Source: Acutalibacteraceae bacterium (GTDB lineage: Bacteria; Bacillota; Clostridia; Oscillospirales; Acutalibacteraceae). From it: a stretch of DNA of 64,000 nt. Location: assembly GCA_045579865.1 (NCBI GenBank), contig JAZNMU010000084.1:31576-95575 (forward strand), written 5' to 3'. Below are positions 1 to 64,000 of this stretch, piece by piece (within the stretch, counting starts at the first letter, position 1; every line of letters starts with the position of its first letter). The position numbers were made by a program, and so were the translations under genes. A model generated the notes under the pieces. That model did no database searches. It had not been told where the DNA came from and saw only the letters and a program-made list of their open reading frames with translations.

Positions 1-32
1 AACCACTAACAAAACAACAAAATACTAATAAT

Positions 33-314
33 ATGGTTAAGAAAGATACTTTAGATTATACAGATAGTAATAATGATAGATTATCGTTTCAGGAATATAT
101 TGATAGAATGATTGATAATATAAGACCGATTAAAACTCCATTCGGTGAGTTTACATATTCTGATGCTCGCTTGTATTTAGAAATGCAGATTTTAAAGGAT
201 ACGCTCATTATTCCAAAAGGGTATTACACAATAGCACCTAATGCTATTGATGGATTATCTGTTGAAAAATTGTATATACCTGGTTCTATTAATAATATTC
301 CAGATAAACTCTAA
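33..314 (+). CDS. hypothetical protein, C-terminal part resembles one BspA-type leucine-rich repeat
   Basis: ORF track. The tail APNAIDGLSVEKLYIPGSINNIP resembles the LRR units of the 37319-38599 protein. No clear RBS checked. Confidence 0.3.
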   Translation: MVKKDTLDYTDSNNDRLSFQEYIDRMIDNIRPIKTPFGEFTYSDARLYLEMQILKDTLIIPKGYYTIAPNAIDGLSVEKLYIPGSINNIPDKL

Positions 315-434
315 ATAATGGTAAAGAGTTGTATGATGCAAAGAAAAATAAATTGATTTACAAAATTAAAGATTAACATAGTAATAAATTTTTTAATATT
401 TAATAAGAAACTATATGTTTTGGAGGATGAAAAA

Positions 435-2378
435 ATGAAATGTCAAAAATGCGGCAAAGACAATCAATTATTGGTAACAACCTGTCCTTATTGTAATGAA
501 AATTACAGTTTAGCTTCCGTGTTAGCGTGGATAATAAGCGAGCAAGGTGAAGATGTACTAAAGGATGCTCGTTCGCTTAAATCTAATATTTTGGATTTGT
601 GTAGAGATTCAAATTATGATACCGTTGTTTTTGAGGGTTTGTTAAATCAAGGGTTTGCCAAAAAAATTGGTGAGCTTAATAAAACTTCAAACTTTGATGA
701 AGCCTTAGACACATATTGTAAAACACTTTCAGCGACTTACAACATTGATAAAATCAACTACATTGCTGATGCATTCTATTTTGCATTAACAGGAAAGAAT
801 AGGGTTCATAAAAAAGTAACACCTTCCCCTGTTAACACAACAAGAAATACACAAAACAATAATACATACACATCTTCTTCACCTAAAACTCCATATTCAA
901 CTGCTCAAGACCTGGTTTCAGATGTGATATCAAAAATTCAGAGCTTTGATTTTCAAAAGTTTTTTTCAAATATTAATGTTCAGAGCATTAAAACTTTTGT
1001 GAAAAAAAATAAAAAGATATCAATTGGCATTCTCGGTATTGTTGCATTAATAATTATAATTTCCATTATTTCATCTGTTGTGGAAAATTTCAACGACAGA
1101 AGAGATGCAATAACAACAAAATCTTATTATGAGGGTACAACGTATGAAGATCGTACCTCTGAAATTGAAAGCACTACTGAATATATAGAAACCACAACAG
1201 AAGAAACCACAGGACTGACTGGTGAGCCGATTGATACAGATGTTATAACAGATACTGTTTATCAAGGCTCTAGCAATGAGCATTATATCAAAAGTGACAA
1301 TCCAGGTATATACAGATTCACAGCTGCTGACAGAACAGCAAGTTATAATGTATACATAAAAGTATATAACACTAACGACGAAAGAATGCTGAATGTTACA
1401 AATGAGGGCTCATGTGAGTTGGAGGCAGGTGTAACATACAAAGTAGTTATAGAAACCGATAGTCCCTCTTGTTCCTATACCCTCAAAATAGACAGACCTA
1501 ATGAAGTGAAAAATATTTCTCAAGGAATAAACACTCTGCATGATGCTATAACATATATAGACCAGCGTAATATGTATACATTTTCTGCGCCAATTACAGG
1601 TCGGTATAGAGTTGATTGCCTTAACAGAACGGATGGATATAATCTTGGAATAGAGATATATAACTCTAATAATGATAGAGTATTTAGGGAAACAAATGGT
1701 GGTTACCTCGATATGGAAAAGGGTGTAGTATATTCAATAAGAGTTGCTTATTCCACGGGTACTTGTGAATATGATATAAAAGTTTCAATTCCTAATGATG
1801 TAAGAGAAATCACTTTGGAGGAAACAACTATTGCGGACAAATTTACTTTTGCAAATCAGATTAACACATATACATATACAGCTCCGGTAAGTGGTAAATA
1901 TAGATTTGAAACAAACGAAAGAACAAACGGATACAATGTTCAGTTAAGAATCTTTGATGCAAATAACAATAGAATAGTTAGAGAAACTAATAACGGCACA
2001 GTAGACCTGAATAAAGATGTCAAGTATAGAATCGAGGTTGAGTATGATACTGAATTATGTTCATACAACCTCGTGATTGGTGTTCCTAAAGAAGTAAAAG
2101 AAATTTCTGCAGGTAAAGCTATTGCTGATTCTATTACTTATGTTCATCAGGAAAACAGATACACATTTACCCCTAGTTCTTCAGGCGAATATGTTGTTAA
2201 GGCATCAAATAGAACAAATGACTATAATGTGGAAATTTATATGTATGATGCAAATAACAATAGAATTTTGAGAAATCACAATGAAGGAACCGTAAATTTA
2301 ACATCAGGAACCTTATATACAATATATGTTTGTTATGTAGATAATCTTTGTGATTACTCATTGACCGTGAAAAAATAA
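435..2378 (+). CDS. zinc-ribbon / single-pass membrane protein with four tandem PPC-like beta-sandwich repeats
   Basis: GGAGG at 422-426 then ATG 435. N-terminal CxxC...CxxC (CQKCG...CPYC). Hydrophobic helix ISIGILGIVALIIIISIISSVV. Four ~90-98 aa repeats follow, each with Y-x-F/Y...G-x-Y...YN...Y/FD/N-x-NN-x-R...Y-x-I/V...C-x-Y. Confidence 0.8.
   Translation: MKCQKCGKDNQLLVTTCPYCNENYSLASVLAWIISEQGEDVLKDARSLKSNILDLCRDSNYDTVVFEGLLNQGFAKKIGELNKTSNFDEALDTYCKTLSATYNIDKINYIADAFYFALTGKNRVHKKVTPSPVNTTRNTQNNNTYTSSSPKTPYSTAQDLVSDVISKIQSFDFQKFFSNINVQSIKTFVKKNKKISIGILGIVALIIIISIISSVVENFNDRRDAITTKSYYEGTTYEDRTSEIESTTEYIETTTEETTGLTGEPIDTDVITDTVYQGSSNEHYIKSDNPGIYRFTAADRTASYNVYIKVYNTNDERMLNVTNEGSCELEAGVTYKVVIETDSPSCSYTLKIDRPNEVKNISQGINTLHDAITYIDQRNMYTFSAPITGRYRVDCLNRTDGYNLGIEIYNSNNDRVFRETNGGYLDMEKGVVYSIRVAYSTGTCEYDIKVSIPNDVREITLEETTIADKFTFANQINTYTYTAPVSGKYRFETNERTNGYNVQLRIFDANNNRIVRETNNGTVDLNKDVKYRIEVEYDTELCSYNLVIGVPKEVKEISAGKAIADSITYVHQENRYTFTPSSSGEYVVKASNRTNDYNVEIYMYDANNNRILRNHNEGTVNLTSGTLYTIYVCYVDNLCDYSLTVKK
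1266..2375 (+). repeat. four intragenic tandem protein repeats (~270-295 nt each), pre-peptidase C-terminal (PPC)-like by pattern
   Basis: Repeat units start near aa 283, 368, 466 and 564 of the ORF. Each ends in the conserved (P)N/KEVK/REIS/T linker. Confidence 0.75.
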
Positions 2379-2392
2379 TTCTTAAAAAAGTA

Positions 2393-2431
2393 AAATTAGC
2401 TATGTGCTATAACAGGTACATAGCTAATTTT
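2393..2431 (+). terminator. hairpin terminator after the repeat-protein gene
   Basis: Perfect 13-bp stem AAATTAGCTATGT / ACATAGCTAATTT with a 12-nt loop. Confidence 0.6.
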
Positions 2432-2451
2432 AAAATGGGAGATTCGTGAAA

Positions 2452-3132
2452 ATGAAAGAATTATGTTGCTGTAATTGTCAAAGAAAATGGATAGTTTACA
2501 GTGAGGACTTGAATTACAACAAAGTTTGTCCTTTTTGTCTCCATGAAATTAAAAATAAAGCAAGTATTGAAAAAATAGAAACCTTTGAACAGCTAATTTT
2601 TAAAACCATAGAATTGCAAGGTACTGATGTTTTTAATAGCCCCAAAAGAATGAATGGAGTTATGATAGATTTTTCATCCAGGTTTCTAAAAGAAATTAAT
2701 ATATTTTTCAAAATATCTGATAAAGAGTTTAAGTTACTTAAAGATATATTTGATGGAGATTATAATGAAGCAGAGGAAAAACTACTTAAGCTTAAAAATT
2801 TATTGATAGATAGTGAAGGATTAGCAGAAAGTTGGGCAGAATTTATAAGAGAAAAGAATCTTATCGCTTTAAGTTTATATAAAGGTTTTGATAAAAACTG
2901 TTGTTCTTGGAATGTCTCTATTCAAGATTTAGTGTTTAGTAAGGATGAGGAAAACAATTTTTTTGTTAATGAAAAAGAAGACAACGATAATTATAGTGCC
3001 AATGATGACATAATAGTTGGGTATCATATTTTTTCTTTTCTGCATGGAAGACGCGTTAATATTCCACACGTATTTGATTCGCATTTGTTTAAATATATTG
3101 ATGCTTATGATTCGGAAAAAGTGGAAAAATAG
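2452..3132 (+). CDS. zinc-ribbon protein whose N-terminal module is paralogous to that of 435-2378
   Basis: GGGAG at 2437 then ATG 2452. CCCNC...CPFC zinc ribbon, followed by a helical module similar in pattern to residues ~30-120 of the previous protein. Ends in an A-run where the Sel1 frame takes over. Confidence 0.65.
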   Translation: MKELCCCNCQRKWIVYSEDLNYNKVCPFCLHEIKNKASIEKIETFEQLIFKTIELQGTDVFNSPKRMNGVMIDFSSRFLKEINIFFKISDKEFKLLKDIFDGDYNEAEEKLLKLKNLLIDSEGLAESWAEFIREKNLIALSLYKGFDKNCCSWNVSIQDLVFSKDEENNFFVNEKEDNDNYSANDDIIVGYHIFSFLHGRRVNIPHVFDSHLFKYIDAYDSEKVEK

Positions 3133-3185
3133 ATGATGCCATTACTTTATATCAGGAGTTAACACAATTTCGTTCTAAAAATTGT

Positions 3186-3530
3186 TTGCCTGCTTATATT
3201 AGACTTGCAATGTTGCATGAAAAATTAAATCACCGAAAAGCTGCATGGAGAACTTTATTATGGAGTGCAGAAAATGGTGATGCAGAATGTGCTTATTGGG
3301 TAGGAAAATATTATTGGATAGGAAAGAATACAAACAAGTCCCTAAACAATGCAATAAAATATTTTATGATTGCGGCTGAACAAGGAGTTTGTGAAGCGAA
3401 TATTACGTTAAGCTTAATACATAAAGATAATCAAACTGCATCTAGTACATATTTAAAATATGCTAAGAATAGTGTAAATAATGATATAATTATAGAAACT
3501 TTAAAAAAAGAAATTGAGAGATGGTTATAA
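3186..3530 (+). CDS. Sel1/TPR-like repeat segment, probably the C-terminal part of the 2452 gene reached by a -1 shift
   Basis: AECAYWVGKYYWIGKNTNKSLNNAIKYFMIAAEQG is a Sel1-type repeat. This frame is open from 3111 (FGKSGKIDDAITLYQEL...). It has only TTG 3186 or ATG 3210 as starts and no RBS. Confidence 0.5.
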   Translation: MPAYIRLAMLHEKLNHRKAAWRTLLWSAENGDAECAYWVGKYYWIGKNTNKSLNNAIKYFMIAAEQGVCEANITLSLIHKDNQTASSTYLKYAKNSVNNDIIIETLKKEIERWL

Positions 3531-3585
3531 ATAATTACCACATTAAATATTTAGAGTACGATATACTGAAAATGAGGTGATAAGT

Positions 3586-4233
3586 TTGGATAAAACATAT
3601 GTTAGAGGCAATTTAGCCAAAAATCAATCTGCAATAAAAAGTAGCAGATATGGTAAAAGTGGAGAAACAACAAGAAAAACTAAACTATCATCAAAAAATT
3701 TCGACAAACTTATGCAACAAAGAGGTTTAAGCAAGAAAGATGCTTTGTCTTTGAAATCTTCTTTTGATAGAAGTAGTCCTATGCAGGTAAGACACGCAAA
3801 AAAAGGAGAACAATTTACAGTTGCTCACGGGACCTCAAATGCTTCAGGTATTTTTGTTTCAAAAGGTTCTCTTGGTAAAACTCCTGATAAAAGAATAAAC
3901 AAGGGTGCTTTACCAAATAGTAATTCTGCAAAATATGAAACAAAGGTTGCATTAGATAAAAATCAAAATCTTATATACGGAAAAATAGCACCTCAATCAA
4001 AATTTCAGAAAATGGATCCAAAACAAACACCGAGAAAAGGTGGCGGAACACAAGTAATAACTGATGGAGGATATAAAAAAGGAGCAATTAGAAATAACGA
4101 TACAAAATTTCCTGTTCCTGCTAAATCATCTGCTCCTACTGCTTCGCAAAAGTTTAGAGAAAGCATTGGAAAAACAAATACGAGTTCAAATAATAAAACG
4201 AGGAAATCGAAATCGAACTCTCGAGGAAGGTAA
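3586..4233 (+). CDS. basic protein with TNT (tuberculosis necrotizing toxin)-like NAD glycohydrolase motif pattern
   Basis: GAGGTGA then TTG 3586 (GTG 3577 is an alternative). The core HG..SG.F.S...R....ALP....Y...V......YGKIAP...GGGTQ resembles my recollection of the TNT/DUF4237 pattern (RYG..G.F.S...R.LP...Y..Y.V...G..AP.FGQ.GGG.Q). K/S/R-rich tails. Stop lies 8 nt before the kinase-STAND gene. Confidence 0.4.
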   Translation: MDKTYVRGNLAKNQSAIKSSRYGKSGETTRKTKLSSKNFDKLMQQRGLSKKDALSLKSSFDRSSPMQVRHAKKGEQFTVAHGTSNASGIFVSKGSLGKTPDKRINKGALPNSNSAKYETKVALDKNQNLIYGKIAPQSKFQKMDPKQTPRKGGGTQVITDGGYKKGAIRNNDTKFPVPAKSSAPTASQKFRESIGKTNTSSNNKTRKSKSNSRGR

Positions 4234-4241
4234 AGATACAT

Positions 4242-7200
4242 ATGAAACGTTTTCTTTCTGTTGGTGAAACAATTACGCTATTAGCATTTAACGAACAAAA
4301 AGATTTCTTAATTACAGAAGTTCTTGGTGTTGGTGGTAGTTGTATTGCATATAAGGTTAAATATTATGAAAATGAAAATATACCTCATATAGGTATTATA
4401 AAGGAGTATTGTCCTGCATTTTTAGAAGATGAAAATTTTGAAAGAATCGGAAATGAACTGAAAGTTTCTGAAAATTTCAAAGAAAAGTTTTTAGAGGGTT
4501 TATGTGAGTTTAAAAGAACATATAAATCTATTAATGAATACTTGTCTAATAATCTTTCTGCGGCAAATTATCATACAGTACAAATTGGTCTGTACGAAGG
4601 TAATAATACTGCATACACATTAACATCCTGTGATTATGGTATGAGTTACGACAAGATTGACAACGAAAGTTTGTTGTCAATCTGTAAAACTATGCTTTCT
4701 GTAACGAAAGCTGTTGAACTTTACCATAATGCAGGATTTTTACATTTAGATATTAAACCAAAAAATATATTGGTTCTGAATGATGTAACTGACTTGATTA
4801 AACTGTTTGATTTTGACAGTCTTACCTCTATTGAAAAATTAAAAAGAAGAGAAGTATATGGTGTTCCTGTACCGGAAGATTATTATGTTCCCGAATTAGA
4901 AAACTATGATATACGAAATATTGGTATTGAAACGGATGTTTTTGAAATAGGAGCAATGTTATTCTTAAAAGTCTTCAAAAGAGCTCCTGAAGTATCAGAT
5001 ATGTCATATGATTCAAAATATGATATAGATAAAAATGAATTATTTGTTGGTATTTCCCCTCCAGCAAAAAAAGAGTTTGTTGAATTATTAAGGAAAACTA
5101 TACAAATATCAAAAAGAAGCAGATATAAAACAACGAGAGAATTAAAATCAAAGTTTGAAAAAATTATATCTCTTATTAATGAAGATAAACCGTATCTTCT
5201 TGATTTACCAAAATGGCAGCCATCAAAGAATTGCATTGGAAGAAAGACTGAAATAAAAGAAATAAAAAGAAGACTTGATGAAGATGGTTATGTTTTCATA
5301 AAGGGTATTGGTGGGCTTGGAAAATCTGAAATTGCCAAATTGTTTGCCGAAAACTACAAGAATGAATATCACACAGTTCAGTTCTGCAAATTTTCAGATA
5401 GTCTTAAATCAGTCGTTGCAACAATGTCTATAAATGGTATAGACGAACAAAATTATGGCAATGCTGAAGAATTAATAAAAGAAAAAAATAAGGTTTTACA
5501 TTTATCTGATGATAAAACATTAATTATTGTTGATAACTTTAATGTTACATATGATGACTTTTTGCGTGACTTTTTACCATCAGATAATAAAAGTTTTAAA
5601 GTAATTTTTACAACGCGATGTACAATGGCGGCTGAATATTATGAATCTAAAACTTATGATTTACCAAAGCTCTCTATGGATGAATGTAAAGCATTGTTTT
5701 TTGCACATCTTGCAACTTCTTCGAATGGTGAAGAGGAAGTAATAGAAGAATTAATAAAGTTTGTAGATTATAATACCTTGATTATTGTTTTGATGGCGAT
5801 TACTATAAGAAAATCAGGATTTACTTTGAGTGAGATGCTTTCAAATCTGAAAGAACAGAAAATTAATAGCGTGGAAACCGAAATTTTTCACGAATATGAT
5901 TTTTCATCAGATGAAGTAAATGCATATAACAAAATATATGCTCACTTATCAACGATTTTCAGTATTTGTGGTTTAACAGAAATAAATAAAGAAGTATTAA
6001 AAAATGCAACACTTATTTCGTTAAATGGAATAGGTTTAGATGAGTTTATCAAACAATGTGGTTCTAGCAACATCAATCAAAATTCAGTTGATGATGTTGT
6101 TGATATGGGCTGGCTTAATAAAGATTCAAATGATATTATTTCAATGCATCCAATAATTTCTGATATGTTTTCGACAAACGAAGAATTATATAAAAAAGAA
6201 AGCTATTATAAGTTTGCCGAGCATTTAGAAGATTTCTGCAATCCGGATTATTGTCATTTCTCTATAGTTCTCAATAAACTTGCTTGCGCAAAGCATTTAG
6301 AAAGAAGATATACATTTGAAACTGATGAAAAAAAGGTGATTATAACTGTTAAGTTAGGACGAATGTATGAAAATATTTATCAGCCAAATGAAGCACGAAA
6401 ACATTTAAAAAGAGCATTGGCACTTGCAAAAGATTTAGGTTTAGATGCAGAAGTCATATATATATATAGCTTTTTGGGAAGTGTTGAAAAGGATTTTGGC
6501 ACATATAGGAAGGCCATAGACTATTATCAAAAGTGTATTTTTGAAGGCAAAAAACTTAAAAACAGGTTTTATTATGTTGTTGTCGAATCTATGATAGCCA
6601 TATCTGATTGTCATGAGAACAATAATGATAAGATAAAAGCATATAACTCTTATCTTGAGGCATTAAATTATTCAAAATGCTTTAAACTTTATGAGTATAT
6701 TCCTCAAATAGCTGACAGTTTAATTAAGTTATGTGAAGAGTTAGATTGGAAAGAAAAAGAACAAATTTATAGACGAGTTTTAAGTAAATATGGTTCTTTT
6801 GCTGAACCTTCTGAAGAAGATGTTGAATTTGATGAATTTTCAAAGAAAAGTGAAGAAGGAGATTATGAAGGTAGTCTGATTGCATACGAGAAAATATTGT
6901 CATCCCAAATAGAAGAACTTGGGGAAGATTCCCCAGTATACAAAGATTTGAAAAGAAATTTATGGGGGTTTTATGCAATAAACAAACAAAAAGAACAGGC
7001 ATTACATCTTTTGAGCGAAAACTTTGCATTTATCGAAAGTACTTACGGTGAAAATTCAATGGAAATGGCAAGAGAACTTTCTTCGGCATCAAATATAATG
7101 CTTGAACTTACAGAGTTTGAAAGTGCGGAAAAGTTTTCAAAAAGAGCCATCGAAATTTGTGAAGATTATGATGCTCAAGATGAATATTCGTATGTTGAAG

Positions 7201-8660
7201 CTGTCTTCGCACTTGCAAGGCTTTATCTTGTACAAGGTAAACACGAAGCTGCTTCAATGCTCGTAAAGAAAATTGATTTTTCAAGGTTTTCGGGAAATGA
7301 CTTTTTATCGGACATTATAACGGCTTGTGGTATGGTAATGTGTCAACTTAGTAAATTTGATGAGGTGGAGCCACTGTGCCAAGAAGTTTTGGATAAAAAA
7401 GGTATAGAAGATAAGTATAAGTATTTATCATATATTATCTTGGCAATGATATATGAACAAAAAGGCAAGTTTGACGAGGCTGAAAGATATGCTAATAGTG
7501 CAAAGGATAGTATAAGTGGCTTAAAAACTGAGCACATAAAAAAAGAGTGGTTGGTTGCTTACTATCGTTCAATTGCTAGAATTAAATTAAGGAAAGGTAA
7601 TCCCCAAGAGGCCATCTTGATTCTTTCTAACTTTATTGACAGTTTCAACGAGGAAGAAAAAGATAGTTTATTCTATTTGAATGGGGTTTATTCAGATCGA
7701 GGATTGTTCTATTTTTACTGTGACGATATTGAAAAGGCAACGTCAGATTTTAATAAGTGTGAGGAAATGCTTGTCAAAAATAATTTGCCGGATGATGCGT
7801 TTGCAGTTCTCTATAATAATATTGCAATGAATTATGAAAAGACAGGTCATTATGCAGAAGCAAAGAAATATCTTGAAAAAATAGTAAATGTAAATAAAAA
7901 TGTATTAAAGCCTAAATCATATTTTGATGCAATCGTTTGCAGTAATATTGGTTGGGTTGATTATAACTTGGGTAATATTGAGCAAGGACTTTGTTTGTTA
8001 AAGAACGCTGTTATTGCTTTGGAAAACCTTGGTATAATCGATACAACTGATTATTTCAAAATGAAGAATAATATAGCAATTGTGTATATCAGCCAAGAAA
8101 AATATCTAAACTCTTTTAACGAATATTCTGATATAAGAAATAGATATGATCCAATGACTGATTTTAACGGTGAAATGTCGATAAAAACCAATTTTGGTAT
8201 AGCCTTCTCACTGTTAAAACTTGATAGAGCAGAAGATGCTTATGATTTTTCTTTAGAAGAGCTGAAAAGATTTGAAACTTGGTTCGGCAAAACTTCTCCT
8301 ATAAGAATTAAAGCGATTCTTCAAATGGGGGGGTTATTTAGAGAGTTTGGCTATTCAGATTGTTATGATTTCTTTTTTCTCGCAGACGAGTTAATGGATG
8401 AATCCGGAGATTTTAATTCATTAAATAATGCCAAACTACTCAATTATATTGGTTTGTATTTTACAGATGAAAAGAAAGAACACGGTTTTGCAAAACTAAA
8501 ATTTGAAGAATCAAAGCAGCTTTTCGAAGAACTCAATGCCACTGATGATGAGATGTATCCTATTGTGGTGAAAAATATTGAATATGTAAGAGATTTAATT
8601 ATGGATGACCTTATCGGAAAAATGGCTCAGAGTATGATTGATGAAACACAGGAGGATTAG
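4242..8660 (+). CDS. Ser/Thr protein kinase - NB-ARC (STAND P-loop NTPase) - TPR repeat protein
   Basis: Kinase motifs: LGVGGSCIAYK (Gly loop and Lys38), HLDIKPKN (168-175), DFD (190-192), YYVPE. NB-ARC motifs: Walker A GIGGLGKS (355-362), Walker B LIIVDNF, KVIFTTR. About 750 aa of TPR-like helical repeats follow. Confidence 0.85.
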   Translation: MKRFLSVGETITLLAFNEQKDFLITEVLGVGGSCIAYKVKYYENENIPHIGIIKEYCPAFLEDENFERIGNELKVSENFKEKFLEGLCEFKRTYKSINEYLSNNLSAANYHTVQIGLYEGNNTAYTLTSCDYGMSYDKIDNESLLSICKTMLSVTKAVELYHNAGFLHLDIKPKNILVLNDVTDLIKLFDFDSLTSIEKLKRREVYGVPVPEDYYVPELENYDIRNIGIETDVFEIGAMLFLKVFKRAPEVSDMSYDSKYDIDKNELFVGISPPAKKEFVELLRKTIQISKRSRYKTTRELKSKFEKIISLINEDKPYLLDLPKWQPSKNCIGRKTEIKEIKRRLDEDGYVFIKGIGGLGKSEIAKLFAENYKNEYHTVQFCKFSDSLKSVVATMSINGIDEQNYGNAEELIKEKNKVLHLSDDKTLIIVDNFNVTYDDFLRDFLPSDNKSFKVIFTTRCTMAAEYYESKTYDLPKLSMDECKALFFAHLATSSNGEEEVIEELIKFVDYNTLIIVLMAITIRKSGFTLSEMLSNLKEQKINSVETEIFHEYDFSSDEVNAYNKIYAHLSTIFSICGLTEINKEVLKNATLISLNGIGLDEFIKQCGSSNINQNSVDDVVDMGWLNKDSNDIISMHPIISDMFSTNEELYKKESYYKFAEHLEDFCNPDYCHFSIVLNKLACAKHLERRYTFETDEKKVIITVKLGRMYENIYQPNEARKHLKRALALAKDLGLDAEVIYIYSFLGSVEKDFGTYRKAIDYYQKCIFEGKKLKNRFYYVVVESMIAISDCHENNNDKIKAYNSYLEALNYSKCFKLYEYIPQIADSLIKLCEELDWKEKEQIYRRVLSKYGSFAEPSEEDVEFDEFSKKSEEGDYEGSLIAYEKILSSQIEELGEDSPVYKDLKRNLWGFYAINKQKEQALHLLSENFAFIESTYGENSMEMARELSSASNIMLELTEFESAEKFSKRAIEICEDYDAQDEYSYVEAVFALARLYLVQGKHEAASMLVKKIDFSRFSGNDFLSDIITACGMVMCQLSKFDEVEPLCQEVLDKKGIEDKYKYLSYIILAMIYEQKGKFDEAERYANSAKDSISGLKTEHIKKEWLVAYYRSIARIKLRKGNPQEAILILSNFIDSFNEEEKDSLFYLNGVYSDRGLFYFYCDDIEKATSDFNKCEEMLVKNNLPDDAFAVLYNNIAMNYEKTGHYAEAKKYLEKIVNVNKNVLKPKSYFDAIVCSNIGWVDYNLGNIEQGLCLLKNAVIALENLGIIDTTDYFKMKNNIAIVYISQEKYLNSFNEYSDIRNRYDPMTDFNGEMSIKTNFGIAFSLLKLDRAEDAYDFSLEELKRFETWFGKTSPIRIKAILQMGGLFREFGYSDCYDFFFLADELMDESGDFNSLNNAKLLNYIGLYFTDEKKEHGFAKLKFEESKQLFEELNATDDEMYPIVVKNIEYVRDLIMDDLIGKMAQSMIDETQED

Positions 8661-8663
8661 AAG

Positions 8664-10070
8664 ATGAAAGATGGTTATACAGGTATTATGACCGAAAAAA
8701 TAAATGATTGGGGTCTTGACAAAATATATGAAATGGAAGATGACATATATGGACTTGAAAATAGGGTTCCTGAAATCATTGACTATCTAAAAGATATACG
8801 TTTTTCAATGCCGTTAGGTTTAGCCTTGAGAAGATACATTTGTGAACAGTATAGTAATGGCTTTGACACAGAAAAACAATGTTATAGTTTTACTTTACCT
8901 GAGAAGGTCATTTTTACAAAAGATCACACAAGCGAAGATTATAATATAGAAACCGATGATATTGCAGAGTATATAGACATATTTAACTATATAAATGCAA
9001 AGTCTAATACTGATGCAAATGGCAATCTCACTATAGATATACCAAAAGCTGAAATTAGGAGACAACTTCGTGCTACTACTGGATGCATCAGAAAGAAAAT
9101 GTTTGATTTGAGCTTTGCATTACATATGGATAGTGAATACACATCTAAGTTTTTAACAGATGTGTTGGCAGAGCAGACTTATAATTACAGAGAACCTAAG
9201 GAAATAATCGCATTATTCTGTCAATCAAATGAAGAGTTTAATAGTTATCAAAAGTATGATGAGCTGTGTCAATTGTTTGATGTTAGATCTAAAGATATAG
9301 TTAAAACAAAAGAAAAAAAAGAGAACTATACATCTTTTGCGAGAAGCACGGTTACACAAGAAATAAAAACAGAAGAAATGCTAATGGAGTTTCTTTTAGC
9401 CAACATATCAAATTTTTATAGCTATTCAGAAACTGCATATAATGAGTTTGTTTCTTTGTATGTTAAAGCGAGTTCGTCATTATTATCTTCAGAGAAGAAA
9501 ACAGAATTTGAAGGGAAAACGATAGAAGAACGAATTGCTATTATAAAGGAACAAATAAAGAACGATAATCTAATAAATCCGGAGCAGTTAGCAAAGGAAA
9601 TGCTTGCGTGTATTCCTAGAGCTACCACTGAAAGGATCAAGGGCGGCAAGAAAATTGTAAGCAACGATTTCATTAATATTTATAATGGTGAGGGCGGACA
9701 GGATAGCAAAAAGATTAAGACTACTGAACTGCCAAAAAGAATCACTATGAATCTTCCGGTCAGTGATAGGCTATGGGATTTGATTAGAAGAGAAAAAACA
9801 GTTGACAGAAAAGACATAGTATTTATGAAGTTTTATGTTTTTTCACTGTATTTGCAGGAAAAAGACGAATACTCTGCTGAAGATTATTTTATCTTTTTAG
9901 ATGAATGTAATGATCTTCTAATGAGGTGTGGCATGTCAAGGTTGTATCCCGGTAATAGGTTTGAAAACCTGATAATGCTGTCTCTTCTTGCCTCCAACCC
10001 GTTTGAAATGTTTGAGAATATTATTGAATTTTCTTTTATGAATGAACCTAAACCGGATACCGTAGAATAA
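8664..10070 (+). CDS. hypothetical 468-aa helical protein, operon partner of the kinase-STAND gene
   Basis: AGGAGGA RBS. ATG lies 3 nt after the upstream stop. I recognise no motif. Confidence 0.7.
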   Translation: MKDGYTGIMTEKINDWGLDKIYEMEDDIYGLENRVPEIIDYLKDIRFSMPLGLALRRYICEQYSNGFDTEKQCYSFTLPEKVIFTKDHTSEDYNIETDDIAEYIDIFNYINAKSNTDANGNLTIDIPKAEIRRQLRATTGCIRKKMFDLSFALHMDSEYTSKFLTDVLAEQTYNYREPKEIIALFCQSNEEFNSYQKYDELCQLFDVRSKDIVKTKEKKENYTSFARSTVTQEIKTEEMLMEFLLANISNFYSYSETAYNEFVSLYVKASSSLLSSEKKTEFEGKTIEERIAIIKEQIKNDNLINPEQLAKEMLACIPRATTERIKGGKKIVSNDFINIYNGEGGQDSKKIKTTELPKRITMNLPVSDRLWDLIRREKTVDRKDIVFMKFYVFSLYLQEKDEYSAEDYFIFLDECNDLLMRCGMSRLYPGNRFENLIMLSLLASNPFEMFENIIEFSFMNEPKPDTVE

Positions 10071-10133
10071 CAGTTTCTCCATTTTCCTTCTTTCATTGTG
10101 ATAGTATAAACACAACGAAAGAAGAGGTGTTCA

Positions 10134-10601
10134 ATGGATAGTAAAATTTTACACAACATTAAAGACACACCATTTAATGAAAGAGAAACATTTAATAACG
10201 CAATTCTGCTTTTGTCAATGGTTAAAAGCGAGTATTACTATATAGTAGGGTTTTCAAGACCGGATAATAAAATAGAGATAGGCTTCGATTTTGAAGACAA
10301 AGCATACGGACAGATTTCTGAAACTGTTATAATGGACTTTAGTAGCAACTCGACAAGAATTTTGATGACTTCTCAATTGACAAATATAGTTTTTAAAGAA
10401 AAGAACAGAATTCCATTTCATCAAAAAGATAACTTCAAAATTAATAATGGTAATATTGTTTACGAGAGATTATTCAAAAAAGATGATGTTATTCCCGTAA
10501 GTATGGACAAATTAAACTTAATAATTTTGTCTGTAAAAAAGGATCTTGAAGAGTTTATAAAACAAAGTTTTGCATACATACTTACTCAAAGAAGGAAATG
10601 A
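10134..10601 (+). CDS. hypothetical 155-aa protein translationally coupled to the JAB gene
   Basis: GAAGAGGTG RBS. Its stop overlaps the next start (ATGA). It has no Cys and no C-terminal GG. Confidence 0.65.
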   Translation: MDSKILHNIKDTPFNERETFNNAILLLSMVKSEYYYIVGFSRPDNKIEIGFDFEDKAYGQISETVIMDFSSNSTRILMTSQLTNIVFKEKNRIPFHQKDNFKINNGNIVYERLFKKDDVIPVSMDKLNLIILSVKKDLEEFIKQSFAYILTQRRK

Positions 10602-11035
10602 CAATGAAAATATTGCAAAATGTTTATTTGAAAATACTGAATAGTTATCCTCTCCCTCCTCCTGAACAAGGAGGTATAATGGGTATAAAAAATAGCATAG
10701 TCTGTGAATATTATCACGATAATTCCCAAAATGCAACTGAAAGAGCTGTGTATGAGCCTGACATTAATGCTTTTAATCAAAGAATTGAAGAATGGGATAA
10801 GTACGGCATACAGTTTTCAGGCATTATTCATAGTCACTTGTTAGAACAAAACACATTATCGTCAGGAGATAAAGAATATATTAAACAGATATTCGATAAT
10901 CTACCTAAAGGTGTAGATGAATTATATTTTCCTATTATTATCCCTGAGACAAAACAGGTGTTCTCATTTGTTGCTAAAAGAAAAGATAAAGATGTAATCA
11001 TCCAACAAGATGAAATACATATAATGTTAGAATGA
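10598..11035 (+). CDS. JAB/MPN (JAMM) family metallopeptidase, minimal single-domain form
   Basis: Exact JAMM motif H78-S-H80-x7-S88-x2-D91 (IIHSHLLEQNTLSSGD), plus the upstream Glu in PPPEQGGIMG. The start may be the second ATG at 10604. Confidence 0.8.
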   Translation: MTMKILQNVYLKILNSYPLPPPEQGGIMGIKNSIVCEYYHDNSQNATERAVYEPDINAFNQRIEEWDKYGIQFSGIIHSHLLEQNTLSSGDKEYIKQIFDNLPKGVDELYFPIIIPETKQVFSFVAKRKDKDVIIQQDEIHIMLE

Positions 11036-11049
11036 AAGGTGGTGTAAAT

Positions 11050-11232
11050 ATGAACGAGACAAAGAAAACTCAGGTTAAACTTCCTTGCGGCAAACTTTGT
11101 GGACACAACTGTGCAGATGGTTGTGCATACTGGAATCCCAGAAAGAAGGATAGCAATGGTAGACAGTATTGCAATTGGTACGGACATTACTATTACCCAC
11201 ACGAGAGACAGGGCTGCTTATCTTACAAATAA
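11050..11232 (+). CDS. Cys-rich miniprotein (about 60 aa), probable zinc-binding
   Basis: AAGGTGG RBS then ATG 11050. Sequence PCGKLCGHNCADGCAYW...QYCNWYGHYYYPHERQGC. Overlaps the end of the JAB gene. Confidence 0.6.
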   Translation: MNETKKTQVKLPCGKLCGHNCADGCAYWNPRKKDSNGRQYCNWYGHYYYPHERQGCLSYK

Positions 11233-11245
11233 AAATATACATAGC

Positions 11246-11284
11246 AAAGACGAAGGCGTTGAGTTTTGCCTTCGTCTTTTTTTG
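11246..11284 (+). terminator. rho-independent terminator closing the 3586-11232 operon
   Basis: Perfect 12-bp stem AAAGACGAAGGC / GCCTTCGTCTTT followed by a T-run. Confidence 0.85.
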
Positions 11285-11297
11285 TAGTAAACCAAAA

Positions 11298-11332
11298 CCA
11301 CAACTCTTGTTGGTGATTAACTTATAATAAAG
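11298..11332 (+). promoter_or_regulatory. island promoter motif copy 1 (CCACAACT-N17-TATAATAAAG)
   Basis: One of five copies with identical 17-nt spacing. Lies 29 nt upstream of the 11361 start. Confidence 0.6.
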
Positions 11333-11360
11333 TCATCAAGAAAAAGGAAGGAACTTTCAA

Positions 11361-11741
11361 ATGAATATTTGTGTAAGTTGTAAAGATTATTTTAAGGAAT
11401 CAAAAGAGGTACAAAAAGCTATTGTAAGTGGGGTGGAAACACTTTATGGACGGATTCAGAATTATGAAGAACAAAACATAGATTTTAATCGGATTTTCAA
11501 TGACGACAAGGTTAAATATGATAAACACGGTCAGTTTTATACTTTTAAGTTTCAGAAATCAAATATGCAGTTAAGAGTGCTTTATTCATATTTGATTATT
11601 GATTGTTCACCAGTAGTAATTATAGCTGATTTCTTTGTAAAAAAAAGAAATTCCAAAGACTATATCGGGAAATTCAATTCATTAAATAAGGTTAATCCTT
11701 TGGATTTGTATAGCAAATCTAAAGTTGTATATTCGATATAA
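11361..11741 (+). CDS. RelE/ParE-HigB (Gp49)-like toxin-fold protein
   Basis: FKFQKSNMQLRVLYSYLIIDCSPVVIIADFFVKKRNSKDYI matches the ...R.LY....(V/I)VI...F.KK....Y pattern of this superfamily. No adjacent HTH antitoxin. Confidence 0.45.
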   Translation: MNICVSCKDYFKESKEVQKAIVSGVETLYGRIQNYEEQNIDFNRIFNDDKVKYDKHGQFYTFKFQKSNMQLRVLYSYLIIDCSPVVIIADFFVKKRNSKDYIGKFNSLNKVNPLDLYSKSKVVYSI

Positions 11742-11760
11742 AAGCGAAGGAGAAATGAAT

Positions 11761-12021
11761 ATGAAAAATAAGGTTGTAGTTAAAAAGGCGAATGATGAGA
11801 TTAAATTCTATCTCAAAAATGATAAAGGTGAATATTGGTTATTCACACAGCCTTTTTCAAAAGGTGTTTATGAGTGGTTTAAAGATGGACGTTCTGAGAA
11901 TGAAATTTTAAGATTTGATAAGTGGAAAAAGAACAAAAGACTTGGAGCTACAGTGCAAAGAATTCCTCGTGAAATCAAATATGTTACTAAGTATGTTATC
12001 CCGTATGAAATAGCAGCTTGA
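11761..12021 (+). CDS. hypothetical 86-aa protein
   Basis: AAGGAG at 11747 with ATG 11761 at good spacing. No motif recognised. Confidence 0.55.
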   Translation: MKNKVVVKKANDEIKFYLKNDKGEYWLFTQPFSKGVYEWFKDGRSENEILRFDKWKKNKRLGATVQRIPREIKYVTKYVIPYEIAA

Positions 12022-12056
12022 TTAACAAATCAAAAAAATAGTGCGAGGTTAGATTT

Positions 12057-13154
12057 ATGAAAAAACAGGAAGAAAGAAGACTTAATATATTCAGAATCTT
12101 TTTTCAAACGGTACCCATCCTTTTTGCGTTTGGAATAATCATTGCATTTGAAGGCTATGATTTGTATTTTGCTGATTTTGATTTGTCTTTTGGATATGTA
12201 GGATCTTTTCTTGTTGCAATATTGGTTTGCTTTGTAATGCAGTTGTTTATAAACAGAAACCCTATGTTGAATAACACGAAATCAGGAATTGTTGTAGGTT
12301 CTATATTAACAATTGAACTTTTATTGTTTTTATTATTTGCACAATATCATTTATTGCTTACAGGAGTGTTTATTGTTGCAACAATATTATTTTCATCTTG
12401 GTTAACTGAAAAAATCATTTGTATTAATAAGGAAAAAAGAAAAGTTACCAAAAGATTAAAGAGATGGTGTATAAATCGTTCTCGTTCATTGCTTGCATAT
12501 GTGCTTTGTGTTGCATTGATGCTGCCTGCCGGAATAGGTTTCTATGAAGAATACTATAAGTATTCTTTGTCTTCTGAAGAGTGGGCAGCATTCGTTGAAT
12601 GGTTCAACGAAGATAGCGAGGAAGTGGAAAAAGAAGAAAAAGTAGTTATTCCACATGAGGATAAAATTGCTGACTTGCTTAAATGGGACAAGGTGAATGT
12701 TGCAGAAAAGGAAAGAGTAATAAGAAGTATTGCTCTTATTGAAAAAGAAGAGCTTGGAATAAGTAACGATGTTGAGATTACTGTATCAACTGAAAAAATG
12801 TCCGAGTACACTTGCGGTTATTACATAGATTCATCTAAAGAAATCTTCATTAACTATAAATATTTAAATGAAGGAAAGCTCGAAGATGTCTTGCAGACAA
12901 TTCTCCACGAAATGCATCACGCTTTCGTTCATTATACAGTTGAAAATATTGATTATGAATCTGAATTGGTGCAAGACAATTACTATTACAAGCAAGCACG
13001 AGAATGGAAGGAAAATACCGAAAACTACATATCTTCGAACTCAAATTATGATGAATATAAAAATCAACCGATTGAAGCTGATGCGAGAGCTTATGCTGAA
13101 GAAAAGGTCGAGTATTATTTGAAGTATATAGATGATAACTCGAGTGAAAATTAA
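12057..13154 (+). CDS. polytopic membrane protein with C-terminal HExxH metallopeptidase-like domain
   Basis: Several hydrophobic helices in the first ~165 aa. LQTILHEMHHAFVHY gives HExxH, and a downstream IEADARAYAEE could supply a third ligand. Confidence 0.6.
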   Translation: MKKQEERRLNIFRIFFQTVPILFAFGIIIAFEGYDLYFADFDLSFGYVGSFLVAILVCFVMQLFINRNPMLNNTKSGIVVGSILTIELLLFLLFAQYHLLLTGVFIVATILFSSWLTEKIICINKEKRKVTKRLKRWCINRSRSLLAYVLCVALMLPAGIGFYEEYYKYSLSSEEWAAFVEWFNEDSEEVEKEEKVVIPHEDKIADLLKWDKVNVAEKERVIRSIALIEKEELGISNDVEITVSTEKMSEYTCGYYIDSSKEIFINYKYLNEGKLEDVLQTILHEMHHAFVHYTVENIDYESELVQDNYYYKQAREWKENTENYISSNSNYDEYKNQPIEADARAYAEEKVEYYLKYIDDNSSEN

Positions 13155-13217
13155 TTTTAGTACATACACGATATGCATACCTGTTAAAAATCAAAAATCA
13201 TATAAACATCTTGCTTT

Positions 13218-13247
13218 GGGAGCCGTTTTTGGCTCCCTTTCTATTTT
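13218..13247 (+). terminator. rho-independent terminator
   Basis: GGGAGCC gttttt GGCTCCC followed by TTTCTATTTT. Confidence 0.7.
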
Positions 13248-13259
13248 GAAAAAGAGTTT

Positions 13260-13294
13260 CCACAACTGTTGGTTGAGTGTGATGTAGAATAAAG
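13260..13294 (+). promoter_or_regulatory. island promoter motif copy 2 (CCACAACT-N17-TAGAATAAAG)
   Basis: Same bipartite motif and spacing as copy 1. Upstream of 13337. Confidence 0.55.
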
Positions 13295-13336
13295 TTACAG
13301 GGTTGAGAGACCTAATAAAACGAAGGAGAAACAGTT

Positions 13337-13561
13337 ATGGAAATCTTTGAAAGACTTGACACAATAAGGGGAACGGTAATCGGATGTAATGAACATGGAT
13401 GCCGTGTCAGAGACGATGAAACAGGAAAAGTAGTTTTTTATTATGGAAACGGCTACAAAGGAGACAGAGTTCAACTTTCAATAAAAAGGATTGACCTTGA
13501 ACGTCAAAGAGTGACTTGTGTATTGGAGTCGGTTTTAGAATATGCTGATTATGTAGCTTGA
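13337..13561 (+). CDS. small S1/OB-fold-like protein (74 aa)
   Basis: GGAG RBS. The G.V....G..V........GD.V...I..ID pattern is reminiscent of S1-like domains. Confidence 0.5.
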   Translation: MEIFERLDTIRGTVIGCNEHGCRVRDDETGKVVFYYGNGYKGDRVQLSIKRIDLERQRVTCVLESVLEYADYVA

Positions 13562-13571
13562 TTAACAGTTT

Positions 13572-13606
13572 ACACAGTTTCACAGAGTCAATGCAGTACA
13601 ATAAAT
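13572..13606 (+). promoter_or_regulatory. island promoter motif copy 3 (ACACAGTT-N17-TACAATAAAT)
   Basis: Same spacing. Drives micropeptide ORF 1. Confidence 0.5.
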
Positions 13607-13633
13607 TCATCAAATAAAAAAGGAGAAAACGAA

Positions 13634-13714
13634 ATGGAGTATTCGAGAGACCGGCCTTTCAACAAGGTGAAACATTTGATTAACCAAATCCACAATTTGA
13701 CATTTAGTGTATAG
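13634..13714 (+). CDS. micropeptide 1, MEYSRDRPFNKVKHLINQIHNLTFSV (26 aa)
   Basis: AAAGGAGAA RBS 7 nt upstream. Shares the SRDRPF core and flanking nucleotides with micropeptide 2. Below the ORF-track size cutoff. Confidence 0.4.
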   Translation: MEYSRDRPFNKVKHLINQIHNLTFSV

Positions 13715-13724
13715 TACAATAAAG
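13690..13724 (+). promoter_or_regulatory. island promoter motif copy 4 (CCACAATT-N17-TACAATAAAG)
   Basis: Same spacing. The -35-like box lies inside the 3' end of micropeptide ORF 1. Confidence 0.5.
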
Positions 13725-13753
13725 ACAACGAAGAGAACAAAGGAGAACAAGCT

Positions 13754-13816
13754 ATGAAACATTCAAGAGACCGGCCTTTTAGGAGACACAAATACAACAA
13801 CACTTCAAGAGAGTGA
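13754..13816 (+). CDS. micropeptide 2, MKHSRDRPFRRHKYNNTSRE (20 aa)
   Basis: AAAGGAGAA RBS. Conserved ATTCrAGAGACCGGCCTTT block as in ORF 1. Confidence 0.4.
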   Translation: MKHSRDRPFRRHKYNNTSRE

Positions 13817-13841
13817 ATAAAAAGAAAGTGAGGATAATGAA

Positions 13842-13907
13842 ATGCTTTGGAAAATTATTTCAACAACAGTATATTTCATATTTGCATTCAATAATTACTC
13901 TTATTAA
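13842..13907 (+). CDS. hydrophobic peptide MLWKIISTTVYFIFAFNNYSY (21 aa)
   Basis: GTGAGGA RBS upstream. An alternative overlapping frame starts at ATG 13837 (51 aa). Confidence 0.25.
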   Translation: MLWKIISTTVYFIFAFNNYSY

Positions 13908-13924
13908 GAAAGGAGATACTGATT

Positions 13925-14017
13925 ATGTGGGGAGCAATTTGTTCTTTTGCAATTGGATGGGCGTTAAAACACGCTGTTTCAGGTACATATAATTACTTTT
14001 ATGATATGTATCATTAA
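13925..14017 (+). CDS. hydrophobic aromatic-rich peptide MWGAICSFAIGWALKHAVSGTYNYFYDMYH (30 aa)
   Basis: AAAGGAG RBS 8 nt upstream of the ATG. A perfect hairpin follows. Confidence 0.4.
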   Translation: MWGAICSFAIGWALKHAVSGTYNYFYDMYH

Positions 14018-14026
14018 TTTAATTAA

Positions 14027-14059
14027 GATTATGTTGCCGAGTTATTCGGCAACATAATC
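14027..14059. terminator. perfect 14-bp hairpin (GATTATGTTGCCGA / TCGGCAACATAATC)
   Basis: Seen directly. No U-run on the plus strand, so it may be a terminator or an RNA-stabilising element. Confidence 0.5.
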
Positions 14060-14106
14060 AAACCCCAAAAAACTTATATCTATAATAAATTAAGGAGTTT
14101 TTACTA

Positions 14107-15048
14107 ATGAAAAAGAATATCACTAAAGTTTTATCAATCGTTCTTGCAATTATCACAGTTTTTTCAACAAGTGCAATCGGTTTGACTGCTTCAGCAGCAA
14201 GCAATACAAGTTATTCAAGCTATAATGCTCCTGAGAATTCAGGTGACTATGCATATTGGAACGGTTCAAAGGTTGTAAAGTCAAGCAGCACAACAAAGGA
14301 CGAAATTCGTTGGATTCAGGCGGCAATCAATAACTGTATTGCTAACGAAGGACTTAAAACATCATATATAGTAGTTGATGGTTCGTTCGGTCCGGGTAGC
14401 AAGACAGCAACAATTGCATTTCAGAAGGCTGCAGGCTTAACAGCGGACGGTTCCTTTGGTCCTGCTAGCATCAAGAAAATGAAGAGCATCTTAAGTGATG
14501 GTAAGAAAAATTCGCTCAATCCTGTCTCTACAACAAATAACGGAAGCTCAAAAACACTTTCAATCAACTGGAATTTAATCAAAACGACAGGCAAACAGGG
14601 TTCAGGTGAAAAGAGCTGTCTTTGCAGAGCACTTGCTTACAGTAGAGATATTATTGATGGTTCTGCACACAAGTGGACAGAATATAGCGAAGGCTATCTC
14701 AAATCAGCAGGTAGATACAGTTACACTGCTGTTTGCTCAAAGGCTAGTTACACAAAGAAAACAAGTACGAGTCAAGCTACTGTTTTCAAAGCAGTTTATG
14801 ACAATATAAATAATGGCAAGCCTGTTGTTATCAATGTAGATGATGGTGCAGGAAAACGTTCCACAGGATGTCATTATGTAGCAGTTGTTGGATATAAGAA
14901 TGTTACAGATTCGTCTAAACTTTCTGCTTCAAACTTCTTAATCATTGATTCTGTTGGAAATGGTGGTTATACAACTGAAAACCTTGGAAGTTTGGGATAT
15001 TATCTTCTTAAGAATTCAAGCGGAAGATATACCTACTATGTTGACTAA
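14107..15048 (+). CDS. secreted protein: signal peptide, peptidoglycan-binding domain, and C-terminal papain-like (C39-like) cysteine peptidase domain
   Basis: Signal peptide MKKNITKVLSIVLAIITVFSTSAIGLTASA. Duplicated VDGSFGP..K.A...FQKAAGL motif (PG_binding_1 type). Candidate Cys/His pairs in GEKSCLCRALAYS and GCHYVAVVGY. Confidence 0.6.
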   Translation: MKKNITKVLSIVLAIITVFSTSAIGLTASAASNTSYSSYNAPENSGDYAYWNGSKVVKSSSTTKDEIRWIQAAINNCIANEGLKTSYIVVDGSFGPGSKTATIAFQKAAGLTADGSFGPASIKKMKSILSDGKKNSLNPVSTTNNGSSKTLSINWNLIKTTGKQGSGEKSCLCRALAYSRDIIDGSAHKWTEYSEGYLKSAGRYSYTAVCSKASYTKKTSTSQATVFKAVYDNINNGKPVVINVDDGAGKRSTGCHYVAVVGYKNVTDSSKLSASNFLIIDSVGNGGYTTENLGSLGYYLLKNSSGRYTYYVD

Positions 15049-15064
15049 TATTTACAAAAACTTA

Positions 15065-15101
15065 GTGTTGCTCGTAAGAGATTACGGGCAACACATTTTT
15101 T
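15065..15101 (+). terminator. rho-independent terminator
   Basis: GTGTTGCTCGT / ACGGGCAACAC stem followed by TTTTTT. Confidence 0.75.
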
Positions 15102-15113
15102 AAATAACGAAAA

Positions 15114-15148
15114 CCACAGCTTGAATTCTTTGCCATTCTATAATAAAG
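15114..15148 (+). promoter_or_regulatory. island promoter motif copy 5 (CCACAGCT-N17-TATAATAAAG)
   Basis: Same spacing. Upstream of ATG 15175. Confidence 0.6.
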
Positions 15149-15174
15149 AAAACAAAGAAAAGGAGTTAATAAAA

Positions 15175-16308
15175 ATGAACAAATGGACAATTGAAAAGAT
15201 ACAGGAGTTCTATACATATCTTAATGAATATTTCGAGCTTTCAGTTAATCCTGAAATCGAGATAGGTGAGAAAAACAGATTTCCTATGCAGTGGCATGAA
15301 GGAAAGCTACTTTTTATACCGGATTTCTTCAATGATAATGAACTAAAAGAAGATGTAAGAATGAACTTGTTAATTCTTATGTATAGTGCATTTTATCAGA
15401 CAAAGCATAATGATAATCACATTGGCATACACCCTATGTTTATGACAAAAGGAATTTGCAATGAATTAGGTATATCTTTCTTATCAGATGAACAAATTGA
15501 AAATAATCTGCGAATTGTCAGAAGAAAGATATATAAAGAAGTTGAAGATTCCAGTTTCTTTTTTGTTGGTGCACCACTTAGAGAAAGCGCTTTTGTAAGA
15601 TATGAAGTTGTACGAATTGAAAAGAAAGAAACGGATATTTTTGTAACTGTTAAGCTGACAGGTTGTAGAACAGGAGATTCTGATAAAGTTTTTACAGAAG
15701 AACTTTATAAAAGATGCTGTTTGTATGAACATATTGATGATGTTAAGGTTGATATGAGAAAGAACCTTATAGTTGTTTCCGGCCCTTCGGGTGTAGGTAA
15801 AACTACAGTTGTGAATGAAGTAATGAAACAGTATCCGGAGCTTAATAAGACGGTTTCAGTTACTACACGAAAGCCTCGAAAAAATGAAGTAAACGGAAAA
15901 GATTATTACTTCATTTCCATAGATGAATTCTATGACTATCAATTTAACAGAAAACTTCTTGAGCATAACATCTATAATCATGAACATTATGGAACCCTTC
16001 TTTCAGAAATCAATAGGTATCCGACTGATAAACCACTTGTATTGGTAATTGATGTCAGCGGTAGAAGGAGTGTTTTAAGACATTTTCCGCTTTCAACAAC
16101 TATTTTTATTCAGTCTCCATCAACAGATGAATTGAGAAAACGAATTGAAGATAGAGGTGAAAATTCTGAAGATGAAATTCTTGAACGAATTGAAACTGCA
16201 ATTAAAGAAATGGAAGAAACACGATATTACGATTTTGTTGTAATGAATGAAGATGTAAAACAGTGTGCAGATGAAATTTCTAAAATCATCAGAGGAAATG
16301 TTAAATAA
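15175..16308 (+). CDS. fusion protein: unknown ~205-aa N-terminal domain plus guanylate kinase-like domain
   Basis: AAGGAG RBS then ATG 15175. The ORF-track start 15121 lies inside the promoter motif. GPSGVGKTT P-loop, SVTTRKPRKNEVNGKDYYF, HYGT and IDVSG are Gmk family motifs. Confidence 0.7.
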   Translation: MNKWTIEKIQEFYTYLNEYFELSVNPEIEIGEKNRFPMQWHEGKLLFIPDFFNDNELKEDVRMNLLILMYSAFYQTKHNDNHIGIHPMFMTKGICNELGISFLSDEQIENNLRIVRRKIYKEVEDSSFFFVGAPLRESAFVRYEVVRIEKKETDIFVTVKLTGCRTGDSDKVFTEELYKRCCLYEHIDDVKVDMRKNLIVVSGPSGVGKTTVVNEVMKQYPELNKTVSVTTRKPRKNEVNGKDYYFISIDEFYDYQFNRKLLEHNIYNHEHYGTLLSEINRYPTDKPLVLVIDVSGRRSVLRHFPLSTTIFIQSPSTDELRKRIEDRGENSEDEILERIETAIKEMEETRYYDFVVMNEDVKQCADEISKIIRGNVK

Positions 16309-16321
16309 GGAGAAAAAGACA

Positions 16322-17041
16322 ATGAAATATGTATGTTCTGATTTACACGGTTTTTCTATTGAAAAGTTTAAATTGATGCTTGATAGGGTTAGCTTTAATG
16401 ACTCTGATTTTTTATGGGTATTAGGCGATGTTATTGATAGAGGTCCTGATGGTATAAAAATACTGAAATGGCTTATGTCTCAGCCAAATGCTCAACTCAT
16501 ACTTGGCAATCACGAGGCTATGCTTCTCGCTTGCGATTTCTTATTTGAAGAAATTACAGAAGATAGTATCGCAAATTTAACTGGTACAAAACTTAACACA
16601 TATGCTACTTGGGTTTCTAATAGTGGTCAGTCAACATTAAATGCTCTTTCGGCAATGAGAAATAATGAAATTAAATACATATTGGAGTATTTACGAGAAG
16701 CACCTTTGCATGAAACTGTTACGGTAAATGACAGGGACTTTATTTTGACTCATAGTGGTCTTGGTTCATTTAAAATCGACAAGAAGCTTTCTGAATATTC
16801 CAGTGTTGACTTGCTTTGGAATAGACCTAACCTAAATAGGGAGTATTTTGATGATGTAACCGTTATATTCGGGCATACACCAACCGTTTACTATGGTGAG
16901 AACTTTAAGGGTAAGGCAATAAAAACAAAAACATGGATAGATGTTGATGTGGGTGCCGGATTGGGATTGAATCCTATGCTGTTGCGTTTGGACGATTTGA
17001 AAGAGTTTTACTTTGATAAGAATATGGAAATCATTGAATAA
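16322..17041 (+). CDS. PPP-family metallophosphoesterase (lambda/PrpA-type Ser/Thr protein phosphatase or ApaH-like)
   Basis: DLHG, GDVIDRGPDG and GNHE motifs in the canonical order. AAGGAG RBS then ATG 16322. Confidence 0.75.
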   Translation: MKYVCSDLHGFSIEKFKLMLDRVSFNDSDFLWVLGDVIDRGPDGIKILKWLMSQPNAQLILGNHEAMLLACDFLFEEITEDSIANLTGTKLNTYATWVSNSGQSTLNALSAMRNNEIKYILEYLREAPLHETVTVNDRDFILTHSGLGSFKIDKKLSEYSSVDLLWNRPNLNREYFDDVTVIFGHTPTVYYGENFKGKAIKTKTWIDVDVGAGLGLNPMLLRLDDLKEFYFDKNMEIIE

Positions 17042-17064
17042 GAGTACAAGGAGAGTTGAAAATA

Positions 17065-17259
17065 ATGATGATTGGTGATAAAATAAAGAAGTTAAGAAGA
17101 AAAAACAAAGTGACTCAAGAGCAGTTGGCAAAGCATTTAAATGTTACTCCGCAAGCCGTCTCAAAATGGGAAAAGAGTTTGGCTTATCCCGAAATACATT
17201 TGCTTGTTCCTATTGCTGATTACTTTTCGGTAACGGTTGATTTTCTTTTGAGAGATTAA
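17065..17259 (+). CDS. XRE-family helix-turn-helix transcriptional regulator
   Basis: IKKLRRKNKVTQEQLAKHLNVTPQAVSKWEK is a typical Cro/C1 HTH. Confidence 0.8.
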   Translation: MMIGDKIKKLRRKNKVTQEQLAKHLNVTPQAVSKWEKSLAYPEIHLLVPIADYFSVTVDFLLRD

Positions 17260-17278
17260 AAACGATAAGGAGAGTTGA

Positions 17279-17644
17279 ATGGTGAATAGTGAAGATAAGG
17301 ATTTAAGAGAAAAACTTGAAGCTAAATTTGATGAGCTTTTTTCGGATTTGGATGATGACCTTCCTAATCCCGACGACGAGATTGAAACCATTATTCTTAA
17401 TGATGAGAATGGCGAAGAAGTTGAATTTGAATTTATGGATTTAATCGCTTATGAGGGTGAGGAATATGTGGTTCTGTTGCCGATAGAAGATTGTGAAGAA
17501 GCTGGACAGGTAGTTATATTGAAATTGGATGAAAGCGATGAGGCCGAAGAGTCTTACATAAGTGTTGATGATGACGATATTCTTATGGCTGTTTTTAATA
17601 TTTTTAAAGATAAATTCAAAGATTTTTTTAATTTTATTGATTAG
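17279..17644 (+). CDS. DUF1292-like highly acidic protein
   Basis: LNDENGEEVEFEFMDLIAYEGEEYVVLLP pattern. Very D/E-rich. Confidence 0.6.
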   Translation: MVNSEDKDLREKLEAKFDELFSDLDDDLPNPDDEIETIILNDENGEEVEFEFMDLIAYEGEEYVVLLPIEDCEEAGQVVILKLDESDEAEESYISVDDDDILMAVFNIFKDKFKDFFNFID

Positions 17645-17696
17645 TATTATAGTAAAAATCATAGAGACGTTAATAGGATTTTGTCATAGGGAAATA

Positions 17697-17731
17697 AATG
17701 CACGAGAGGTGTTGGACTCCCGTGCATTTTT
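17697..17731. terminator. bidirectional terminator between convergent modules
   Basis: AAATGCACGAGAG / CTCCCGTGCATTT stem, followed by T-run on plus. Confidence 0.7.
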
Positions 17732-17733
17732 AC

Positions 17734-18090
17734 TTAAATAAAGATAAGTTCTCTAATGATAATTTCTCTTGCCCTTGATTCTATATTTTGTAATTGCCGC
17801 ACCCACTCCAATTGATTTTCTTCCTTGAATTGCTCGGTTACACCTTCCGCGGTTTTTATTTGCTCGACGAGAGTGTTGAACATATGCTGAGCTTGGGTGT
17901 CGATTTGGGCGCAGTGTTGGTAGAGCTTGCCCTGGGTTAGGAGAGTTGCGAAAAGGACGGGGTTGTGTTTTTGCAAGTGATCTTTATACATCATACCCCA
18001 TTTTCCGAGGTGGATGGCTGTTTCTTCAGGTGGGATTGTGAGGTTTGGTATCAAATAATTGTTGACCTGTCTGTATGTAATATTTGCCAT
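17734..18090 (-). CDS. tnpV: TnpV-family transposon-associated protein
   Basis: ITYRQVNNYLIPNLTIPPEE...GKWGMMY...LLTQGKLYQH...W matches the TnpV family of clostridial transposons as I recall it. Local GC is visibly higher than the rest of the island. Confidence 0.65.
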   Translation of the reverse strand: MANITYRQVNNYLIPNLTIPPEETAIHLGKWGMMYKDHLQKHNPVLFATLLTQGKLYQHCAQIDTQAQHMFNTLVEQIKTAEGVTEQFKEENQLEWVRQLQNIESRAREIIIRELIFI

Positions 18091-18095
18091 AATTT

Positions 18096-18374
18096 TTATC
18101 CTTTCTTGTTGTCGATAAAAGTGTCGTATGTGAATCTTGCTCCGAGTCTGAAGCCGACGGTGAAACTATCTGCGTTGCAGAGACTTGAAAATTTAATGTA
18201 GGTTGCTACATAATCGGTAAAAAGCTCCCTATACTTGTCATCGAAGAGTGATGTCAAGTGATCTTCTTTGCTGGCAAGCTCTCTGAGGCTCTTTTTTACC
18301 TTTGCCGTCAGGTTGGTAGTGCACTCCTGCGGTTCGATGTTTCCATAGTAGAAATCTTCAATAAAGTCAGACAT
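18096..18374 (-). CDS. hypothetical protein commonly paired with TnpV in Firmicutes mobile elements
   Basis: ORF lies 5 nt upstream of tnpV. FYYGNIEPQE...DSFTVGFRLGARF pattern. Confidence 0.55.
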   Translation of the reverse strand: MSDFIEDFYYGNIEPQECTTNLTAKVKKSLRELASKEDHLTSLFDDKYRELFTDYVATYIKFSSLCNADSFTVGFRLGARFTYDTFIDNKKG

Positions 18375-18385
18375 AATATCACCCC

Positions 18386-18544
18386 CTATCGTTCAGATTG
18401 GTTGATGATTTTTATGAGCAGTTCGTCAACATCTTCTATGGGGATACCCTTCGAGAGAAGCATATTACGGAACTCGTTCATTCCGTTGATTAAAAGTTTG
18501 CACTCAAAATCCGTGAGCTTCAGTTTGGTTTTCTTATTAAACAT
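18386..18544 (-). CDS. small protein MFNKKTKLKLTDFECKLLINGMNEFRNMLLSKGIPIEDVDELLIKIINQSER (52 aa)
   Basis: AAGGAGG RBS 8 nt upstream. Not in the ORF track because it is under 60 aa. Confidence 0.5.
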   Translation of the reverse strand: MFNKKTKLKLTDFECKLLINGMNEFRNMLLSKGIPIEDVDELLIKIINQSER

Positions 18545-18552
18545 AAAATCAA

Positions 18553-18588
18553 CCTCCTTGTATTTGGTAATACCATTTTACAAGGAGG
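18553..18588 (-). promoter_or_regulatory. SD-sequestering hairpin in the leader of the 18544 small ORF
   Basis: Perfect 10-bp inverted repeat CCTCCTTGTA (18553-18562) / TACAAGGAGG (18579-18588). One arm is the ribosome-binding site. Confidence 0.5.
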
Positions 18589-18635
18589 TCTGTGTTTTGT
18601 CGAATGTGCGGAGTGATTAAAATTTTACAATGGTT

Positions 18636-19163
18636 TTAATTTTTGATTGTCCATTTTTTCCATGCCTGTAATAAATCATCAATGTTTTCTTTAACATAAT
18701 TAATCGCTGTTTTAATTTTTTTAGGGTTTTTAAAATCACCCGTAATTGTATAATCATTTAAGGATATACTGATTGTTTTACCACTATACGAAGCGTGAAC
18801 ATGAGGTTGATACATATGATTTTTTTCGTTTGTATGGAAAAAGAACATTATACCATCCACTTCATCATAGTTTACAGCATTGTTGAGGGCAACCACTTCA
18901 GAATATAAAACAGTTATTTTAGCTTCATCCAGAACAATAAATTTTTCAAAAAGAAAGATATCATTGCCTTTACAAATGTATAAGCGCCCTTTGGTGTTAT
19001 CGAATGCGTGGTTTGATTTATTTAATGTATTTACTATTTTGGGGAGTATTGTTTCAGCCGTATTATTAAGATTATATGGGATTTCTGCAAGTTTAATTTT
19101 ATGAACATTATTTATATAAATTAAGGTTGCAAAACATTGCATGCTATTTTTCAAAAGAATCAC
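18636..19163 (-). CDS. DUF4160-like protein with an N-terminal extension
   Basis: MFFFHTNEKNHMYQPHVHASYSGKTISISL resembles the DUF4160 core. The true start may be the internal Met. Confidence 0.45.
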   Translation of the reverse strand: MILLKNSMQCFATLIYINNVHKIKLAEIPYNLNNTAETILPKIVNTLNKSNHAFDNTKGRLYICKGNDIFLFEKFIVLDEAKITVLYSEVVALNNAVNYDEVDGIMFFFHTNEKNHMYQPHVHASYSGKTISISLNDYTITGDFKNPKKIKTAINYVKENIDDLLQAWKKWTIKN

Positions 19164-19193
19164 CTCTGCGTATCCACATATTAAATAAAGAAA

Positions 19194-19235
19194 GCCGTCA
19201 AAGTTATTAAAACTGTGACGGTTCTCTTTTTGTTT
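19194..19235. terminator. hairpin terminator downstream of ssrA
   Basis: GCCGTCA...TGACGGT stem flanked by T/A runs on both strands. Confidence 0.5.
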
Positions 19236-19304
19236 CTGTCAGATGTCCACTTTCACGGCGAAGCCGCCTGTGAAGAAGTAGTAGGTGTTCGTCTGACTTG
19301 TGTT

Positions 19305-19652
19305 TGGTGGAGATGGCGGTAATCGAAACCGCGTCCGAAAATCCATTCACACAACTTTCTCCGGGTGCTGTCAGTCTTTTAACATTCCCTCAGTCTCACG
19401 CCGAATGACAGGCTTAAAACCTCAGTATCCTCTGATGCGTGACGGCATACGAGGATGCTCTGCCGTGCACGTTCACTGCTGATCGACGCCTTCAGTTAAG
19501 CCGCAGTACTCTTAACCAAGACGGGCCGCTTAAGCAGCCTTTAAAACTGTATTGTTGTCAGTTATTTTTAAATGTGTGACCTTTTAAAGCGATTGCCACA
19601 GCGCTACCCGCTTATCGTGCTTCAAAACCCCCGTCGAAATCCTTTCATCCCC
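19305..19652 (-). ncRNA. ssrA: tmRNA (transfer-messenger RNA)
   Basis: Minus strand reads 5' GGGGATGAAAGGATTTCGACGGGGG ... GGACGCGGTTTCGATTACCGCCATCTCCACCA 3'. Probable tag reading frame GAC AAC AAT ACA GTT TTA AAG GCT GCT TAA (…DNNTVLKAA). smpB is adjacent. Confidence 0.9.
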
Positions 19653-19719
19653 GTATAGATTTTAAAGCATTTTGCTTTTATATTATATCACCACTATCTG
19701 ATAAAATCAAATGTAGTTT

Positions 19720-20187
19720 TTACCTGTTTTTTGCGGCTCTTTCCATATCTCTCTGAGCATCACGTTTGGCAAGAGTTTCTCTTTTATCATAATTCTTTTT
19801 ACCTTTGCACAGACCTACTTCGAGTTTTGCTCTGCCTTTAAGAAAATATACGGAAAGAGGAATAAGAGTAAGGCCCTGCTGTTTGGTAACGCCTAAAAGG
19901 CGGTTGATTTCCTTTTTGTGCATCAGAAGGCGCTTCACACGCATGGGATCACGGTTAAAGATATTTCCCTGCTCATAGTGACTGATGTGCATACCGTTTA
20001 CGAAAATTTCACCTGCATCGATACTGCACCAGGAGTCCTTCAGATTGATTTTTCCTTTACGGATAGATTTTACCTCTGTGCCGAAAAGCTCTATTCCGGC
20101 TTCGTAGGTTTCTAAAACGAAATAGTCGTGCCTTGCTTTTTTATTCTGGGCTACAACTTGTCTTTCGTCAGGCTGTGATACTGCCAT
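19720..20187 (-). CDS. smpB: SsrA-binding protein SmpB
   Basis: KKARHDYFVLETYEAGIELFGTEVKS...LLMHKKEI family motifs. AAAGGTGG RBS before ATG 20187. Confidence 0.9.
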   Translation of the reverse strand: MAVSQPDERQVVAQNKKARHDYFVLETYEAGIELFGTEVKSIRKGKINLKDSWCSIDAGEIFVNGMHISHYEQGNIFNRDPMRVKRLLMHKKEINRLLGVTKQQGLTLIPLSVYFLKGRAKLEVGLCKGKKNYDKRETLAKRDAQRDMERAAKNR

Positions 20188-20218
20188 ACAAGGCGCCACC
20201 TTTCTTTCATTAATTCGG

Positions 20219-20238
20219 AATGCGGAATGCGAAATTCG
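20219..20238. repeat. 20-nt repeat AATGCGGAATGCGAAATTCG (left copy)
   Basis: Perfect reverse complement of 20807-20826. Embedded in a GAATGCG-rich palindromic stretch. Confidence 0.8.
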
Positions 20239-20322
20239 CATTCGCGCCCGACCGTGTATATAGCGGAGAGATTACTCCCGCCAAATAATGTTTACTTAAT
20301 GGATAAAATTGAAGTTATAAAA

Positions 20323-20721
20323 TTAGTTCTCAAACTTATCCGTTCCCCACCAATTGGGAATCAATTCTTTAAGTTTTACGGTTTTTTCAGTTTCAAGATC
20401 CAGCAGAATATCAATCTCTCCGCTATCTTTGTCGAGTTGCATCATATATTCACGACAAGCACCACAGGGAGAACCGACTCTGCCGTCAGACATTACGGCA
20501 ACAACTTTATCAATCTGACTTTCGCCGTTTGTAATCATATTTGCAATAGCATTTCTTTCAGCACACATTCCGAGTGTTGAAGCGGTATCGATACATACAC
20601 CGACATAAATATTTCCTTTTTTTGTAAGGATCGCCGCAGCAACTCCGCCAGCATCAACAAAAGGCGATATTGTTCTGCTGTTTTGAACTTTGATTGCTGA
20701 GTTATATAGTTTTTTCCACAT
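20323..20721 (-). CDS. cdd: cytidine deaminase
   Basis: CAERNAI and PCGACRE zinc-ligand motifs. 132 aa. Confidence 0.85.
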   Translation of the reverse strand: MWKKLYNSAIKVQNSRTISPFVDAGGVAAAILTKKGNIYVGVCIDTASTLGMCAERNAIANMITNGESQIDKVVAVMSDGRVGSPCGACREYMMQLDKDSGEIDILLDLETEKTVKLKELIPNWWGTDKFEN

Positions 20722-20806
20722 ATAATTACCTCGTAGAACTCAAGCTTATTCCACCAAACTTTGCGGACTGCAACTTCGTTTTTTTATTGAAGCTTCTTCG
20801 CAATTC

Positions 20807-20826
20807 CGAATTTCGCATTCCGCATT
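20807..20826. repeat. 20-nt repeat (right copy, inverted)
   Basis: CGAATTTCGCATTCCGCATT is the reverse complement of 20219-20238. Confidence 0.8.
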
Positions 20827-20834
20827 TCGAATTA

Positions 20835-21437
20835 TTAAAGGCTTCTTCTTCCCTCAAGCGCCCTCGTCAGAGTAACCTCATCGGCATATTCAAGGTCTGC
20901 GCCCACGGGGACTCCGTAAGCGAGTCTTGACACAGTAACACCTAAAGGTTTCAGCAGACGGGAAATATACATCGCTGTCGCTTCACCCTCAACGGTGGGA
21001 TTGGTCGCCATAATGACTTCCTTGATTTTACCGTCGGAAAATCTCGCGATAAGCTCTTTGACAGTAATATCCTCAGGACCTATGCCGTTCATAGGGGAGA
21101 TAACACCGTGGAGAACGTGATATGTACCCTCATATTCGTGAGTGCGCTCGAAAGCCATAACGTCACGGGGGTCCTCGACCACGCAGACGAGACTTTCATC
21201 CCTGTTTCCGCTTCTGCAGATGGGACACAGCTCATCTTCGGCAAGATTACAGCAACGTGTACACTTTTTGATTTTTTCGTGAGCGTTAAGGATTGCATCA
21301 GAGAAAGCCTGTGCCTCCTCTTTTTTCAGACCGAGAACATAAAAAGCCATTCTTTGGGCTGTCTTATGTCCGATGCCGGGCATACGCTCAAACTGTTCAA
21401 TAAGCCTCGAGAGAGAGGCTACATTATATCCTGCCAT
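20835..21437 (-). CDS. recR: recombination protein RecR
   Basis: [13 protein letters not shown] HhH motif, CxxC...CxxC zinc finger, Toprim segment. Confidence 0.9.
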
Positions 21438-21769
21438 CAGAAGGGAAGGTTGAGACCGCCCTTAGCGGCATTCATAGCCTGCTCCATAGCATCGTCAGCC
21501 TTTCTCATTGCCTCATTTGTAGCGGCAATAATAAGGTCGGAGAGCATTTCGATATCTTCAGGGTCTACAACGTCGGGCTGAAGCTTTATATCCTTTACTT
21601 CGTGAGCACCTGAAACTGTAACCTCTACTGCTCCGCCGCCTGCAGAAGCGGTAAATTCGCTTGCTTCGATTTCAGCCTGCTTCTGTTCGAGCTGAGCCTG
21701 CATTTCCTGGATTTTTTTCATCATATTCATCTGGCCGCCACCCATGCCGCCGGGAATTCTTGCTTTCAT
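21437..21769 (-). CDS. ybaB: YbaB/EbfC nucleoid-associated protein
   Basis: Size, MMKKIQEMQ...[14 protein letters not shown] pattern, and the conserved position between dnaX and recR. Confidence 0.85.
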
Positions 21770-21817
21770 TTTTTTAGTCTCCTTTAATTAAGTTTTATCT
21801 CTTTGATTATATAATAA

Positions 21818-23485
21818 TCATTTATTTACGTCAACATTTATGCCCATATCTCTTGCTTTACCGATGAGGCTTTCAAGAGGATCCTTTTTAGGTTTGGCAG
21901 GGGCATTGGTTTTCTGCACCGCACCGCTGTAAAGACCGAGTCGGTATGGTCTGCCCATTACGTTTTTGATGGCAGTTTTTATGTCTCTTGCATTTGTGCC
22001 TGTTTTAATAAAGTCCTTGAGAGTGGGATTGTCGCTTTTAATGAGAACGAAATCGCCCTGAATAACTGCCGAGGAGCCGTTAAGGACACCCCAAAGGGGC
22101 ATATTGAGCTTGGTAAGCTCCTGCATAACCTCTGCCCAGGGAAGCTCTTCCTCAGCGGGGGAGGCTTCGTCCTCGGGGTAGGGGATCTCATCCTGCGGGG
22201 GAGGAGTCTGTACGGGTTCTGTCGGTACAGATGCTGTTGCCGTTACGGCAGGCTTTGAAAGGGGAGCGGGAGCTACGGTTTCTGTCTTGACCTCTGTGGA
22301 GGCTGTCGGTGTGACAGGTGCAGAGGAGGAAACGAAGGAGCCACCTCGCATTTTATTTTCGAGCTCTGCGATACGTCTTAAAAGGTTTTCGCTGTCGGCG
22401 GTGAGAGAAGGTGTGGAAAGTTTAATAAAGGTCATTTCCATTTCCGTTCTTCTGTTCACGCCTCTTTTTATGTTTGCCATAGCCTCCTGCAGAAGTGAAA
22501 TGCAGTAGAGGATATTTTCGAGAGTGAAATTTCCGCTCTGCTTCTTATACTGCTGTAATTCGTCAGCGGTGCAGACTAAAAGGCTTTCGGCACTTCTGAC
22601 GGTTTTTACTATCATAAGATTGCGGAAGTGGTTTATCATATCTGAGCAAAGGCGTTCCATATCACAGCTTTTACCGTGAAGGTCACTGATAAGCTCCAAA
22701 GCCTTTGCAGAATCTTTTTCGTTTACAGTGGAGGCAAGAGAGAAAAGATGGTCCTTTCCCGTCATTCCCGCTACGGAGCATACAAGGTCAGCATCAATGG
22801 TGTCACCGTGACCTGTACACTGGTCTAAAAGTGAAAGTGCATCACGCATACCACCGTCGGCGATTCTTGCGATAAGTGAGAGTGCTTCTTCTGTTACGGT
22901 AAAGCCTTCCTGTGAGGCGATGTAGTTCATTCTCTTTGCCATAGCCTCGGGAGTAACTCTGCGGAAGTCAAAACGCTGACAGCGGGAAAGAATGGTTACG
23001 GGGAGCTTGTGGACCTCTGTGGTGGCAAGAATGAATTTAACGTGTGCGGGAGGCTCTTCTAAAGTTTTCAGAAGAGCATTGAATGCACCGATGGAGAGCA
23101 TATGCACCTCGTCGATGATATACACACGGTACTTACAGGAGGCGGGGGTGAAATTAATCTCCTCACGGATGTCACGGATATTATCTACACCGTTGTTACT
23201 TGCGGCGTCAATTTCGGCGATGTCGAGGATGGCACCTGATTCGATACCCTGACAGACCTCACATTCGTTACAGGGGTTGCCGTTCACGGGGTTGAGGCAG
23301 TTGACAGCCTTGGAAAGAATTTTGGCGCAGGTGGTTTTACCCGTACCTCTTGAGCCTGTGAAAAGGTAGGCGTGAGAAAGCTTACCTGTTTCAATTTCTT
23401 TGGCAAGGGTGGTAGTGATGTGTTCCTGACCAACTACATCGGAAAAAACCTTCGGTCTGTATTTTCTGTATAGTACCTGATACAT
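21818..23485 (-). CDS. dnaX: DNA polymerase III subunit gamma/tau
   Basis: YRKYRP..F..VVGQEH, GSRGTGKTT Walker A, DEVHML, SRCQRF. Confidence 0.9.
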   Translation of the reverse strand: MYQVLYRKYRPKVFSDVVGQEHITTTLAKEIETGKLSHAYLFTGSRGTGKTTCAKILSKAVNCLNPVNGNPCNECEVCQGIESGAILDIAEIDAASNNGVDNIRDIREEINFTPASCKYRVYIIDEVHMLSIGAFNALLKTLEEPPAHVKFILATTEVHKLPVTILSRCQRFDFRRVTPEAMAKRMNYIASQEGFTVTEEALSLIARIADGGMRDALSLLDQCTGHGDTIDADLVCSVAGMTGKDHLFSLASTVNEKDSAKALELISDLHGKSCDMERLCSDMINHFRNLMIVKTVRSAESLLVCTADELQQYKKQSGNFTLENILYCISLLQEAMANIKRGVNRRTEMEMTFIKLSTPSLTADSENLLRRIAELENKMRGGSFVSSSAPVTPTASTEVKTETVAPAPLSKPAVTATASVPTEPVQTPPPQDEIPYPEDEASPAEEELPWAEVMQELTKLNMPLWGVLNGSSAVIQGDFVLIKSDNPTLKDFIKTGTNARDIKTAIKNVMGRPYRLGLYSGAVQKTNAPAKPKKDPLESLIGKARDMGINVDVNK

Positions 23486-23540
23486 TCTTTCGCCTCCTCA
23501 TATTTCAGTTGCCTTAGTTTAAAAAAAGACACTTTGCCTT

Positions 23541-23656
23541 GGTCATACAGCAGCAGGCTGACCTGTGTCGCACAGACGAATTGCTTAATGCTGCTCGGTT
23601 CCCCGCCTGACATGGTTCACAGTGTACTGTCGCACAGAACCCACTGCTGCATGACC
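23541..23656 (-). ncRNA. ffs: signal recognition particle RNA (small 4.5S type)
   Basis: Minus strand has the closing helix GGTCATGCAGCAG...CTGCTGCTGTATGACC and the domain IV-like core GTCAGGCGGGGAACCGAGCAGC. Position upstream of dnaX is typical. Ends are approximate. Confidence 0.7.
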
Positions 23657-23894
23657 AAAATAAAGTATCTTTGTTTTATTCGGGGGAATACCCCTTCGAT
23701 TGATAGCCTAAATATTATAATATAAAGTAAAAGGAAAATCAAGTCTTTTCGCAAAGATTTATTATGAATATCTGATGTGTTTTACTCCTATAATTAATTA
23801 TTATTTGTTTTACTATGGACTTTTATTTTTCCTTATGTTATAATTTTACGGATATGTTCTTTAATCCAAGGAATTTTTGCGAGGTATATTTATT

Positions 23895-25325
23895 ATGAAT
23901 ATGGCAGATAAATTAGAAAGAGCCGCCGCAGGTGCTGTCCTTGACCGACTTCTTAAATATGTTGACAAGGACCCTCAGAGTAACCTTCTTAAGCTTGTTG
24001 ACGTAGGAGAGAAGCTTTTAGGCGGTATTTTCCCGAAGCACTATATCGATGCTTTCCGTAAGGGTATAACCGACGGTGATAATGTTTATTATGATATGGC
24101 TATGAACATCCTTCGTGATGTTGACAGAGATGTTATCAAAAAGATGCTTTTAGCCATGGGTCTCGGTGCAGGTGTCAAGGGAACAAAGGCAGTAAGAAAA
24201 AACCGTGAAAAGTATAAATGTAACATTCCTTTCCAGATTCTTATTGACCCCACCAGTGCCTGTAACTGTAAGTGCGAGGGCTGCTGGGCGGCAGAATACG
24301 GCCACAAGCACAATCTTACCTATAAGGAAATGGCTTCCATCGTAAGTCAGGCTAAAGAGCTCGGTACACATTTCTATATGTTTACAGGCGGTGAGCCTCT
24401 CATCAGAAAGGATGACCTCATAAAGCTCTGCGAGGCTAATCCCGACTGTGGCTTCCTTTCCTATACAAACGGACATCTTGTTGACGAAAAGTTCTGCGAC
24501 GAAATGAAAAGAGTGGGTAATCTTGCTCTTGCTCTTTCCATCGAGGGTACAGAGGAAACTACTGATGCCAGAAGAGGTGAGGGTAACTATCAGAAGGTTA
24601 TCAATGCTATGAAGCTTCTTAAGAAAAAAGGCTGTCTTTTCGGTATGAGCGTATGCTATACAAGAAACAACATCGACCAGGTTACAAGTGATGAATTTCT
24701 CGATAAAATGGTTGACCTCGGTGTAAAGTTCGGTCTTTACTTTAATTTTATGCCCGTAGGTCACGGCGCATCTCCTGATCTCATTCCTACACCTGACCAG
24801 AGAGAATATATGTACAAATGGCTGCGCAGAGTCAGAAACTCAAAGACAGGCAAGCCCATGTTCTTTATGGATTTCCAGAGTGACGGTGAATATGTAGGCG
24901 GATGTATCGCAGGCGGCAGAAACTATTTCCACATCAACTCAGCCGGTGATATGGAGCCCTGCGTTTTTATTCACTTCTCTGATTCGAACATCAGAACTCA
25001 TACTATTCTCGAAGGTCTGCAGAATCCTCTCTTTATGGCATTCAGACACGACCAGCCCTTTAATGATAACCATCTCCGTCCCTGTCCTATGCTGGAAAAT
25101 CCCCAGTGTCTCCGTGATATTATAAAGAGAACGGGAGCCAAATCCACAAACTTCCTCGGTGAGGAAACAGCAGAAATGCTCTGCAGTAAGTGTGACAAGT
25201 TCGCTGAAGAATGGGCACCGAGAGCAGAAAAGCTCTGGAACAGCACCAAGCATCCCAACCATAAGACACAGTATTACAGAGATACTGAAGAGGGCAGAAG
25301 AGAATTCGGTACAGATAAAAAATAA
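23895..25325 (+). CDS. radical SAM protein with SPASM/twitch-type C-terminal Cys cluster
   Basis: CNCKCEGC (CxxxCxxC), FTGGEPL, and GGCIAGGRNYFHINSAGDMEPC. Confidence 0.75.
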   Translation: MNMADKLERAAAGAVLDRLLKYVDKDPQSNLLKLVDVGEKLLGGIFPKHYIDAFRKGITDGDNVYYDMAMNILRDVDRDVIKKMLLAMGLGAGVKGTKAVRKNREKYKCNIPFQILIDPTSACNCKCEGCWAAEYGHKHNLTYKEMASIVSQAKELGTHFYMFTGGEPLIRKDDLIKLCEANPDCGFLSYTNGHLVDEKFCDEMKRVGNLALALSIEGTEETTDARRGEGNYQKVINAMKLLKKKGCLFGMSVCYTRNNIDQVTSDEFLDKMVDLGVKFGLYFNFMPVGHGASPDLIPTPDQREYMYKWLRRVRNSKTGKPMFFMDFQSDGEYVGGCIAGGRNYFHINSAGDMEPCVFIHFSDSNIRTHTILEGLQNPLFMAFRHDQPFNDNHLRPCPMLENPQCLRDIIKRTGAKSTNFLGEETAEMLCSKCDKFAEEWAPRAEKLWNSTKHPNHKTQYYRDTEEGRREFGTDKK

Positions 25326-25332
25326 GACAAAT

Positions 25333-25366
25333 AAAGAGCAACCGTTTTTATGTTCGGTTGCTCTTT
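25333..25366. terminator. bidirectional terminator
   Basis: AAAGAGCAACCG / CGGTTGCTCTTT perfect 12-bp stem between convergent genes. Confidence 0.8.
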
Positions 25367-25369
25367 ATG

Positions 25370-25867
25370 TTACACCTTATTCTCATCAAAATCAATGACG
25401 ATGTTTTCTTTTGTCGGAGTGAGCTTGGTGAGCTTTACTCCCGCTGCCTCAAACATTCTTTTTGATGCTCTGGTTGACATTGTTTCCGCATATTTGTCGG
25501 AAAGGTAAACTACCTCTTTTATACCGCTCTGAATAATAGCCTTGGCACATTCGTTACAGGGGAAGAGCGCCACATAAATACGGCAGCCTTCAAGGTTGAT
25601 TCCACGGCAGTTAAGAATGGCATTAAGCTCTGCATGGCATACATAGGGGTATTTGGTGTCGTAGGCATCACCTGTTCTTTCCCACGGGAAACAGTCATCG
25701 CTGCAGCCGCTGGGGAATCCGTTATAGCCGACGGACATGATGCGGTTTTTATCGTTTACTATACAGGCACCTACCTGTGTGTTCGGGTCCTTACTTCTGT
25801 AGGAGGAAAGCATAGCTATTCCCATAAAGTATTCGTCCCAGGATAAGTAGTCAGTTCTTTTAGGCAT
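25370..25867 (-). CDS. comEB: dCMP deaminase (ComEB family)
   Basis: HAELNAI and PCNECAKAI motifs. Confidence 0.85.
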
Positions 25868-25900
25868 AATATAAATCCTCTTTTCTGTAATTCTTCATTT

Positions 25901-27961
25901 TTATCCTTCAAGTCCGCGGTAATAAAGTCCGCGGGTATATTCGCCTTTGACAGCCTTGCCTTTACGGTAGGCATCGAGTATGGCCTCACAAACTTCCTTT
26001 TTCTCTTTGGTGAAGTAGAAGGTTATGAAGTCTAAATTTTCGATTTCGCCGAGTCTGTCCCCTAAATAGATGGGCTGTGAATTGAGAATTTCGCTTGCAC
26101 CGAAATGACAGACCACGGGGAATTTCATATTCTTTCTGTCAGTAAGATATTTATTGCTTTTACATTCACTGCAGTCCGTACCGTTTTTCACGGGACAGTT
26201 TCTCGTAAGCATAAGAGGAAGTCTGCCGTAGCCGATTATACCTCTTTTTGCACTTCCGCCGACCTTCGAAAGTTTTTTGAGTGTCAACTCAGGAGACAAG
26301 GTAATTTCCTTTACACCTGAAGTCTCTAAAAAGTCCACGGAATGGCTGTTAAAAACATTCATCGAGAAGCCTGTATGAATGTCGAAGCCGTGCTTTTTCG
26401 CCAGGGCAAGAGCGTCCAGTGTTGAGCAGTAAGCTAAATTGATGCCGAGACTTTTAGCTCTTTCAAGATACTTTTCCACAAATGTTTCATTACCGAAAAT
26501 GCCTCTGGGAACCTCAATTCCCACATTTACAGGCAGTTTTTTTACGTTTTCCACGAAGTTTTCCTCAGAATTCAGCGGAATATATAAGTTTTCCACATTT
26601 TCGAGGTTTTCGGGAAGCTGACTTGGTTTTGCTATTCTTATGTTATATTTCAAAGCCTGTTCTGCCTTGTAGACGGGTGTCTTTAAGTCCATATCTGTAA
26701 AGGTGTTTAACTTTACAAATGAGATAGCTTTTTCAAGCTCTGAAAGGGCTGTTCTACGGAGATTATTTATGGCACTTGCGGGAACGATGAGTCCTTCATC
26801 CAGGTCAATTTCTGTTTTTTCGGCATAAAACTGTGTGCCGCCGCATTTGGAGATTCTTTCCGTGAGTCCTTCCTCGGTGAGAGGCTTGTTGAGCGCCTTT
26901 TCGGGGATGCAGTCTTCTTCCACAAAAACGGTTTTACCCATAGCAGAAGCTGAAAGAGAAATTTTTTCGCCCTCAATAACTGTCAGGAAAAAGCTAACGG
27001 GGATATTTCCCTGTTCCTTTTCGAAAAGTCTGGAAAGATCTTTAAGAACCTGATTGGTCGCAGAGGTGACATCCTCTTTCTGTCTTATGCCAAACATTTC
27101 TCTGCCTCGCTTGTCGGCAAAATATCCGTCGGTAAAGCCTGAGCGTGAGAAAACTGCACGGAGATTTGAAAGGATTTCTTTATCTGCTTTTCCGTCGAGG
27201 GTGCTTCTGATGGCTGTGACAGCCACCGCAACATATTCGGGACGCTTCATTCTGCCTTCTATTTTCAGAGAATCGATACCGATTTCCGTAAGCTCCTCTG
27301 CTCTTTCGATAAGGGATAAATCCTTAAGGCTCAGGTCATTACCTGTTCCGTTTTCGGCACAGAAGGGGAGACGGCAGGGCTGTGCGCAAAGACCGCGGTT
27401 ACCGCTTCGTCCGCCAAACATACTGCTCATATAGCACTGACCCGAAACGGACATACACAGAGCGCCGTGAATGAAAATCTCGATTTCAATGTCGGAGCTG
27501 TTCTTTATGTTTTTGATTTCTTCCTTCGTAAGCTCACGGGGAAGAACAGCACGGGAAAAGCCCATTTCATTAAGTAGCTTGACACCCTCTTTTGTTTGTA
27601 CAGACATCTGGGTAGATGCGTGCTTTTCGAGTTGGGGTGCCACTTTGTTCATAAGAGTGGCTAAGCCTAAATCCTGCACGATTACAGCATCGGCTCCCCA
27701 GGAGCATATGCGTTTAACCGTTTCCAGCGCTTCCGGCATTTCCTCGTCAGAAATGAGGGTGTTCATGGTAATATGTACTTTAACGCCGTGGCTGTGACAG
27801 TAAGCGACGGCGTTTTTTATTTCTTCATCACCGAAATTATCGGCCTTTATTCTTGCGTTGAAGTTTTTGCATCCCATATAAACGGCATCGGCACCTGTAC
27901 GCACGGCGGCGTAAAGAGAGTCGGAAGATCCAACGGGAGCGAGTATTTCAGGTCTTTTCAT
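25901..27961 (-). CDS. U32-family peptidase-like protein
   Basis: N-terminal MKRPEILAPVG...AVYMG and E.F.HGALC.S.SG.C pattern typical of U32. Confidence 0.75.
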   Translation of the reverse strand: MKRPEILAPVGSSDSLYAAVRTGADAVYMGCKNFNARIKADNFGDEEIKNAVAYCHSHGVKVHITMNTLISDEEMPEALETVKRICSWGADAVIVQDLGLATLMNKVAPQLEKHASTQMSVQTKEGVKLLNEMGFSRAVLPRELTKEEIKNIKNSSDIEIEIFIHGALCMSVSGQCYMSSMFGGRSGNRGLCAQPCRLPFCAENGTGNDLSLKDLSLIERAEELTEIGIDSLKIEGRMKRPEYVAVAVTAIRSTLDGKADKEILSNLRAVFSRSGFTDGYFADKRGREMFGIRQKEDVTSATNQVLKDLSRLFEKEQGNIPVSFFLTVIEGEKISLSASAMGKTVFVEEDCIPEKALNKPLTEEGLTERISKCGGTQFYAEKTEIDLDEGLIVPASAINNLRRTALSELEKAISFVKLNTFTDMDLKTPVYKAEQALKYNIRIAKPSQLPENLENVENLYIPLNSEENFVENVKKLPVNVGIEVPRGIFGNETFVEKYLERAKSLGINLAYCSTLDALALAKKHGFDIHTGFSMNVFNSHSVDFLETSGVKEITLSPELTLKKLSKVGGSAKRGIIGYGRLPLMLTRNCPVKNGTDCSECKSNKYLTDRKNMKFPVVCHFGASEILNSQPIYLGDRLGEIENLDFITFYFTKEKKEVCEAILDAYRKGKAVKGEYTRGLYYRGLEG

Positions 27962-27964
27962 TGA

Positions 27965-28354
27965 TTATTTACCTGCAGATTCCAGAACGGCATTCAGCTC
28001 TGCCTTAAGTCTGCCGTTTTCGAGGCGGAGCTTCTCTGTTTCCTTTTTGAGAGCTTCTGCTTCGTGTCTTGCCCAGTCTGCCTTACTTTTAGCATCTGAG
28101 GCATCGTCAAGATAGTCCTTTATCTGTTCGCGGAGTCTGTCGGCAGTTGCTACGGCTTTTTTACATTCATCGGCATAGTCAAGCGCTAAAAGAACAGCCG
28201 CCTGTGTAGTGGAGATGCTGGTGTTCGCTTTCATAATTTTCGAAAAGGCTATGTCAAGCTCTTTGCCCAGCTCCTGTACATACTTTACATCGTCTTCGGC
28301 TAAAATGGAGTATTCCGTACCGCCGATAGAGAGTTTAACTTTATTTACTGCCAT
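27965..28354 (-). CDS. zapA: cell division protein ZapA
   Basis: VKLSIGGTEYSI... followed by a coiled-coil tail. Start may be 28372. Confidence 0.7.
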   Translation of the reverse strand: MAVNKVKLSIGGTEYSILAEDDVKYVQELGKELDIAFSKIMKANTSISTTQAAVLLALDYADECKKAVATADRLREQIKDYLDDASDAKSKADWARHEAEALKKETEKLRLENGRLKAELNAVLESAGK

Positions 28355-28541
28355 ATTGCTCATCCTTTCCATAACTGAAAATGTCTATTCTTATTCATTA
28401 TACATTAAAAGGGTGAGATAATCAAGGTTAAAATATTCTAAAAAATATTTGCTTTTTTGTGCATTCGGTGGTATAATAATAAACTAGCAGTAAGGGAGAG
28501 AACAAACTCTCTTATTTTTGATTTTAAAGGAGGCAACAGGT

Positions 28542-29264
28542 GTGGATACCGTAAAGGCATTTCTGACGGAATTATATGCAAATGAAAGTGTTCAATATGC
28601 TGTTGACGCTATAATCAAAATGGTGCTTACGGTGTTTTTCAGCGGTCTTATCGGCTATGAAAGAGAGCATTCTCACCGGCCTGCAGGCTTCAGAACACAT
28701 ATTCTTGTGGCGGTAGGTTCCACTCTGGTTATGATGACCTCAGGCTTTGTTTTTAATGAGTATGAGGGCCTTGCCAATTTCGACCCGACGAGACTCGGTG
28801 CTCAGGTAATCAGCGGCATCGGTTTTCTCGGCGCAGGTACCATTCTTCGTGAGGGCTTCAGCGTAAAGGGCCTTACCACTGCCGCATCCCTTTGGGCCGT
28901 TTCCTGTATCGGTCTTGCCGTAGGTGCAGGGTACTATCTAGGTGCTTTTATAACTACTCTTTTCATTTACGCTACGCTCAATACTCTAAAAAGATTTATC
29001 GCTAAGGGCAATCCTTCGAAAAACCTTTATATTGAAGCTGAAAACCTGTCAAGACAGGCTTCGGATATAGGCGAAATAATAAAGCGTTACGGAGGCTCTC
29101 TTCACACTCTTGAAGTCCTTTATGCCGACAGTGTATCGACTAAAAGAAAAAGTGACTCTATAGTAATGAAGGCGGTTATTTTCCCGAAGGATGAGGACGG
29201 ACTCAACATGACCGTTTCAGCCATCAGAGCCCTCGAGGGCATAAGAGATTTGTATATCGACTGA
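28542..29264 (+). CDS. mgtC: MgtC/SapB family membrane protein
   Basis: GLIGYEREHSHRPAGFRTHILV signature. AAGGAGG RBS before GTG 28542. Confidence 0.8.
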   Translation: MDTVKAFLTELYANESVQYAVDAIIKMVLTVFFSGLIGYEREHSHRPAGFRTHILVAVGSTLVMMTSGFVFNEYEGLANFDPTRLGAQVISGIGFLGAGTILREGFSVKGLTTAASLWAVSCIGLAVGAGYYLGAFITTLFIYATLNTLKRFIAKGNPSKNLYIEAENLSRQASDIGEIIKRYGGSLHTLEVLYADSVSTKRKSDSIVMKAVIFPKDEDGLNMTVSAIRALEGIRDLYID

Positions 29265-29269
29265 CATAA

Positions 29270-29310
29270 ACCCTTTGACTGAATTTTTGGTCAAAGGGTA
29301 AGTTTTTTTC
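29270..29310 (+). terminator. rho-independent terminator
   Basis: ACCCTTTGAC / GTCAAAGGGT stem followed by a T-run. Confidence 0.8.
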
Positions 29311-29391
29311 TGTCGGATTTATGCACCTTTACCATTTACAAAATTTCGACAAAATGATACTATAAATGTAATAAAATAAGGAGGAAAAAAT

Positions 29392-30771
29392 ATGAAACTT
29401 TATTATGACATCAAAGACAAACCAAAATTTCCGAACCTGATTATCTATGCCGTACAGCAGCTTTTAGCTATTATGGCAGCTACTCTCGTGGTTCCCATCA
29501 TCATCGGTAACGGTATGCAGCCCTCGGCGGCCCTTTTCGGTGCAGGTGTAGGTACACTGGTTTATGTTCTTTTCACTAAGGCATCATCTCCCGTTTTCCT
29601 CGGCTCGTCCTTCGCTTTTCTCGGCTCTATGGCCGCGGCCTTCGCAGGTGCCGTTTCCGCTCAGGCCGGTTATGCGGGTATTATTATCGGTGCGGTTTTC
29701 GCCGGTCTCGTTTACGTGGCTCTGGCTCTTATTGTTAAGCTTGTGGGTGTAAACTGGATCGACCGTCTTATGCCCAAGCAGGTTATCGGACCCACCGTTG
29801 CAATCATCGGTCTTTCTCTGGCAGGCAACGCAGTAGGCGACCTTCAGAAGGGTAAATTTATGATTGATGCCGTTTCTCAGGTTATTCAGGACGGACAGAT
29901 AGTCGAGGTTACAAATAAGGTTTCCTCTGCTAATCCTCTCGTAGCTGTAGCCTGCGGTCTCGTTACTCTTTTCGTGACTATGATTTGCGCTACCTACGGT
30001 AAAAAATCCATAAAGCTCATTCCTTTTATCATCGGTATTCTTTCCGGTTATGCATTTGCTTCCCTTCTCACTTTAATCGGTATCAAGACAGGAAATGACG
30101 CTATTAAGCTTATTGATTTCAGCATTTTCTCAGGCATCAGTCTCTTCACTGTCCCGGAATTCACCTTCCTTACCGCTATGAAGGGCATTAAGGAAATCGA
30201 CGGTGCATATATCGGCACTCTTGCCGCCGCATATCTTCCCGTGGCATTCGTAGTTTTCGCTGAGCATATCGCTGACCATAAGAACATTTCTTCCATTATC
30301 GAAAAAGACCTTCTCAAAGAGCCCGGTCTTCACAGAACCCTTCTCGGTGACGGTGTAGGTTCTATGGTAGGCGCATTCTTTGGCGGATGCCCCAACACAA
30401 CTTACGGCGAATCTGTAGCCTGTGTGGCCATCACCGGAAACGCTTCTGTTTACACCATCATTACCGCTGCTGTAGGCGCTATCCTTATTTCCTTCCTCGA
30501 GCCCTTTGTTGCTTTCGTTGACTCCATTCCCTCGTGCGTAATGGGCGGTGTATGTATGGCTCTTTACGGCTTTATCGCTGTTTCGGGTCTTAAGATGATA
30601 AAGAATGTTGACCTGGAAGAAAACAGAAATCTTTTCGTAGTTTCCGTAATCCTTATCGCAGGTATCGGCGGTCTCACACTTTCTTTTGGCAGTGTTACAA
30701 TCACATCCATCGCTTGCGCTCTTATTCTCGGTGTGGTTACTAATATTATTCTCGGTAAGAAAAAGGCATAA
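29392..30771 (+). CDS. NCS2-family uracil/xanthine permease
   Basis: About 12 TM helices. Motifs such as FGGCPNTTYGE are typical of UraA/PyrP. Confidence 0.8.
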   Translation: MKLYYDIKDKPKFPNLIIYAVQQLLAIMAATLVVPIIIGNGMQPSAALFGAGVGTLVYVLFTKASSPVFLGSSFAFLGSMAAAFAGAVSAQAGYAGIIIGAVFAGLVYVALALIVKLVGVNWIDRLMPKQVIGPTVAIIGLSLAGNAVGDLQKGKFMIDAVSQVIQDGQIVEVTNKVSSANPLVAVACGLVTLFVTMICATYGKKSIKLIPFIIGILSGYAFASLLTLIGIKTGNDAIKLIDFSIFSGISLFTVPEFTFLTAMKGIKEIDGAYIGTLAAAYLPVAFVVFAEHIADHKNISSIIEKDLLKEPGLHRTLLGDGVGSMVGAFFGGCPNTTYGESVACVAITGNASVYTIITAAVGAILISFLEPFVAFVDSIPSCVMGGVCMALYGFIAVSGLKMIKNVDLEENRNLFVVSVILIAGIGGLTLSFGSVTITSIACALILGVVTNIILGKKKA

Positions 30772-30787
30772 CATATATATAAATACT

Positions 30788-30816
30788 GACTCCCTGCTGA
30801 TGCGGGGAGTTTTTTG
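30788..30816 (+). terminator. rho-independent terminator
   Basis: GACTCCCTG...CGGGGAGT stem followed by TTTTT. Confidence 0.75.
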
Positions 30817-30971
30817 CTTTACAGCTTTACCACGTTAATACATATTGTACAAAAATATCGACAATTTTTAGGTATAATTTTGTCTTGACTTTAGCGCGTT
30901 AAAGTTATATAATGAATCTTAATATTCATAAATATAATGAATATATGGAATTATTTAAGAGGTGTTTTTTT

Positions 30972-32060
30972 ATGAACCGTGTATTTAATTTTTCAGCAGG
31001 CCCTTCAATGCTTCCTGTTTCCGTTCTCGAAAAGGCAGCAAGTGAAATGCTTTGCTATGAGGATTCGGGTATGTCCGTTATGGAAATGAGCCACCGCAGT
31101 CCCGTTTATGATAAAATTATCAAGGATGCAGAGGCGCTTCTCCGTGAAATAATGGAAATCCCTGATAATTATAAGGTGCTCTTTTTACAGGGCGGTGCTT
31201 CTACACAGTTTGCCGCTGTGCCCCTTAATCTTATGAATAAAAACAAAAAGGCTGACTATATTCTTTCAGGTCAGTTCTCCACCAAGGCTTACAAGGAAGC
31301 TCAGAAGTACGGTGACGTGGTAGCTGCCGCATCCTCAAAGGATGATAACTTCTCACGCATTCCCGAAACTACTAAAGAATCCTTCAGACCTGATGCTGAT
31401 TATGTACATATCTGCTTCAACAATACAATCTACGGTACAAAGTACAGCTATATCCCCGACACAGGTGACATTCCTCTCGTAGCTGATATGTCCTCCTGCA
31501 TCATTTCCGAGCCTGTGGATGTAAGCAAGTTCGGTATGATTTATGCAGGTGCACAGAAGAATATGGCTCCCGCAGGCCTTACCATCGTTATCGTCCGTGA
31601 GGATCTTATCGGAAGCGCAAGAGAAGATACACCCGCTATGCTTGATTATAAGCTTATGGCTGATAATGATTCAATGTATAACACTCCTCCCTGCTACTGC
31701 ATTTATATGGCAAAGCTCGTTTACGAATGGATCAAGTCTATCGGCGGTCTTACTGAAATGAAAAAGCTCAATGAAAAGAAAGCCGCACTTCTTTATGATT
31801 ATCTTGACTCACAGGATTACTACATCGCCCCCACAGAAAAAGGCAGCCGTTCAATGATGAATGTGACCTTCGTTACAGGCGATGCAGATCTCGATAAAAA
31901 GTTTGCTTCCGAAGCTGACAAGGCGGGTCTTAAAAATCTCAAGGGTCACAGAAGTGTAGGCGGTATGAGAGCATCAATTTACAATGCTATGCCCTATGAG
32001 GGCGTAGAGGCTCTTGTTGAGTTTATGAAAAAATTTGCCGCTGAAAATCCTAAGGCATAA
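30972..32060 (+). CDS. serC: phosphoserine aminotransferase
   Basis: FNFSAGPSMLP N-terminus and the GAQKN PLP-lysine motif. AAGAGGTG RBS. Confidence 0.9.
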   Translation: MNRVFNFSAGPSMLPVSVLEKAASEMLCYEDSGMSVMEMSHRSPVYDKIIKDAEALLREIMEIPDNYKVLFLQGGASTQFAAVPLNLMNKNKKADYILSGQFSTKAYKEAQKYGDVVAAASSKDDNFSRIPETTKESFRPDADYVHICFNNTIYGTKYSYIPDTGDIPLVADMSSCIISEPVDVSKFGMIYAGAQKNMAPAGLTIVIVREDLIGSAREDTPAMLDYKLMADNDSMYNTPPCYCIYMAKLVYEWIKSIGGLTEMKKLNEKKAALLYDYLDSQDYYIAPTEKGSRSMMNVTFVTGDADLDKKFASEADKAGLKNLKGHRSVGGMRASIYNAMPYEGVEALVEFMKKFAAENPKA

Positions 32061-32075
32061 GAGGTGCATGAAGTT

Positions 32076-33233
32076 ATGAAAACCATTAAAACTATGAATA
32101 AAATTGCTGCTATCGGTCTCGATCAGCTTAATAAAGAGGCTTTCGAAATCGGTGACACCATCGAAAATCCCGACGGCATTATGGTCCGTTCAGCTTCTCT
32201 TCACGATGTGGAATTCGAGGACAATCTTAAAGCTATCGTACGCTGCGGTGCAGGTGTAAACAATATACCCCTTGATAAGTGTGCAGAAAAGGGTATAGTT
32301 GTTTTTAACACACCTGGAGCAAACGCCAACGGTGTTAAGGAACTTACCATAGCATCTCTTCTTCTTGCTTCAAGAAAGGTTGTAGACGGTATCGCCTGGG
32401 CTAACGGTCTCACAGAGAATGTGGCTAAGCAGGTAGAAAAGGGCAAGAGTGCCTTCGCAGGTAACGAAATCGCAGGCAAGACTCTCGGTGTTATCGGTCT
32501 TGGTGCCATCGGCGGTCTGGTGGCAAACACGGCAAAGAGCCTCGGTATGAAGGTTTTGGGCTGTGACAACTTTCTTACTGTTGAGGCTGCCTGGCATCTT
32601 TCACGCTCTATCAACAAGGCTTCAAGCTATGATGAGATTTACGCTAACGCAGATTATATCACTCTTCACATTCCCTCAAATGATAAAACAAGAGGTATGA
32701 TTAACAAAGAGTCCATCGCTAAAATGAAGGACGGCGTAAAGATTATCAACCTTTCCCGTGCAGACCTTGTTAACAATGACGATATCAAGGAAGCTATTGA
32801 AAGCGGTAAAGTAAGCTGTTATGTTACCGACTTCCCCACAGAGGAAACCATCAATGTCCCCGGTATCATTACCACGCCTCATCTCGGTGCTTCTACAGCC
32901 GAATCTGAGGATAACTGTGCTGTTATGGCGGCTCATCAGATAGAAGACTTCCTTCTTAACGGTAACATCAAAAACAGCGTAAATTATCCCGATATTTCTA
33001 TGGCAAGAACCGAAGGCGGAAGACTTCTCGTTCTTCATAGAAATGTTCCCAATATCCTTTCATCTATCACAACTCTCATTTCCGACCAGGGTATCAATAT
33101 CGACCACATGGCTAACCGTTCTAAAGGTGATTACGCCTGTACTCTCGTTGATACACCTTCACATCTTGATGATGAAATCATTGAAAAGATTTCACAGGGT
33201 GAAAATATTATAAGAGTAATTAAGTTTGACTGA
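32076..33233 (+). CDS. serA: D-3-phosphoglycerate dehydrogenase
   Basis: GVIGLGAIG NAD fold, a 2-hydroxyacid dehydrogenase core and a C-terminal ACT-like region. Follows serC. Confidence 0.85.
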   Translation: MKTIKTMNKIAAIGLDQLNKEAFEIGDTIENPDGIMVRSASLHDVEFEDNLKAIVRCGAGVNNIPLDKCAEKGIVVFNTPGANANGVKELTIASLLLASRKVVDGIAWANGLTENVAKQVEKGKSAFAGNEIAGKTLGVIGLGAIGGLVANTAKSLGMKVLGCDNFLTVEAAWHLSRSINKASSYDEIYANADYITLHIPSNDKTRGMINKESIAKMKDGVKIINLSRADLVNNDDIKEAIESGKVSCYVTDFPTEETINVPGIITTPHLGASTAESEDNCAVMAAHQIEDFLLNGNIKNSVNYPDISMARTEGGRLLVLHRNVPNILSSITTLISDQGINIDHMANRSKGDYACTLVDTPSHLDDEIIEKISQGENIIRVIKFD

Positions 33234-33249
33234 TAAGCAAAATAATATC

Positions 33250-33288
33250 AATAACCGTTTCCGAAAAAAGGAGGCGGTTATTTTTTTG
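33250..33288 (+). terminator. rho-independent terminator
   Basis: AATAACCGTTTCC...GGAGGCGGTTATT stem followed by TTTTT. Confidence 0.8.
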
Positions 33289-33384
33289 TGGCGGAAGGGA
33301 GTGCTTTATTGTTAGGAAGCGGTAACGGGAGGCGGGGAGCCAAAGGACCGCTCTGTAAACTCTAAGTGTCAGCTTTACCTATAA

Positions 33385-33420
33385 ATAATAACAAAACAGC
33401 CACGGTAACTCCGTGGCTGT
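33385..33420 (-). terminator. rho-independent terminator for the 33435-35240 gene
   Basis: ACAGCCACGG / CCGTGGCTGT stem with a U-rich tail on the minus strand. Confidence 0.75.
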
Positions 33421-33434
33421 AGGTTTAGAAGCTA

Positions 33435-35240
33435 TTATTCGGTTTCAGTTTCTTCTTCGGTTTCATCTTCGAGTCTCAAGCTGTCTTTATGCTTTTTATT
33501 CATCATAAAGCCGATAAGACCGCCGAGAGCGATGAGGCTTGTGGGAGCGGCTACGATTTCGGGGTTTTCTGCTACGGTCTGCGTAACCTGCCGGAGAAAG
33601 CTTCCGCCTTCGTTTTCGTCTTTTTCGGTAGTTACGGTATAGGTCTTTGTTGTGATTACATTACCGAAAGCATCAGTTTCATAAACGCCTTCCAGAAGCT
33701 GACCCAGATAGTCGGCATTGTAATAATCGGTGGTTGAAGTATCGCCTGAGGAGGGAAGATCACTGCCGTAGGTAGAAAGAATATCCTGAGCGTAACCGGA
33801 TGTTGCCGACTGTCCCTGTGTCGCTCCGATACCGCTGAAAACACTTTCGACAATCTGTGATGCCTTTTCGTTGTCAGTAGGAATTAGGTTGTTTACCATG
33901 TCCTGAACCTGACCTACTACACCTGTCTCTCCCGAAGATTCGAGGACGGGATTTTTTATGATTGTGAATTCGTAAAGAGCGATGTCTTTCCTGTTTCCGT
34001 CATCGTAGTTTACTTCGAGGAAGATAACTTCCTTGTCTTTTGAAGTGTCAAGAGGTGTGGAAGTGGTGGAACCGGGGGCGACCGGTACACCCTGAAGGTA
34101 CAGTGTCAAAGGAGCCTTGTTTCCGCCGTTAAGCTGGTCGCCGATGGTGATGGGAGTGAACCATATTTTTTCGCAGGAGGGAGCAACCTCTAATTTGTAG
34201 CTGAGTATGTCGCTGAAAAACTCCTGCTCGAGAGCGAAGTATCCGTGCTTGCAGGCAAGATTGAAAAGCTTTTCGGTGGAGGCTGTTTCAGAAGCGGCTA
34301 CACCTTTTTCCGTGAGCATGGTTTCGAGGACTAGACGGTGAACGGCGAGCTTATTTTCGCTCTGTGAAGCGAGATAAAGTGCTGAGTAGTCGATTTCCAC
34401 ATCGTAAGCCATGGAGAGAATGGTGGCAAAATATCTGTAGTCTACATATTCTTTGTCTGCGTCTGTTACTTTGTTGTATTTTGTGAGAGGAACATTTTCC
34501 TCATTTTCTGTTATTACAACTACCTTAAGATAGTAGAAAAGCTCTTCTGTTGTAGGATTGGCTGAAAGGGGAATGTAGGCATAATCTCCCAGGTATTGCT
34601 TTATTGCCTGAATGCCGAGGCCTGAAACGGATTCAACTCCTGAAGGAACGGTTACACCTGTGAGAGCACCGAGAATTATGGTGAGAGCACCGTCCAGAGA
34701 AATACCCGCGGGGAAATCGGTTTTCTTATCGTATATGGCATAGATTGCATTGAATTCAATAGCTGCATAAACTATACCTATTTTCATCTTGTCTTCTTTT
34801 GTGGCTTCATCGGGAAGGGCGATTCCGTTTCGGGTGAGAACAGCACACATTTTATCAAAGTTGTCGGTCATACCTGATGAAACAACAGTATAATAAACCA
34901 TTTCAACGAGAGCGGAATAGATATTATCCAGAGCGTTTTCATCCAGTGAATTAAGAGATATATAACGGTCACATTCCTCGATGAATTCTTCGTATGTATG
35001 ACTGTAGGGGTTGTCGGCAGGAGTGGGAGTAAGAGTAGCCGGAACAACTGCCATATCGTCAGTTCTTACAAAAAGCTGATCAATCCAGGCGAAGTTATAT
35101 TCGGGGTTAGGGTTGCGGGTGTTACCGGGATTGAGTGCGAGTCCGTCGTCAAGAGAGACAACAACCGCAGAGGCGCACATAGGCAGAGCCGTTATAATAA
35201 TCATCAAAACTGCAAGAAAAATTGCTGATGCTTTTTTCAT
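33435..35240 (-). CDS. hypothetical surface protein with signal peptide and C-terminal membrane anchor
   Basis: N-terminal MKKASAIFLAVLMIIITALPMCASA. C-terminal SLIALGGLIGFMM plus KKHK stop-transfer and an acidic tail. Confidence 0.7.
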   Translation of the reverse strand: MKKASAIFLAVLMIIITALPMCASAVVVSLDDGLALNPGNTRNPNPEYNFAWIDQLFVRTDDMAVVPATLTPTPADNPYSHTYEEFIEECDRYISLNSLDENALDNIYSALVEMVYYTVVSSGMTDNFDKMCAVLTRNGIALPDEATKEDKMKIGIVYAAIEFNAIYAIYDKKTDFPAGISLDGALTIILGALTGVTVPSGVESVSGLGIQAIKQYLGDYAYIPLSANPTTEELFYYLKVVVITENEENVPLTKYNKVTDADKEYVDYRYFATILSMAYDVEIDYSALYLASQSENKLAVHRLVLETMLTEKGVAASETASTEKLFNLACKHGYFALEQEFFSDILSYKLEVAPSCEKIWFTPITIGDQLNGGNKAPLTLYLQGVPVAPGSTTSTPLDTSKDKEVIFLEVNYDDGNRKDIALYEFTIIKNPVLESSGETGVVGQVQDMVNNLIPTDNEKASQIVESVFSGIGATQGQSATSGYAQDILSTYGSDLPSSGDTSTTDYYNADYLGQLLEGVYETDAFGNVITTKTYTVTTEKDENEGGSFLRQVTQTVAENPEIVAAPTSLIALGGLIGFMMNKKHKDSLRLEDETEEETETE

Positions 35241-35536
35241 TTTCTTTCGCTCCTGTCTTTAAATATCATATCTTTATATGAATTGAGATACATTAATCCA
35301 TTATTATACATAGTATATGATACAACTTTATCTCTTTGTTGTCAACCTAATGGAGAATTATTCGAAAAAAATTAACATAAAAACCGAAGTTCATTCTTGT
35401 TAATAATGTATAAACTTTATCTTATTTATGAAAGATTATTGATATAATAAGATAACTGTGATAGTATTATATAAATGAGTCGGACGCAGAGGGAAAATCT
35501 GCGTTTCGGTTTTGTATAAGAAAGGAGAATTTTAAA

Positions 35537-37303
35537 ATGTCGAATCCTGTTGCAGGGTTAGCCGATAAAGCCAAAGGGCTTTATACGGAAATAAAAACCC
35601 ATTGGAACACACCTGCTGAAGGCAAGTACGTTCCTTATAAAGAATATAAGGATGTATTTTTTGCAGTAGGCAGCAACTATGCAGGCTCTAAGGTGCTGGA
35701 GTACATCGGTTTTGCTTCTGCCTGCTTCCTTATTATGCACCACTACAACATACCCTATCTCACCTTCTCTGTCATAGGCATCCTTAATATGCCTCTGGGC
35801 TATATTACTGCTCTTATGTGGTGGATAGTATGTGACAATCTCGGTTTTATTCCCAAACGTCTGGAAAAGAAGTTTTATCTGATATACGGTCTTATGATGG
35901 CCTTTGGTATATCGACCATACTCTTCGATTATTCTCTGCTGTTCAATCAGGACGGAGGATTTATCAGAATCCTTAACAGTCTTGAGGGTATGAACGCCAC
36001 AGCCTGTTTCAAAACCTTCGGTACACACTTCCTGTATTCAGGCTGGGTGGGTGCACGAAATATTTTCTGGCGTAAAAAGCTTCTTCCTAAATACGGCAGA
36101 TATAAGTATTCACTTTACTGTGATGTTGTTTCCAAATGTATTATGGTAGTTCTTATAGGCTGGCTTCCCGTTTATAACATTCCCGATGTTGCAACAAGAG
36201 TCTGGGTTGCTAATCTTCTCTTTGCAGTTTACGGTGTATTCGGCTTTGCCAACAACCTCGAAATCTGTACCAAGAGCATCAGCCCCAATCCCAAGGAAAG
36301 AATTTATGTCCGTACATATCCCGTCAAGCTTTCCCACTTCTTACAGACAATTATGTTCGTAGGTATCTCTGCTATTGTAGGTAAGCTCAGATTCGAATGG
36401 GCAGACATCAACTTCTACAGATGGGTTATCCCTGTTTCCTTTATCAGCCTTGCTGTTCTTACTATGGCATTTGCAGGTAAGACAAAGGAAAGAATTCCTC
36501 AGCCTCCCATTGAGGAAAAGCCTCATATCAAATTCTGGGACGGTCTTTTCGGTGTTCTGAGAAACAAGTATCTTCTTATCAATACCATTGTAGGTCTTAT
36601 CGACTCTCTCGGTAACGGTATGCTTCCCTTTGTTACCATTCTTTATTTTTATACCTTCCGTCTGAGCGGTCTTCCCTACAGCCTGCTTTCGATTCTCATT
36701 TCCTTCGCAGGCACACCGCCCGACTTCTTCTCACCCTATTTCCTCAAGAGATTCTCTTATAAGCAGATTATGATTTTCTATCAGGTCACAAGAGCTTTAG
36801 GTAATGCTGCTATCGCTGCTGCGATGTGGTTTACGGGTGATAACCTTATGGTCTGCGGTACAATCTGTCTTGTAGTTATGTTCCTTATGGAAATGACAAA
36901 GACTATTCCCACCACTGCAGGTCACGATATGGGTGTTAAGATTCACGACTATCAGATGTATCTTTCAGGTGAACGTCTTGAAAGCTTCGCCGGTATCTTC
37001 GGCTGGTTCACAGGACCTATCACTTCATTCGTAGGTATGATTATTCCGCTTCTTCTTCTCGCATGGGGCTTCAACAGTAACTGGGAGGTTCTCTTCATCG
37101 ACGAGACAAGAAGAAATATCATCGTTATTCCCATTCTTGTTGACGTTATCGGCTTTGCTCTTATGACGATTCCCTACATTTTCTGGGACTATGATGCTAA
37201 GAAGCAAGGTATGGTTATGGAGGTTCTCAAGCGCAGAGCTGAAGTTACCGAAAAACAGGCTAAGGAATCAGGTTCATCTGCTTCTGGCGGATTTGTAGGT
37301 TAA
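35537..37303 (+). CDS. polytopic membrane protein, possible MFS/GPH-like transporter
   Basis: More than 10 hydrophobic segments. No family signature recognised. Confidence 0.55.
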   Translation: MSNPVAGLADKAKGLYTEIKTHWNTPAEGKYVPYKEYKDVFFAVGSNYAGSKVLEYIGFASACFLIMHHYNIPYLTFSVIGILNMPLGYITALMWWIVCDNLGFIPKRLEKKFYLIYGLMMAFGISTILFDYSLLFNQDGGFIRILNSLEGMNATACFKTFGTHFLYSGWVGARNIFWRKKLLPKYGRYKYSLYCDVVSKCIMVVLIGWLPVYNIPDVATRVWVANLLFAVYGVFGFANNLEICTKSISPNPKERIYVRTYPVKLSHFLQTIMFVGISAIVGKLRFEWADINFYRWVIPVSFISLAVLTMAFAGKTKERIPQPPIEEKPHIKFWDGLFGVLRNKYLLINTIVGLIDSLGNGMLPFVTILYFYTFRLSGLPYSLLSILISFAGTPPDFFSPYFLKRFSYKQIMIFYQVTRALGNAAIAAAMWFTGDNLMVCGTICLVVMFLMEMTKTIPTTAGHDMGVKIHDYQMYLSGERLESFAGIFGWFTGPITSFVGMIIPLLLLAWGFNSNWEVLFIDETRRNIIVIPILVDVIGFALMTIPYIFWDYDAKKQGMVMEVLKRRAEVTEKQAKESGSSASGGFVG

Positions 37304-37318
37304 AAGGAGGGATATATA

Positions 37319-38599
37319 ATGAGTAAGAAAACAAAGACAAAAGTCTCTCAGCTTGATGCAGACGTTACCCTTGATATCCCTGAAAATGAAATATGGACTT
37401 ATAAAATTGACGGTCTTGCTGCTCCTCATATCAACAAGCCCTTCAATAAGGCAACTCAGAAAAAGATAGCACTTGTGCTTGTAATTATCGTTTCCGTTGC
37501 TCTTTCAATGTATTTCAGTATTATGAGCGTTGTTCAGAGAGGTAGTCTTGAGTTTGAAGAAACAGCAGAAGGAATTACCTTTACAAGATATTCCAATGTT
37601 GACAAGGAGCCTCTCAGAGAGCTTGACATTGATTATGTTTTCGCTATGGAAAACGGCAAGCAGGTCAAGGACGAAACAAAAAAGATTACAGCTGTCGGCG
37701 CTTTTGCTCTCAACGGCGAAGGTAACGTAAGAGTTATTAATATCGGTCCTGATGTTGAATTCATTGATGAGAAGGCGTTTTATTCCTGCTGGGCTCTCGA
37801 AAGAATAGAGGTTGACGAAAACAATCCCTATTATTCAGATATTGACGGTGTTCTTTACAATAAAGATCAGACAGTTGTTATGAATTATCCCTGTAACCAC
37901 GACCAGTATCTCCGTGTGAAATACGGTTATGACATTCCCGAGGCAGAGAAAAAAGACGGCGACTGGGATAAATATAAAGAGCCCCACCGTGCAACAACTA
38001 CCGAGGAATACAGTGCACAGCTCGGAAATCCTGATGTAACCATCGAGCAGTACAGAAAGGATATCCAGACCTATGTTGTTCCTTCAACTGTTGAGGTTAT
38101 CGGCGAACTTGCCTTTGCTTACACAAACATTCAGGAAATCTATCTTCCCGAGGGGCTTAAGAGAATAGAGGTTATGGGTCTGTTTAAGCTTCATGAGCCC
38201 GCATCTTGGGGCGGAAATGTTCCTTCACTGAATAATGTTTATACTTACACAGCAAAGGACATTACCGATTCTGCATTCACTTCAGAGGAAGCACTCGGAG
38301 AAACTTATCTCTCACTTCCCGAAGGTCTTGAATATATCGGCTCTGACGCATTCAGCTATAATCAGGAGCTCCAGTATCTCTACATTCCTTCTACAGTGAC
38401 ATTTATAGGTCACCACGCTTTCTGGGACTGCGTATATAAGCAGGACGGCCAGCTCAAGGGTGTGAGTGTAATTAATGTAGCTGTTGCAGAGGATGCTTTC
38501 AAAGCAGTAGAGTTAGGCGATCAGTGGAGACCTCAGCACGATCATCTTCTCTTTAAAAAGAGCGTTGGCATCAATTACGAGGCACAGAGAGGCGAATAA
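37319..38599 (+). CDS. membrane-anchored BspA-type leucine-rich repeat protein
   Basis: N-terminal TM helix. Repeats of the I.E.AF..C..L..I.IP..V..IG type. Confidence 0.7.
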   Translation: MSKKTKTKVSQLDADVTLDIPENEIWTYKIDGLAAPHINKPFNKATQKKIALVLVIIVSVALSMYFSIMSVVQRGSLEFEETAEGITFTRYSNVDKEPLRELDIDYVFAMENGKQVKDETKKITAVGAFALNGEGNVRVINIGPDVEFIDEKAFYSCWALERIEVDENNPYYSDIDGVLYNKDQTVVMNYPCNHDQYLRVKYGYDIPEAEKKDGDWDKYKEPHRATTTEEYSAQLGNPDVTIEQYRKDIQTYVVPSTVEVIGELAFAYTNIQEIYLPEGLKRIEVMGLFKLHEPASWGGNVPSLNNVYTYTAKDITDSAFTSEEALGETYLSLPEGLEYIGSDAFSYNQELQYLYIPSTVTFIGHHAFWDCVYKQDGQLKGVSVINVAVAEDAFKAVELGDQWRPQHDHLLFKKSVGINYEAQRGE

Positions 38600-38609
38600 A
38601 TAAACTTTA

Positions 38610-38640
38610 AAGAGGACGGTTTTTTCCGCCCTCTTTTTTG
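38610..38640 (+). terminator. rho-independent terminator
   Basis: AAGAGGACGG / CCGCCCTCTT stem followed by TTTT. Confidence 0.75.
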
Positions 38641-38732
38641 CTTAAAAATTATTAAAACGAAAAATAAGATTGAAATTATGAACAAGCTATGATAAATTAA
38701 GATGTAAATAATTTTTTTCGGAGGTAAAAACA

Positions 38733-40238
38733 ATGAAAAAAGTATTGTGCTTTGTTATGTCTTTTGTACTGCTTTTCTCCTGCGTGGGAACTGCTTTTGC
38801 TGCAGGAACAGAGGAGCATCTTCCTCAAATTTATGTTTCAGGCATCGGATCCAGAGCAGTTTATGAAATTGGCGATCCGGATAAAAAATCTCTTTTCTAT
38901 CCCATTAACGGGGAGGCAATGCTCGGCAATCTCAGTAATTTCGGCAGATACGCCGAAGAGTCAATAGCTAAAAATGAACCGGACATTCTTTATAACTGTA
39001 TTTATTCCTGGATGTGGGACACTATGGGCAAGGCTGCTCTCGATACAGACGGTATCAGCAATAAATTCAATGTAACCATTGATCCGTGCCCGCTTGATTA
39101 TGAAGGTGACGGAAAGTATACTTTTAATTATGACAGCCGTCTTGACCCTGTTGACCTGGCTCATCAGCTTTATGAATATGTAGGCTGGGTAAAAGCACAT
39201 TCGGGTCAGGACAGATACGAGCTTATCGGTTCCAGCTACGGCACAGCTATTATTGCAGCATATATGCACGAATATGAGGATGAATGGGACAATACGGACT
39301 CTGTTCTTCTCTGTGTACCATCTCTTCCCGGTGTGGATTTCGTAGGTGAGGTTTTCAGCGGTACTTTTAATTTTGATCCTGATGTGCTTACGGATTTTGT
39401 GAAATATATGCTCGGTAATGAGGATGTTGACCTGATTCTTGCTATACTCAACAAAACCGGCGCTCTGGAAAAAATACTTGAATACTTCCTCGAACCCGTG
39501 GCACAGGTAGCTCTGCTTAAGGCGGTAAATGCCATTGTTCACGACATTTTCGGAACCTTCCCGTCGATGTGGACCTTTGTCCAGGATGAATATTTCTATG
39601 CTGCACTCGAAAGAGTTTACGGTGAGGATTACACTTCACCTGACCATAGCCACGCAAAGCTTATCGAAAAAATTACCTACTATCACGAAGAGGTTATGGT
39701 AGCCGCTCCTGAAATCTTCCTTGCGGCACAGGAGGCAGGTGTGCATATGAATATCATCGCCAAGTACGGCTATCCCGCTATGCCCTTCAGTAATTCAGGC
39801 GATGTTATCAGTGACAGTCTTGTTGACCTTGAAGATGCCTCCTACGGTGCTACTTGCAGTATGCGCGGTGAAACATTACCCGAAGGCTATATACAGAAGC
39901 TTTATCCCGAATATAATATGATTTCCGCTGACGGATGTGTGGATGCCTCCACCTGTCTGCTCCCTTTTAATACCTGGATTATAAAGGATCTCAAGCACGA
40001 GGAAAAGCCCGCAGACTATTGGGAAATGCTCGATGTTATCGTATATGATAATATCGATGTGAATTCCACGGAGAAATATCCCCAGTTTATGCAGAAGTGT
40101 CCCACAGACGGTGAAAAGTTAGAGCCTATGACTGCTCCCGAGGAAAAACAGGAAAGCTCACTCATTCAGGACTGCATCAGACTTCTTACCCGTCTGATTG
40201 AGCTTCTTACACAGTTAATCAGTAATTATATAAAATAA
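38733..40238 (+). CDS. secreted alpha/beta-hydrolase (lipase/esterase-like)
   Basis: Signal peptide and a GSSYG nucleophile elbow (GxSxG). Confidence 0.55.
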   Translation: MKKVLCFVMSFVLLFSCVGTAFAAGTEEHLPQIYVSGIGSRAVYEIGDPDKKSLFYPINGEAMLGNLSNFGRYAEESIAKNEPDILYNCIYSWMWDTMGKAALDTDGISNKFNVTIDPCPLDYEGDGKYTFNYDSRLDPVDLAHQLYEYVGWVKAHSGQDRYELIGSSYGTAIIAAYMHEYEDEWDNTDSVLLCVPSLPGVDFVGEVFSGTFNFDPDVLTDFVKYMLGNEDVDLILAILNKTGALEKILEYFLEPVAQVALLKAVNAIVHDIFGTFPSMWTFVQDEYFYAALERVYGEDYTSPDHSHAKLIEKITYYHEEVMVAAPEIFLAAQEAGVHMNIIAKYGYPAMPFSNSGDVISDSLVDLEDASYGATCSMRGETLPEGYIQKLYPEYNMISADGCVDASTCLLPFNTWIIKDLKHEEKPADYWEMLDVIVYDNIDVNSTEKYPQFMQKCPTDGEKLEPMTAPEEKQESSLIQDCIRLLTRLIELLTQLISNYIK

Positions 40239-40244
40239 AAAAAC

Positions 40245-40273
40245 AGGTGGCACCTCTTCGGAAGTGTCACCTT
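40245..40273. terminator. bidirectional terminator
   Basis: AGGTGGCAC...GTGTCACCT stem between convergent genes. Confidence 0.7.
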
Positions 40274-40283
40274 AAATATTTTA

Positions 40284-41285
40284 TTAAAGAAGCTCTGCTC
40301 CGTGCTCTTTACAGTACTTCACGGTTTCTTCATCCCAGTAGGAGGACTGTACCTCGCCGATATGTGCCTTTCTCAGGAAGAACAGACACATTCTTGACTG
40401 ACCGATACCGCCTCCGATGGTGTAGGGAAGCTCACCGTTTAAAAGAGCCTTATGGAAGGGGAGGGACTTTCTGTCTTCGCATCCGCTTTCCTTAAGCTGA
40501 CGGTTTAATGCATCCTCGTCCACACGGATACCCATAGAGGAAAGCTCGAGAGCGATGTCGAGAAGGGGATAGTATACTATAATATCACCGTTGAGGGTCC
40601 AGTCATCGTAGTCAGGTGCTCTGCCATCGTGAGGCTTGCCGTCCTTTAGCTTGTCACCGATGCCGATGATGAAAACTGCACCGTGTTCCTTTGCGATGGC
40701 GTATTCTCTTTCCTTACGGGAAAGGTCGGGATATTTTTCTTCTAGCTCGCCTGAAGTGATGAAGGTTATCTTTTCAGGGAGAAGACTTCCGATAAAGTTA
40801 TATTCTTTAGTTATGTAGTACTCTGTATGACGAAGAGCTGCATAAATGAGCTTTACGGTCTTTTTGAGAGTTTCCATTGTTCTTTCTTCTTTGGTGATAA
40901 TCTTTTCCCAGTCCCACTGGTCAACGAAAATAGAATGGATGTTATCCGTATCCTCGTCACGGCGGATGGCGTTCATATCCGTGTAAAGACCTTCACCCTT
41001 TTCGAAGCCGTACATTTTCAGCGCGAAGCGCTTCCATTTGGCGAGGGAGTGAACGATTTCAAAATTTTTACCGCTGAAAACATCGAAGCTTACAGGTCTT
41101 TCGGTGCCGTTCAGATTATCGTTCATACCGCTGTCCGCATCGACAAAGAGAGGTGCAGAGACTCGGGTAAGATTGAGCTCGATGGCAAGGTCTCTTTCAA
41201 AAAAGTCCTTTACCTTTTTGATAGCGATTTCGGTTTCTCTCAGGTTAAGGTGAGAAACATAGTTTTCGGGAATACAGTGAGGCAT
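40284..41285 (-). CDS. asnA: aspartate-ammonia ligase (asparagine synthetase A)
   Basis: Class II aaRS-like AsnA pattern, ending [26 protein letters not shown] before ATG 41285. Confidence 0.85.
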
Positions 41286-41337
41286 AAAACCACCCTTTCG
41301 TGTAAGACCGCATTTCTGCAGTGTCAATATAAATGAC

Positions 41338-41367
41338 ATTATAACAAATTTGACTGCTTTATGTCAA
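41338..41367 (-). promoter_or_regulatory. sigma-A type promoter of asnA
   Basis: On the minus strand: TTGACA, 18-nt spacer, TATAAT. Confidence 0.55.
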
Positions 41368-41483
41368 TATTCAGTTTCAATTAATAACAAAAGATGACAC
41401 TTCGTCAAAGTGCACAAAAATATTTATTGATGTTCTCACAATTTGACCAAAGAGTAGAAACGATATTTTTTTGCAAAAAACTA

Positions 41484-41512
41484 TTGATTTTTTGTTTTTT
41501 GTAGTGTATTAT
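41484..41512 (+). promoter_or_regulatory. orphan sigma-A type promoter (TTGATT-N17-TATTAT with upstream TG)
   Basis: Seen directly. No ORF follows it. Confidence 0.5.
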
Positions 41513-41519
41513 AAGCACG

Positions 41520-41640
41520 TACTTGAGAGACAGGTACGATGAAAGGAACGAAAGTTCCGGATTAATATGCTTACTCCACTATAATGTTTTCTTCATATTT
41601 TCTCCTTTTAAAAGCACTCGGTTTCTCCCCGGGTGTTTTT
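41520..41640 (+). ncRNA. candidate small RNA (~120 nt) bounded by promoter and terminator
   Basis: Internal hairpins GTAC...GTAC and GGAAC-GAAA-GTTCC. A C/U-rich stretch TTCTCCTTTT. Terminator CACTCGG...CCGGGTG followed by TTTTTAATTTTTT. Confidence 0.35.
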
Positions 41641-41801
41641 AATTTTTTAACGCATAATTGGTGGTCGCTAAAAATTAAAAGATGTATTGTCGGGGACGGC
41701 GCCTCGACGTCCCGTCAGATTACCCTAAGGATACGGCGTGCCGCATCATAAAGGTTAGCTTATTCGGTATGTAAATAAATCAAAAAAGTATAGTTTTTAT
41801 C

Positions 41802-41830
41802 TTGACTTTACCACTTCATTGTGGTAAAAT
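41802..41830 (+). promoter_or_regulatory. his operon promoter with embedded palindromic operator
   Basis: TTGACT-N17-TAAAAT with an extended TG. The spacer carries TTTACCAC-N6-GTGGTAAA, perfect 8-bp arms. Confidence 0.6.
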
Positions 41831-41864
41831 GCTAACACGTTAAAACAAAGAGGTGCTAAATACT

Positions 41865-42155
41865 ATGTATAAAAGAAATACAGAGGCTGTCGAAAAACTG
41901 TACAGCGCCATACTTACCCTGAAAAACAGCGAGGAGTGTGCTCTCTTTTTTGAGGATATATGTACCATTCAGGAGCTTGAAACCTTTGCGCAGAGATTAG
42001 AGGTTGCCGAAAATCTTTCCAAAGGAAAAAGCTATCAGGAAGTAAATAAAATCACAGGTGCCTCCACAGCCACCATCAGCCGTGTAGGCAAATGCATAAA
42101 TTACGGTGCAGGCGGATATAAAATGGTATTAGACAGACTCAGTGAGGTTGAATGA
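41865..42155 (+). CDS. yerC: YerC/YecD family TrpR-like DNA-binding protein
   Basis: EECALFFEDICTIQELETFAQRLEVA...SY.E....GASTATISRV matches the YerC/YecD family. Confidence 0.8.
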   Translation: MYKRNTEAVEKLYSAILTLKNSEECALFFEDICTIQELETFAQRLEVAENLSKGKSYQEVNKITGASTATISRVGKCINYGAGGYKMVLDRLSEVE

Positions 42156-43246
42156 TGATTAACAGTTCTATTCTTAAAAGCGAAGAAAGAGTTTCCTTTG
42201 CTCTTCGCTCTCTTTACAGCCGTTTCGGTTACGGAAGATATAAAATGAATAAATTTGAGGAATATGACCTTTATGTGCGAAACAAGGATTTCCTCATTTC
42301 TGACGGAGTAATTACTTTTACGGATACTAACGGTAAGCTTTTAGCACTTAAGCCTGACGTCACCCTTTCTATTATAAAAAACACGAAGGATATGAAGGGA
42401 TTTGTGCAGAAGCTTTACTATGACGAGCATGTTTACCGTATTTCGAAGGACTCCCACTCCTTCAGGGAAATCGCCCAGACAGGTCTCGAGTGCATCGGTG
42501 ACATCGGTATTACTGATATATGTGAGGTTATTTATCTTTCTCTTATGAGCTTACAGAGTATCAGCGAAAGCTATATTCTCGACCTTTCACACGCAGGGCT
42601 TATGACGGCTCTTTTCGACTGTATCGGTCTCAGAAAAGAAGACAAAAGCAAGGTAGTCTCTCTTATTAATGAAAAGAACTATGACGGTGTGAAGACCTTC
42701 GGTGACGAGGTGTCTGCACTTGCCAAGGCGCTTATGACTGCACGAAGGGATATAGATGTAATTAAAAAAGCGGTAGAGCCGTACAGAGAAAATGAAGAGG
42801 TTAAAAAGAACTTCGACGAGTTTGAGGATATTTATCTCTGCCTCTGTAATCTCGGAATGAGGGACAAAATCAATATAGATTTTTCCATCGTAAGTGACAT
42901 CAGCTACTACAGCGGTACTCTCTTTAAGGGTTATGTAGAGGGCATTCCCGCAAGTGTACTTTCAGGCGGTCAGTATGACGGTCTGATGAAAAAAATGGGT
43001 AAAAGCTCAGGTGCTGTAGGCTTCGCTGTATATCTTGATATGCTCGAGCGCTTCGGGAAAGAAGAAAAGGAATACGACTACGATACGGTGGTTATCATCA
43101 GTGAAAAGACACCGCCCGAAAAGGTTATAAAAACCGTAAGCGACCTTTCCTCAAAGGGTGAAAAGGTTATTGCTCTTAAAAGTGTTTCTGACACGGTAAG
43201 ATATAAAAATATAGTCAGGATATGGGAGGGTGAAAATAATGATTAA
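42152..43246 (+). CDS. hisZ: ATP phosphoribosyltransferase regulatory subunit
   Basis: HisRS-like core without an anticodon domain. Directly upstream of a short-form hisG. Confidence 0.8.
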   Translation: MMINSSILKSEERVSFALRSLYSRFGYGRYKMNKFEEYDLYVRNKDFLISDGVITFTDTNGKLLALKPDVTLSIIKNTKDMKGFVQKLYYDEHVYRISKDSHSFREIAQTGLECIGDIGITDICEVIYLSLMSLQSISESYILDLSHAGLMTALFDCIGLRKEDKSKVVSLINEKNYDGVKTFGDEVSALAKALMTARRDIDVIKKAVEPYRENEEVKKNFDEFEDIYLCLCNLGMRDKINIDFSIVSDISYYSGTLFKGYVEGIPASVLSGGQYDGLMKKMGKSSGAVGFAVYLDMLERFGKEEKEYDYDTVVIISEKTPPEKVIKTVSDLSSKGEKVIALKSVSDTVRYKNIVRIWEGENND

Positions 43247-43871
43247 TGTGGCTCTTCCCAAAGGCAGACTCGGTGAAAAGGTCTATGCCATGTTTGAACA
43301 GTCAGGCTACGAATGTCCTTCTATAAAGGAAAAGGGCAGAAAGCTTATTTTCGAAAACGAAGAAAAGGGTGTACGCTATTTCTGGGTAAAGCCCTCCGAT
43401 GTGGCTATTTATGTAGAAAGAGGTGCCGCTGACATCGGTGTGGCAGGTAAGGATATTCTTTTGGAATATGAGCCCGATGTTTACGAGCTTTTAGACCTTG
43501 ATATCGGTAAATGCGTTATGGCTGTGGCGGCTAAAAAGGACTTCCGTGACAATACGGAGCAGACACTTAAGGTTGCTACCAAATTTTCTAACATTGCACG
43601 TAAATATTACGGCGAAAAGTGCCGTGATATAGATATTATCCACCTTAACGGCTCTATCGAAATCGCACCGATTTTAGGTCTTTCCGACGTTATCGTGGAT
43701 ATAGTGGAAACTGGCAAAACCCTTTATGAGAATAATCTTGCCCCCTTCGAAACCATCGTACCCATCAGCGCAAGACTTATTTCAAATAAGGCATCATACA
43801 AATTCAAGCAGGAGGAAATCGAAAAAATCCGTCTTTCTCTTGCAGAAATTGTGAGGAATTCAGATGATTAA
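43239..43871 (+). CDS. hisG: ATP phosphoribosyltransferase (short form)
   Basis: LPKGRL, DVAIYVERGAADIGVAGKD, IVETGKTL. Confidence 0.9.
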   Translation: MINVALPKGRLGEKVYAMFEQSGYECPSIKEKGRKLIFENEEKGVRYFWVKPSDVAIYVERGAADIGVAGKDILLEYEPDVYELLDLDIGKCVMAVAAKKDFRDNTEQTLKVATKFSNIARKYYGEKCRDIDIIHLNGSIEIAPILGLSDVIVDIVETGKTLYENNLAPFETIVPISARLISNKASYKFKQEEIEKIRLSLAEIVRNSDD

Positions 43872-45144
43872 AATTTTAGAATATAAGAATATAAACAAGG
43901 ACGAAATCTTTTCCAGAATGGCTGAAACCCCCGATGTTTCCGATATAGTCTCAGCTATAATAGAAAATGTAAAAGCCAACGGTGACAAGGCTGTTTTCGA
44001 ATATACGGCTAAGTTTGACAAGGCTGAGTTTTCCTGTCTTGAGGTTACAAAGGAGGAAATCGAAGAGGCTCTTGCACTTGTAGAGCCGAGGTTTCTGAAA
44101 ATACTTGAAACTGCCGCGGAGAACATAAGGAAATTCCACTCAAAGCAGGTTAGAAATTCCTTCGTTATCAGCGAGGATAAGGGTATAGTAACGGGTCAGA
44201 AAATCACTCCTGTGGAAAGAGCAGGTCTTTATGTGCCCGGCGGTACAGCCGCTTATCCTTCCACGGTGCTTATGGACTCCATCCCTGCCAAAATCGCAGG
44301 AGTAAAGGAAATGTGCATCGTCACTCCTCCGAACAGCGAGGGAAAGATTAATCCGGTTATTTTAGCCGCCGCATCAATTGCGGGTGTAGACAGAATTTTC
44401 AAGGTAGGCGGTGCTCAGGCTATTGCGGCACTTGCTTACGGTACTGAAAGCATTCCCAAGGTTGATAAAATAGTAGGCCCCGGTAACGCCTTCGTTGCCG
44501 AAGCGAAAAAGCAGGTTTACGGCCTCGTTTCCATCGATATGATAGCAGGACCAAGTGAAATCCTCGTCCTTGCTGACGCAAAGAGCAACCCTGCTTATGT
44601 GGCTGCTGATCTTCTTTCACAGGCTGAGCACGATAAGAATGCAAGTGCCGTACTCGTTACGGAATCACTTGAATTAGCCGAAAAGGTAAGCGCTGAGCTT
44701 GAAAAACAGATTCCTATGCTTGAAAGAGCGGAAATCGCCAGAGCATCCATAGATAATAACGGTAAAATCATCGTTGCTGAGACTCTTACACAGGGTATCG
44801 ACATCGCAAACGAGCTTGCTCCCGAACACCTGGAGCTCTGTGTGGACAATCCCTTCGATTATCTTGACAGTGTAAAGAACGCAGGCAGCATCTTTATGGG
44901 TAGATACTGTCCCGAGGCACTCGGTGACTATTATGCAGGACCCAATCACACCTTACCCACAGGCGGTACGGCAAGATTTTCAAGTCCTCTCTCCGTTGAC
45001 GATTTCGTAAAAAAATCACAGTTCACTTATTATACTAAGGAAGCGCTCTTTGCCGTGGCAGAGGATGTAGGCTTCTTTGCGGAGAAAGAGGGACTTACTG
45101 CCCACGCAAAAAGTGCAGTTATCAGATTAGGTGAAAAAGAATGA
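43864..45144 (+). CDS. hisD: histidinol dehydrogenase
   Basis: YVPGGTAAYPSTVLM, GPGNAFV, SQAEHD, GDY.AGPNHTLPT. Confidence 0.9.
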   Translation: MIKILEYKNINKDEIFSRMAETPDVSDIVSAIIENVKANGDKAVFEYTAKFDKAEFSCLEVTKEEIEEALALVEPRFLKILETAAENIRKFHSKQVRNSFVISEDKGIVTGQKITPVERAGLYVPGGTAAYPSTVLMDSIPAKIAGVKEMCIVTPPNSEGKINPVILAAASIAGVDRIFKVGGAQAIAALAYGTESIPKVDKIVGPGNAFVAEAKKQVYGLVSIDMIAGPSEILVLADAKSNPAYVAADLLSQAEHDKNASAVLVTESLELAEKVSAELEKQIPMLERAEIARASIDNNGKIIVAETLTQGIDIANELAPEHLELCVDNPFDYLDSVKNAGSIFMGRYCPEALGDYYAGPNHTLPTGGTARFSSPLSVDDFVKKSQFTYYTKEALFAVAEDVGFFAEKEGLTAHAKSAVIRLGEKE

Positions 45145-46205
45145 GCAGATTTTTAAATGAAAGATATTCGTCCCTCGAAAGGTATGTTCCCGGTGAACAG
45201 CCTCAGGACAAAAAATACATAAAGCTTAATACCAACGAGTCACCATTTCCCCCTTCGCCGAAGGTAATCGAGGGACTCGATAAGGAAGAAAAGGAAAAGC
45301 TATGCCTTTACTGCGATCCCGAATGTAAGGGGCTCAAAAAGGCTCTTGCCGACCTTTACGGCGTGAAGAGTGAAAATGTTTTCCTTTCTAACGGCTCGGA
45401 TGATATACTCAACTTTGCCTTTATGGTATGGGGTAAGGACGGAGCGATTTTTCCTGACATAACCTACGGCTTTTATACGGTGTTCTGCGAACTTCACGGA
45501 GTGAAGTATACACAGTATCCGCTGAAGGACGATTTTTCCATCGATGCCGCAGACTACATCGGTAAAAAGGAATTTGCCGTAATCGCCAACCCAAACGCTC
45601 CCACAGGTATGACTATGGATATGAGCGACATTGAAAAAATCGTAGCATCAAATCCCGACAGAGTTGTACTTATCGACGAGGCTTATGTAGACTTCGGCGG
45701 TGAAAGTGCATTGCCTCTTACTGAAAAATACGATAATGTTCTCGTGTGTCAGACCTTTTCGAAGTCACGCTCTCTGGCGGGTGCAAGACTCGGTTTTGCT
45801 ATCGGTAATAAATCGCTTATAGAAGACCTTGACCTTATAAAATACTCCACCAACCCTTACAATGTGAACCGCCTTACACAGAAGGCAGGGGAGTATGCAG
45901 TGGAGGAAAACGAGTATTATGTGAATAACTGCAAAAGGATAATCGAAAACAGAGAGTATACGCAGAATGAACTCGAAAAGCTCGGGTTTACCGTTCTCGA
46001 TTCAAAGGCAAATTTTATCTTCGTAAAAAGTGATAAAATCAGCGGAGCAGAGCTTTACACTGCACTCAAGGACAAGGGTGTTCTCGTCCGTCATTTCACT
46101 AAAGAAAGAATAAAGGATTATAACCGTGTGACAATCGGCTCAAAAGAGCAGATGGAAAAATTTATCGAATGTGTCACGGAAATACTGGAAGGAGAAGAAA
46201 AATGA
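45141..46205 (+). CDS. hisC: histidinol-phosphate aminotransferase
   Basis: KLNTNESP, NPNAPTG, TFSKSRSLAGARLG. Confidence 0.9.
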   Translation: MSRFLNERYSSLERYVPGEQPQDKKYIKLNTNESPFPPSPKVIEGLDKEEKEKLCLYCDPECKGLKKALADLYGVKSENVFLSNGSDDILNFAFMVWGKDGAIFPDITYGFYTVFCELHGVKYTQYPLKDDFSIDAADYIGKKEFAVIANPNAPTGMTMDMSDIEKIVASNPDRVVLIDEAYVDFGGESALPLTEKYDNVLVCQTFSKSRSLAGARLGFAIGNKSLIEDLDLIKYSTNPYNVNRLTQKAGEYAVEENEYYVNNCKRIIENREYTQNELEKLGFTVLDSKANFIFVKSDKISGAELYTALKDKGVLVRHFTKERIKDYNRVTIGSKEQMEKFIECVTEILEGEEK

Positions 46206-46789
46206 GACAGGCTATCCTTAACAGAGAAACAGCAGAAACCAAAATAAATCTTTCCCTTTGTCTTGACGGCAAGGGTGAAAGCGAAATAAAGACAGGCTGC
46301 GGTTTTTTAGACCATATGTTTACCCTCTTTGCAAGACACGGTGACTTTGACCTTAAAATCGACTGCAAGGGTGACACAGAGGTGGACTACCACCACACCG
46401 CCGAGGATATCGGTATTGTCTTAGGCAAGGCTTTTAAGGAAGCTCTCGGAGATATGAAGGGCATCACCCGCTACGGCAGTGTGATTCTGCCTATGGATGA
46501 AAGTCTTATTCTGGTAGCTGCCGACATTTCGGGCAGAAGCCACCTTTCTTATTCTCTTGACATTCCCACAGAAAAGGTGGGCGACTTTGATACAGGGCTT
46601 GTGAAGGAGTTTTTCCTCGCCTTCGTAAGAAATGCAGACATCACTCTTCACATTAAAAAGCTCGACGGTGAAAACTCTCACCACATCATCGAGGGCGCTT
46701 TCAAGGCCTTTGCCCGCACAATGAAGCAGGCAGTAAAAATCGATGAGAATAATAAGGATAAAATTCCTTCCACAAAGGGTGTGCTTTAA
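46202..46789 (+). CDS. hisB: imidazoleglycerol-phosphate dehydratase
   Basis: RETAETKI, GFLDHM, HHTAED and NSHHIIEA-type motifs. Confidence 0.9.
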   Translation: MRQAILNRETAETKINLSLCLDGKGESEIKTGCGFLDHMFTLFARHGDFDLKIDCKGDTEVDYHHTAEDIGIVLGKAFKEALGDMKGITRYGSVILPMDESLILVAADISGRSHLSYSLDIPTEKVGDFDTGLVKEFFLAFVRNADITLHIKKLDGENSHHIIEGAFKAFARTMKQAVKIDENNKDKIPSTKGVL

Positions 46790-47400
46790 TGATAGCGATA
46801 ATTGACTACGGTGTGGGTAACCTTTTCTCACTAAAATCCTCCTTCTGTGCCATAGGGCAAGAGGTAAAGGTTACCGACAGCGCCGATGAAATAAGAAAAG
46901 CCGATAAAATCATTCTCCCCGGCGTAGGTGCCTTCGAGGATGCGGTGAAAAAGCTTAAAAATACAGGCCTCGACCTTGTGCTTAAAGAGGAAGCCGCAAA
47001 GGGTAAGCCCGTTATGGGCATATGTCTCGGTATGCAGATGCTTTTCGAAAGAAGCTTCGAATACGGCTGTCACGAGGGCTTAGGTCTTATCAAGGGTGAC
47101 ATCATACCCTTCGAGGGAAAGATAGACTCTTCTCTGAAAATTCCCCACATCGGCTGGAATGCTTTGGAGATAAAAGAGGATTTACCCATTTTCAAATATA
47201 TTAAAAACGGTGACCATGTTTATTTCGTTCATTCCTATTTCGCCGCAGTTACCGATGAAACTATAGCAAAATGTGAGTACGGAACAGTTTTCACCGCCGC
47301 CGTAGGTAAGGGCAATATTTACGGCTGTCAGTTCCATCCCGAAAAAAGCGGACAGGTGGGACTTAATATACTTAAAGGATTCTGCGAACTCGGAGGTTAA
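46789..47400 (+). CDS. hisH: imidazole glycerol phosphate synthase, glutaminase subunit
   Basis: DYGVGNL, PGVGAF, GICLGMQ, FHPEKS. Confidence 0.9.
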   Translation: MIAIIDYGVGNLFSLKSSFCAIGQEVKVTDSADEIRKADKIILPGVGAFEDAVKKLKNTGLDLVLKEEAAKGKPVMGICLGMQMLFERSFEYGCHEGLGLIKGDIIPFEGKIDSSLKIPHIGWNALEIKEDLPIFKYIKNGDHVYFVHSYFAAVTDETIAKCEYGTVFTAAVGKGNIYGCQFHPEKSGQVGLNILKGFCELGG

Positions 47401-47403
47401 GAA

Positions 47404-48117
47404 ATGCTTATTTTACCCGCAATTGACCTTTATGATAAAAAAGCCGTACGACTTTATAAGGGCGACTATGAACAGATGACAGTTTACAGTAATAACCCTC
47501 TCGAAATTGCAAGAGACTTTGAAAAGAAGGGTGCTACCTTTGTTCATCTCGTTGACCTTGAGGGTGCTAAAAACGGCACAACTCCCAATATCGACATAGT
47601 AAGAAAAATCGCCGACTATACCTCTCTCGACATCGAAATCGGCGGAGGCATAAGAGACGAGGAGACTATAAAGAAATATCTTGACTTAGGTGTTACAAGA
47701 GTGATTTTAGGTACAGCCGCCGTGACGGACAGTGAGTTTCTGGAGAGAGTTACTGCTAAATATAAAAGCGCCATAGCTGTCGGTGTGGACCTTAAGGACG
47801 GCTATGTTGCCATCAAGGGCTGGACGGAAAAATCACAGAAGACAGCCGATGAGTTTTTCTCTTATCTTTCCTCTATAGGTGTGAAAACCGTTATCTGCAC
47901 CGATATTTCGAAGGACGGTGCTATGGAGGGTACAAACCGTGCTCTTTATAAGGGGCTTTCGGAAAAATACAGTATGGACATCGTAGCTTCGGGCGGTGTT
48001 TCTTCTCTCGAAGACATCGAGGCTCTCCGTGAAATGAATCTCTACGGTGCTATTTTAGGCAAGGCTTACTACATAGGTGCAGTTGACCTTGAGAAGGCAA
48101 TCGAGGTGGCAAAATGA
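47404..48117 (+). CDS. hisA: ProFAR isomerase
   Basis: PAIDL..K.VRL.KG, HLVDLEGA, GGGIR. Confidence 0.9.
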   Translation: MLILPAIDLYDKKAVRLYKGDYEQMTVYSNNPLEIARDFEKKGATFVHLVDLEGAKNGTTPNIDIVRKIADYTSLDIEIGGGIRDEETIKKYLDLGVTRVILGTAAVTDSEFLERVTAKYKSAIAVGVDLKDGYVAIKGWTEKSQKTADEFFSYLSSIGVKTVICTDISKDGAMEGTNRALYKGLSEKYSMDIVASGGVSSLEDIEALREMNLYGAILGKAYYIGAVDLEKAIEVAK

Positions 48118-48869
48118 TAACAAAAAGAATCATACCCTGCCTCGATGTGAAAAACGGCAGAGTGGTAAAGGGTACTAATTTTAAAAATCTGAACGATGTT
48201 TCCTCTCCCGTGGAACTGGCAAGATATTACAGCGAATGCGGCGCAGACGAGCTCGTTTTTTATGACATTACCGCCTCCTATGAGGGCAGACAGCTTTTTA
48301 CGGACATACTCAAGGAAGTAGCCTCGCAGATATTCATTCCCCTGACCGTTGGCGGCGGAATAAACACGGTAGAGGACTTCGACCGTGTGCTTAAATGCGG
48401 TGCGGATAAGGTAAGCGTTAATTCGGGTGCCATAAAAAATCCCGAACTTATCTCTCAGGCGGCCCGACTTTACGGTAATCAGTGCGTAGTTCTTTCTGCT
48501 GACATAAAGAGAGTGGACGGACAGTTCCGCATCTTTGCTAAAGGCGGCAGAGAGGATACAGGTATAGAGGCTATCGGCTGGATAAAGAAATGCGTGGAAA
48601 TGGGCGCAGGTGAAGTGGTGGTTAACTCCATCGATACCGACGGAGTGAAAAAGGGCTTCGACATCGAAATGCTCAAGGCCGTCAGAGAGGCGGTCAATGT
48701 TCCCGTAATCGCTTCGGGCGGTGCAGGCTCGGCAGAGGATTTCGTAACTCTTTTCAAAGAAATTCCCGATATGGACGCAGGTCTTGCCGCATCTATCTTC
48801 CATTTCTCCGAGGTGCTTATACCCGACCTTAAAAAGCTTATGAAAGAAAACGACATTAATGTGAGGTAA
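48114..48869 (+). CDS. hisF: imidazole glycerol phosphate synthase, cyclase subunit
   Basis: KRIIPCLDVKNGRVVKG, GADELVFYDITAS, GGGI, ASGGAG. Confidence 0.9.
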   Translation: MITKRIIPCLDVKNGRVVKGTNFKNLNDVSSPVELARYYSECGADELVFYDITASYEGRQLFTDILKEVASQIFIPLTVGGGINTVEDFDRVLKCGADKVSVNSGAIKNPELISQAARLYGNQCVVLSADIKRVDGQFRIFAKGGREDTGIEAIGWIKKCVEMGAGEVVVNSIDTDGVKKGFDIEMLKAVREAVNVPVIASGGAGSAEDFVTLFKEIPDMDAGLAASIFHFSEVLIPDLKKLMKENDINVR

Positions 48870-48872
48870 ACT

Positions 48873-49526
48873 ATGATTGACTTCGATATAAATAAACTTA
48901 AATTTGATGAAAAGGGACTTATCCCTGCCGTGGTGGTGGACAGCATTACGAAAAAGGTTCTCACCGTGGCATATATGAACAAAGAAAGCCTCGAAATCTC
49001 CCTCGAAAAGGGACTCACTTGCTTCTTCTCCCGTTCACGGCAGGAGCTGTGGCTTAAGGGCGAAACCAGCGGCAACTATCAGCACATTGTTTCTATCACC
49101 GCTGACTGTGATTACGATGCGCTGACCGTAGTGGTGGAAAAGGACGGCCCCGCCTGTCATAAGGGTACGGATTCCTGCTTCACTAACGAGGTGTACAGAA
49201 GCGAGAATCTTCAGGAATTCTCTCTTCAGGGTCTTTACGATCTGCTTAAGGACAGAAAGGAAACTTTACCCGAGGGCTCATATACCACCTATCTTTTTCA
49301 GAAGGGTATCGATAAAATCCTTAAAAAGGTGGGCGAGGAATGTACAGAGGTTATCATAGCCGCCAAGGCAGACGACAAGGCTGAGACGGTTTATGAAATT
49401 GCTGACCTTGCTTATCACGTGATGGTGCTTATGAACGAAATGGGTATCACCGTAGAGGACGTACACAGAGAGCTCGCTTCAAGACACGTTATTGACCACA
49501 AGGTAAAGCAGGAAAAAATGACATAA
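48873..49526 (+). CDS. hisI: bifunctional phosphoribosyl-AMP cyclohydrolase / phosphoribosyl-ATP pyrophosphatase
   Basis: LIPAVVVD, SRSRQELW.KGETSGN, then EE..E....ADL.YH. Confidence 0.9.
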   Translation: MIDFDINKLKFDEKGLIPAVVVDSITKKVLTVAYMNKESLEISLEKGLTCFFSRSRQELWLKGETSGNYQHIVSITADCDYDALTVVVEKDGPACHKGTDSCFTNEVYRSENLQEFSLQGLYDLLKDRKETLPEGSYTTYLFQKGIDKILKKVGEECTEVIIAAKADDKAETVYEIADLAYHVMVLMNEMGITVEDVHRELASRHVIDHKVKQEKMT

Positions 49527-49539
49527 AGGCTTAATTTTA

Positions 49540-49569
49540 TTGACAATGTACTTTTTACTGTGATATAAT
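49540..49569 (+). promoter_or_regulatory. ilv operon promoter
   Basis: TTGACA-N18-TATAAT with an extended TG. Confidence 0.55.
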
Positions 49570-49607
49570 AAAATTTAGTAATTTAAAGCAACAGGAGTTA
49601 CAAAAAA

Positions 49608-51293
49608 ATGAAACTGACAGGCTCACAAATTGTAATAGAAACCCTTATAGAGCAAGGTGTAACCGATGTTTTCGGTTATCCGGGCGGTCAGGTTTTGAAC
49701 ATATATGATGCTCTTTATCAGGCGGGGGACAGAATCAATCACGTTCTCACAGCCCATGAGCAGGGTGTGGCACACGCGGCGGACGGATATTCCAGAGCTA
49801 CGGGTAAGGTAGGCGTGGTTATCGCTACCTCGGGCCCCGGTGCTACAAACCTCGTTACGGGTATCGCTACGGCTATGCTGGACTCGGTGCCTATGGTAGC
49901 CATTACGGGTAATGTTCCCACCTCTCTTATCGGTAGGGACAGCTTCCAGGAAATCGACATTACGGGCGTAACCCTTCCCATAACCAAGCATAACTATTTC
50001 GTAAGTGATGTAAATGAGCTCGCAGGCACTATCCGTGAGGCCTTTAAAATCGCCAAATCGGGAAGACCCGGTCCTGTGCTTGTGGACATTCCTAAGGATA
50101 TACAGTTAGCCTTAGCCGACTATGAAAAGGAAGATATAGTTGCTCCCTTTGAAACGAAAAAGGCAAAGGATAAATACATAGAAAAGGCCGCAGAGCTTAT
50201 CGCCGAAAGCGAAAGACCCTACATATATATCGGCGGCGGTGCTATGGGGCAGAATATGGCTGATGAGATTATCGCCTTCGCTGAAAAGACAGACGGCTAC
50301 ATCGGTGCATCCTTTATGGGTCTTTCCCTTATTCCTTCGTCCCACGAAAGATTTTTAGGTATGCAGGGTATGCACGGACACTATGCTTCGTCAATGGCAC
50401 AGAAGGAGGCCGATCTGATTATCGGTATCGGTGTCCGCTTCAGTGACAGAGCCACGGGCAACACGCAGAAATTTGCAAAGAAAACAAAGATTATCCACAT
50501 CGAAGCAGACAGGTCGGAGATCAATAAGAATGTTTCTGTAGATGTAGGTGTTCACGGAGATATAAGGGATAGCCTTAAGAGAATCACAGAGTTTTGCGAA
50601 AAGAAAAATCTTCCCTTATGGAAGGAAAAAATCGATTCTCTTAAAAAGCAGGAGAAAATCAACGATGAGAATATAGAAAAGGCAACTGTAGCGCCACTCA
50701 CTCCGAAGATGATTTTCGATGTCATAAATAAATATAAAGAAAAAGATACTGTTATCGCTACGGATGTAGGACAGCATCAGATGTGGACAGCACAGTATGC
50801 GGACTTCACCAGTAACCGTACCTTCATTTCCAGCGGAGGACTCGGTACTATGGGCTACGGTCTCGGCGCCGCCATCGGTGCCGCTGTGGCGAAAAAGGAA
50901 GCCACCGTTTTAGTTACCGGTGACGGCTCCTTCGGTATGAATCTCAATGAGCTTGCGACAGCGGTTACTTATGACCTTCCCGTTGTAATTGTTCTTCTCA
51001 ATAACGGTGTGCTCGGTATGGTACGTCAGTGGCAGACACTCTTTTTCGGTAAAAGATATTCCCACACTCTTCTGGGAAGAAAGACTGACTTCGTAAAGCT
51101 TGCCGAGGCCTTCGGTGCCACAGGTAAAAGCGCAGAAACCAAGGAAGAATTTGAAAAGCATTTTTCTGAGGCTATGGAAAAGGGCGGAGTTACGGTTATC
51201 GATACGAAAATAAATATGGACGAATTTGTTCTTCCTATGCTTCCCCCCGGAGGCTCAATAGAGGATATAATTGTAAGCGTGGAGGAAAAATGA
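49608..51293 (+). CDS. ilvB: acetolactate synthase large subunit
   Basis: ThDP enzyme motifs: GYPGG, ATSGPGATN, GDGSF.MN..EL.T. Confidence 0.9.
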   Translation: MKLTGSQIVIETLIEQGVTDVFGYPGGQVLNIYDALYQAGDRINHVLTAHEQGVAHAADGYSRATGKVGVVIATSGPGATNLVTGIATAMLDSVPMVAITGNVPTSLIGRDSFQEIDITGVTLPITKHNYFVSDVNELAGTIREAFKIAKSGRPGPVLVDIPKDIQLALADYEKEDIVAPFETKKAKDKYIEKAAELIAESERPYIYIGGGAMGQNMADEIIAFAEKTDGYIGASFMGLSLIPSSHERFLGMQGMHGHYASSMAQKEADLIIGIGVRFSDRATGNTQKFAKKTKIIHIEADRSEINKNVSVDVGVHGDIRDSLKRITEFCEKKNLPLWKEKIDSLKKQEKINDENIEKATVAPLTPKMIFDVINKYKEKDTVIATDVGQHQMWTAQYADFTSNRTFISSGGLGTMGYGLGAAIGAAVAKKEATVLVTGDGSFGMNLNELATAVTYDLPVVIVLLNNGVLGMVRQWQTLFFGKRYSHTLLGRKTDFVKLAEAFGATGKSAETKEEFEKHFSEAMEKGGVTVIDTKINMDEFVLPMLPPGGSIEDIIVSVEEK

Positions 51294-51793
51294 TGAACAA
51301 ATATGTTATAGCGGCTCTCGTTGAAAACAAGCCCGGTGTTCTCACCCGAGTTTCTTCGATGTTTACCCGACGCGGTTTCAATATCGACGCCCTCACAGTT
51401 GGTGAAATCGAGGACAGCAATTATTCGCGAATCACCATCACCATCACCGGTGACGAAAATACCCGTGACCAGTTTGTAAGTCAGCTGCGTAAGCTCTTCA
51501 ACGTCAAAAAGGTGCAGGTGCTTGAATCAGGAAACACCGTAAGCCGTGAGCTTCTTTTAATCAAGGTAAGGAATTCACCTGAAATCAGACCTGAGATTAT
51601 GGCGGCGGCAGAGGTTTACCGCGGAAAAATCATCGACTATGCAGCTGATGTTATGAGTGTGGAGGTTACGGGCGAGCCTGTTAAAATCGACTCATTCATC
51701 GAACTTATGAAGCCTATGGGTATACTCGAAATGTGCCGTACAGGTATAGTAGCCATTGAAAGAGGCAAGGGCACATTATTAACAGTGGAATAA
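51290..51793 (+). CDS. ilvN: acetolactate synthase small (regulatory) subunit
   Basis: LVENKPGVLTRVSSMFTRRGFNI ACT domain. Confidence 0.9.
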   Translation: MMNKYVIAALVENKPGVLTRVSSMFTRRGFNIDALTVGEIEDSNYSRITITITGDENTRDQFVSQLRKLFNVKKVQVLESGNTVSRELLLIKVRNSPEIRPEIMAAAEVYRGKIIDYAADVMSVEVTGEPVKIDSFIELMKPMGILEMCRTGIVAIERGKGTLLTVE

Positions 51794-52855
<1,062 letters not shown>

Positions 52856-52918
52856 TTTACATAAAACCAAAAGGGCTATGCAGATGTGCAGAGCCCTTTT
52901 TCAGAAAGGACTGTTATT

Positions 52919-54583
52919 ATGATTAAAGATACAATCGTAGACGGCTTTCAGAATGCCCCTCACCGTTCACTTTACCACGCTCTCGGTATGACCAAGGAGG
53001 AAATGGACAGACCTCTCATCGGTATCGTTTCCTCCTTCAATGAAATCGTACCAGGTCATATCCATCTTGATAAAATCGCACAGGCTGTAAAGCTGGGCGT
53101 AGCTATGGCAGGAGGTACTCCCATCGTTTTCCCTGCCATTACTGTCTGTGACGGCATCGCTATGGGACACAAGGGTATGAAGTACTCTCTTGTAACCCGT
53201 GACCTCATCGCCGACTCTACCGAGGCTATGGTCCTCGCTCACGGCTTTGACGGTCTGGTTATGATTCCCAACTGCGACAAAAATGTTCCCGGCCTTCTTA
53301 TGGCTGCGGCAAGACTTAACATTCCCACTGTTTTCGTTTCCGGCGGTCCTATGCTTGCGGGCAGAATGCACGGAAAAAAGACAAGCCTTTCAAGTATGTT
53401 TGAGGCTGTAGGTGCTTATACTGCGGGCAAGATTGATGATGAAGAACTCACCAAGTGGGAAGAGAACACCTGTCCTACCTGCGGCTCCTGCTCAGGTATG
53501 TACACGGCTAACTCAATGAACTGCCTTACAGAGGTTCTCGGTATGGGACTTAAGGGTAACGGCACCATTCCCGCCGTTTATTCACAGAGAACCGAGCTTG
53601 CAAAGCACGCAGGTATGCAGATTATGGAGCTGGTCAGAAAGGACATCAAGCCCCGTGACATTATGACTCCCGCCGCAATTAAAAACGCTCTTATTGCCGA
53701 TATGGCTATCGGCTGCAGTACAAACAGTATGCTTCACCTTCCCGCCATCGCAAATGAGCTCGGCATAGAATTCAATCTTGATATGGCTAACGAGGTCAGC
53801 GAAAAGACTCCTAACCTCTGCCACCTTGCTCCTGCAGGTCATACCTATATGGAGGATCTTAACGAGGCAGGCGGTGTTTATGCAGTGCTCAAGGAGCTGG
53901 AAAAGCTCGACCTTATCGATACATCAGTTATGACCTGTACAGGAAAAACTCTTAAGGAAAATCTTGAGGGTGTCGTAAACAGAGACGAAGAGGTAGTGCG
54001 TACCGCAGAAACAGCCTTCTCAAAGACAGGCGGTATTGCCGTTCTCAGAGGTAATCTTGCTCCCGACGGCTGCGTGGTAAAAAGAAGTGCTGTCGCTCCC
54101 GAAATGCTCGTGCATAAGGGCCCTGCCAAGGTCTTTGACAGCGAAGAGGAGTGTATAGCCGCAATTTACGGCGGTAAGATAGTAAGCGGTGATGTGGTGG
54201 TTATCCGCTATGAGGGTCCTGCAGGCGGTCCCGGTATGAGAGAGATGCTTTCTCCGACCTCTGCCATTGCAGGTATGGGACTTGACAAGGAGGTTGCTCT
54301 TATCACTGACGGCAGATTCTCAGGTGCTACGAGAGGTGCATCAATCGGTCACATTTCACCTGAAGCAGTAAGAGGCGGTCTCATTGCTTATGTTCAGGAC
54401 GGAGACATTATCTCTATTAACATTCCCGAATATAAAATCGAGCTTCTTGTCTCCGATAAGGAAATCGAAAAGAGAAAAGAAACCACCGTAATCAAAGAGA
54501 AAACCGACATCAAGGGTTATCTCCGCCGTTACGCTAAAATGGCTAAATCAGCCGACAAGGGCGCAATCATCAACGAATTTTAA
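52919..54583 (+). CDS. ilvD: dihydroxy-acid dehydratase
   Basis: [30 protein letters not shown]. Confidence 0.9.
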
Positions 54584-54595
54584 AAGAGGCTTTAT

Positions 54596-55774
54596 ATGAA
54601 TACGAAGTTAAACTCTCTCTCTTTAAAACTTTCCTCCCTCACTGTTTTCAGAAATATACTCACAACCAAAGAGCTTTCTTCTTTACTTGCCTTTCTTTCC
54701 TGCAAGGGTAATATCGAGGAAAAGATGAATCTTTACGGCGAATTTGTATATTCGCTCGCCCCTTACGGAAACTCCTTTTCAGAATTTCTTAAAAAGGCTG
54801 TCTGTGAGGATGAGAATATCTACATCGTCTCAAAGGCTAAGAAAAAGGTGATTCCTTCTTCTGTGGAAAGAAATCTCACTGAGGAGCTGTTGCTCTTTAC
54901 TCTTTTAAGTGAGCTTACCCCCGAAGAGCTTTTCGAGGGTGAGGGCTATGAGGGCTATATTCCTCTTTTTGACAATGAAAAGACAGATTTCGTCTCTCTT
55001 TACAAGGAAAGAACAGAAAATGTAGATACTCTCGGCTATGGCATTTTCGCCTCTAAGGCTATGTTCAAGGTCGAGGACGGACAGATAGTTCCCGTGGACT
55101 CTGCTGATGAAATCTCTCTTTCTTCCTTCGTGGGCTACGAAAAGGAAAGAGAGACCGTCGAGGAAAACACCGTGGCTCTTTTGGAGGGCAGAGATGCTGT
55201 CAATGTCCTTCTCTGCGGCGATGCGGGAACGGGTAAATCCTCTACAGTAAAGGCTCTCGTAAACCACTATTTCTCTTACGGCTTGAGGCTCATCGAAATA
55301 AGAAAGGATCAGCTTTTCTCTCTTTCTCACATAATGGGAAAAATCGCCGATAATCCGCTGAAATTCATAATTTTCATCGATGACCTTTCCTTCAATAAAA
55401 ACGACGACTGCTTCTCGATGCTTAAGGCGGCTTTGGAGGGCTCTGCCTCCGCCAAGGCTAAAAATGCACTTATTTACGCCACAAGCAACCGCAGACACAT
55501 CGTCAAGGAAAGCTTTTCCGAAAGGGGCGGAGACGATATCCACCGTAACGACACGGTACAGGAGCTTCTTTCACTTTCCGACCGCTTCGGTCTTACGGTA
55601 TATTTCCAGAAGCCTAATAAGATACTTTATCTCGACATCGTCCACGCTCTGGCACAGAGAAAGGGCATAAAAATGGACGAAAAGGAGCTCGACATCAAGG
55701 CAGAGGCTTTCGCTTTGGCAAAAGGAAGCCGTTCACCGAGAGTAGCAGAGCAGTTTATTAAAAATTTAAGATAA
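54596..55774 (+). CDS. DUF815-type AAA-like ATP-binding protein
   Basis: Walker A LLCGDAGTGKSS and Walker B IFIDDL. Confidence 0.65.
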   Translation: MNTKLNSLSLKLSSLTVFRNILTTKELSSLLAFLSCKGNIEEKMNLYGEFVYSLAPYGNSFSEFLKKAVCEDENIYIVSKAKKKVIPSSVERNLTEELLLFTLLSELTPEELFEGEGYEGYIPLFDNEKTDFVSLYKERTENVDTLGYGIFASKAMFKVEDGQIVPVDSADEISLSSFVGYEKERETVEENTVALLEGRDAVNVLLCGDAGTGKSSTVKALVNHYFSYGLRLIEIRKDQLFSLSHIMGKIADNPLKFIIFIDDLSFNKNDDCFSMLKAALEGSASAKAKNALIYATSNRRHIVKESFSERGGDDIHRNDTVQELLSLSDRFGLTVYFQKPNKILYLDIVHALAQRKGIKMDEKELDIKAEAFALAKGSRSPRVAEQFIKNLR

Positions 55775-55788
55775 AAGGAGATATCATA

Positions 55789-56166
55789 ATGATTAAGAAA
55801 ATTTCTACAGACAAGGCACCCGCCGCTATCGGCCCCTATTCACAGGCTATTCTCTGCGGTAATATGCTTTACACCTCAGGTCAGCTGGGTATGAATCCCG
55901 CAAACGGCGAAATCGAGGGTAAGGACGTAACCGAACAGGCTGAACAGGCTCTGCAGAATTTAGGTGCAATTTTAGCTGAAGCAGGCACATCCTTCGATAA
56001 CATTGTAAAGACCACCTGTTTCCTTGCCGATATGGCTGATTTCGCCGCATTCAACGCAGCATATTCCAAGTATATCAAGAATGCACCCGCAAGAAGCTGT
56101 GTGGCTGTTAAGACCCTTCCTAAGGGCGGTCTCGTTGAGGTTGAGGCTGTTGCGGTAGTTGAATAA
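55789..56166 (+). CDS. ridA: RidA/YjgF family reactive intermediate deaminase
   Basis: APAAIGPYSQA...PARSCV.V..LPKG..VE. Confidence 0.9.
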   Translation: MIKKISTDKAPAAIGPYSQAILCGNMLYTSGQLGMNPANGEIEGKDVTEQAEQALQNLGAILAEAGTSFDNIVKTTCFLADMADFAAFNAAYSKYIKNAPARSCVAVKTLPKGGLVEVEAVAVVE

Positions 56167-56170
56167 AAAA

Positions 56171-56202
56171 TCTCCTCTGTAATATTGACAAAACAGAGGA
56201 GA
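56171..56202 (+). terminator. hairpin after ridA
   Basis: TCTCCTCTGT / ACAGAGGAGA perfect 10-bp stem. Weak U tail. The loop contains a TTGACA box. Confidence 0.5.
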
Positions 56203-56268
56203 CTATATATAATATAACTGTAAGCTAATCGTTTAAGCGGTTGGTGAAAGTCGTTTTAAAATAATTTA

Positions 56269-56300
56269 AACAACCGTCACTTTGCCGAGTGGCGGTTGTT
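56269..56300. terminator. bidirectional hairpin shared by the small ORF mRNA and a putative antisense RNA
   Basis: AACAACCGTCACT / AGTGGCGGTTGTT stem (one G-U). U/A-rich on both sides. The stop codon of the small ORF lies in the stem. Confidence 0.5.
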
Positions 56301-56366
56301 GTCTTTCGTCTTAATTCTTATAGTGACAGTAAATCTGCCTATATGTAAGGTTAAGATAAGAGGCAT
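56277..56366 (-). CDS. small ORF MPLILTLHIGRFTVTIRIKTKDNNRHSAK (29 aa)
   Basis: Strong GGAAGGAGGTGA RBS 5 nt upstream. Own promoter on the minus strand: TTGACA (56456-56461), 17-nt spacer, TATAGT (56433-56438). Confidence 0.4.
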   Translation of the reverse strand: MPLILTLHIGRFTVTIRIKTKDNNRHSAK

Positions 56367-56491
56367 AATATCACCTCCTTCCGGAAGCAATATCACCAAC
56401 CGCCGTGCTTAGAACAGCTACATTACGCTTAAACTATACACCGATTATTTGCTTTTGTCAATAAAACAATTATTATTAAAGAGGAGATAAA

Positions 56492-57205
56492 ATGAATCGT
56501 AACCACCTTAAACTCATAGCCTGTCTCTCAATGCTTATCGACCATATAGGCTTCGTCCTTTTTCCTCAGGTGGAGGAATTCAGAATTATAGGCAGAGTGG
56601 CTATGCCTATTTTTGCCTTCTTTATCGGTGAGGGCTGTCTTCACACACGGAACAGGAAGAAATATTTTCTCAGGCTGTTTGTCCTCGCTCTTATATGTCA
56701 GGCGGTATATATCGGTGAAAGCCTTATAACGGGAAGCGGTAACGGACTTTATCTGAATATTCTGTTTACCTTTTCCTGTTCCATAATCCTCTGCAGTGTG
56801 TATCTTCATTCCGCAGATGATAAGAGCTTTAAAAGCGGATTTTTCCTTGCTTTTACAATAGGTGCTTTCTGGGCGGTGGATTTACTCTTTGACCGTTTAT
56901 CAGCCGAAACAGGAATAAATATACACCTGGATTACGGTATAGAGGGAATTATTCTTCCGCTGTTTGCTGTGATGAACAGAGAAAAAAAGAAAAAGCTTAT
57001 CTGCTTTACTGTGGGTCTTGTTTTTGTTGCGGAGCGGCTGTATGGTTTGTTTACACCGTTTTTCTTCTTTGCTATGATACCTGTCTTACTGTTGTGCTTT
57101 TATAACGGGCAGGGCGGAAAAAGAAATATGAAATACTTCTTCTATCTTTTCTATCCCTTGCATCTTGCAGCGATATACGGTGTGAATATTCTGATTAATC
57201 TATAA
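56492..57205 (+). CDS. TraX family membrane protein
   Basis: LKLIACLSMLIDHIG N-terminal signature. Polytopic. Confidence 0.7.
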   Translation: MNRNHLKLIACLSMLIDHIGFVLFPQVEEFRIIGRVAMPIFAFFIGEGCLHTRNRKKYFLRLFVLALICQAVYIGESLITGSGNGLYLNILFTFSCSIILCSVYLHSADDKSFKSGFFLAFTIGAFWAVDLLFDRLSAETGINIHLDYGIEGIILPLFAVMNREKKKKLICFTVGLVFVAERLYGLFTPFFFFAMIPVLLLCFYNGQGGKRNMKYFFYLFYPLHLAAIYGVNILINL

Positions 57206-57206
57206 T

Positions 57207-57247
57207 AAAAAGAGCAACCCGTAAAGGTTGCTCTTAATTTTTTTTAT
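57207..57247. terminator. bidirectional terminator
   Basis: AAGAGCAACC / GGTTGCTCTT stem, followed by T-run. Confidence 0.8.
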
Positions 57248-57254
57248 AAAGAAC

Positions 57255-59996
57255 TTATCTGTGAATTCTGATAGCCGTTACGGAGTACATCGGAGCGGTG
57301 TAATTAAACTTATCGCTGATACCTTCGATAGTGAATTCCTCCATCACACAGTCTTCCTGTGCACCGAGGATGTTATCGTTATCGAGGCTGTCGCCTGCTA
57401 CCTGATTTACTGTGGCTACGGATTTAACCTCACCGAGGTTTGCGATATCAATAGCGAATACTCTGTCTTTACCTGTTACGTTGACGAGCTTTACAATGAT
57501 GTCGCCTGTTTCTTTATCTTCGGAAACTACCTGATAAGCATTTGCTTTTGTGCCGTTATCTGCGATGTAGTCGAACTGAAGATCACCGTCGATGTAGCCC
57601 TTGATGTTGATGCCGTCAACTACGATTTTAATTTCATAGGTTCTTCCCGTTTCTACAGTGAAATCTGTAACCGTGCCGGGAATAGCGCTTGTCTTGGCAC
57701 CGTTTGTCATTCTCTGAAGAGCTGACTTAGTGTTTCCCCAACCGCCGATATTCCAGAAGAACATATTCTGCTCGTCCTCGATAAGGAAGGGAATGTAGAA
57801 GCCTTCACCGCCGTCTGTTTTGGTGGCTTCAAAGGTGTAGGTGTAGTTGGACCAGTCCTCTTTACCGAAGAAGGCCGCTGCACCGAGCTCGTTATAAGCA
57901 TGCCAGGTGTTTTCCTGCGTGAGCTTACCCTTTCTGATGTGCCAGTCGCCGTCGGTTACCTGCTTCCAATCCCACCAGAAGTTCGTGGGAAGGGTGAAGC
58001 AGTCGGAGGCGAGGTTTCTGCCTGATTTGTTGTCAGTAACCTTTACATTGTCGAATTCTGCTGCTGTCCACCAGGTGCCGAGACCAACCTTGCCCTTGAG
58101 GGCTTCGGTTTCGATGTCTGCGCCCTTAAGGTCGGATTTGAGGAGTGTGTCACCTGCATTGTTACCGAAAAGCTTCTGCACATAGTAGTTGATGGAGCCT
58201 GTGGAAAGGTGATTGTTGAACCAGATAAGGTCGGGTGCCCAGTGAGTAGCCGTAAGGTTACCGAAAAGGGGAGCGTAAGCCGCCATTTCGATGATGTCAC
58301 CGTTTCTTTCGATACCTGTCATATATGCCGCTTCGGCTAAGGCTGCTTCGAGGCGGTTTGACTGAGCCGCATATTCACCGATGAATACCTTTATGGCACC
58401 GCCGTAGTGGGTGTCTGTCATACCTTCGATGTCTCTTGAATAGTTTTCGGGGTCATAGTGGTCAGTATTTTCGAGGAACCAGTCAGGTGTGTTATAGTAG
58501 TGATGGTCAGTAGCGCCTGCAAAGTCCATTATGTCTGTGATGCCGTTCTTTTCAGCGTAATTCTTTGCGAATTCGTAGGAGGCAAGATAGTTAGCGCCGC
58601 TTGTGGCATCGTCTGCACCTGAGGAATAGATAAGCTCGAGACCTTCATAAAGGTCGGGATAGTCTGCTTTCTTTTCATTGAAGTAGTCAAGGAAGGCTAC
58701 ATAGCGGTCGAAGTAAATCTGACCCTCCTGCTCGTTACCGATGCAGATGTATTTGAGCTCAAAAGGCTCAGCGTGGCCGAGAGAGGCTCTTACCTTGCCC
58801 CAAGTGGAGTTTACGTCACCGCGGCAGAACTCGATAAGGTCGTGCATATCGTCGAGATACTGTGCGAATTCGGCAGTATAGGTTTTGCCGTCTGCTTCGT
58901 ACATCTCTACGGGGCCCTTACCTCTCATCTGGCAGTAAATACCGCAGTTAATAACGGGAACACCGATAGCACCGAGGTCTTCAGCCAACTGGAAATATTC
59001 ATAAAAGCCGAGACCGTAGCTCATATAGCAGGGGAGAGTGTCTTCGGTGAGACTTAAGTTTGTCCAGAGGTTTGTACCGTAGGAACGGGCAGCAACGTCG
59101 CCGTATAAACCATTGAATTCAAGGGGAAGGTCAGTGTCCTTATCTACACCGAGAGATGCCTTCCAGTCATACATTGATTCTTTGTCCCAACCTTCAATTA
59201 CACAGCCGCCGGGGAAACGAAGGAAGGAGGGGTTAAGTGCTTCTAATTTTTCGCCCAGGTCCTTTCTCATACCGTGACCCTTATAGGTGTCAGCGGGGAA
59301 AAGAGAAACCATATCCACAGCCACCTTACCATTACCGATAAGCACCTGAAGGTAAACCTTTTCGTGAGCGGAAAGTGAAGAATCGAAGGAAACCTCATAC
59401 TTTGACCATTCGTCTGTGATACCTGTGATAACTGCTTCACCTGCGGTTTTGCCGTCTGCTACGAGCCTTACAGTGATGTCAGCATCGCCTTTGGCATAAA
59501 GGGAAAGCTCATACTTTTCCTTTTCTATAGCCATACCCTCAAGGAAGCCTTTATTTGCAATACCAGAAAGATCTGTGCCGTCATTTTCGATTACTGCGTA
59601 GTGAGGGTTGTTTTTGTTGAGAGCATCAGAAGTTTCTATGTAATATTTTGCGTTGCCTATACCGCTCCAGCCGTGAAGCTCATCGTCAGCGGCGAGCACA
59701 CCGTATTCGAAGGAACGGTTAACCACCTTTTCGGCATAAAGTCCGCCGTCAGCGGCGAAGTTGATATCCTCGAAGAAGATACCGAAAAGCATATCGCTGA
59801 TGTCGTGCACTTCGTCTTCTGCATCGACGGATAAAGCATAATCGCTGTACTCGAGGCTGTACTCTGAAACAGAGTTTGCATCGGGACGGTCAAAGTCCTT
59901 TTCACCGCCGTCACCGAAGGTAATGCCGAGTGAAAGAAGCGCCGACATAATGAGGGCGACTATCTTTTTGTAAAAAGCGTAAAATTTTTGTGTCAT
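57255..59996 (-). CDS. secreted multidomain glycoside hydrolase, GH51 alpha-L-arabinofuranosidase-like with CBM/lectin-like modules
   Basis: GAAGGAGGA RBS before ATG 59996. NRSFEYG CBM4_9-like N-terminus. FLRFPGG and ICIGNE (acid/base Glu) in the catalytic core. C-terminal concanavalin-like region. Confidence 0.6.
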   Translation of the reverse strand: MTQKFYAFYKKIVALIMSALLSLGITFGDGGEKDFDRPDANSVSEYSLEYSDYALSVDAEDEVHDISDMLFGIFFEDINFAADGGLYAEKVVNRSFEYGVLAADDELHGWSGIGNAKYYIETSDALNKNNPHYAVIENDGTDLSGIANKGFLEGMAIEKEKYELSLYAKGDADITVRLVADGKTAGEAVITGITDEWSKYEVSFDSSLSAHEKVYLQVLIGNGKVAVDMVSLFPADTYKGHGMRKDLGEKLEALNPSFLRFPGGCVIEGWDKESMYDWKASLGVDKDTDLPLEFNGLYGDVAARSYGTNLWTNLSLTEDTLPCYMSYGLGFYEYFQLAEDLGAIGVPVINCGIYCQMRGKGPVEMYEADGKTYTAEFAQYLDDMHDLIEFCRGDVNSTWGKVRASLGHAEPFELKYICIGNEQEGQIYFDRYVAFLDYFNEKKADYPDLYEGLELIYSSGADDATSGANYLASYEFAKNYAEKNGITDIMDFAGATDHHYYNTPDWFLENTDHYDPENYSRDIEGMTDTHYGGAIKVFIGEYAAQSNRLEAALAEAAYMTGIERNGDIIEMAAYAPLFGNLTATHWAPDLIWFNNHLSTGSINYYVQKLFGNNAGDTLLKSDLKGADIETEALKGKVGLGTWWTAAEFDNVKVTDNKSGRNLASDCFTLPTNFWWDWKQVTDGDWHIRKGKLTQENTWHAYNELGAAAFFGKEDWSNYTYTFEATKTDGGEGFYIPFLIEDEQNMFFWNIGGWGNTKSALQRMTNGAKTSAIPGTVTDFTVETGRTYEIKIVVDGINIKGYIDGDLQFDYIADNGTKANAYQVVSEDKETGDIIVKLVNVTGKDRVFAIDIANLGEVKSVATVNQVAGDSLDNDNILGAQEDCVMEEFTIEGISDKFNYTAPMYSVTAIRIHR

Positions 59997-60068
59997 ATTT
60001 ATCCTCCTTCTTTTTTTCAAAGAATTAATTTACTTACTTATAATATTAAATAACAGATAAAAAGTCAA

Positions 60069-60761
60069 TCATCTGCTTTTGATTTTAAGTGTTCTCAGAT
60101 AGGATTTTTTCTCGTCGCTCACCCTGTAGCTTTCCACTGCCTTCTGTATTGTCTTGTTATGGACCCACGGGGAAAGAATGCGTTTTTCTATGTAGGGCAG
60201 AGTGCTTTCATACTGTTTGGCTAAAGCTGTGGCAAAGTACCAGGCTATCATCATATTTACATAGTATTCGCCACTCTTAATTTCCGAGACAAGCCTGAGG
60301 TGGCTTTCATCAAAGTGTTCGTCGAGAAAATACGAAAGAAGTAAACCTATGCCGTATCTTATAGTGTAAGTGTCCTCTGCCTTTAAAAATTCCAAGGCAA
60401 GACCAAGGGTCTTTTCGGGATGCTTTTTAAGCACGGGCGGACGGGTGCAGTCATTGGTTGACCAATTATCCGTAAAGGGAATGAAACGGCGTAGCTCTGA
60501 AATACATCCGTAGATATCCTTCATCTGACAGATAATAAAGCCGTGAAGATTATCCTCCTCGTAGTATTTGTGGGGAAGGTCATCGAGAAAACCGTTATAG
60601 TCACCGCTTCTGTATATCTCCTTTGCCAGAGAGCGCAGAGCGGGAGTGCGTACACCGATGAACTTTTCTCTCGGCAGAGTGGGAATAAGAACCGCCGTAA
60701 AGTCTGCATACTTTTCGTCACGCAGAGAGAACAGTTTTTCTCTTATTTCTTCTTTTGTCAT
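60069..60761 (-). CDS. DNA alkylation repair protein (AlkD-like HEAT repeats)
   Basis: IREKLFSLRDEKYADF...GVRTPALRSLAKEI is the typical family N-terminus. Confidence 0.7.
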   Translation of the reverse strand: MTKEEIREKLFSLRDEKYADFTAVLIPTLPREKFIGVRTPALRSLAKEIYRSGDYNGFLDDLPHKYYEEDNLHGFIICQMKDIYGCISELRRFIPFTDNWSTNDCTRPPVLKKHPEKTLGLALEFLKAEDTYTIRYGIGLLLSYFLDEHFDESHLRLVSEIKSGEYYVNMMIAWYFATALAKQYESTLPYIEKRILSPWVHNKTIQKAVESYRVSDEKKSYLRTLKIKSR

Positions 60762-61576
60762 ATTTCAATTACCTTGCCTACGGAAAGCTGAGAGAGACGG
60801 TCGCCCAAGGTTTCCTTAAGAATCTTGTAAGCCTTGTCTCCTGTGCAGTGACCTGTTACAATGAGCTGTAAAGTGCTTTCTTTCAGCACCTCTGCCATAT
60901 GACGGATTTCCTTTTCACTGCTTTTATAAAGGTGGAGACCGCCAAAATAAGCATACATATTCTTTTCAGGAAAGGCTGATTTAATTTCACGGAGAATGTT
61001 TTGGGGACCGGCGTGACTGCAGCTGTTAAAAATTATAAGTCCTTTTTCTGTTTCGAAAACGAGGCTTTGCTCATGGTCGAAGTCATCGGGTGTGAGTCTG
61101 CCGTTTATCTTTTTATAAAGACCTGTCTTTTTGCCTGTTGCCTGCAGATTGTCACTTGTGTGGCAGATAAGATGTACACCGTCGCAGAGCTTTATACTGC
61201 CTTTTACACGGACGATTCTGTCTTTGTATTTTTTTGTAAGGCCCTTTTTTATACCGATATACTTTGAGAAGATAAATCTTTTTCCGTAGCAGTTATCTTC
61301 GCATTTCGAACTGATATAAAAAAGTGCAGTTTTATTGAGCGTGAAAAACTCGCCCATACCGTCAGCGTGGTCATAGTGGCTGTGAGAGAGTATGCCCATA
61401 TCCACCTGAGACAGGTCTATACCGAGCTTTTCAGCGTTTTTGGAAAAGAGTGAGGAAGCACCTGTGTCGAGAAGGTAGGCTTTTCCGTTCTGCTCAATGT
61501 GAAAGGAAAGTCCCCATTCGCTTTTAAGAGAGGATTTATCAGGCGAAATATTATCACTCAATACCGTTATCTTCAT
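60758..61576 (-). CDS. MBL-fold metallo-hydrolase
   Basis: HSHYDHADG (HxHxDH) motif. Confidence 0.75.
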   Translation of the reverse strand: MKITVLSDNISPDKSSLKSEWGLSFHIEQNGKAYLLDTGASSLFSKNAEKLGIDLSQVDMGILSHSHYDHADGMGEFFTLNKTALFYISSKCEDNCYGKRFIFSKYIGIKKGLTKKYKDRIVRVKGSIKLCDGVHLICHTSDNLQATGKKTGLYKKINGRLTPDDFDHEQSLVFETEKGLIIFNSCSHAGPQNILREIKSAFPEKNMYAYFGGLHLYKSSEKEIRHMAEVLKESTLQLIVTGHCTGDKAYKILKETLGDRLSQLSVGKVIEI

Positions 61577-61784
61577 TTTTATTTTCCTTTCTCTTTTTTA
61601 TAAAAGAGGGGGTTACCTTGTCGAGGAATTTTTCGAGGGCTTCGAATTCTTTTTCAGCCTGAACCGCATCTTCCTCGAGCCTTTTGTCCATATCGTAGTA
61701 AAGTATATTACAGCCACATTCTTTGCAGGTCTGCTTGACATAAAACATACTCAGTTTTTTGCCGCATTTGGGACATTTATCCAT
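61554..61784 (-). CDS. small zinc-ribbon protein
   Basis: CPKCG...CKECG. Overlaps both neighbouring genes. Confidence 0.5.
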   Translation of the reverse strand: MDKCPKCGKKLSMFYVKQTCKECGCNILYYDMDKRLEEDAVQAEKEFEALEKFLDKVTPSFIKKRKENKNEDNGIE

Positions 61785-63238
61785 TATACTTCCTCCTTTA
61801 CGAGCTTTGCAGAAGCCTCTTCTCTTCTTTTCTGAACTTCAGTCTGGATGTTTCTGAGCTTTTCTCCCTCAAGATCATAGAACTTATAAGGAATAAGTGC
61901 GAAAAGACCGAGGACTGAGGGAATGACTGTAATGAGTGCCCAGAGCCAGAACCTTGTGTTTATGGGAGAGGTATCAGAAACAACCATCATCTGTGTTGCT
62001 TCGTCTCTTACGAGACCTACAACGGGAATGAGGGCAGTACCGAGAGCTGTGGATAAGGTTCCTGTAAGCTTACCCATAAAGGTGAGCACAGAGAATGCCA
62101 TACCCTCGTTTCTTTTACCCGTTTCGTATTCCATATAGTCGATGGTTTCGCTTATCATCTTAGTGGGAATAACAGCACCGATTGAGGCGTTGAATGCGTT
62201 TGACATACCCTGAATCATAAGCAGAGGTACGATAACGCCCATATTTGTATAGTGTTTGCTGCCAAGCAGGAAAATGAGAGCTGTTACAGCAGCGTTCATA
62301 AGAGCAACTCTTACAACAATCTGTCTTGATGTCCAGCGCTTTTCCAGAATAGCCATAAGCGGATATGTTACCCAACCGATAATAGTACCGGGGAGGCCTG
62401 CTAAAAGTGAAAGGCTGTTTACGCCGAGTGCATTGTAGTAATAGTAAACACTGAAGGTGCCGCCGATACCGCCGAGAGTTGAAATGAGGTTTGAAAGCAT
62501 AATGAGAACCAGCGGCTTGTTTTTGAAAAGGAATGCAAAGCATTCGCTGAGCTTCGGCTCTTCGTTGACATATACGACTCTTTCTTTTGTTTTGGTGCCT
62601 GCCAGTGAGAAAAGATACATACCGAAGGTACCTGCGATAATGCTCAGTACAAAGAATACCTGTGAAAGAGAAAGAGGTATGGTACCGTTTCTCGAAAGGT
62701 CGATGCATACTGTGATGATAATGCCGGGGATACCGCCGATGATGCCTGAAATAAGACGGGCGGACTTGATGACTCTTGAACGGTCGAGAGGACTGGGAGA
62801 AATAGCTGAGGAAAGTCCCCAGAACGGAATATCACCGATAGTATAGAAGAACTCCCAGATAAAGTATGTAATGCACATATATACTATTCTCATAGGCTTG
62901 GATGCAGCATCGGTCAGGAAGATAGGACCGCCGAAAAACAGCACCGTAGTGATACCTAAGAAAATAGGTACAAATATAAGGTAGGGTCTGAGTTTACCGA
63001 AGCGGGTTCTGGTTTTGTCAACGACTGCGCCCATAAGGGGGTCATTGAAGGCATCCCAGAAGGCCATAACGGTAAGCATGGTGGAAACTACGATTTCAGG
63101 CACACCGAAAACGCTTACAAGGAAGAAGGCTCTCTGTGCCGTCATCATATTGTAGCCGATGCACTGTCCGCCGTTTGCTATGCCGTAAATAAGGGTTTCC
63201 TTAACGCCGACATAGCGTTTTTCTTTTGTCTTTTCCAT
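61784..63238 (-). CDS. GPH/MFS family glycoside-pentoside-hexuronide:cation symporter
   Basis: 12-TM profile. FWDAFNDPLMG..VD.T...GK.RP motif typical of GPH transporters. Confidence 0.75.
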   Translation of the reverse strand: MEKTKEKRYVGVKETLIYGIANGGQCIGYNMMTAQRAFFLVSVFGVPEIVVSTMLTVMAFWDAFNDPLMGAVVDKTRTRFGKLRPYLIFVPIFLGITTVLFFGGPIFLTDAASKPMRIVYMCITYFIWEFFYTIGDIPFWGLSSAISPSPLDRSRVIKSARLISGIIGGIPGIIITVCIDLSRNGTIPLSLSQVFFVLSIIAGTFGMYLFSLAGTKTKERVVYVNEEPKLSECFAFLFKNKPLVLIMLSNLISTLGGIGGTFSVYYYYNALGVNSLSLLAGLPGTIIGWVTYPLMAILEKRWTSRQIVVRVALMNAAVTALIFLLGSKHYTNMGVIVPLLMIQGMSNAFNASIGAVIPTKMISETIDYMEYETGKRNEGMAFSVLTFMGKLTGTLSTALGTALIPVVGLVRDEATQMMVVSDTSPINTRFWLWALITVIPSVLGLFALIPYKFYDLEGEKLRNIQTEVQKRREEASAKLVKEEV

Positions 63239-63260
63239 AATCTTTTCTCCTTAAAATATA

Positions 63261-64000
63261 TTATGTGTATATTGGTGACGAAAGGGAAATCAGGTGATTT
63301 TCTTCACCGTTCAGCCTTCCCCACAGCTCGAAAACATAATAGCTGTTTTCTTCAAGCGCGAGGGTGATTTTGCCGTCACCGGCTTTGCCCTCATAAGCTG
63401 TTTTTCCACCTTTTGTTATAACCCTGACGGTTTCGGGGGAAAGAGCATATTCTTCTTTGAAAAGCTCGGCTCTGGAAGAATCCAAAATGATTTCAAACTC
63501 TGCTTTGCCGTTTTTTACCGTGTCTCCTACGGTTTTTCCGTCGGTGCTTATATTCATAAAGATGCCGAGAGAAAGCTGTGTTCGACCTTCCTTTATGGCA
63601 CTCTTCATTTTTTCGGCAGTGATTTCTCCGTCGATGTGCAGGAAGGTGCAGGCGCCTGTCAGTTTGTTTCCGTCAGTTCTGTGCCAGTCTCTGCCGAAGG
63701 TGGGAGCGATGCGGTAGCCTTCATCTAAAAGAGATAACCACCATTTTCTTGCTCTGTGATTGGCGGGAGTCATCAGCATTTCTCCCTCGGACCATATTTC
63801 CATATAATTGACGAGAGAAAAATCCTTCACATCGTAGTCCCAGCGTCCGCCTGTGCATATAGGGGTACCGAGCTGATAGGGATGTGCCATACCGACGAGA
63901 CCACCGCTTTCACGGATAATCCGTAATTCTTTGTCAATGTCAGTTATATTAAAGCAGTCGATCATTTTTCCCGCATTAAGGGAAAGAATGTGTCCGTGAT
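63261..64000 (-). CDS. PHP/CehA-McbA-like metallohydrolase, 5' end beyond the window
   Basis: The frame stays open upstream of Met 63965 to the window edge (…HGHILSLNAGK). GMAHPY motif. Confidence 0.5.
   Translation of the reverse strand, partial: HGHILSLNAGKMIDCFNITDIDKELRIIRESGGLVGMAHPYQLGTPICTGGRWDYDVKDFSLVNYMEIWSEGEMLMTPANHRARKWWLSLLDEGYRIAPTFGRDWHRTDGNKLTGACTFLHIDGEITAEKMKSAIKEGRTQLSLGIFMNISTDGKTVGDTVKNGKAEFEIILDSSRAELFKEEYALSPETVRVITKGGKTAYEGKAGDGKITLALEENSYYVFELWGRLNGEENHLISLSSPIYT

What the first reader, a model, noticed from the sequence alone, without database searches (positions are those of the whole stretch)
3586..11232. Candidate undescribed multi-gene conflict/defence operon: TNT-like protein + kinase-NB-ARC-TPR + two orphans + JAB peptidase + Cys-rich miniprotein
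**Operon structure.** Six co-oriented genes are packed with minimal or overlapping junctions:
- The 4233 stop to the 4242 start is an 8-nt gap.
- The 8660 stop to the 8664 start is a 3-nt gap.
- 10598 and 10601 overlap in ATGA.
- The JAB gene end overlaps the last ORF.

The set is closed by one strong terminator at 11246.

**Component logic.** The parts match the usual build of abortive-infection or immune systems:
- a STAND NTPase with a TPR sensor arm;
- enzymatic effector candidates (a Ser/Thr kinase domain in cis and a TNT-like NADase-like protein in trans);
- a JAB/JAMM isopeptidase, which in CBASS and Bil systems regulates conjugation-type signalling.

**Context.** It sits in an AT-rich island at ssrA, a classical defence-island location. 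I do not recognise this gene combination as a named system.
Basis: partly seen in the sequence, partly recalled or inferred. Interest (0 to 1): 0.85.

Follow-up and report, generated by a model that had tools for sequence, protein, structure and literature searches.

The report
Kinase-NLR gene cassette on mobile island
A real, tightly packed gene string on a mobile island of a gut Clostridia bacterium turns out to be three separable modules: an NAD-destroying toxin-like protein, a conserved kinase-fused NLR-type sensor with two uncharacterised partner proteins, and a small protease plus zinc-type mini-protein pair. None of them matches a named defence system, and none has been tested.

Summary
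**Observation: confirmed.** Six co-oriented genes at 3586-11232 have the stated junctions and one strong terminator. They lie in an AT-rich island that abuts the 3' end of ssrA.

**Domain calls hold:**
- B is a Ser/Thr kinase + NB-ARC + TPR protein.
- E carries an intact JAMM motif.
- A has a Tse6/TNT-type NADase fold by AlphaFold2 + Foldseek.
- F belongs to a conserved 274-cluster family.

**The six genes are not one evolutionary unit.**
- Homology to the closest relative (92% nt) starts 15 nt before B. Upstream of that point lies a variable cargo array, and A is one occupant of it.
- B-C is the invariant pair and D usually follows.
- E-F is an autonomous JAB + Cys-rich mini-protein module. 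It also occurs without B-C-D, sometimes next to radical-SAM/SPASM genes.
- C has a confident model (pLDDT 90) with no analogue in the two libraries searched (PDB, BFVD). Its wider family (872 clusters) sits beside Hanks-type kinases and PP2C phosphatases across Firmicutes-type (Clostridia) contigs.

**Status.** No PADLOC system matches. No E1/E2/Ubl or CD-NTase gene is present, so the CBASS/Bil analogy fails. All five conserved genes are under purifying selection.

**Best reading.** This is an ICE-borne STAND-kinase signalling or conflict module, a new variant of the NLR-like kind. A defence function is plausible but unproven.

The parts
3586..4233 (+). A: Tse6/TNT-fold NAD(P)+ glycohydrolase-like protein (215 aa from TTG 3586) with a Lys/Ser/Asn-rich basic C-terminal tail. 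It belongs to the variable array upstream of B, not to the conserved cassette.
   Evidence: - AF2 model has pLDDT 74.
- Foldseek PDB hits: Tse6 4zv0 E 2.9e-6, AfNADase 6yge/8pmr, Tne2 6b12, Rhs1-CT 6xtd.
- The family has 170 clusters at >50% identity.
- A is absent in L120.
- RBS supports the 3586 start.
4227..4241 (.). Left boundary of the conserved block. Nucleotide homology to the closest relative (L120) begins here, 15 nt before the ATG of B.
   Evidence: blastn of the window against L120 gives 92.4% identity over 4227-13278 and nothing upstream.
4242..8660 (+). B: a 1472-aa STAND protein. It has a Hanks-type Ser/Thr kinase (nt 4317-5153), NB-ARC NTPase (nt 5244-5759) and a long TPR arm (about nt 6279-8657).
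   Evidence: - Pfam domain hits.
- HxDIKPxN and Walker B in all 14 homologues; the GIGGLGKS-type P-loop in 12 of 14.
- Kinase core is 79% identical across homologues, the TPR arm 27-45%.
- dN/dS is 0.12.
8664..10070 (+). C: a 468-aa member of a large uncharacterised family that is genomically coupled to Hanks-type kinases. The model is confident but has no analogue in the two libraries searched (PDB, BFVD).
   Evidence: - 236 close homologues.
- 872 representative clusters.
- No Pfam family in 56 members.
- AF2 pLDDT 90.
- Foldseek PDB and BFVD give no hit.
- An STK neighbour in 10 of 11 distant clusters with enough flank.
- dN/dS is 0.05.
10134..10601 (+). D: a 155-aa clade-specific protein of unknown fold that follows C in most loci.
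   Evidence: - tblastn synteny.
- 30 invariant positions in 12 homologues.
- No Pfam, PADLOC, PHROG, NCBIfam or PDB hit.
- dN/dS is 0.14.
10598..11035 (+). E: a minimal JAB/JAMM metallopeptidase (145 aa) with an intact active-site motif.
   Evidence: - E23, H78, H80, S88 and D91 are invariant.
- Best PDB match is JAMM1 5lda, E 1e-4.
- Pfam Prok-JAB E 2.5e-4, below the cut-off.
11032..11232 (+). F: a Cys-rich mini-protein (66 aa, more likely 60 aa from ATG 11050). It has 4 invariant Cys and is probably a Zn-binding fold. In 4 of 4 non-B-C-D contexts and in all F-bearing B-C-D cassettes it lies directly downstream of a JAB gene.
   Evidence: - The family has 274 clusters.
- A 48-aa core is >=90% conserved at most positions, with a variable N-leader.
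- JAB-F adjacency holds in every context read.
- dN/dS is 0.07.
11246..11279 (+). Intrinsic terminator closing the gene string.
   Evidence: 13-bp stem, 6 G-C pairs, followed by TTTTTGT.
420..3530 (+). Variable upstream array, co-oriented with A-F. It holds a Zn-ribbon/TM/beta-repeat protein (420-2378) and a Zn-ribbon protein (2446-3132) plus Sel1 fragment (3186-3530). The last two together are collinear with one 460-aa protein elsewhere.
   Evidence: - ORFs.
- No terminator between these genes and B.
- u3-like and Sel1 genes accompany A in other elements.
- Evidence for a split gene.
19305..19652 (-). ssrA (tmRNA). Its 3' end abuts the AT-rich island, so it is the island's integration site.
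   Evidence: ARAGORN, Rfam 142 bits and a GC step at about 19 kb.

Best explanation
The interval is a co-transcribed string made of three separable modules. It is carried on an ssrA-integrated, ICE-like AT-rich island of an uncultured gut Clostridia bacterium (Acutalibacteraceae/Ruminococcus-like).

**Core module (B-C, usually with D).** This is a STAND/NLR-type sensor whose output domain is a Hanks-type Ser/Thr kinase.
- Inferred mechanism: a ligand bound by the divergent TPR arm licenses NB-ARC nucleotide-dependent oligomerisation. That brings the N-terminal kinase domains together, and they then phosphorylate the translationally coupled partner C, and perhaps D.
- C belongs to a large family, with no analogue in PDB or BFVD, that is the habitual genomic partner of Hanks kinases and PP2C phosphatases in Firmicutes-type (Clostridia) contigs. 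It is therefore best read as the kinase's dedicated substrate or adaptor.

**Second module (E-F).** This is an autonomous pair: an active JAMM peptidase and a very conserved Cys4 mini-protein. The peptidase most likely processes or regulates the mini-protein. The pair is added to the core in most loci but not all.

**Third module (A).** A is a Tse6/TNT-fold NADase-like protein. It is one interchangeable occupant of a variable array of toxin-, protease- and Zn-ribbon-type genes that precedes B.

**Overall reading.** The whole is most plausibly an MGE-borne biological-conflict system, acting in defence, abortive infection or inter-element competition.

**Shown:** gene reality, domains, motifs, synteny, modularity and purifying selection.

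**Inferred:** ligand sensing, phosphorylation of C, the E-F substrate relation and any immune role.
For: **B.**
- Architecture from Pfam.
- HxDIKPxN and Walker B motifs are conserved in all 14 homologues and the P-loop in 12 of 14.
- The TPR arm is the most divergent part, at 27-45% identity against 79% for the kinase core.

**B-C-D linkage.**
- B-C is adjacent in every locus with enough sequence, and D follows in 13 of 15.
- The order survives an IS110 insertion between B and C.
- B and C are 3 nt apart.
- Distant C homologues lie beside an STK in 10 of 11 clusters, and beside a PP2C in 6.

**E-F.**
- The full JAMM motif is invariant.
- JAB is directly upstream of F in 4 of 4 non-B-C-D contexts and in all F-bearing B-C-D cassettes.
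- Divergent JAB'/F' alleles are swapped together as a pair.

**A.**
- NADase fold.
- A is replaced by other genes in the closest relatives, with a breakpoint at 4227.
- The array upstream of B varies: TerY_C, transglutaminase-like, M48, TM2, STK/VWA/PP2C.

**Mobile-element context.** TraG-like ATPases, sortase/pilin, CHAP and M23 genes surround the cassette elsewhere.

**Selection.** dN/dS is 0.05-0.46 for all genes.

**Defence link.** The kinase part resembles the kinases of PD-T4-6, MAD6 and MkoA.
Against: - There is no experiment.
- No PADLOC system-level match exists, and no known defence system lies in the visible island.
- The cassette sits at a fixed place next to conserved backbone genes (the 126-aa gene and the metallophosphoesterase). 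It is not in an obviously shuffled defence hotspot.
- Distant C relatives lie in housekeeping neighbourhoods (rpoC ... rpsL-rpsG-fusA). This points to ordinary signalling as much as to immunity.
- The TPR arm shows no sign of positive selection against the closest relative, with omega 0.08-0.09.
- D has no assignable fold.
- Nothing links E-F mechanistically to B.
- There are no matches in PLSDB plasmids, and almost none in IMG/VR.
Confidence: 0.5

Rival explanations
1. **The first reader's model.** All six genes form one obligate defence system. The STAND kinase senses infection, the TNT-like NADase A is its trans effector, and the JAB peptidase regulates a CBASS/Bil-type conjugation step.
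For: - A and B are 8 nt apart in the window and adjacent in L010.
- A has an NADase toxin fold.
- E is an intact JAMM peptidase.
Against: - A is absent from the 97%-identical relative, and the homology break lies 15 nt before B.
- A is adjacent to B in only 2 of about 15 distinct loci.
- The A family mostly lies beside TraG-like ATPases and Zn-ribbon/Sel1 genes, without B-F.
- No E1, E2, Ubl or CD-NTase gene was detected.
- E-F occurs on its own elsewhere.
Confidence: 0.1
2. **Non-immune signalling.** B-C-D is a regulatory phosphorylation module of the mobile element or host. It might control ICE excision or transfer, envelope stress or development. It would be comparable to PknK/MalT/AfsR-type STAND regulators and to the chromosomal STK-PP2C-C cassettes.
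For: - C relatives sit with STK and PP2C in housekeeping contexts.
- The cassette has a fixed position next to ICE backbone genes.
- Purifying selection is strong, without diversifying signal.
Against: - There is no DNA-binding output domain in B-F.
- Toxin-, protease- and immunity-like cargo lies next to B.
- The distribution is patchy, with 12 of 185,579 species representatives carrying it.
Confidence: 0.25
3. **Peptide- or RiPP-linked system.** The TPR arm of B senses a peptide, as RRNPP-type receptors do. E is a peptide-processing protease, and F (or the nearby 40-aa Cys-rich peptides) is the peptide.
For: - JAB-F lies next to radical-SAM/SPASM maturase-like genes and homologous 40-aa Cys-rich peptides in two unrelated contexts.
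- B's NB-ARC part resembles the RiPP-associated NB-ARC/TPR proteins FxSxx_TPR and HaaT, but far below their cut-offs.
Against: - No maturase lies in the window.
- F has a variable leader and an extremely conserved core, the reverse of a RiPP precursor.
- The full-text library returned no paper combining JAMM with these RiPP terms.
- B-C-D exists without E-F.
Confidence: 0.1
4. **Chance juxtaposition.** The genes are unrelated or decaying cargo, with no joint function.
For: - The upstream genes are clearly shuffled cargo, and u3/u4 look like a split gene.
Against: - Order is conserved down to 38-57% identity in many species.
- Start and stop codons are coupled.
- omega is 0.05-0.46 for all genes.
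Confidence: 0.03

Closest known systems
Antiviral STAND / bacterial NLR-like proteins (Avs/AVAST, bNACHT)
   Same: Tripartite layout of N-terminal output domain, STAND NTPase and C-terminal TPR-type sensor arm. Carried on a mobile element. The expected logic is ligand-induced oligomerisation.
   Different: - The NTPase is of the NB-ARC type, and no Avs or NACHT model of PADLOC matches.
- The output is a protein kinase rather than a nuclease, SIR2, TIR or protease.
- It comes with conserved partner genes (C, D).
- No phage phenotype is known.
Defensive Ser/Thr kinases (Stk2, PD-T4-6, MADS MAD6, the kinase part of Mokosh MkoA)
   Same: Hanks-type kinase domain with an intact catalytic loop. PADLOC models of these hit B aa 140-325 with E 1e-10 to 9e-16.
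   Different: - Only the kinase part matches.
- Those proteins lack an NB-ARC/TPR body, and their partner genes are absent here.
Kinase/PP2C/vWA ('TerY-P'-type) triads and NTP-dependent conflict systems with variable effectors (Kaur et al. 2020, PMC7159879)
   Same: - Kinases are noted there as effector domains of such systems.
- Zn-ribbon (TerY_C), Sel1, vWA, PP2C and tubulin-like genes occur next to B in relatives.
- A conserved NTPase core is flanked by interchangeable effector-like genes.
   Different: - The window has no vWA, PP2C, MoxR or GTPase gene.
- The B-C-D-E-F combination is not described in that paper's text.
JAB/JAMM peptidases of Ubl systems (archaeal JAMM1, CBASS Cap3, Bil BilC)
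   Same: Minimal JAMM domain with E...HxHx7SxxD. The best solved relative is P. furiosus JAMM1.
   Different: - No Ubl, E1, E2 or CD-NTase lies nearby.
- The constant partner is a Cys-rich mini-protein without a Gly-Gly end.
Tse6 / TNT / Tne NAD(P)+ glycohydrolase toxins
   Same: A's predicted fold matches Tse6, fungal TNT-like NADases, Tne2 and an Rhs C-terminal toxin at Foldseek probability 1.00.
   Different: - The Pfam TNT model does not match.
- A has no secretion or delivery domain (PAAR, Rhs, LXG).
- No recognisable immunity gene is present.
- A is free-standing, with a basic tail, and sits in ICE-like contexts.
NB-ARC/TPR proteins of RiPP-type systems (FxSxx-COOH TPR protein, HaaT)
   Same: NB-ARC + TPR body, with NCBIfam FxSxx_TPR E 1.8e-22 over the NB-ARC part. 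Radical-SAM/SPASM genes follow the cassette in L001.
   Different: - The score is 80 bits against a cut-off of 300.
- There is no FxsA/FxsB equivalent in the window.
- B has an extra kinase domain.

Membership tests
STAND NTPase, NB-ARC clade (B) | P-loop NTPase with Walker A and Walker B, matching the NB-ARC profile above its cut-off. | tested here: met
   PF00931 scores 37.0 bits against a cut-off of 23.5. GIGGLGKS-type Walker A is found in 12 of 14 homologues and LIIVDN-type Walker B in all 14.
Avs/AVAST antiviral STAND | Match to an Avs family model. | tested here: not met
   The PADLOC scan of B returns only kinase (MkoA, mad6, PD-T4-6) and TPR models, and no Avs model.
Avs/AVAST antiviral STAND | N-terminal effector + NTPase + C-terminal repeat sensor in one protein. 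| tested here: met
   Pkinase aa 26-304, NB-ARC aa 335-506, TPRs from about aa 680 to 1300+.
Avs/AVAST antiviral STAND | Protection against phage that depends on the NTPase and the effector. | not testable with these tools
   Requires cloning and phage challenge.
Hanks-type Ser/Thr protein kinase (B, N-terminus) | Gly-rich loop, beta3 Lys, HxD-x4-N catalytic loop and DFG-type Mg site. | tested here: met
   - PF00069 scores 52.3 bits against a cut-off of 31.7.
- GxGGSC and HLDIKPKN are conserved in 14 homologues.
- DFD is present in 11 of 14.
- A conserved IxKE is seen in the sequences.
PD-T4-6 / MADS / Mokosh (PADLOC systems hit by B) | Full-length match and presence of the system's other genes. 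| tested here: not met
   Hits cover only B aa 140-325. No other protein of the locus hits these systems.
JAB/JAMM metallopeptidase (E) | E...H-x-H-x7-S-x2-D zinc and catalytic motif. | tested here: met
   - E23, H78, H80, S88 and D91 are invariant in 10 homologues.
- The profile hits JAMM1 5lda at E 1e-4.
- The Pfam score (21.4) is below the cut-off of 25.
CBASS / Bil-type Ubl-conjugation regulated systems | An E1/E2 (Cap2 or BilB/BilD) enzyme and a Ubl or CD-NTase target next to the JAB gene. | tested here: not met
   No ThiF, UBC, Ubl or CD-NTase family was detected in A-F or in the neighbours scanned with Pfam/PADLOC/NCBIfam; PADLOC on the rest of the island is also negative. F lacks a Gly-Gly C-terminus. 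D's fold is unknown.
TNT/Tse6/Tne NADase toxins (A) | The shared NADase fold. | tested here: met
   Foldseek gives 4zv0 E 2.9e-6 (TM 0.69 on target), 6yge/8pmr at about 1e-4 and 6b12 at 4e-3, all at probability 1.00. The model is of moderate confidence, with pLDDT 74.
TNT/Tse6/Tne NADase toxins (A) | Sequence-profile membership (Pfam TNT) and catalytic residues. | tested here: inconclusive
   - No Pfam hit at E<=0.1 and no PDB sequence hit.
- Invariant R106 and GGG-x-Q159 resemble the TNT R/Q motif as I recall it. This was not verified by a residue-level superposition.
TNT/Tse6/Tne NADase toxins (A) | A delivery domain and an adjacent cognate immunity gene. | tested here: not met
   - No delivery domain was detected.
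- Neighbours differ between loci: u3/Sel1, WG_beta_rep, DUF6273.
- No known immunity family was found.
RiPP biosynthetic cluster (E-F) | A precursor with a conserved leader and variable core, plus a maturase in the locus. | tested here: not met
   - F has a variable leader and a >=90% conserved core.
- No maturase lies in the window.
- SPASM maturase-like genes are adjacent only in L001 and L110.
TerY-P type triad (vWA + PP2C + kinase) | All three genes present. | tested here: not met
   The window has no vWA or PP2C gene. The triad lies directly upstream of B in L005 and L117.

The most novel reading that the evidence does not exclude
B-C-D(+E-F) could be a previously undescribed NLR-type conflict system with three new features.
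- Its output is phosphorylation of a dedicated adaptor or effector (C) whose fold has no analogue in PDB or BFVD.
- The C family (872 clusters, no Pfam) is the generic, so far unrecognised partner of Hanks kinase-PP2C pairs across Firmicutes-type (Clostridia) contigs.
- JAB + Cys4 mini-protein is a new portable protease/effector module.
Probability: 0.25. Interest if true: 0.8.

Novelty: new variant of a known kind. Interest (0 to 1): 0.6.

Why it matters
**A new kind of NLR output.** If the core works as inferred, it would add a kinase-output NLR-like system with obligate partner proteins to the prokaryotic STAND repertoire. The known cases mostly kill through nucleases, NADases or proteases.

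**A handle on orphan kinases.** It would also give a first functional handle on a large protein family (C), with no analogue in PDB or BFVD, that accompanies eukaryotic-like kinases and PP2C phosphatases in gut Firmicutes-type (Clostridia) contigs. The substrates of most such kinases are unknown.

**Two other testable units.**
- The JAB + Cys-rich mini-protein pair is a small, widespread unit that is easy to test.
- The free-standing Tse6/TNT-fold protein on conjugative-type elements is a second such unit.

**What tempers the claim.** All of this rests on comparative genomics and predicted structures only.

Tried and rejected
**Family and sequence scans**
- Pfam, PADLOC, NCBIfam and PHROGs scans of A, C, D and F gave nothing.
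- Scanning 56 diverse C-family members and 3 more D homologues against Pfam also gave nothing.
- PDB sequence-profile searches gave no credible hit for A, D or C.
- The F profile's best PDB hits are designed 'Bagel' repeat proteins with no single passing stretch. I treat these as compositional.

**Structure searches**
- Foldseek of the confident C model against PDB and BFVD gave a best E of 0.3-0.4 and TM <= 0.14.

**Searches of other collections**
- tblastn of C and A against PLSDB plasmids found no match.
- IMG/VR scans found nothing for F and one contig for A.
- A profile scan of viral contigs with the broad C alignment failed, because no conserved stretch was available.

**Specific ideas tested and dropped**
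- Were the 140-aa and 62-aa genes after the Pkinase-VWA-PP2C triad in A-bearing Lachnospiraceae elements a JAB-F pair? They are not.
- Is there an att-type repeat of the ssrA 3' end? None lies in the window, so the island's far end is outside it.
- Is the TPR arm under positive selection? It is not.
- Literature searches found no description of this gene set or of JAMM peptidases in RiPP clusters.

Full report
**1. The observation**

The + strand of 3577-11232 carries six consecutive ORFs.

| Gene | Coordinates | Length |
|---|---|---|
| A | 3577/3586-4233 | 218 aa (215 from TTG 3586) |
| B | 4242-8660 | 1472 aa |
| C | 8664-10070 | 468 aa |
| D | 10134-10601 | 155 aa |
| E | 10598-11035 | 145 aa |
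| F | 11032-11232 | 66 aa |

- A to B is an 8-nt gap.
- B to C is a 3-nt gap.
- D and E overlap in ATGA.
- The E stop overlaps the first ATG of F.

The start codons are as follows:
- F probably begins at ATG 11050, which follows AAGGTGGTG.
- B, C, D and E all have good ribosome-binding sites.

A 13-bp G+C-rich hairpin followed by a T-run sits at 11246-11279.

The string lies in a low-GC stretch. GC is 0.28-0.39 (mostly 0.29-0.36) over 1-19000 and 0.41-0.49 beyond. The stretch ends at the 3' end of ssrA, at 19305-19652 on the minus strand.

**2. What each gene is**

*B.*
- It has a Hanks-type kinase (aa 26-304), an NB-ARC NTPase (aa 335-506) and a long TPR arm.
- In 14 homologues the HxDIKPxN catalytic loop and the Walker B motif are all kept; the GIGGLGKS-type P-loop is found in 12 of them.
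- The kinase core is the most conserved part (79% identity). The TPR arm is the least conserved (27-45%).

*E.*
- It falls just under Pfam's Prok-JAB threshold.
- It carries the complete JAMM motif, E23...H78-x-H80-x7-S88-x2-D91, invariant in ten homologues.
- Its profile finds archaeal JAMM1 (5lda, E 1e-4).

*A.*
- It has no sequence-level match to any family or solved structure.
- An AlphaFold2 model (pLDDT 74) matches several NADase toxins at Foldseek probability 1.00:
  - the T6SS NADase toxin Tse6 (4zv0, E 2.9e-6, TM 0.69 on the target);
  - the TNT-like NADase of Aspergillus fumigatus;
  - Tne2;
  - an Rhs C-terminal toxin.
- The 'TNT-like' call is therefore supported at the level of fold.

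*C.*
- It gives a confident model (pLDDT 90, pTM 0.87).
- That model has no analogue in the PDB or in BFVD. The best E is 0.3-0.4 and TM is at most 0.14.

*D.* It has no detectable relative outside its own clade.

*F.*
- It belongs to a family of at least 274 clusters.
- The N-terminal 7-42 residues vary. A 48-residue core, lP.G.fCGhNCadGCiYWnP...NGRQyC..Y..yYYPrERQGCLSyk, is at least 90% conserved at most positions.
- Four Cys are invariant even in a divergent allele.
- This pattern is the reverse of a RiPP precursor. It fits a small, probably zinc-binding, folded protein.

**3. Synteny and modularity**

*The conserved order.* C has 236 close homologues, all unnamed. Loci were recovered through C from assemblies and from one genome per GTDB species.
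- Twelve species carry it: Acutalibacteraceae, Ruminococcus and Clostridia MAGs, plus one isolate, Ruminococcus sp. zg-924.
- tblastn shows B-C adjacent wherever the sequence allows, and D after C in 13 of 15 distinct loci.
- Identities are 38-57% in the distant loci, and the order survives an IS110 insertion between B and C.

*E-F behaves differently.*
- It is present in most loci.
- It is absent in L013, L014 and L119.
- In L008, L010 and L122 it is replaced by a JAB at 30-35% identity, together with a different 58-aa Cys-rich protein. Other genes (Sel1, an ADP-ribosylglycohydrolase) are inserted before the pair.
- F-family genes in unrelated contexts are always preceded by a JAB gene. The contexts are:
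  - an HTH gene, an 80-aa membrane protein, then JAB-F;
  - a Zn-ribbon/membrane operon.
- In two cases JAB-F is followed by radical-SAM/SPASM maturase-like enzymes and homologous 40-aa Cys-rich peptides.
- E-F is thus a portable two-gene module.

*A is not part of the conserved block.*
- In the closest relative (L120; C 97% identical) nucleotide homology of 92.4% runs from window position 4227 to the contig end. It stops 15 nt before the ATG of B.
- Upstream of that point, L120 has DUF6273, transglutaminase-like, M48 peptidase and TerY_C Zn-ribbon genes instead of A.
- Other relatives have still other genes there: STK-VWA-PP2C, TM2, tubulin-like, Zn-ribbon.
- A's own family has 170 clusters at >50% identity. 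In Lachnospiraceae-type elements it lies mostly next to TraG-like ATPases, Zn-ribbon/Sel1 genes related to the window's 2446-3530, TerY_C, and a kinase-VWA-PP2C triad, without B-F.

**4. The C family**

- A full HMMER scan of 1.84 billion representatives finds 872 clusters at E <= 1e-3.
- None of 56 diverse members has a Pfam domain covering the family.
- Eighty metagenomic loci of the distant ~400-aa branch were fetched. They form 13 distinct clusters.
  - In 10 of the 11 with enough flank, a Hanks-type kinase lies within 6 kb on the same strand.
  - A PP2C lies there in 6 and an FHA protein in 2, often with overlapping stop and start codons.
- Many of these loci are chromosomal, between rpoC and rpsL-rpsG-fusA.
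- C is therefore best described as a kinase-associated protein family. In the window its kinase happens to be fused to a STAND/TPR body.

**5. Selection and context**

Against L120, dN/dS values are as follows.

| Gene | dN/dS |
|---|---|
| B | 0.12 |
| C | 0.05 |
| D | 0.14 |
| E | 0.46 |
| F | 0.07 |

- All five are maintained by purifying selection. There is no diversifying signal in the TPR arm (0.08-0.09).
- The cassette sits at a constant place upstream of a 126-aa gene and a metallophosphoesterase.
- It lies within elements that carry TraG-like coupling proteins, sortases and pilin, and CHAP, M23 or C39 cell-wall hydrolases. This is an ICE-type element rather than a classical defence island.
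- The visible 19 kb of the island contains no recognised defence system.
- C and A have no match in PLSDB. In IMG/VR, F has no match and A has one.

**6. Mechanism**

*Shown:* domains, motifs, gene coupling, modularity and selection.

*Inferred:*
- The TPR arm binds a ligand. NB-ARC-driven oligomerisation then activates the kinase, which phosphorylates C and possibly D.
- The downstream effect is unknown.
- E most likely acts on F, or is regulated by it.
- A is a separate NADase-type toxin or effector of the variable array.
- I rate a conflict or defence role as the single most likely reading, at about 0.5. The reasons are the STAND architecture, the carriage on a mobile element, the toxin-, protease- and immunity-like neighbours, and the resemblance of the kinase to defensive kinases.

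*Rivals:*
- A non-immune signalling role (0.25). It is favoured by the housekeeping contexts of C relatives and by the fixed position in the element.
- A peptide- or RiPP-linked role (0.1).
- Chance juxtaposition (0.03).

**7. Comparison with known systems**

- *Avs and bacterial NLR-like proteins.* The layout is that of these proteins, but no Avs or NACHT model matches, and the output is a kinase.
- *Kaur et al. 2020.* Kinases are listed there as effector domains of NTP-dependent conflict systems, mainly in actinobacteria. Kinase-PP2C-vWA sets and tubulin-containing neighbourhoods are also described (PMC7159879). The B-C-D-E-F set is not described in its text.
- *Recent STAND survey.* PMC13581612 does not mention kinase-STAND proteins.
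- *CBASS/Bil.* Membership fails for lack of E1, E2, Ubl or CD-NTase genes.
- *RiPP cluster.* Membership fails on precursor logic and on the absence of a maturase.

**Verdict.** This is a new variant of the STAND/NLR-like kind, with three uncharacterised partner families (C, D, and the E-F pair as a unit).

Noticed in passing
L058, L104, L053, L026, L030 and others (distant C-family loci): Chromosomal cassettes of Hanks kinase, PP2C and a C-like protein, often with overlapping stop/start codons. They sit between rpoC and rpsL-rpsG-fusA in human-gut contigs. An uncharacterised, apparently housekeeping kinase partner family.
   Followed up: partly
L001:12397-17106 and L110:6549-9277: JAB-F is followed by radical-SAM/SPASM maturase-like genes that score below every NCBIfam cut-off. 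Homologous 40-aa Cys-rich peptides (..KVS..KF...C.RC..SDG) follow too, and L001 adds two methyltransferases. This looks like an undescribed RiPP-type cluster linked to the JAB-F pair.
   Followed up: partly
L117:11957-12652: JAB and F are fused in one 231-aa ORF, a 1-nt difference from L118 where they are two overlapping genes. It is either a natural fusion or an assembly indel.
   Followed up: partly
window 4227: A sharp recombination breakpoint. There is 92.4% nucleotide identity to L120 from 4227 to 13278 and none upstream. The region upstream of B is a swap site for toxin-, protease- and Zn-ribbon-type cargo.
   Followed up: yes
window 2446-3530: The Zn-ribbon protein (2446-3132) and the Sel1 fragment (3186-3530) are collinear with aa 1-227 and 296-374 of a single 460-aa protein in L023. 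They are probably one gene split in the window.
   Followed up: partly
window 420-2378: A 652-aa protein with an N-terminal Zn-ribbon, one TM segment and at least four tandem ~95-aa beta-rich repeats (Y.FT...NRT.GYN...Y..NN.R). It is 66% identical to its L010 counterpart, which also lies upstream of A.
   Followed up: partly
L001-L004: 8443-9735: An IS110-family transposase is inserted between B and C on the opposite strand. C-D-E-F remain intact downstream.
   Followed up: no
L020-L025, L106: In Lachnospiraceae-type elements (e.g. Claveliimonas bilis) the A-family NADase-like gene follows a 439-aa TraG/VirD4-like ATPase. A Pkinase-VWA-PP2C triad precedes it. Zn-ribbon/Sel1, TerY_C, CHAT-TPR and SUKH genes follow it. 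A's basic C-terminal tail could be a T4SS export signal; this was not tested.
   Followed up: partly
window 11361-11741 and 16265-17041: A 126-aa gene and a metallophosphoesterase recur downstream of the cassette in nearly all related loci, at 49-91% identity. They mark a conserved element backbone.
   Followed up: partly
L122:12250-13077: An ADP-ribosylglycohydrolase gene lies between D and the alternative JAB'-F' pair in a relative whose C is 89% identical.
   Followed up: no
window 15121-16308: A guanylate-kinase domain (aa 214-391) is fused to an unknown 200-aa N-terminal region. The gene overlaps the start of the metallophosphoesterase gene.
   Followed up: no

Follow-up and report, generated by a model that had tools for sequence, protein, structure and literature searches.

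The window, a 64,000-nucleotide stretch of an Acutalibacteraceae genome, carries on its forward strand a gene (4242..8660, +) with an ATG start that encodes a 1472-aa kinase-NB-ARC-TPR (STAND) protein. The ORF is exactly as the initial annotation had it, and the fusion of three parts proposed there is backed by Pfam and, for the kinase and NB-ARC halves, by Foldseek. The chance of an open 1472-codon frame at 30% GC is about 1e-53, and its full-length homologues, about 1460-1500 aa long, number more than 120. In Pfam, Pkinase covers aa 26-304 (52.3 bits, cut-off 31.7) and NB-ARC covers aa 335-506 (37.0 bits, cut-off 23.5). Matches to TPR_12, TPR_10, TPR_2 and TPR_MalT span about aa 700-1270, with TPR_MalT under its cut-off. 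On its predicted domains and motifs, the gene, from a gut member of the Clostridia, encodes an NLR-like ATP switch with an intact protein kinase as its output arm.

The Hanks-type Ser/Thr kinase domain (aa 26-304; 4317..5153, +) was identified by Pfam, alignments, the structural model and Foldseek, which showed resemblance to PknB, PknG and eukaryotic kinases. The Gly loop, HLDIKPKN and DFD, described earlier as intact, were all located; the motif positions are GVGGSC 29-34, HLDIKPKN 168-175, DFD 190-192 and VPE 216-218. Eight key residues (K54, D170, K172, N175, D190, E218, D232, R294) are invariant in alignment A1, and their equivalents are invariant in alignment A4. K38, previously named as the catalytic lysine, lies on strand beta2 in the AlphaFold model and is not conserved in the alignments, which rules it out; the invariant lysine is K54 (motif IIK54E), placed by the model on strand beta3 with a pLDDT of 82. 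No invariant alphaC glutamate was identified in alignment A1. Loss of catalytic residues in homologues had been named beforehand as counter-evidence to a defence role; we found K54, D170, N175 and D190, together with K361 of Walker A, invariant in both the close and the distant clade of relatives, down to about 21-36% identity.

The NB-ARC NTPase and winged helix (aa 335-660; 5244..6221, +) were supported by the 37-bit Pfam match, invariant residues, Foldseek and phmmer. The canonical motifs reported earlier are present and, like those of the kinase, kept in relatives down to about 25% identity: GIGGLGKS at 355-362, LIIVDNF at 427-433 and FTTR at 456-459, joined by an MHD-like SMHP at 634-637. 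Specifically, Walker A G357-S362, Walker B D431-N432, sensor-1 T457-R459 and the MHD-like H636 are invariant in the alignments. By structure and by sequence alike, this module matches plant NLR NB-ARC domains (PF00931) best, with Foldseek returning the wheat G10 resistosome, NRC4, Roq1 and ZAR1, and phmmer giving weak matches to Sr35 and Roq1. The P-loop, TTR sensor-1 and MHD-type histidine are shared with the plant proteins. However, GLPL gives way to (N/H)T(L/M), the plant LRR is replaced by a TPR sensor, the output is a kinase, the host is bacterial, and Walker B reads hhhhDN instead of hhhhDD, so that this NB-ARC may bind ATP but hydrolyse it poorly.

The rest of the protein is a TPR array (aa 680-1472; 6279..8657, +), defined by Pfam TPR families and presumed to be the sensor. 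The array is present as the initial annotation stated, with a size of about 790 aa here in place of about 750. Mean identity falls from the kinase (0.58) through the NB-ARC (0.53) to the TPR part (0.37), indicating that the array evolves fastest, and its central part is missing from blastn alignments with L005 and L008.

Only 3 nt downstream lies a gene for a 468-aa orphan protein (8664..10070, +), a probable kinase substrate or effector. The initial annotation overlooked this linked partner, as it did the Ser/Thr phosphatase and JAB peptidase described below. Among the fetched loci the partner adjoins most kinase-bearing relatives, with a gap of about 0-120 bp in most; in the ~1470-aa clade it follows the kinase-STAND gene, and in the 900-1400-aa clade it precedes it. 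The family comprises 925 representative clusters, and the partner protein measures about 380-590 aa. Pfam, NCBIfam, PHROG, PADLOC, PDB and Foldseek gave no match to it, and we recognised no effector chemistry; the sole conserved Thr-rich loop is confined to the close clade. The partner is also better conserved than the kinase-STAND protein. Tandem paralogues occur in L023, L048, L072 and L077. The minimal conserved unit consists of two genes, kinase-NB-ARC-TPR and partner.

Kinase-less relatives bear on the role of the N-terminal domain. The nearest by NB-ARC are TIR-NB-ARC-TPR proteins (TIR_2 in 12/19), and none of the 19 has the partner next to it. These Clostridia proteins (L064-L081) belong to the same NB-ARC lineage at about 27-33% identity, share the GGIGKSE(I/L)AK and IIDNF signatures and a TPR-type C-terminus, occur in the same bacterial groups and often have serine recombinases nearby; they differ in their length of about 780 aa, in a TIR replacing the kinase and in lacking the partner gene. 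By NB-ARC identity, the distant kinase clade stands nearer to the TIR clade (33%) than to the close kinase clade (26%). The N-terminal position had been read as that of an effector, and the closest kinase-less relatives (GGIGKSE, IIDNF) indeed carry TIR there. Since these nearest relatives are TIR-NB-ARC-TPR proteins without a partner, kinase and TIR exchange at the effector position.

A ligand-controlled switch built from a STAND NTPase and a TPR-like region is also found in M. tuberculosis PknK, Streptomyces AfsR and E. coli MalT, and PknK has an N-terminal Ser/Thr kinase. Clustering with AfsR/PknK-type regulators had been set as evidence against a defence role. We found no HTH or SARP, nor any DNA-binding output domain in Pfam; NB-ARC scores over its threshold whereas TPR_MalT does not, and the nearest relatives are TIR-STANDs. 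In contrast to those regulators, the gene is mobile, partner-linked and has TIR-bearing sisters. This separation is drawn from domain content, nearest relatives and gene neighbours.

Distant kinase-STAND/partner pairs neighbour AbiLi (5.6e-93), AbiEi (2.3e-61), SoFic, AriA, RT/DRT UG17, Cas1 and type I R-M genes in a list pooled across loci, and also lie near PARIS, toxin-antitoxin genes and BrxL. Large serine recombinases were found in 10 loci. The pair also occurs on plasmids of cultured rumen bacteria, namely R. albus 7 pRUMAL01 and B. proteoclasticus pCY186. Plain tblastn did not detect the partner on plasmids. The R. albus copy adjoins PIN/Phd, BrxL and ThiF+JAB genes. In known phage genomes the genes of the pair are essentially absent.

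Such surroundings could indicate an addiction or toxin-antitoxin-like module, in which a kinase toxin is restrained by the partner and/or a phosphatase and mainly stabilises islands and plasmids rather than sensing invaders. We consider this improbable. It is consistent with the tight coupling of the gene pairs, their presence on megaplasmids and near serine recombinases, TnpV, TraG and ParAB, and the precedent of KKP, a kinase-phosphatase system with TA-like behaviour and defence activity (PMC11341870). However, an NB-ARC and TPR apparatus of about 1100 aa would be superfluous for a TA toxin, a partner of about 400-470 aa that is better conserved than the STAND protein is unlike typical small labile antitoxins, and the phosphatase is confined to the close clade.

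In the close clade, the pair is followed by further genes. A conserved 155-aa accessory protein (10134..10601, +), with no family or PDB match, follows the partner in 11-12 close-clade loci. Next is a 145-aa JAB/MPN metallopeptidase (10598..11035, +; Pfam Prok-JAB E 2.5e-4; PADLOC JAB) with an intact JAMM motif (HSHx7SxxD, aa 78-91), co-occurring in 7-8 of these loci. A conserved 126-aa accessory protein (11361..11741, +) has 56-59% identical copies in 5-6 close-clade loci and is also found in L082, L085 and L086. The remainder of the syntenic block (12057..16308, +), putatively linked to the kinase-STAND gene, encodes by Pfam a TM + SprT-like protease, small ORFs, a secreted PG-binding/C39-like peptidase and a fusion of an unknown domain with guanylate kinase. 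Its gene order is kept in L085 and L086, and PG_binding/C39 and Metallophos genes also occur in L082-84. The block also includes a gene for a PPP-family (lambda/NinI-type) Ser/Thr phosphatase (16265..17041, +; Pfam Metallophos; PHROG NinI-like phosphatase, 3.6e-42) that retains DLH26, GDVIDRG54 and GNHE81 and matches lambda phosphatase 1g5b over its full length. It co-occurs in 5-6 loci of the close clade, the only clade to have it, and may serve the kinase as a reset or an antidote. In the window, the block is part of an island of 30% GC (background, 44%) and abuts tmRNA/SmpB and TnpV.

Near the window's own clade, classical defence genes numbered 0 among 150 neighbouring ORFs. Defence islands, which shuffle their genes, less typically show a large conserved syntenic block like that of this clade. 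The earlier defence reading finds support in the neighbours of distant relatives, but the window's own clade showed no such neighbours and no PADLOC STAND/Avs model matched the protein.

These observations bear on a non-immune alternative, in which the kinase-STAND protein is a eukaryote-like Ser/Thr kinase switch, the phosphatase its reset and the partner a dedicated substrate or adaptor. Together they would control a neighbouring conserved cell-envelope or cytoskeletal cluster (tubulin-like, DO-GTPase, vWA, transglutaminase, PG-binding peptidase and RiPP-like rSAM genes). We regard this as unlikely, with several points in its favour: the close clade lies inside an extensive block of conserved gene order that includes genes for signalling and the envelope, reversible signalling typically uses kinase and phosphatase pairs, and a partner-family gene occurs in 492 blocks of one prevalent gut species' collection, on contigs of up to 1.7 Mb. 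In addition, sections of a 2026 survey describe many non-defence regulators interspersed among the defence members of STAND clades (PMC13581612). On the other hand, the distant clade and the plasmids have the pair without the block, beside recombinases, Abi, R-M and TA genes; the location of the gene varies between genomes, here within a compositionally foreign island; the sister proteins carry TIR, a typical immune effector domain; and upstream lies a cassette that can be swapped.

That cassette is seen in a 93%-identical relative, where a WHH toxin/SUKH immunity pair, DO-GTPase2 and transglutaminase genes lie just upstream. If the protein regulated or assisted a locus for inter-bacterial antagonism or secretion, in this case a cluster of polymorphic toxin and immunity genes with an FtsK/SpoIIIE-type ATPase, that would explain the FtsK_SpoIIIE/DUF87 ATPase, WHH/Colicin-DNase toxin and SUKH immunity genes directly upstream in this relative, and the SUKH, RCC1, MORN and Sel1 proteins that recur nearby. 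This explanation is very improbable: the DNA homology shared by the window and the relative begins precisely with the kinase-STAND gene, which makes the toxin cassette a changeable neighbour outside the unit, and neither the visible part of the window nor the distant clade has such genes.

Passages of Kaur, Burroughs, Iyer & Aravind 2020 (PMC7159879) predict conflict systems with DO-GTPase/GAP1-N2, tubulin, vWA and kinase-PP2C components, and count STAND NTPases and kinases among components of the effector type. Relatives in the window's clade adjoin DO-GTPase2, Tubulin_2, vWA+PP2C+kinase triads and transglutaminase genes of this kind, but the core genes are missing from the visible part of the window, and some pairs lack such neighbours. 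The searched passages of that paper contain no description of the kinase-STAND/partner pair.

Among established defence proteins, Avs and other bacterial NLR-like proteins (Gao 2022; Lee et al. 2026, PMC13581612) share the N-terminal enzymatic effector, the STAND NTPase and the long C-terminal TPR-like sensor. In both, the sensor is the fastest-evolving part, the effector is exchangeable (TIR or kinase), and relatives lie close to other defence genes and on mobile elements. Plant TNLs are mirrored by the sister TIR-NB-ARC-TPR group. The present protein differs in its protein kinase effector and separate partner gene. PADLOC STAND/Avs/NLR models gave no match to it, only generic kinase and TPR models did; no Avs structure was among the top 50 Foldseek matches; and the main text of the 2026 survey mentions no kinase effector. 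A Hanks-type kinase is the executing enzyme in Stk2 (Depardieu 2016), PD-T4-6, Mokosh MkoA, MADS Mad6 and KKP (PMC11341870), the last also with a linked phosphatase, but none of them joins its kinase with a STAND switch and a TPR sensor, or with the partner family. PADLOC kinase models (MkoA 8.8e-16, mad6 3.4e-12, PD-T4-6 1.5e-10) match only aa ~140-325 of the C-lobe, as generic kinase similarity.

We give roughly an even chance to a conflict module of NLR-like type that acts by phosphorylating a protein, probably the partner, and whose likeliest targets would be phages or mobile elements. In such a module, the fast-evolving TPR array would bind a trigger, and the NB-ARC would then swap nucleotide and oligomerise. 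Oligomerisation would gather the N-terminal kinase domains, which, once brought together, would activate each other. The active kinase would phosphorylate the co-encoded partner and possibly further proteins, and the phosphorylated partner would execute or relay the response. In the window's clade, the linked lambda-type phosphatase would undo stray phosphorylation. Overall, immunity or conflict acting through phosphorylation is the most likely role of the locus, ahead of housekeeping regulation.

We found the 1472-aa open reading frame at 4242-8660 (+), here called kinase-STAND for its kinase, NB-ARC and TPR regions, to be present as the initial annotation had claimed, with an ATG start. The chance probability of an open frame of this length in 30%-GC DNA is ~1e-53. 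Pfam matched Pkinase (PF00069) at aa 26-304 with 52.3 bits, compared to a curated cut-off of 31.7, and the reported kinase motifs GVGGSC (29-34), HLDIKPKN (168-175) and DFD (190-192) were all recovered, as were the NB-ARC motifs GIGGLGKS (355-362), LIIVDNF (427-433) and FTTR (456-459). Lys38, however, had been wrongly assigned as the catalytic lysine. K38 is not conserved and lies on beta2, and the alignment and an AlphaFold model (aa 1-680, pLDDT 82.4) ruled it out in favor of K54 (motif IIK54E), the invariant lysine at the canonical position on beta3. The model shows a bilobal kinase fold, with Foldseek matches to PknB, PknG, EGFR and CLK1 (E ~1e-9). Residues G29-S33, K54, H168/D170/K172/N175, D190, P217-E218, D232 and R294 were invariant in 24 close homologues, and the equivalents of the catalytic residues were also invariant in 30 distant ones. 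Thus, catalytic residues, whose loss in close homologues had been named as evidence against a defence role, are retained in both kinase clades. The predicted alphaC helix (aa 77-103) contains E78, E81, E85 and E89, none of them invariant in the alignment of close homologues. Taken together, the profile, predicted fold and catalytic residues identify a putative Hanks-type Ser/Thr kinase.

The NB-ARC match (PF00931, aa 335-506) scored 37.0 bits against a curated cut-off of 23.5. G357/G358/G360/K361/S362 of Walker A, T457/T458/R459 of sensor-1 (RNBS-B) and H636 of the winged-helix MHD-type motif were invariant in both kinase clades. The NTPase half matched the plant NLR resistosomes wheat G10, NRC4, Roq1, ZAR1 and NRC1 in Foldseek, and a sequence search of the NB-ARC against PDB returned only Sr35 and Roq1, both as weak matches. 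Walker B reads LIIVD431-N432, departing from the canonical hhhhDD/DE with its second acidic residue, and the close, distant and TIR-bearing clades all have this 'DN' without exception. The hhhhD-N form is a sequence signature of the clade, from which we infer a possible effect on hydrolysis. Its profile, Walker A, TTR motif and MHD histidine place the predicted NTPase module in the NB-ARC/AP-ATPase clade of STAND NTPases. Many TPR families of Pfam matched between ~aa 700 and 1270, with TPR_MalT reaching 36.8 bits, under its cut-off of 45. Unlike the PknK/AfsR/MalT-type transcriptional STAND regulators, which carry SARP or LuxR-type HTH output, kinase-STAND had no HTH or SARP DNA-binding output domain among its Pfam or NCBIfam matches. 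The feature is real and its architecture was correctly read, with K54 in place of K38; the kinase-NB-ARC-TPR architecture itself is already in databases as 'NB-ARC domain-containing protein'.

More than 120 full-length homologues of ~1460-1500 aa (37-93% identity) were found in Ruminococcus, Acutalibacteraceae and other Oscillospirales metagenome bins. Mean identity is graded from the kinase (0.58) and NB-ARC (0.53) to the TPR region (0.37). A scan with one genome per species located relatives in 409 genomes, and among the genomes listed nearly all were Clostridia (Oscillospirales, Lachnospirales, Clostridium tertium). These relatives form three groups: the ~1470-aa clade of the window itself (close clade); a distant kinase clade of 900-1400 aa, with kinase and NB-ARC at 25-37% identity and a different TPR region; and ~780-aa relatives that have the NB-ARC/TPR alone in common, 12 of 19 with an N-terminal TIR_2 domain. 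The NB-ARC of the distant clade has a mean identity of 33% to the TIR group, compared to 26% to the close clade, which indicates that kinase and TIR domains have been exchanged within one NB-ARC lineage. TIR- and kinase-bearing proteins also interleave in a neighbor-joining tree of NB-ARC domains, a rough tree (without bootstrap, short internal branches) that was used for this interleaving alone. Tandem paralogues exist within the family.

The TIR-NB-ARC-TPR proteins (~780 aa; loci L064-L081, from Lachnospiraceae/Oscillospiraceae MAGs and Mediterraneibacter agrestimuris) carry the NB-ARC signatures of the window protein and look like candidate bacterial 'TNL-like' proteins. Their genes occur as tandem pairs in L072 and L077, and large serine recombinases are often nearby.

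Three bases 3' of the kinase-STAND gene, we identified a gene for a 468-aa orphan-family protein (8664-10070 (+)), here called the partner. A partner homologue adjoins almost every kinase-bearing relative with flanking DNA, located 0-60 bp downstream of the kinase-STAND gene in the close clade and mostly 20-120 bp upstream of it in the distant clade (divergent in C. tertium). It was found beside none of the TIR-bearing relatives. This indicates that the presence of the partner follows the kinase domain rather than the NTPase, as expected of a dedicated kinase substrate, effector or regulator. Conservation is also higher for the partner (53-57% identity) than for the STAND protein in the same relatives (40-45%). 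Two plasmids of cultured bacteria carry the pair: pRUMAL01 of Ruminococcus albus 7 (RUMAL_RS17560 and RUMAL_RS17555; hhalign probability 100%, E 3.8e-41) and pCY186 of Butyrivibrio proteoclasticus B316 (BPR_RS18980 and BPR_RS18975; profile comparison probability 99.6%).

An exhaustive profile search found 925 representative clusters of the partner family, nearly all standalone proteins of 380-500 aa. Searches of Pfam, NCBIfam, PHROGs, PADLOC and PDB sequence profiles gave no match to the partner, and no weak Pfam match giving a function recurred over 51 diverged members. Its AlphaFold model (mostly helical, pLDDT 73, core >84) had no Foldseek match in PDB. The invariant disordered loop 'NGExGQ..TTxLPK' was considered as a universal phospho-acceptor and rejected, since it is a close-clade-specific insertion. 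The conserved T223 and T257, and in the close clade T353/T354, are candidate phosphorylation sites. In loci L082-L084, which come from a highly prevalent gut species, an IS110-family transposase (8443-9735 of these loci) lies between the kinase-STAND gene and the partner, leaving a gap of 1.65 kb, and may uncouple their expression.

In the close clade, the pair heads a syntenic block whose further products are a protein of 155 aa, a JAB/MPN peptidase that retains its JAMM motif, a protein of 126 aa, a TM and SprT-like protease, a PG-binding/C39-like peptidase, a guanylate-kinase fusion and a PPP-family phosphatase. The phosphatase (16265-17041 (+)) has intact DxH, GDxxDRG and GNHE motifs and matches phage NinI-like phosphatases (3.6e-42) and, over its full length, the lambda phosphatase 1g5b. 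The 155-aa and JAB proteins had no matches in PDB. PADLOC on 150 close-clade neighbour ORFs detected generic kinase, JAB and rSAM similarities only, and no classical defence genes. Both this synteny and the absence of classical defence neighbours from the close clade favor the main rival explanation, that kinase-STAND acts as a signalling switch outside immunity and serves the conserved gene cluster beside it; we regard it as rather unlikely.

Within the block, the guanylate-kinase fusion gene (15121-16308 (+)), located in the low-GC island and also present in locus L086, joins a guanylate kinase domain (aa 214-391, E 5e-37) to an unassigned N-terminal region of ~210 aa. It shares 44 nt with the phosphatase gene, whose predicted start, a GTG, falls within the 3' end of the fusion gene. 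Two tiny paralogous ORFs, 13634-13714 and 13754-13816 (+), each with its own Shine-Dalgarno-like sequence (MEYSRDRPFNKVKHLINQIHNLTFSV, MKHSRDRPFRRHKYNNTSRE), are located in an otherwise 'empty' 950-bp stretch. Small ORFs at the matching place in L082-84 precede radical-SAM and methyltransferase genes, so peptide precursors or small toxins are possible products of the tiny ORFs.

At the DNA level, the window and a 93%-identical relative are homologous from 8 bp ahead of the kinase-STAND start codon onward. On the upstream side of this point, the relative encodes FtsK/DUF87, transglutaminase, DO-GTPase2, a WHH/Colicin-DNase toxin with SUKH immunity protein and an APH-like kinase; the window instead encodes zinc-ribbon/TM-repeat and Sel1 proteins, and a role for kinase-STAND in a toxin/secretion locus, a less likely alternative, seems very improbable to us. 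Near other relatives we found vWA+PP2C+kinase triads, Tubulin_2, rSAM/methyltransferase genes, TraG, dynamin, and RCC1 or MORN proteins.

The upstream cassette is variable. It encodes a 652-aa protein (420-2378 (+)) in which an N-terminal zinc ribbon and a TM helix are combined with four ~95-aa internal repeats, and a 228-aa protein (2446-3132 (+)) that has the zinc ribbon and following helical domain in common with it; homologues of both were found only in L005 and L017. A very basic, Ser/Thr/Lys-rich 218-aa protein without family match (3577-4233 (+)) is encoded 8 bp upstream of kinase-STAND and is conserved in L005 alone (68% identity). Compared to the protein relatives P0001/P0002 (92-93% identical), 28-40 of 104-119 substitutions fall in aa 1-100, the kinase N-lobe (4242-4541). 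Since this cluster adjoins the upstream synteny break, it suggests a recombination junction within the 5' end of the kinase-STAND gene.

The GC content of the first ~19 kb (1-19300) is ~30%, compared to ~44% for the remainder of the window. This region extends up to the 3' end of the tmRNA gene (19305-19652 (-)), next to smpB (19720-20241 (-)), and looks like a horizontally acquired island at ssrA. Genes for TnpV (17734-18090), DUF6809 (18096-18374) and DUF4160 (18636-19163) are located at the junction. No att repeat of the tmRNA 3' end was found inside the window, as the left end of the island lies outside it, and no integrase was visible in the part of the island within the window. There was no support for a phage origin of the island: the matches of tblastn against 50,697 phage records were limited to two faecal fragments of 4 kb, unannotated and 25% identical, and the kinase-STAND and partner genes are essentially absent from phage genomes.

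For the distant clade, PADLOC was run on 143 neighbour ORFs from 25 loci, and the neighbours, whose enrichment is not normalised to background, included AbiLi (5.6e-93), AbiLii, AbiEi (2.3e-61), SoFic and PARIS AriA, among others. Reverse transcriptases including DRT UG17, Cas1, and type I restriction enzyme and specificity subunits were also found, and large serine recombinases were present at 10 loci of the distant and TIR groups. These contexts, together with the TIR/kinase exchange, the graded divergence and the tandem paralogues, back the earlier proposal that the effector position of a STAND switch is here taken by a kinase. Neither the loss of catalytic residues nor a grouping with housekeeping AfsR/PknK-type regulators never found in islands, the two observations named as contrary to a defence reading, emerged. 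On pRUMAL01, the R. albus copy has PIN/Phd, BrxL and ThiF+JAB genes on its flanks. An addiction or toxin-antitoxin-like role for kinase-STAND is a further, less likely alternative that we consider improbable.

On the same plasmid (L087), genes for a ThiF-family E1, a Mov34/JAB protein and a hypothetical protein (13828-16833 of the locus) form a ubiquitin-like conjugation cassette ~3 kb from the pair. Since the window's clade carries a JAB gene too, the JAB association may not be coincidental. At seven distant-clade loci (L027, L031, L036, L041, L044, L049 and L056), a gene in the opposite orientation, a few kb 3' of kinase-STAND, codes for a ~468-aa protein whose C-terminal kinase-like domain has a degenerate catalytic loop, 'HRSLSPSSF'; this protein is possibly an accessory pseudokinase.

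In the STAND/Avs immune proteins known from bacteria, cell killing or arrest follows directly from a nuclease, protease, SIR2 or TIR effector. No PADLOC v2 STAND/Avs/NLR model matched kinase-STAND at E<=0.01; its PADLOC matches were the MkoA, mad6 and PD-T4-6 kinase models and a generic TPR model only. For the Stk2/PD-T4-6 kinase defence, the best PD-T4-6 match (1.5e-10), from a model without curated thresholds, covers only the C-lobe (aa ~148-317). Antiviral STAND proteins in the broad sense have an effector-NTPase-large repeat sensor layout and an exchangeable effector (Lee et al. 2026, PMC13581612), and kinase-STAND shows both. The main text of this 2026 survey of 589 STAND clades (PMC13581612) does not mention kinase effectors. 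Our literature search found no described kinase-effector STAND defence system, nor this kinase-STAND/partner pair. Kinases serve as effectors in vWA-MoxR and GAP1-N2 systems, according to Kaur et al. 2020 (PMC7159879), and KKP is a kinase-phosphatase defence module (PMC11341870). The neighbour content of close-clade relatives recalls the DO-GTPase/tubulin/vWA/kinase-PP2C 'conflict systems' predicted in that paper (Kaur et al. 2020, PMC7159879). DO-GTPase2 and Tubulin_2 were found in relatives L085 and L082-84 only, and no DO-GTPase or GAP1 core genes of that system were found in window 1-19 kb, the window starting inside the island. What sets the module apart from known NLR-like systems is its orphan partner, the exchange of TIR and kinase, and the linkage to phosphatase and JAB genes.

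We consider it an even call that kinase-STAND is an NLR-like conflict module with phosphorylation as its output. In such a module, the TPR would sense a trigger and the NB-ARC would oligomerise; the kinase domains would then be activated through proximity and phosphorylate the partner, and in the close clade the PPP phosphatase would act as a reset. More tentatively, the module may represent an uncharacterised class of bacterial NLRs, in which a resistosome-like oligomer couples TPR triggering to induced proximity of kinases, an orphan-fold partner is phosphorylated as executioner or relay, and a lambda-type phosphatase provides the safety catch. If true, this class would parallel, in prokaryotes, the NLR-kinase signalling of animals and plants, represented by NOD1/2-RIPK2 and NLR-tandem-kinase pairs.

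The kinase-STAND/partner module is common in gut and rumen Clostridia, for which, to our knowledge, few defence systems have been tested experimentally. The hypothesis is directly testable, since the pair is on plasmids of two cultured species. If kinase-STAND is instead a regulator, a conserved pair of kinase and substrate would still have been defined in abundant gut bacteria. If a STAND protein does phosphorylate a dedicated partner of unknown fold, bacterial NLR-like immunity would gain a layer of signalling, and the orphan partner family a function.
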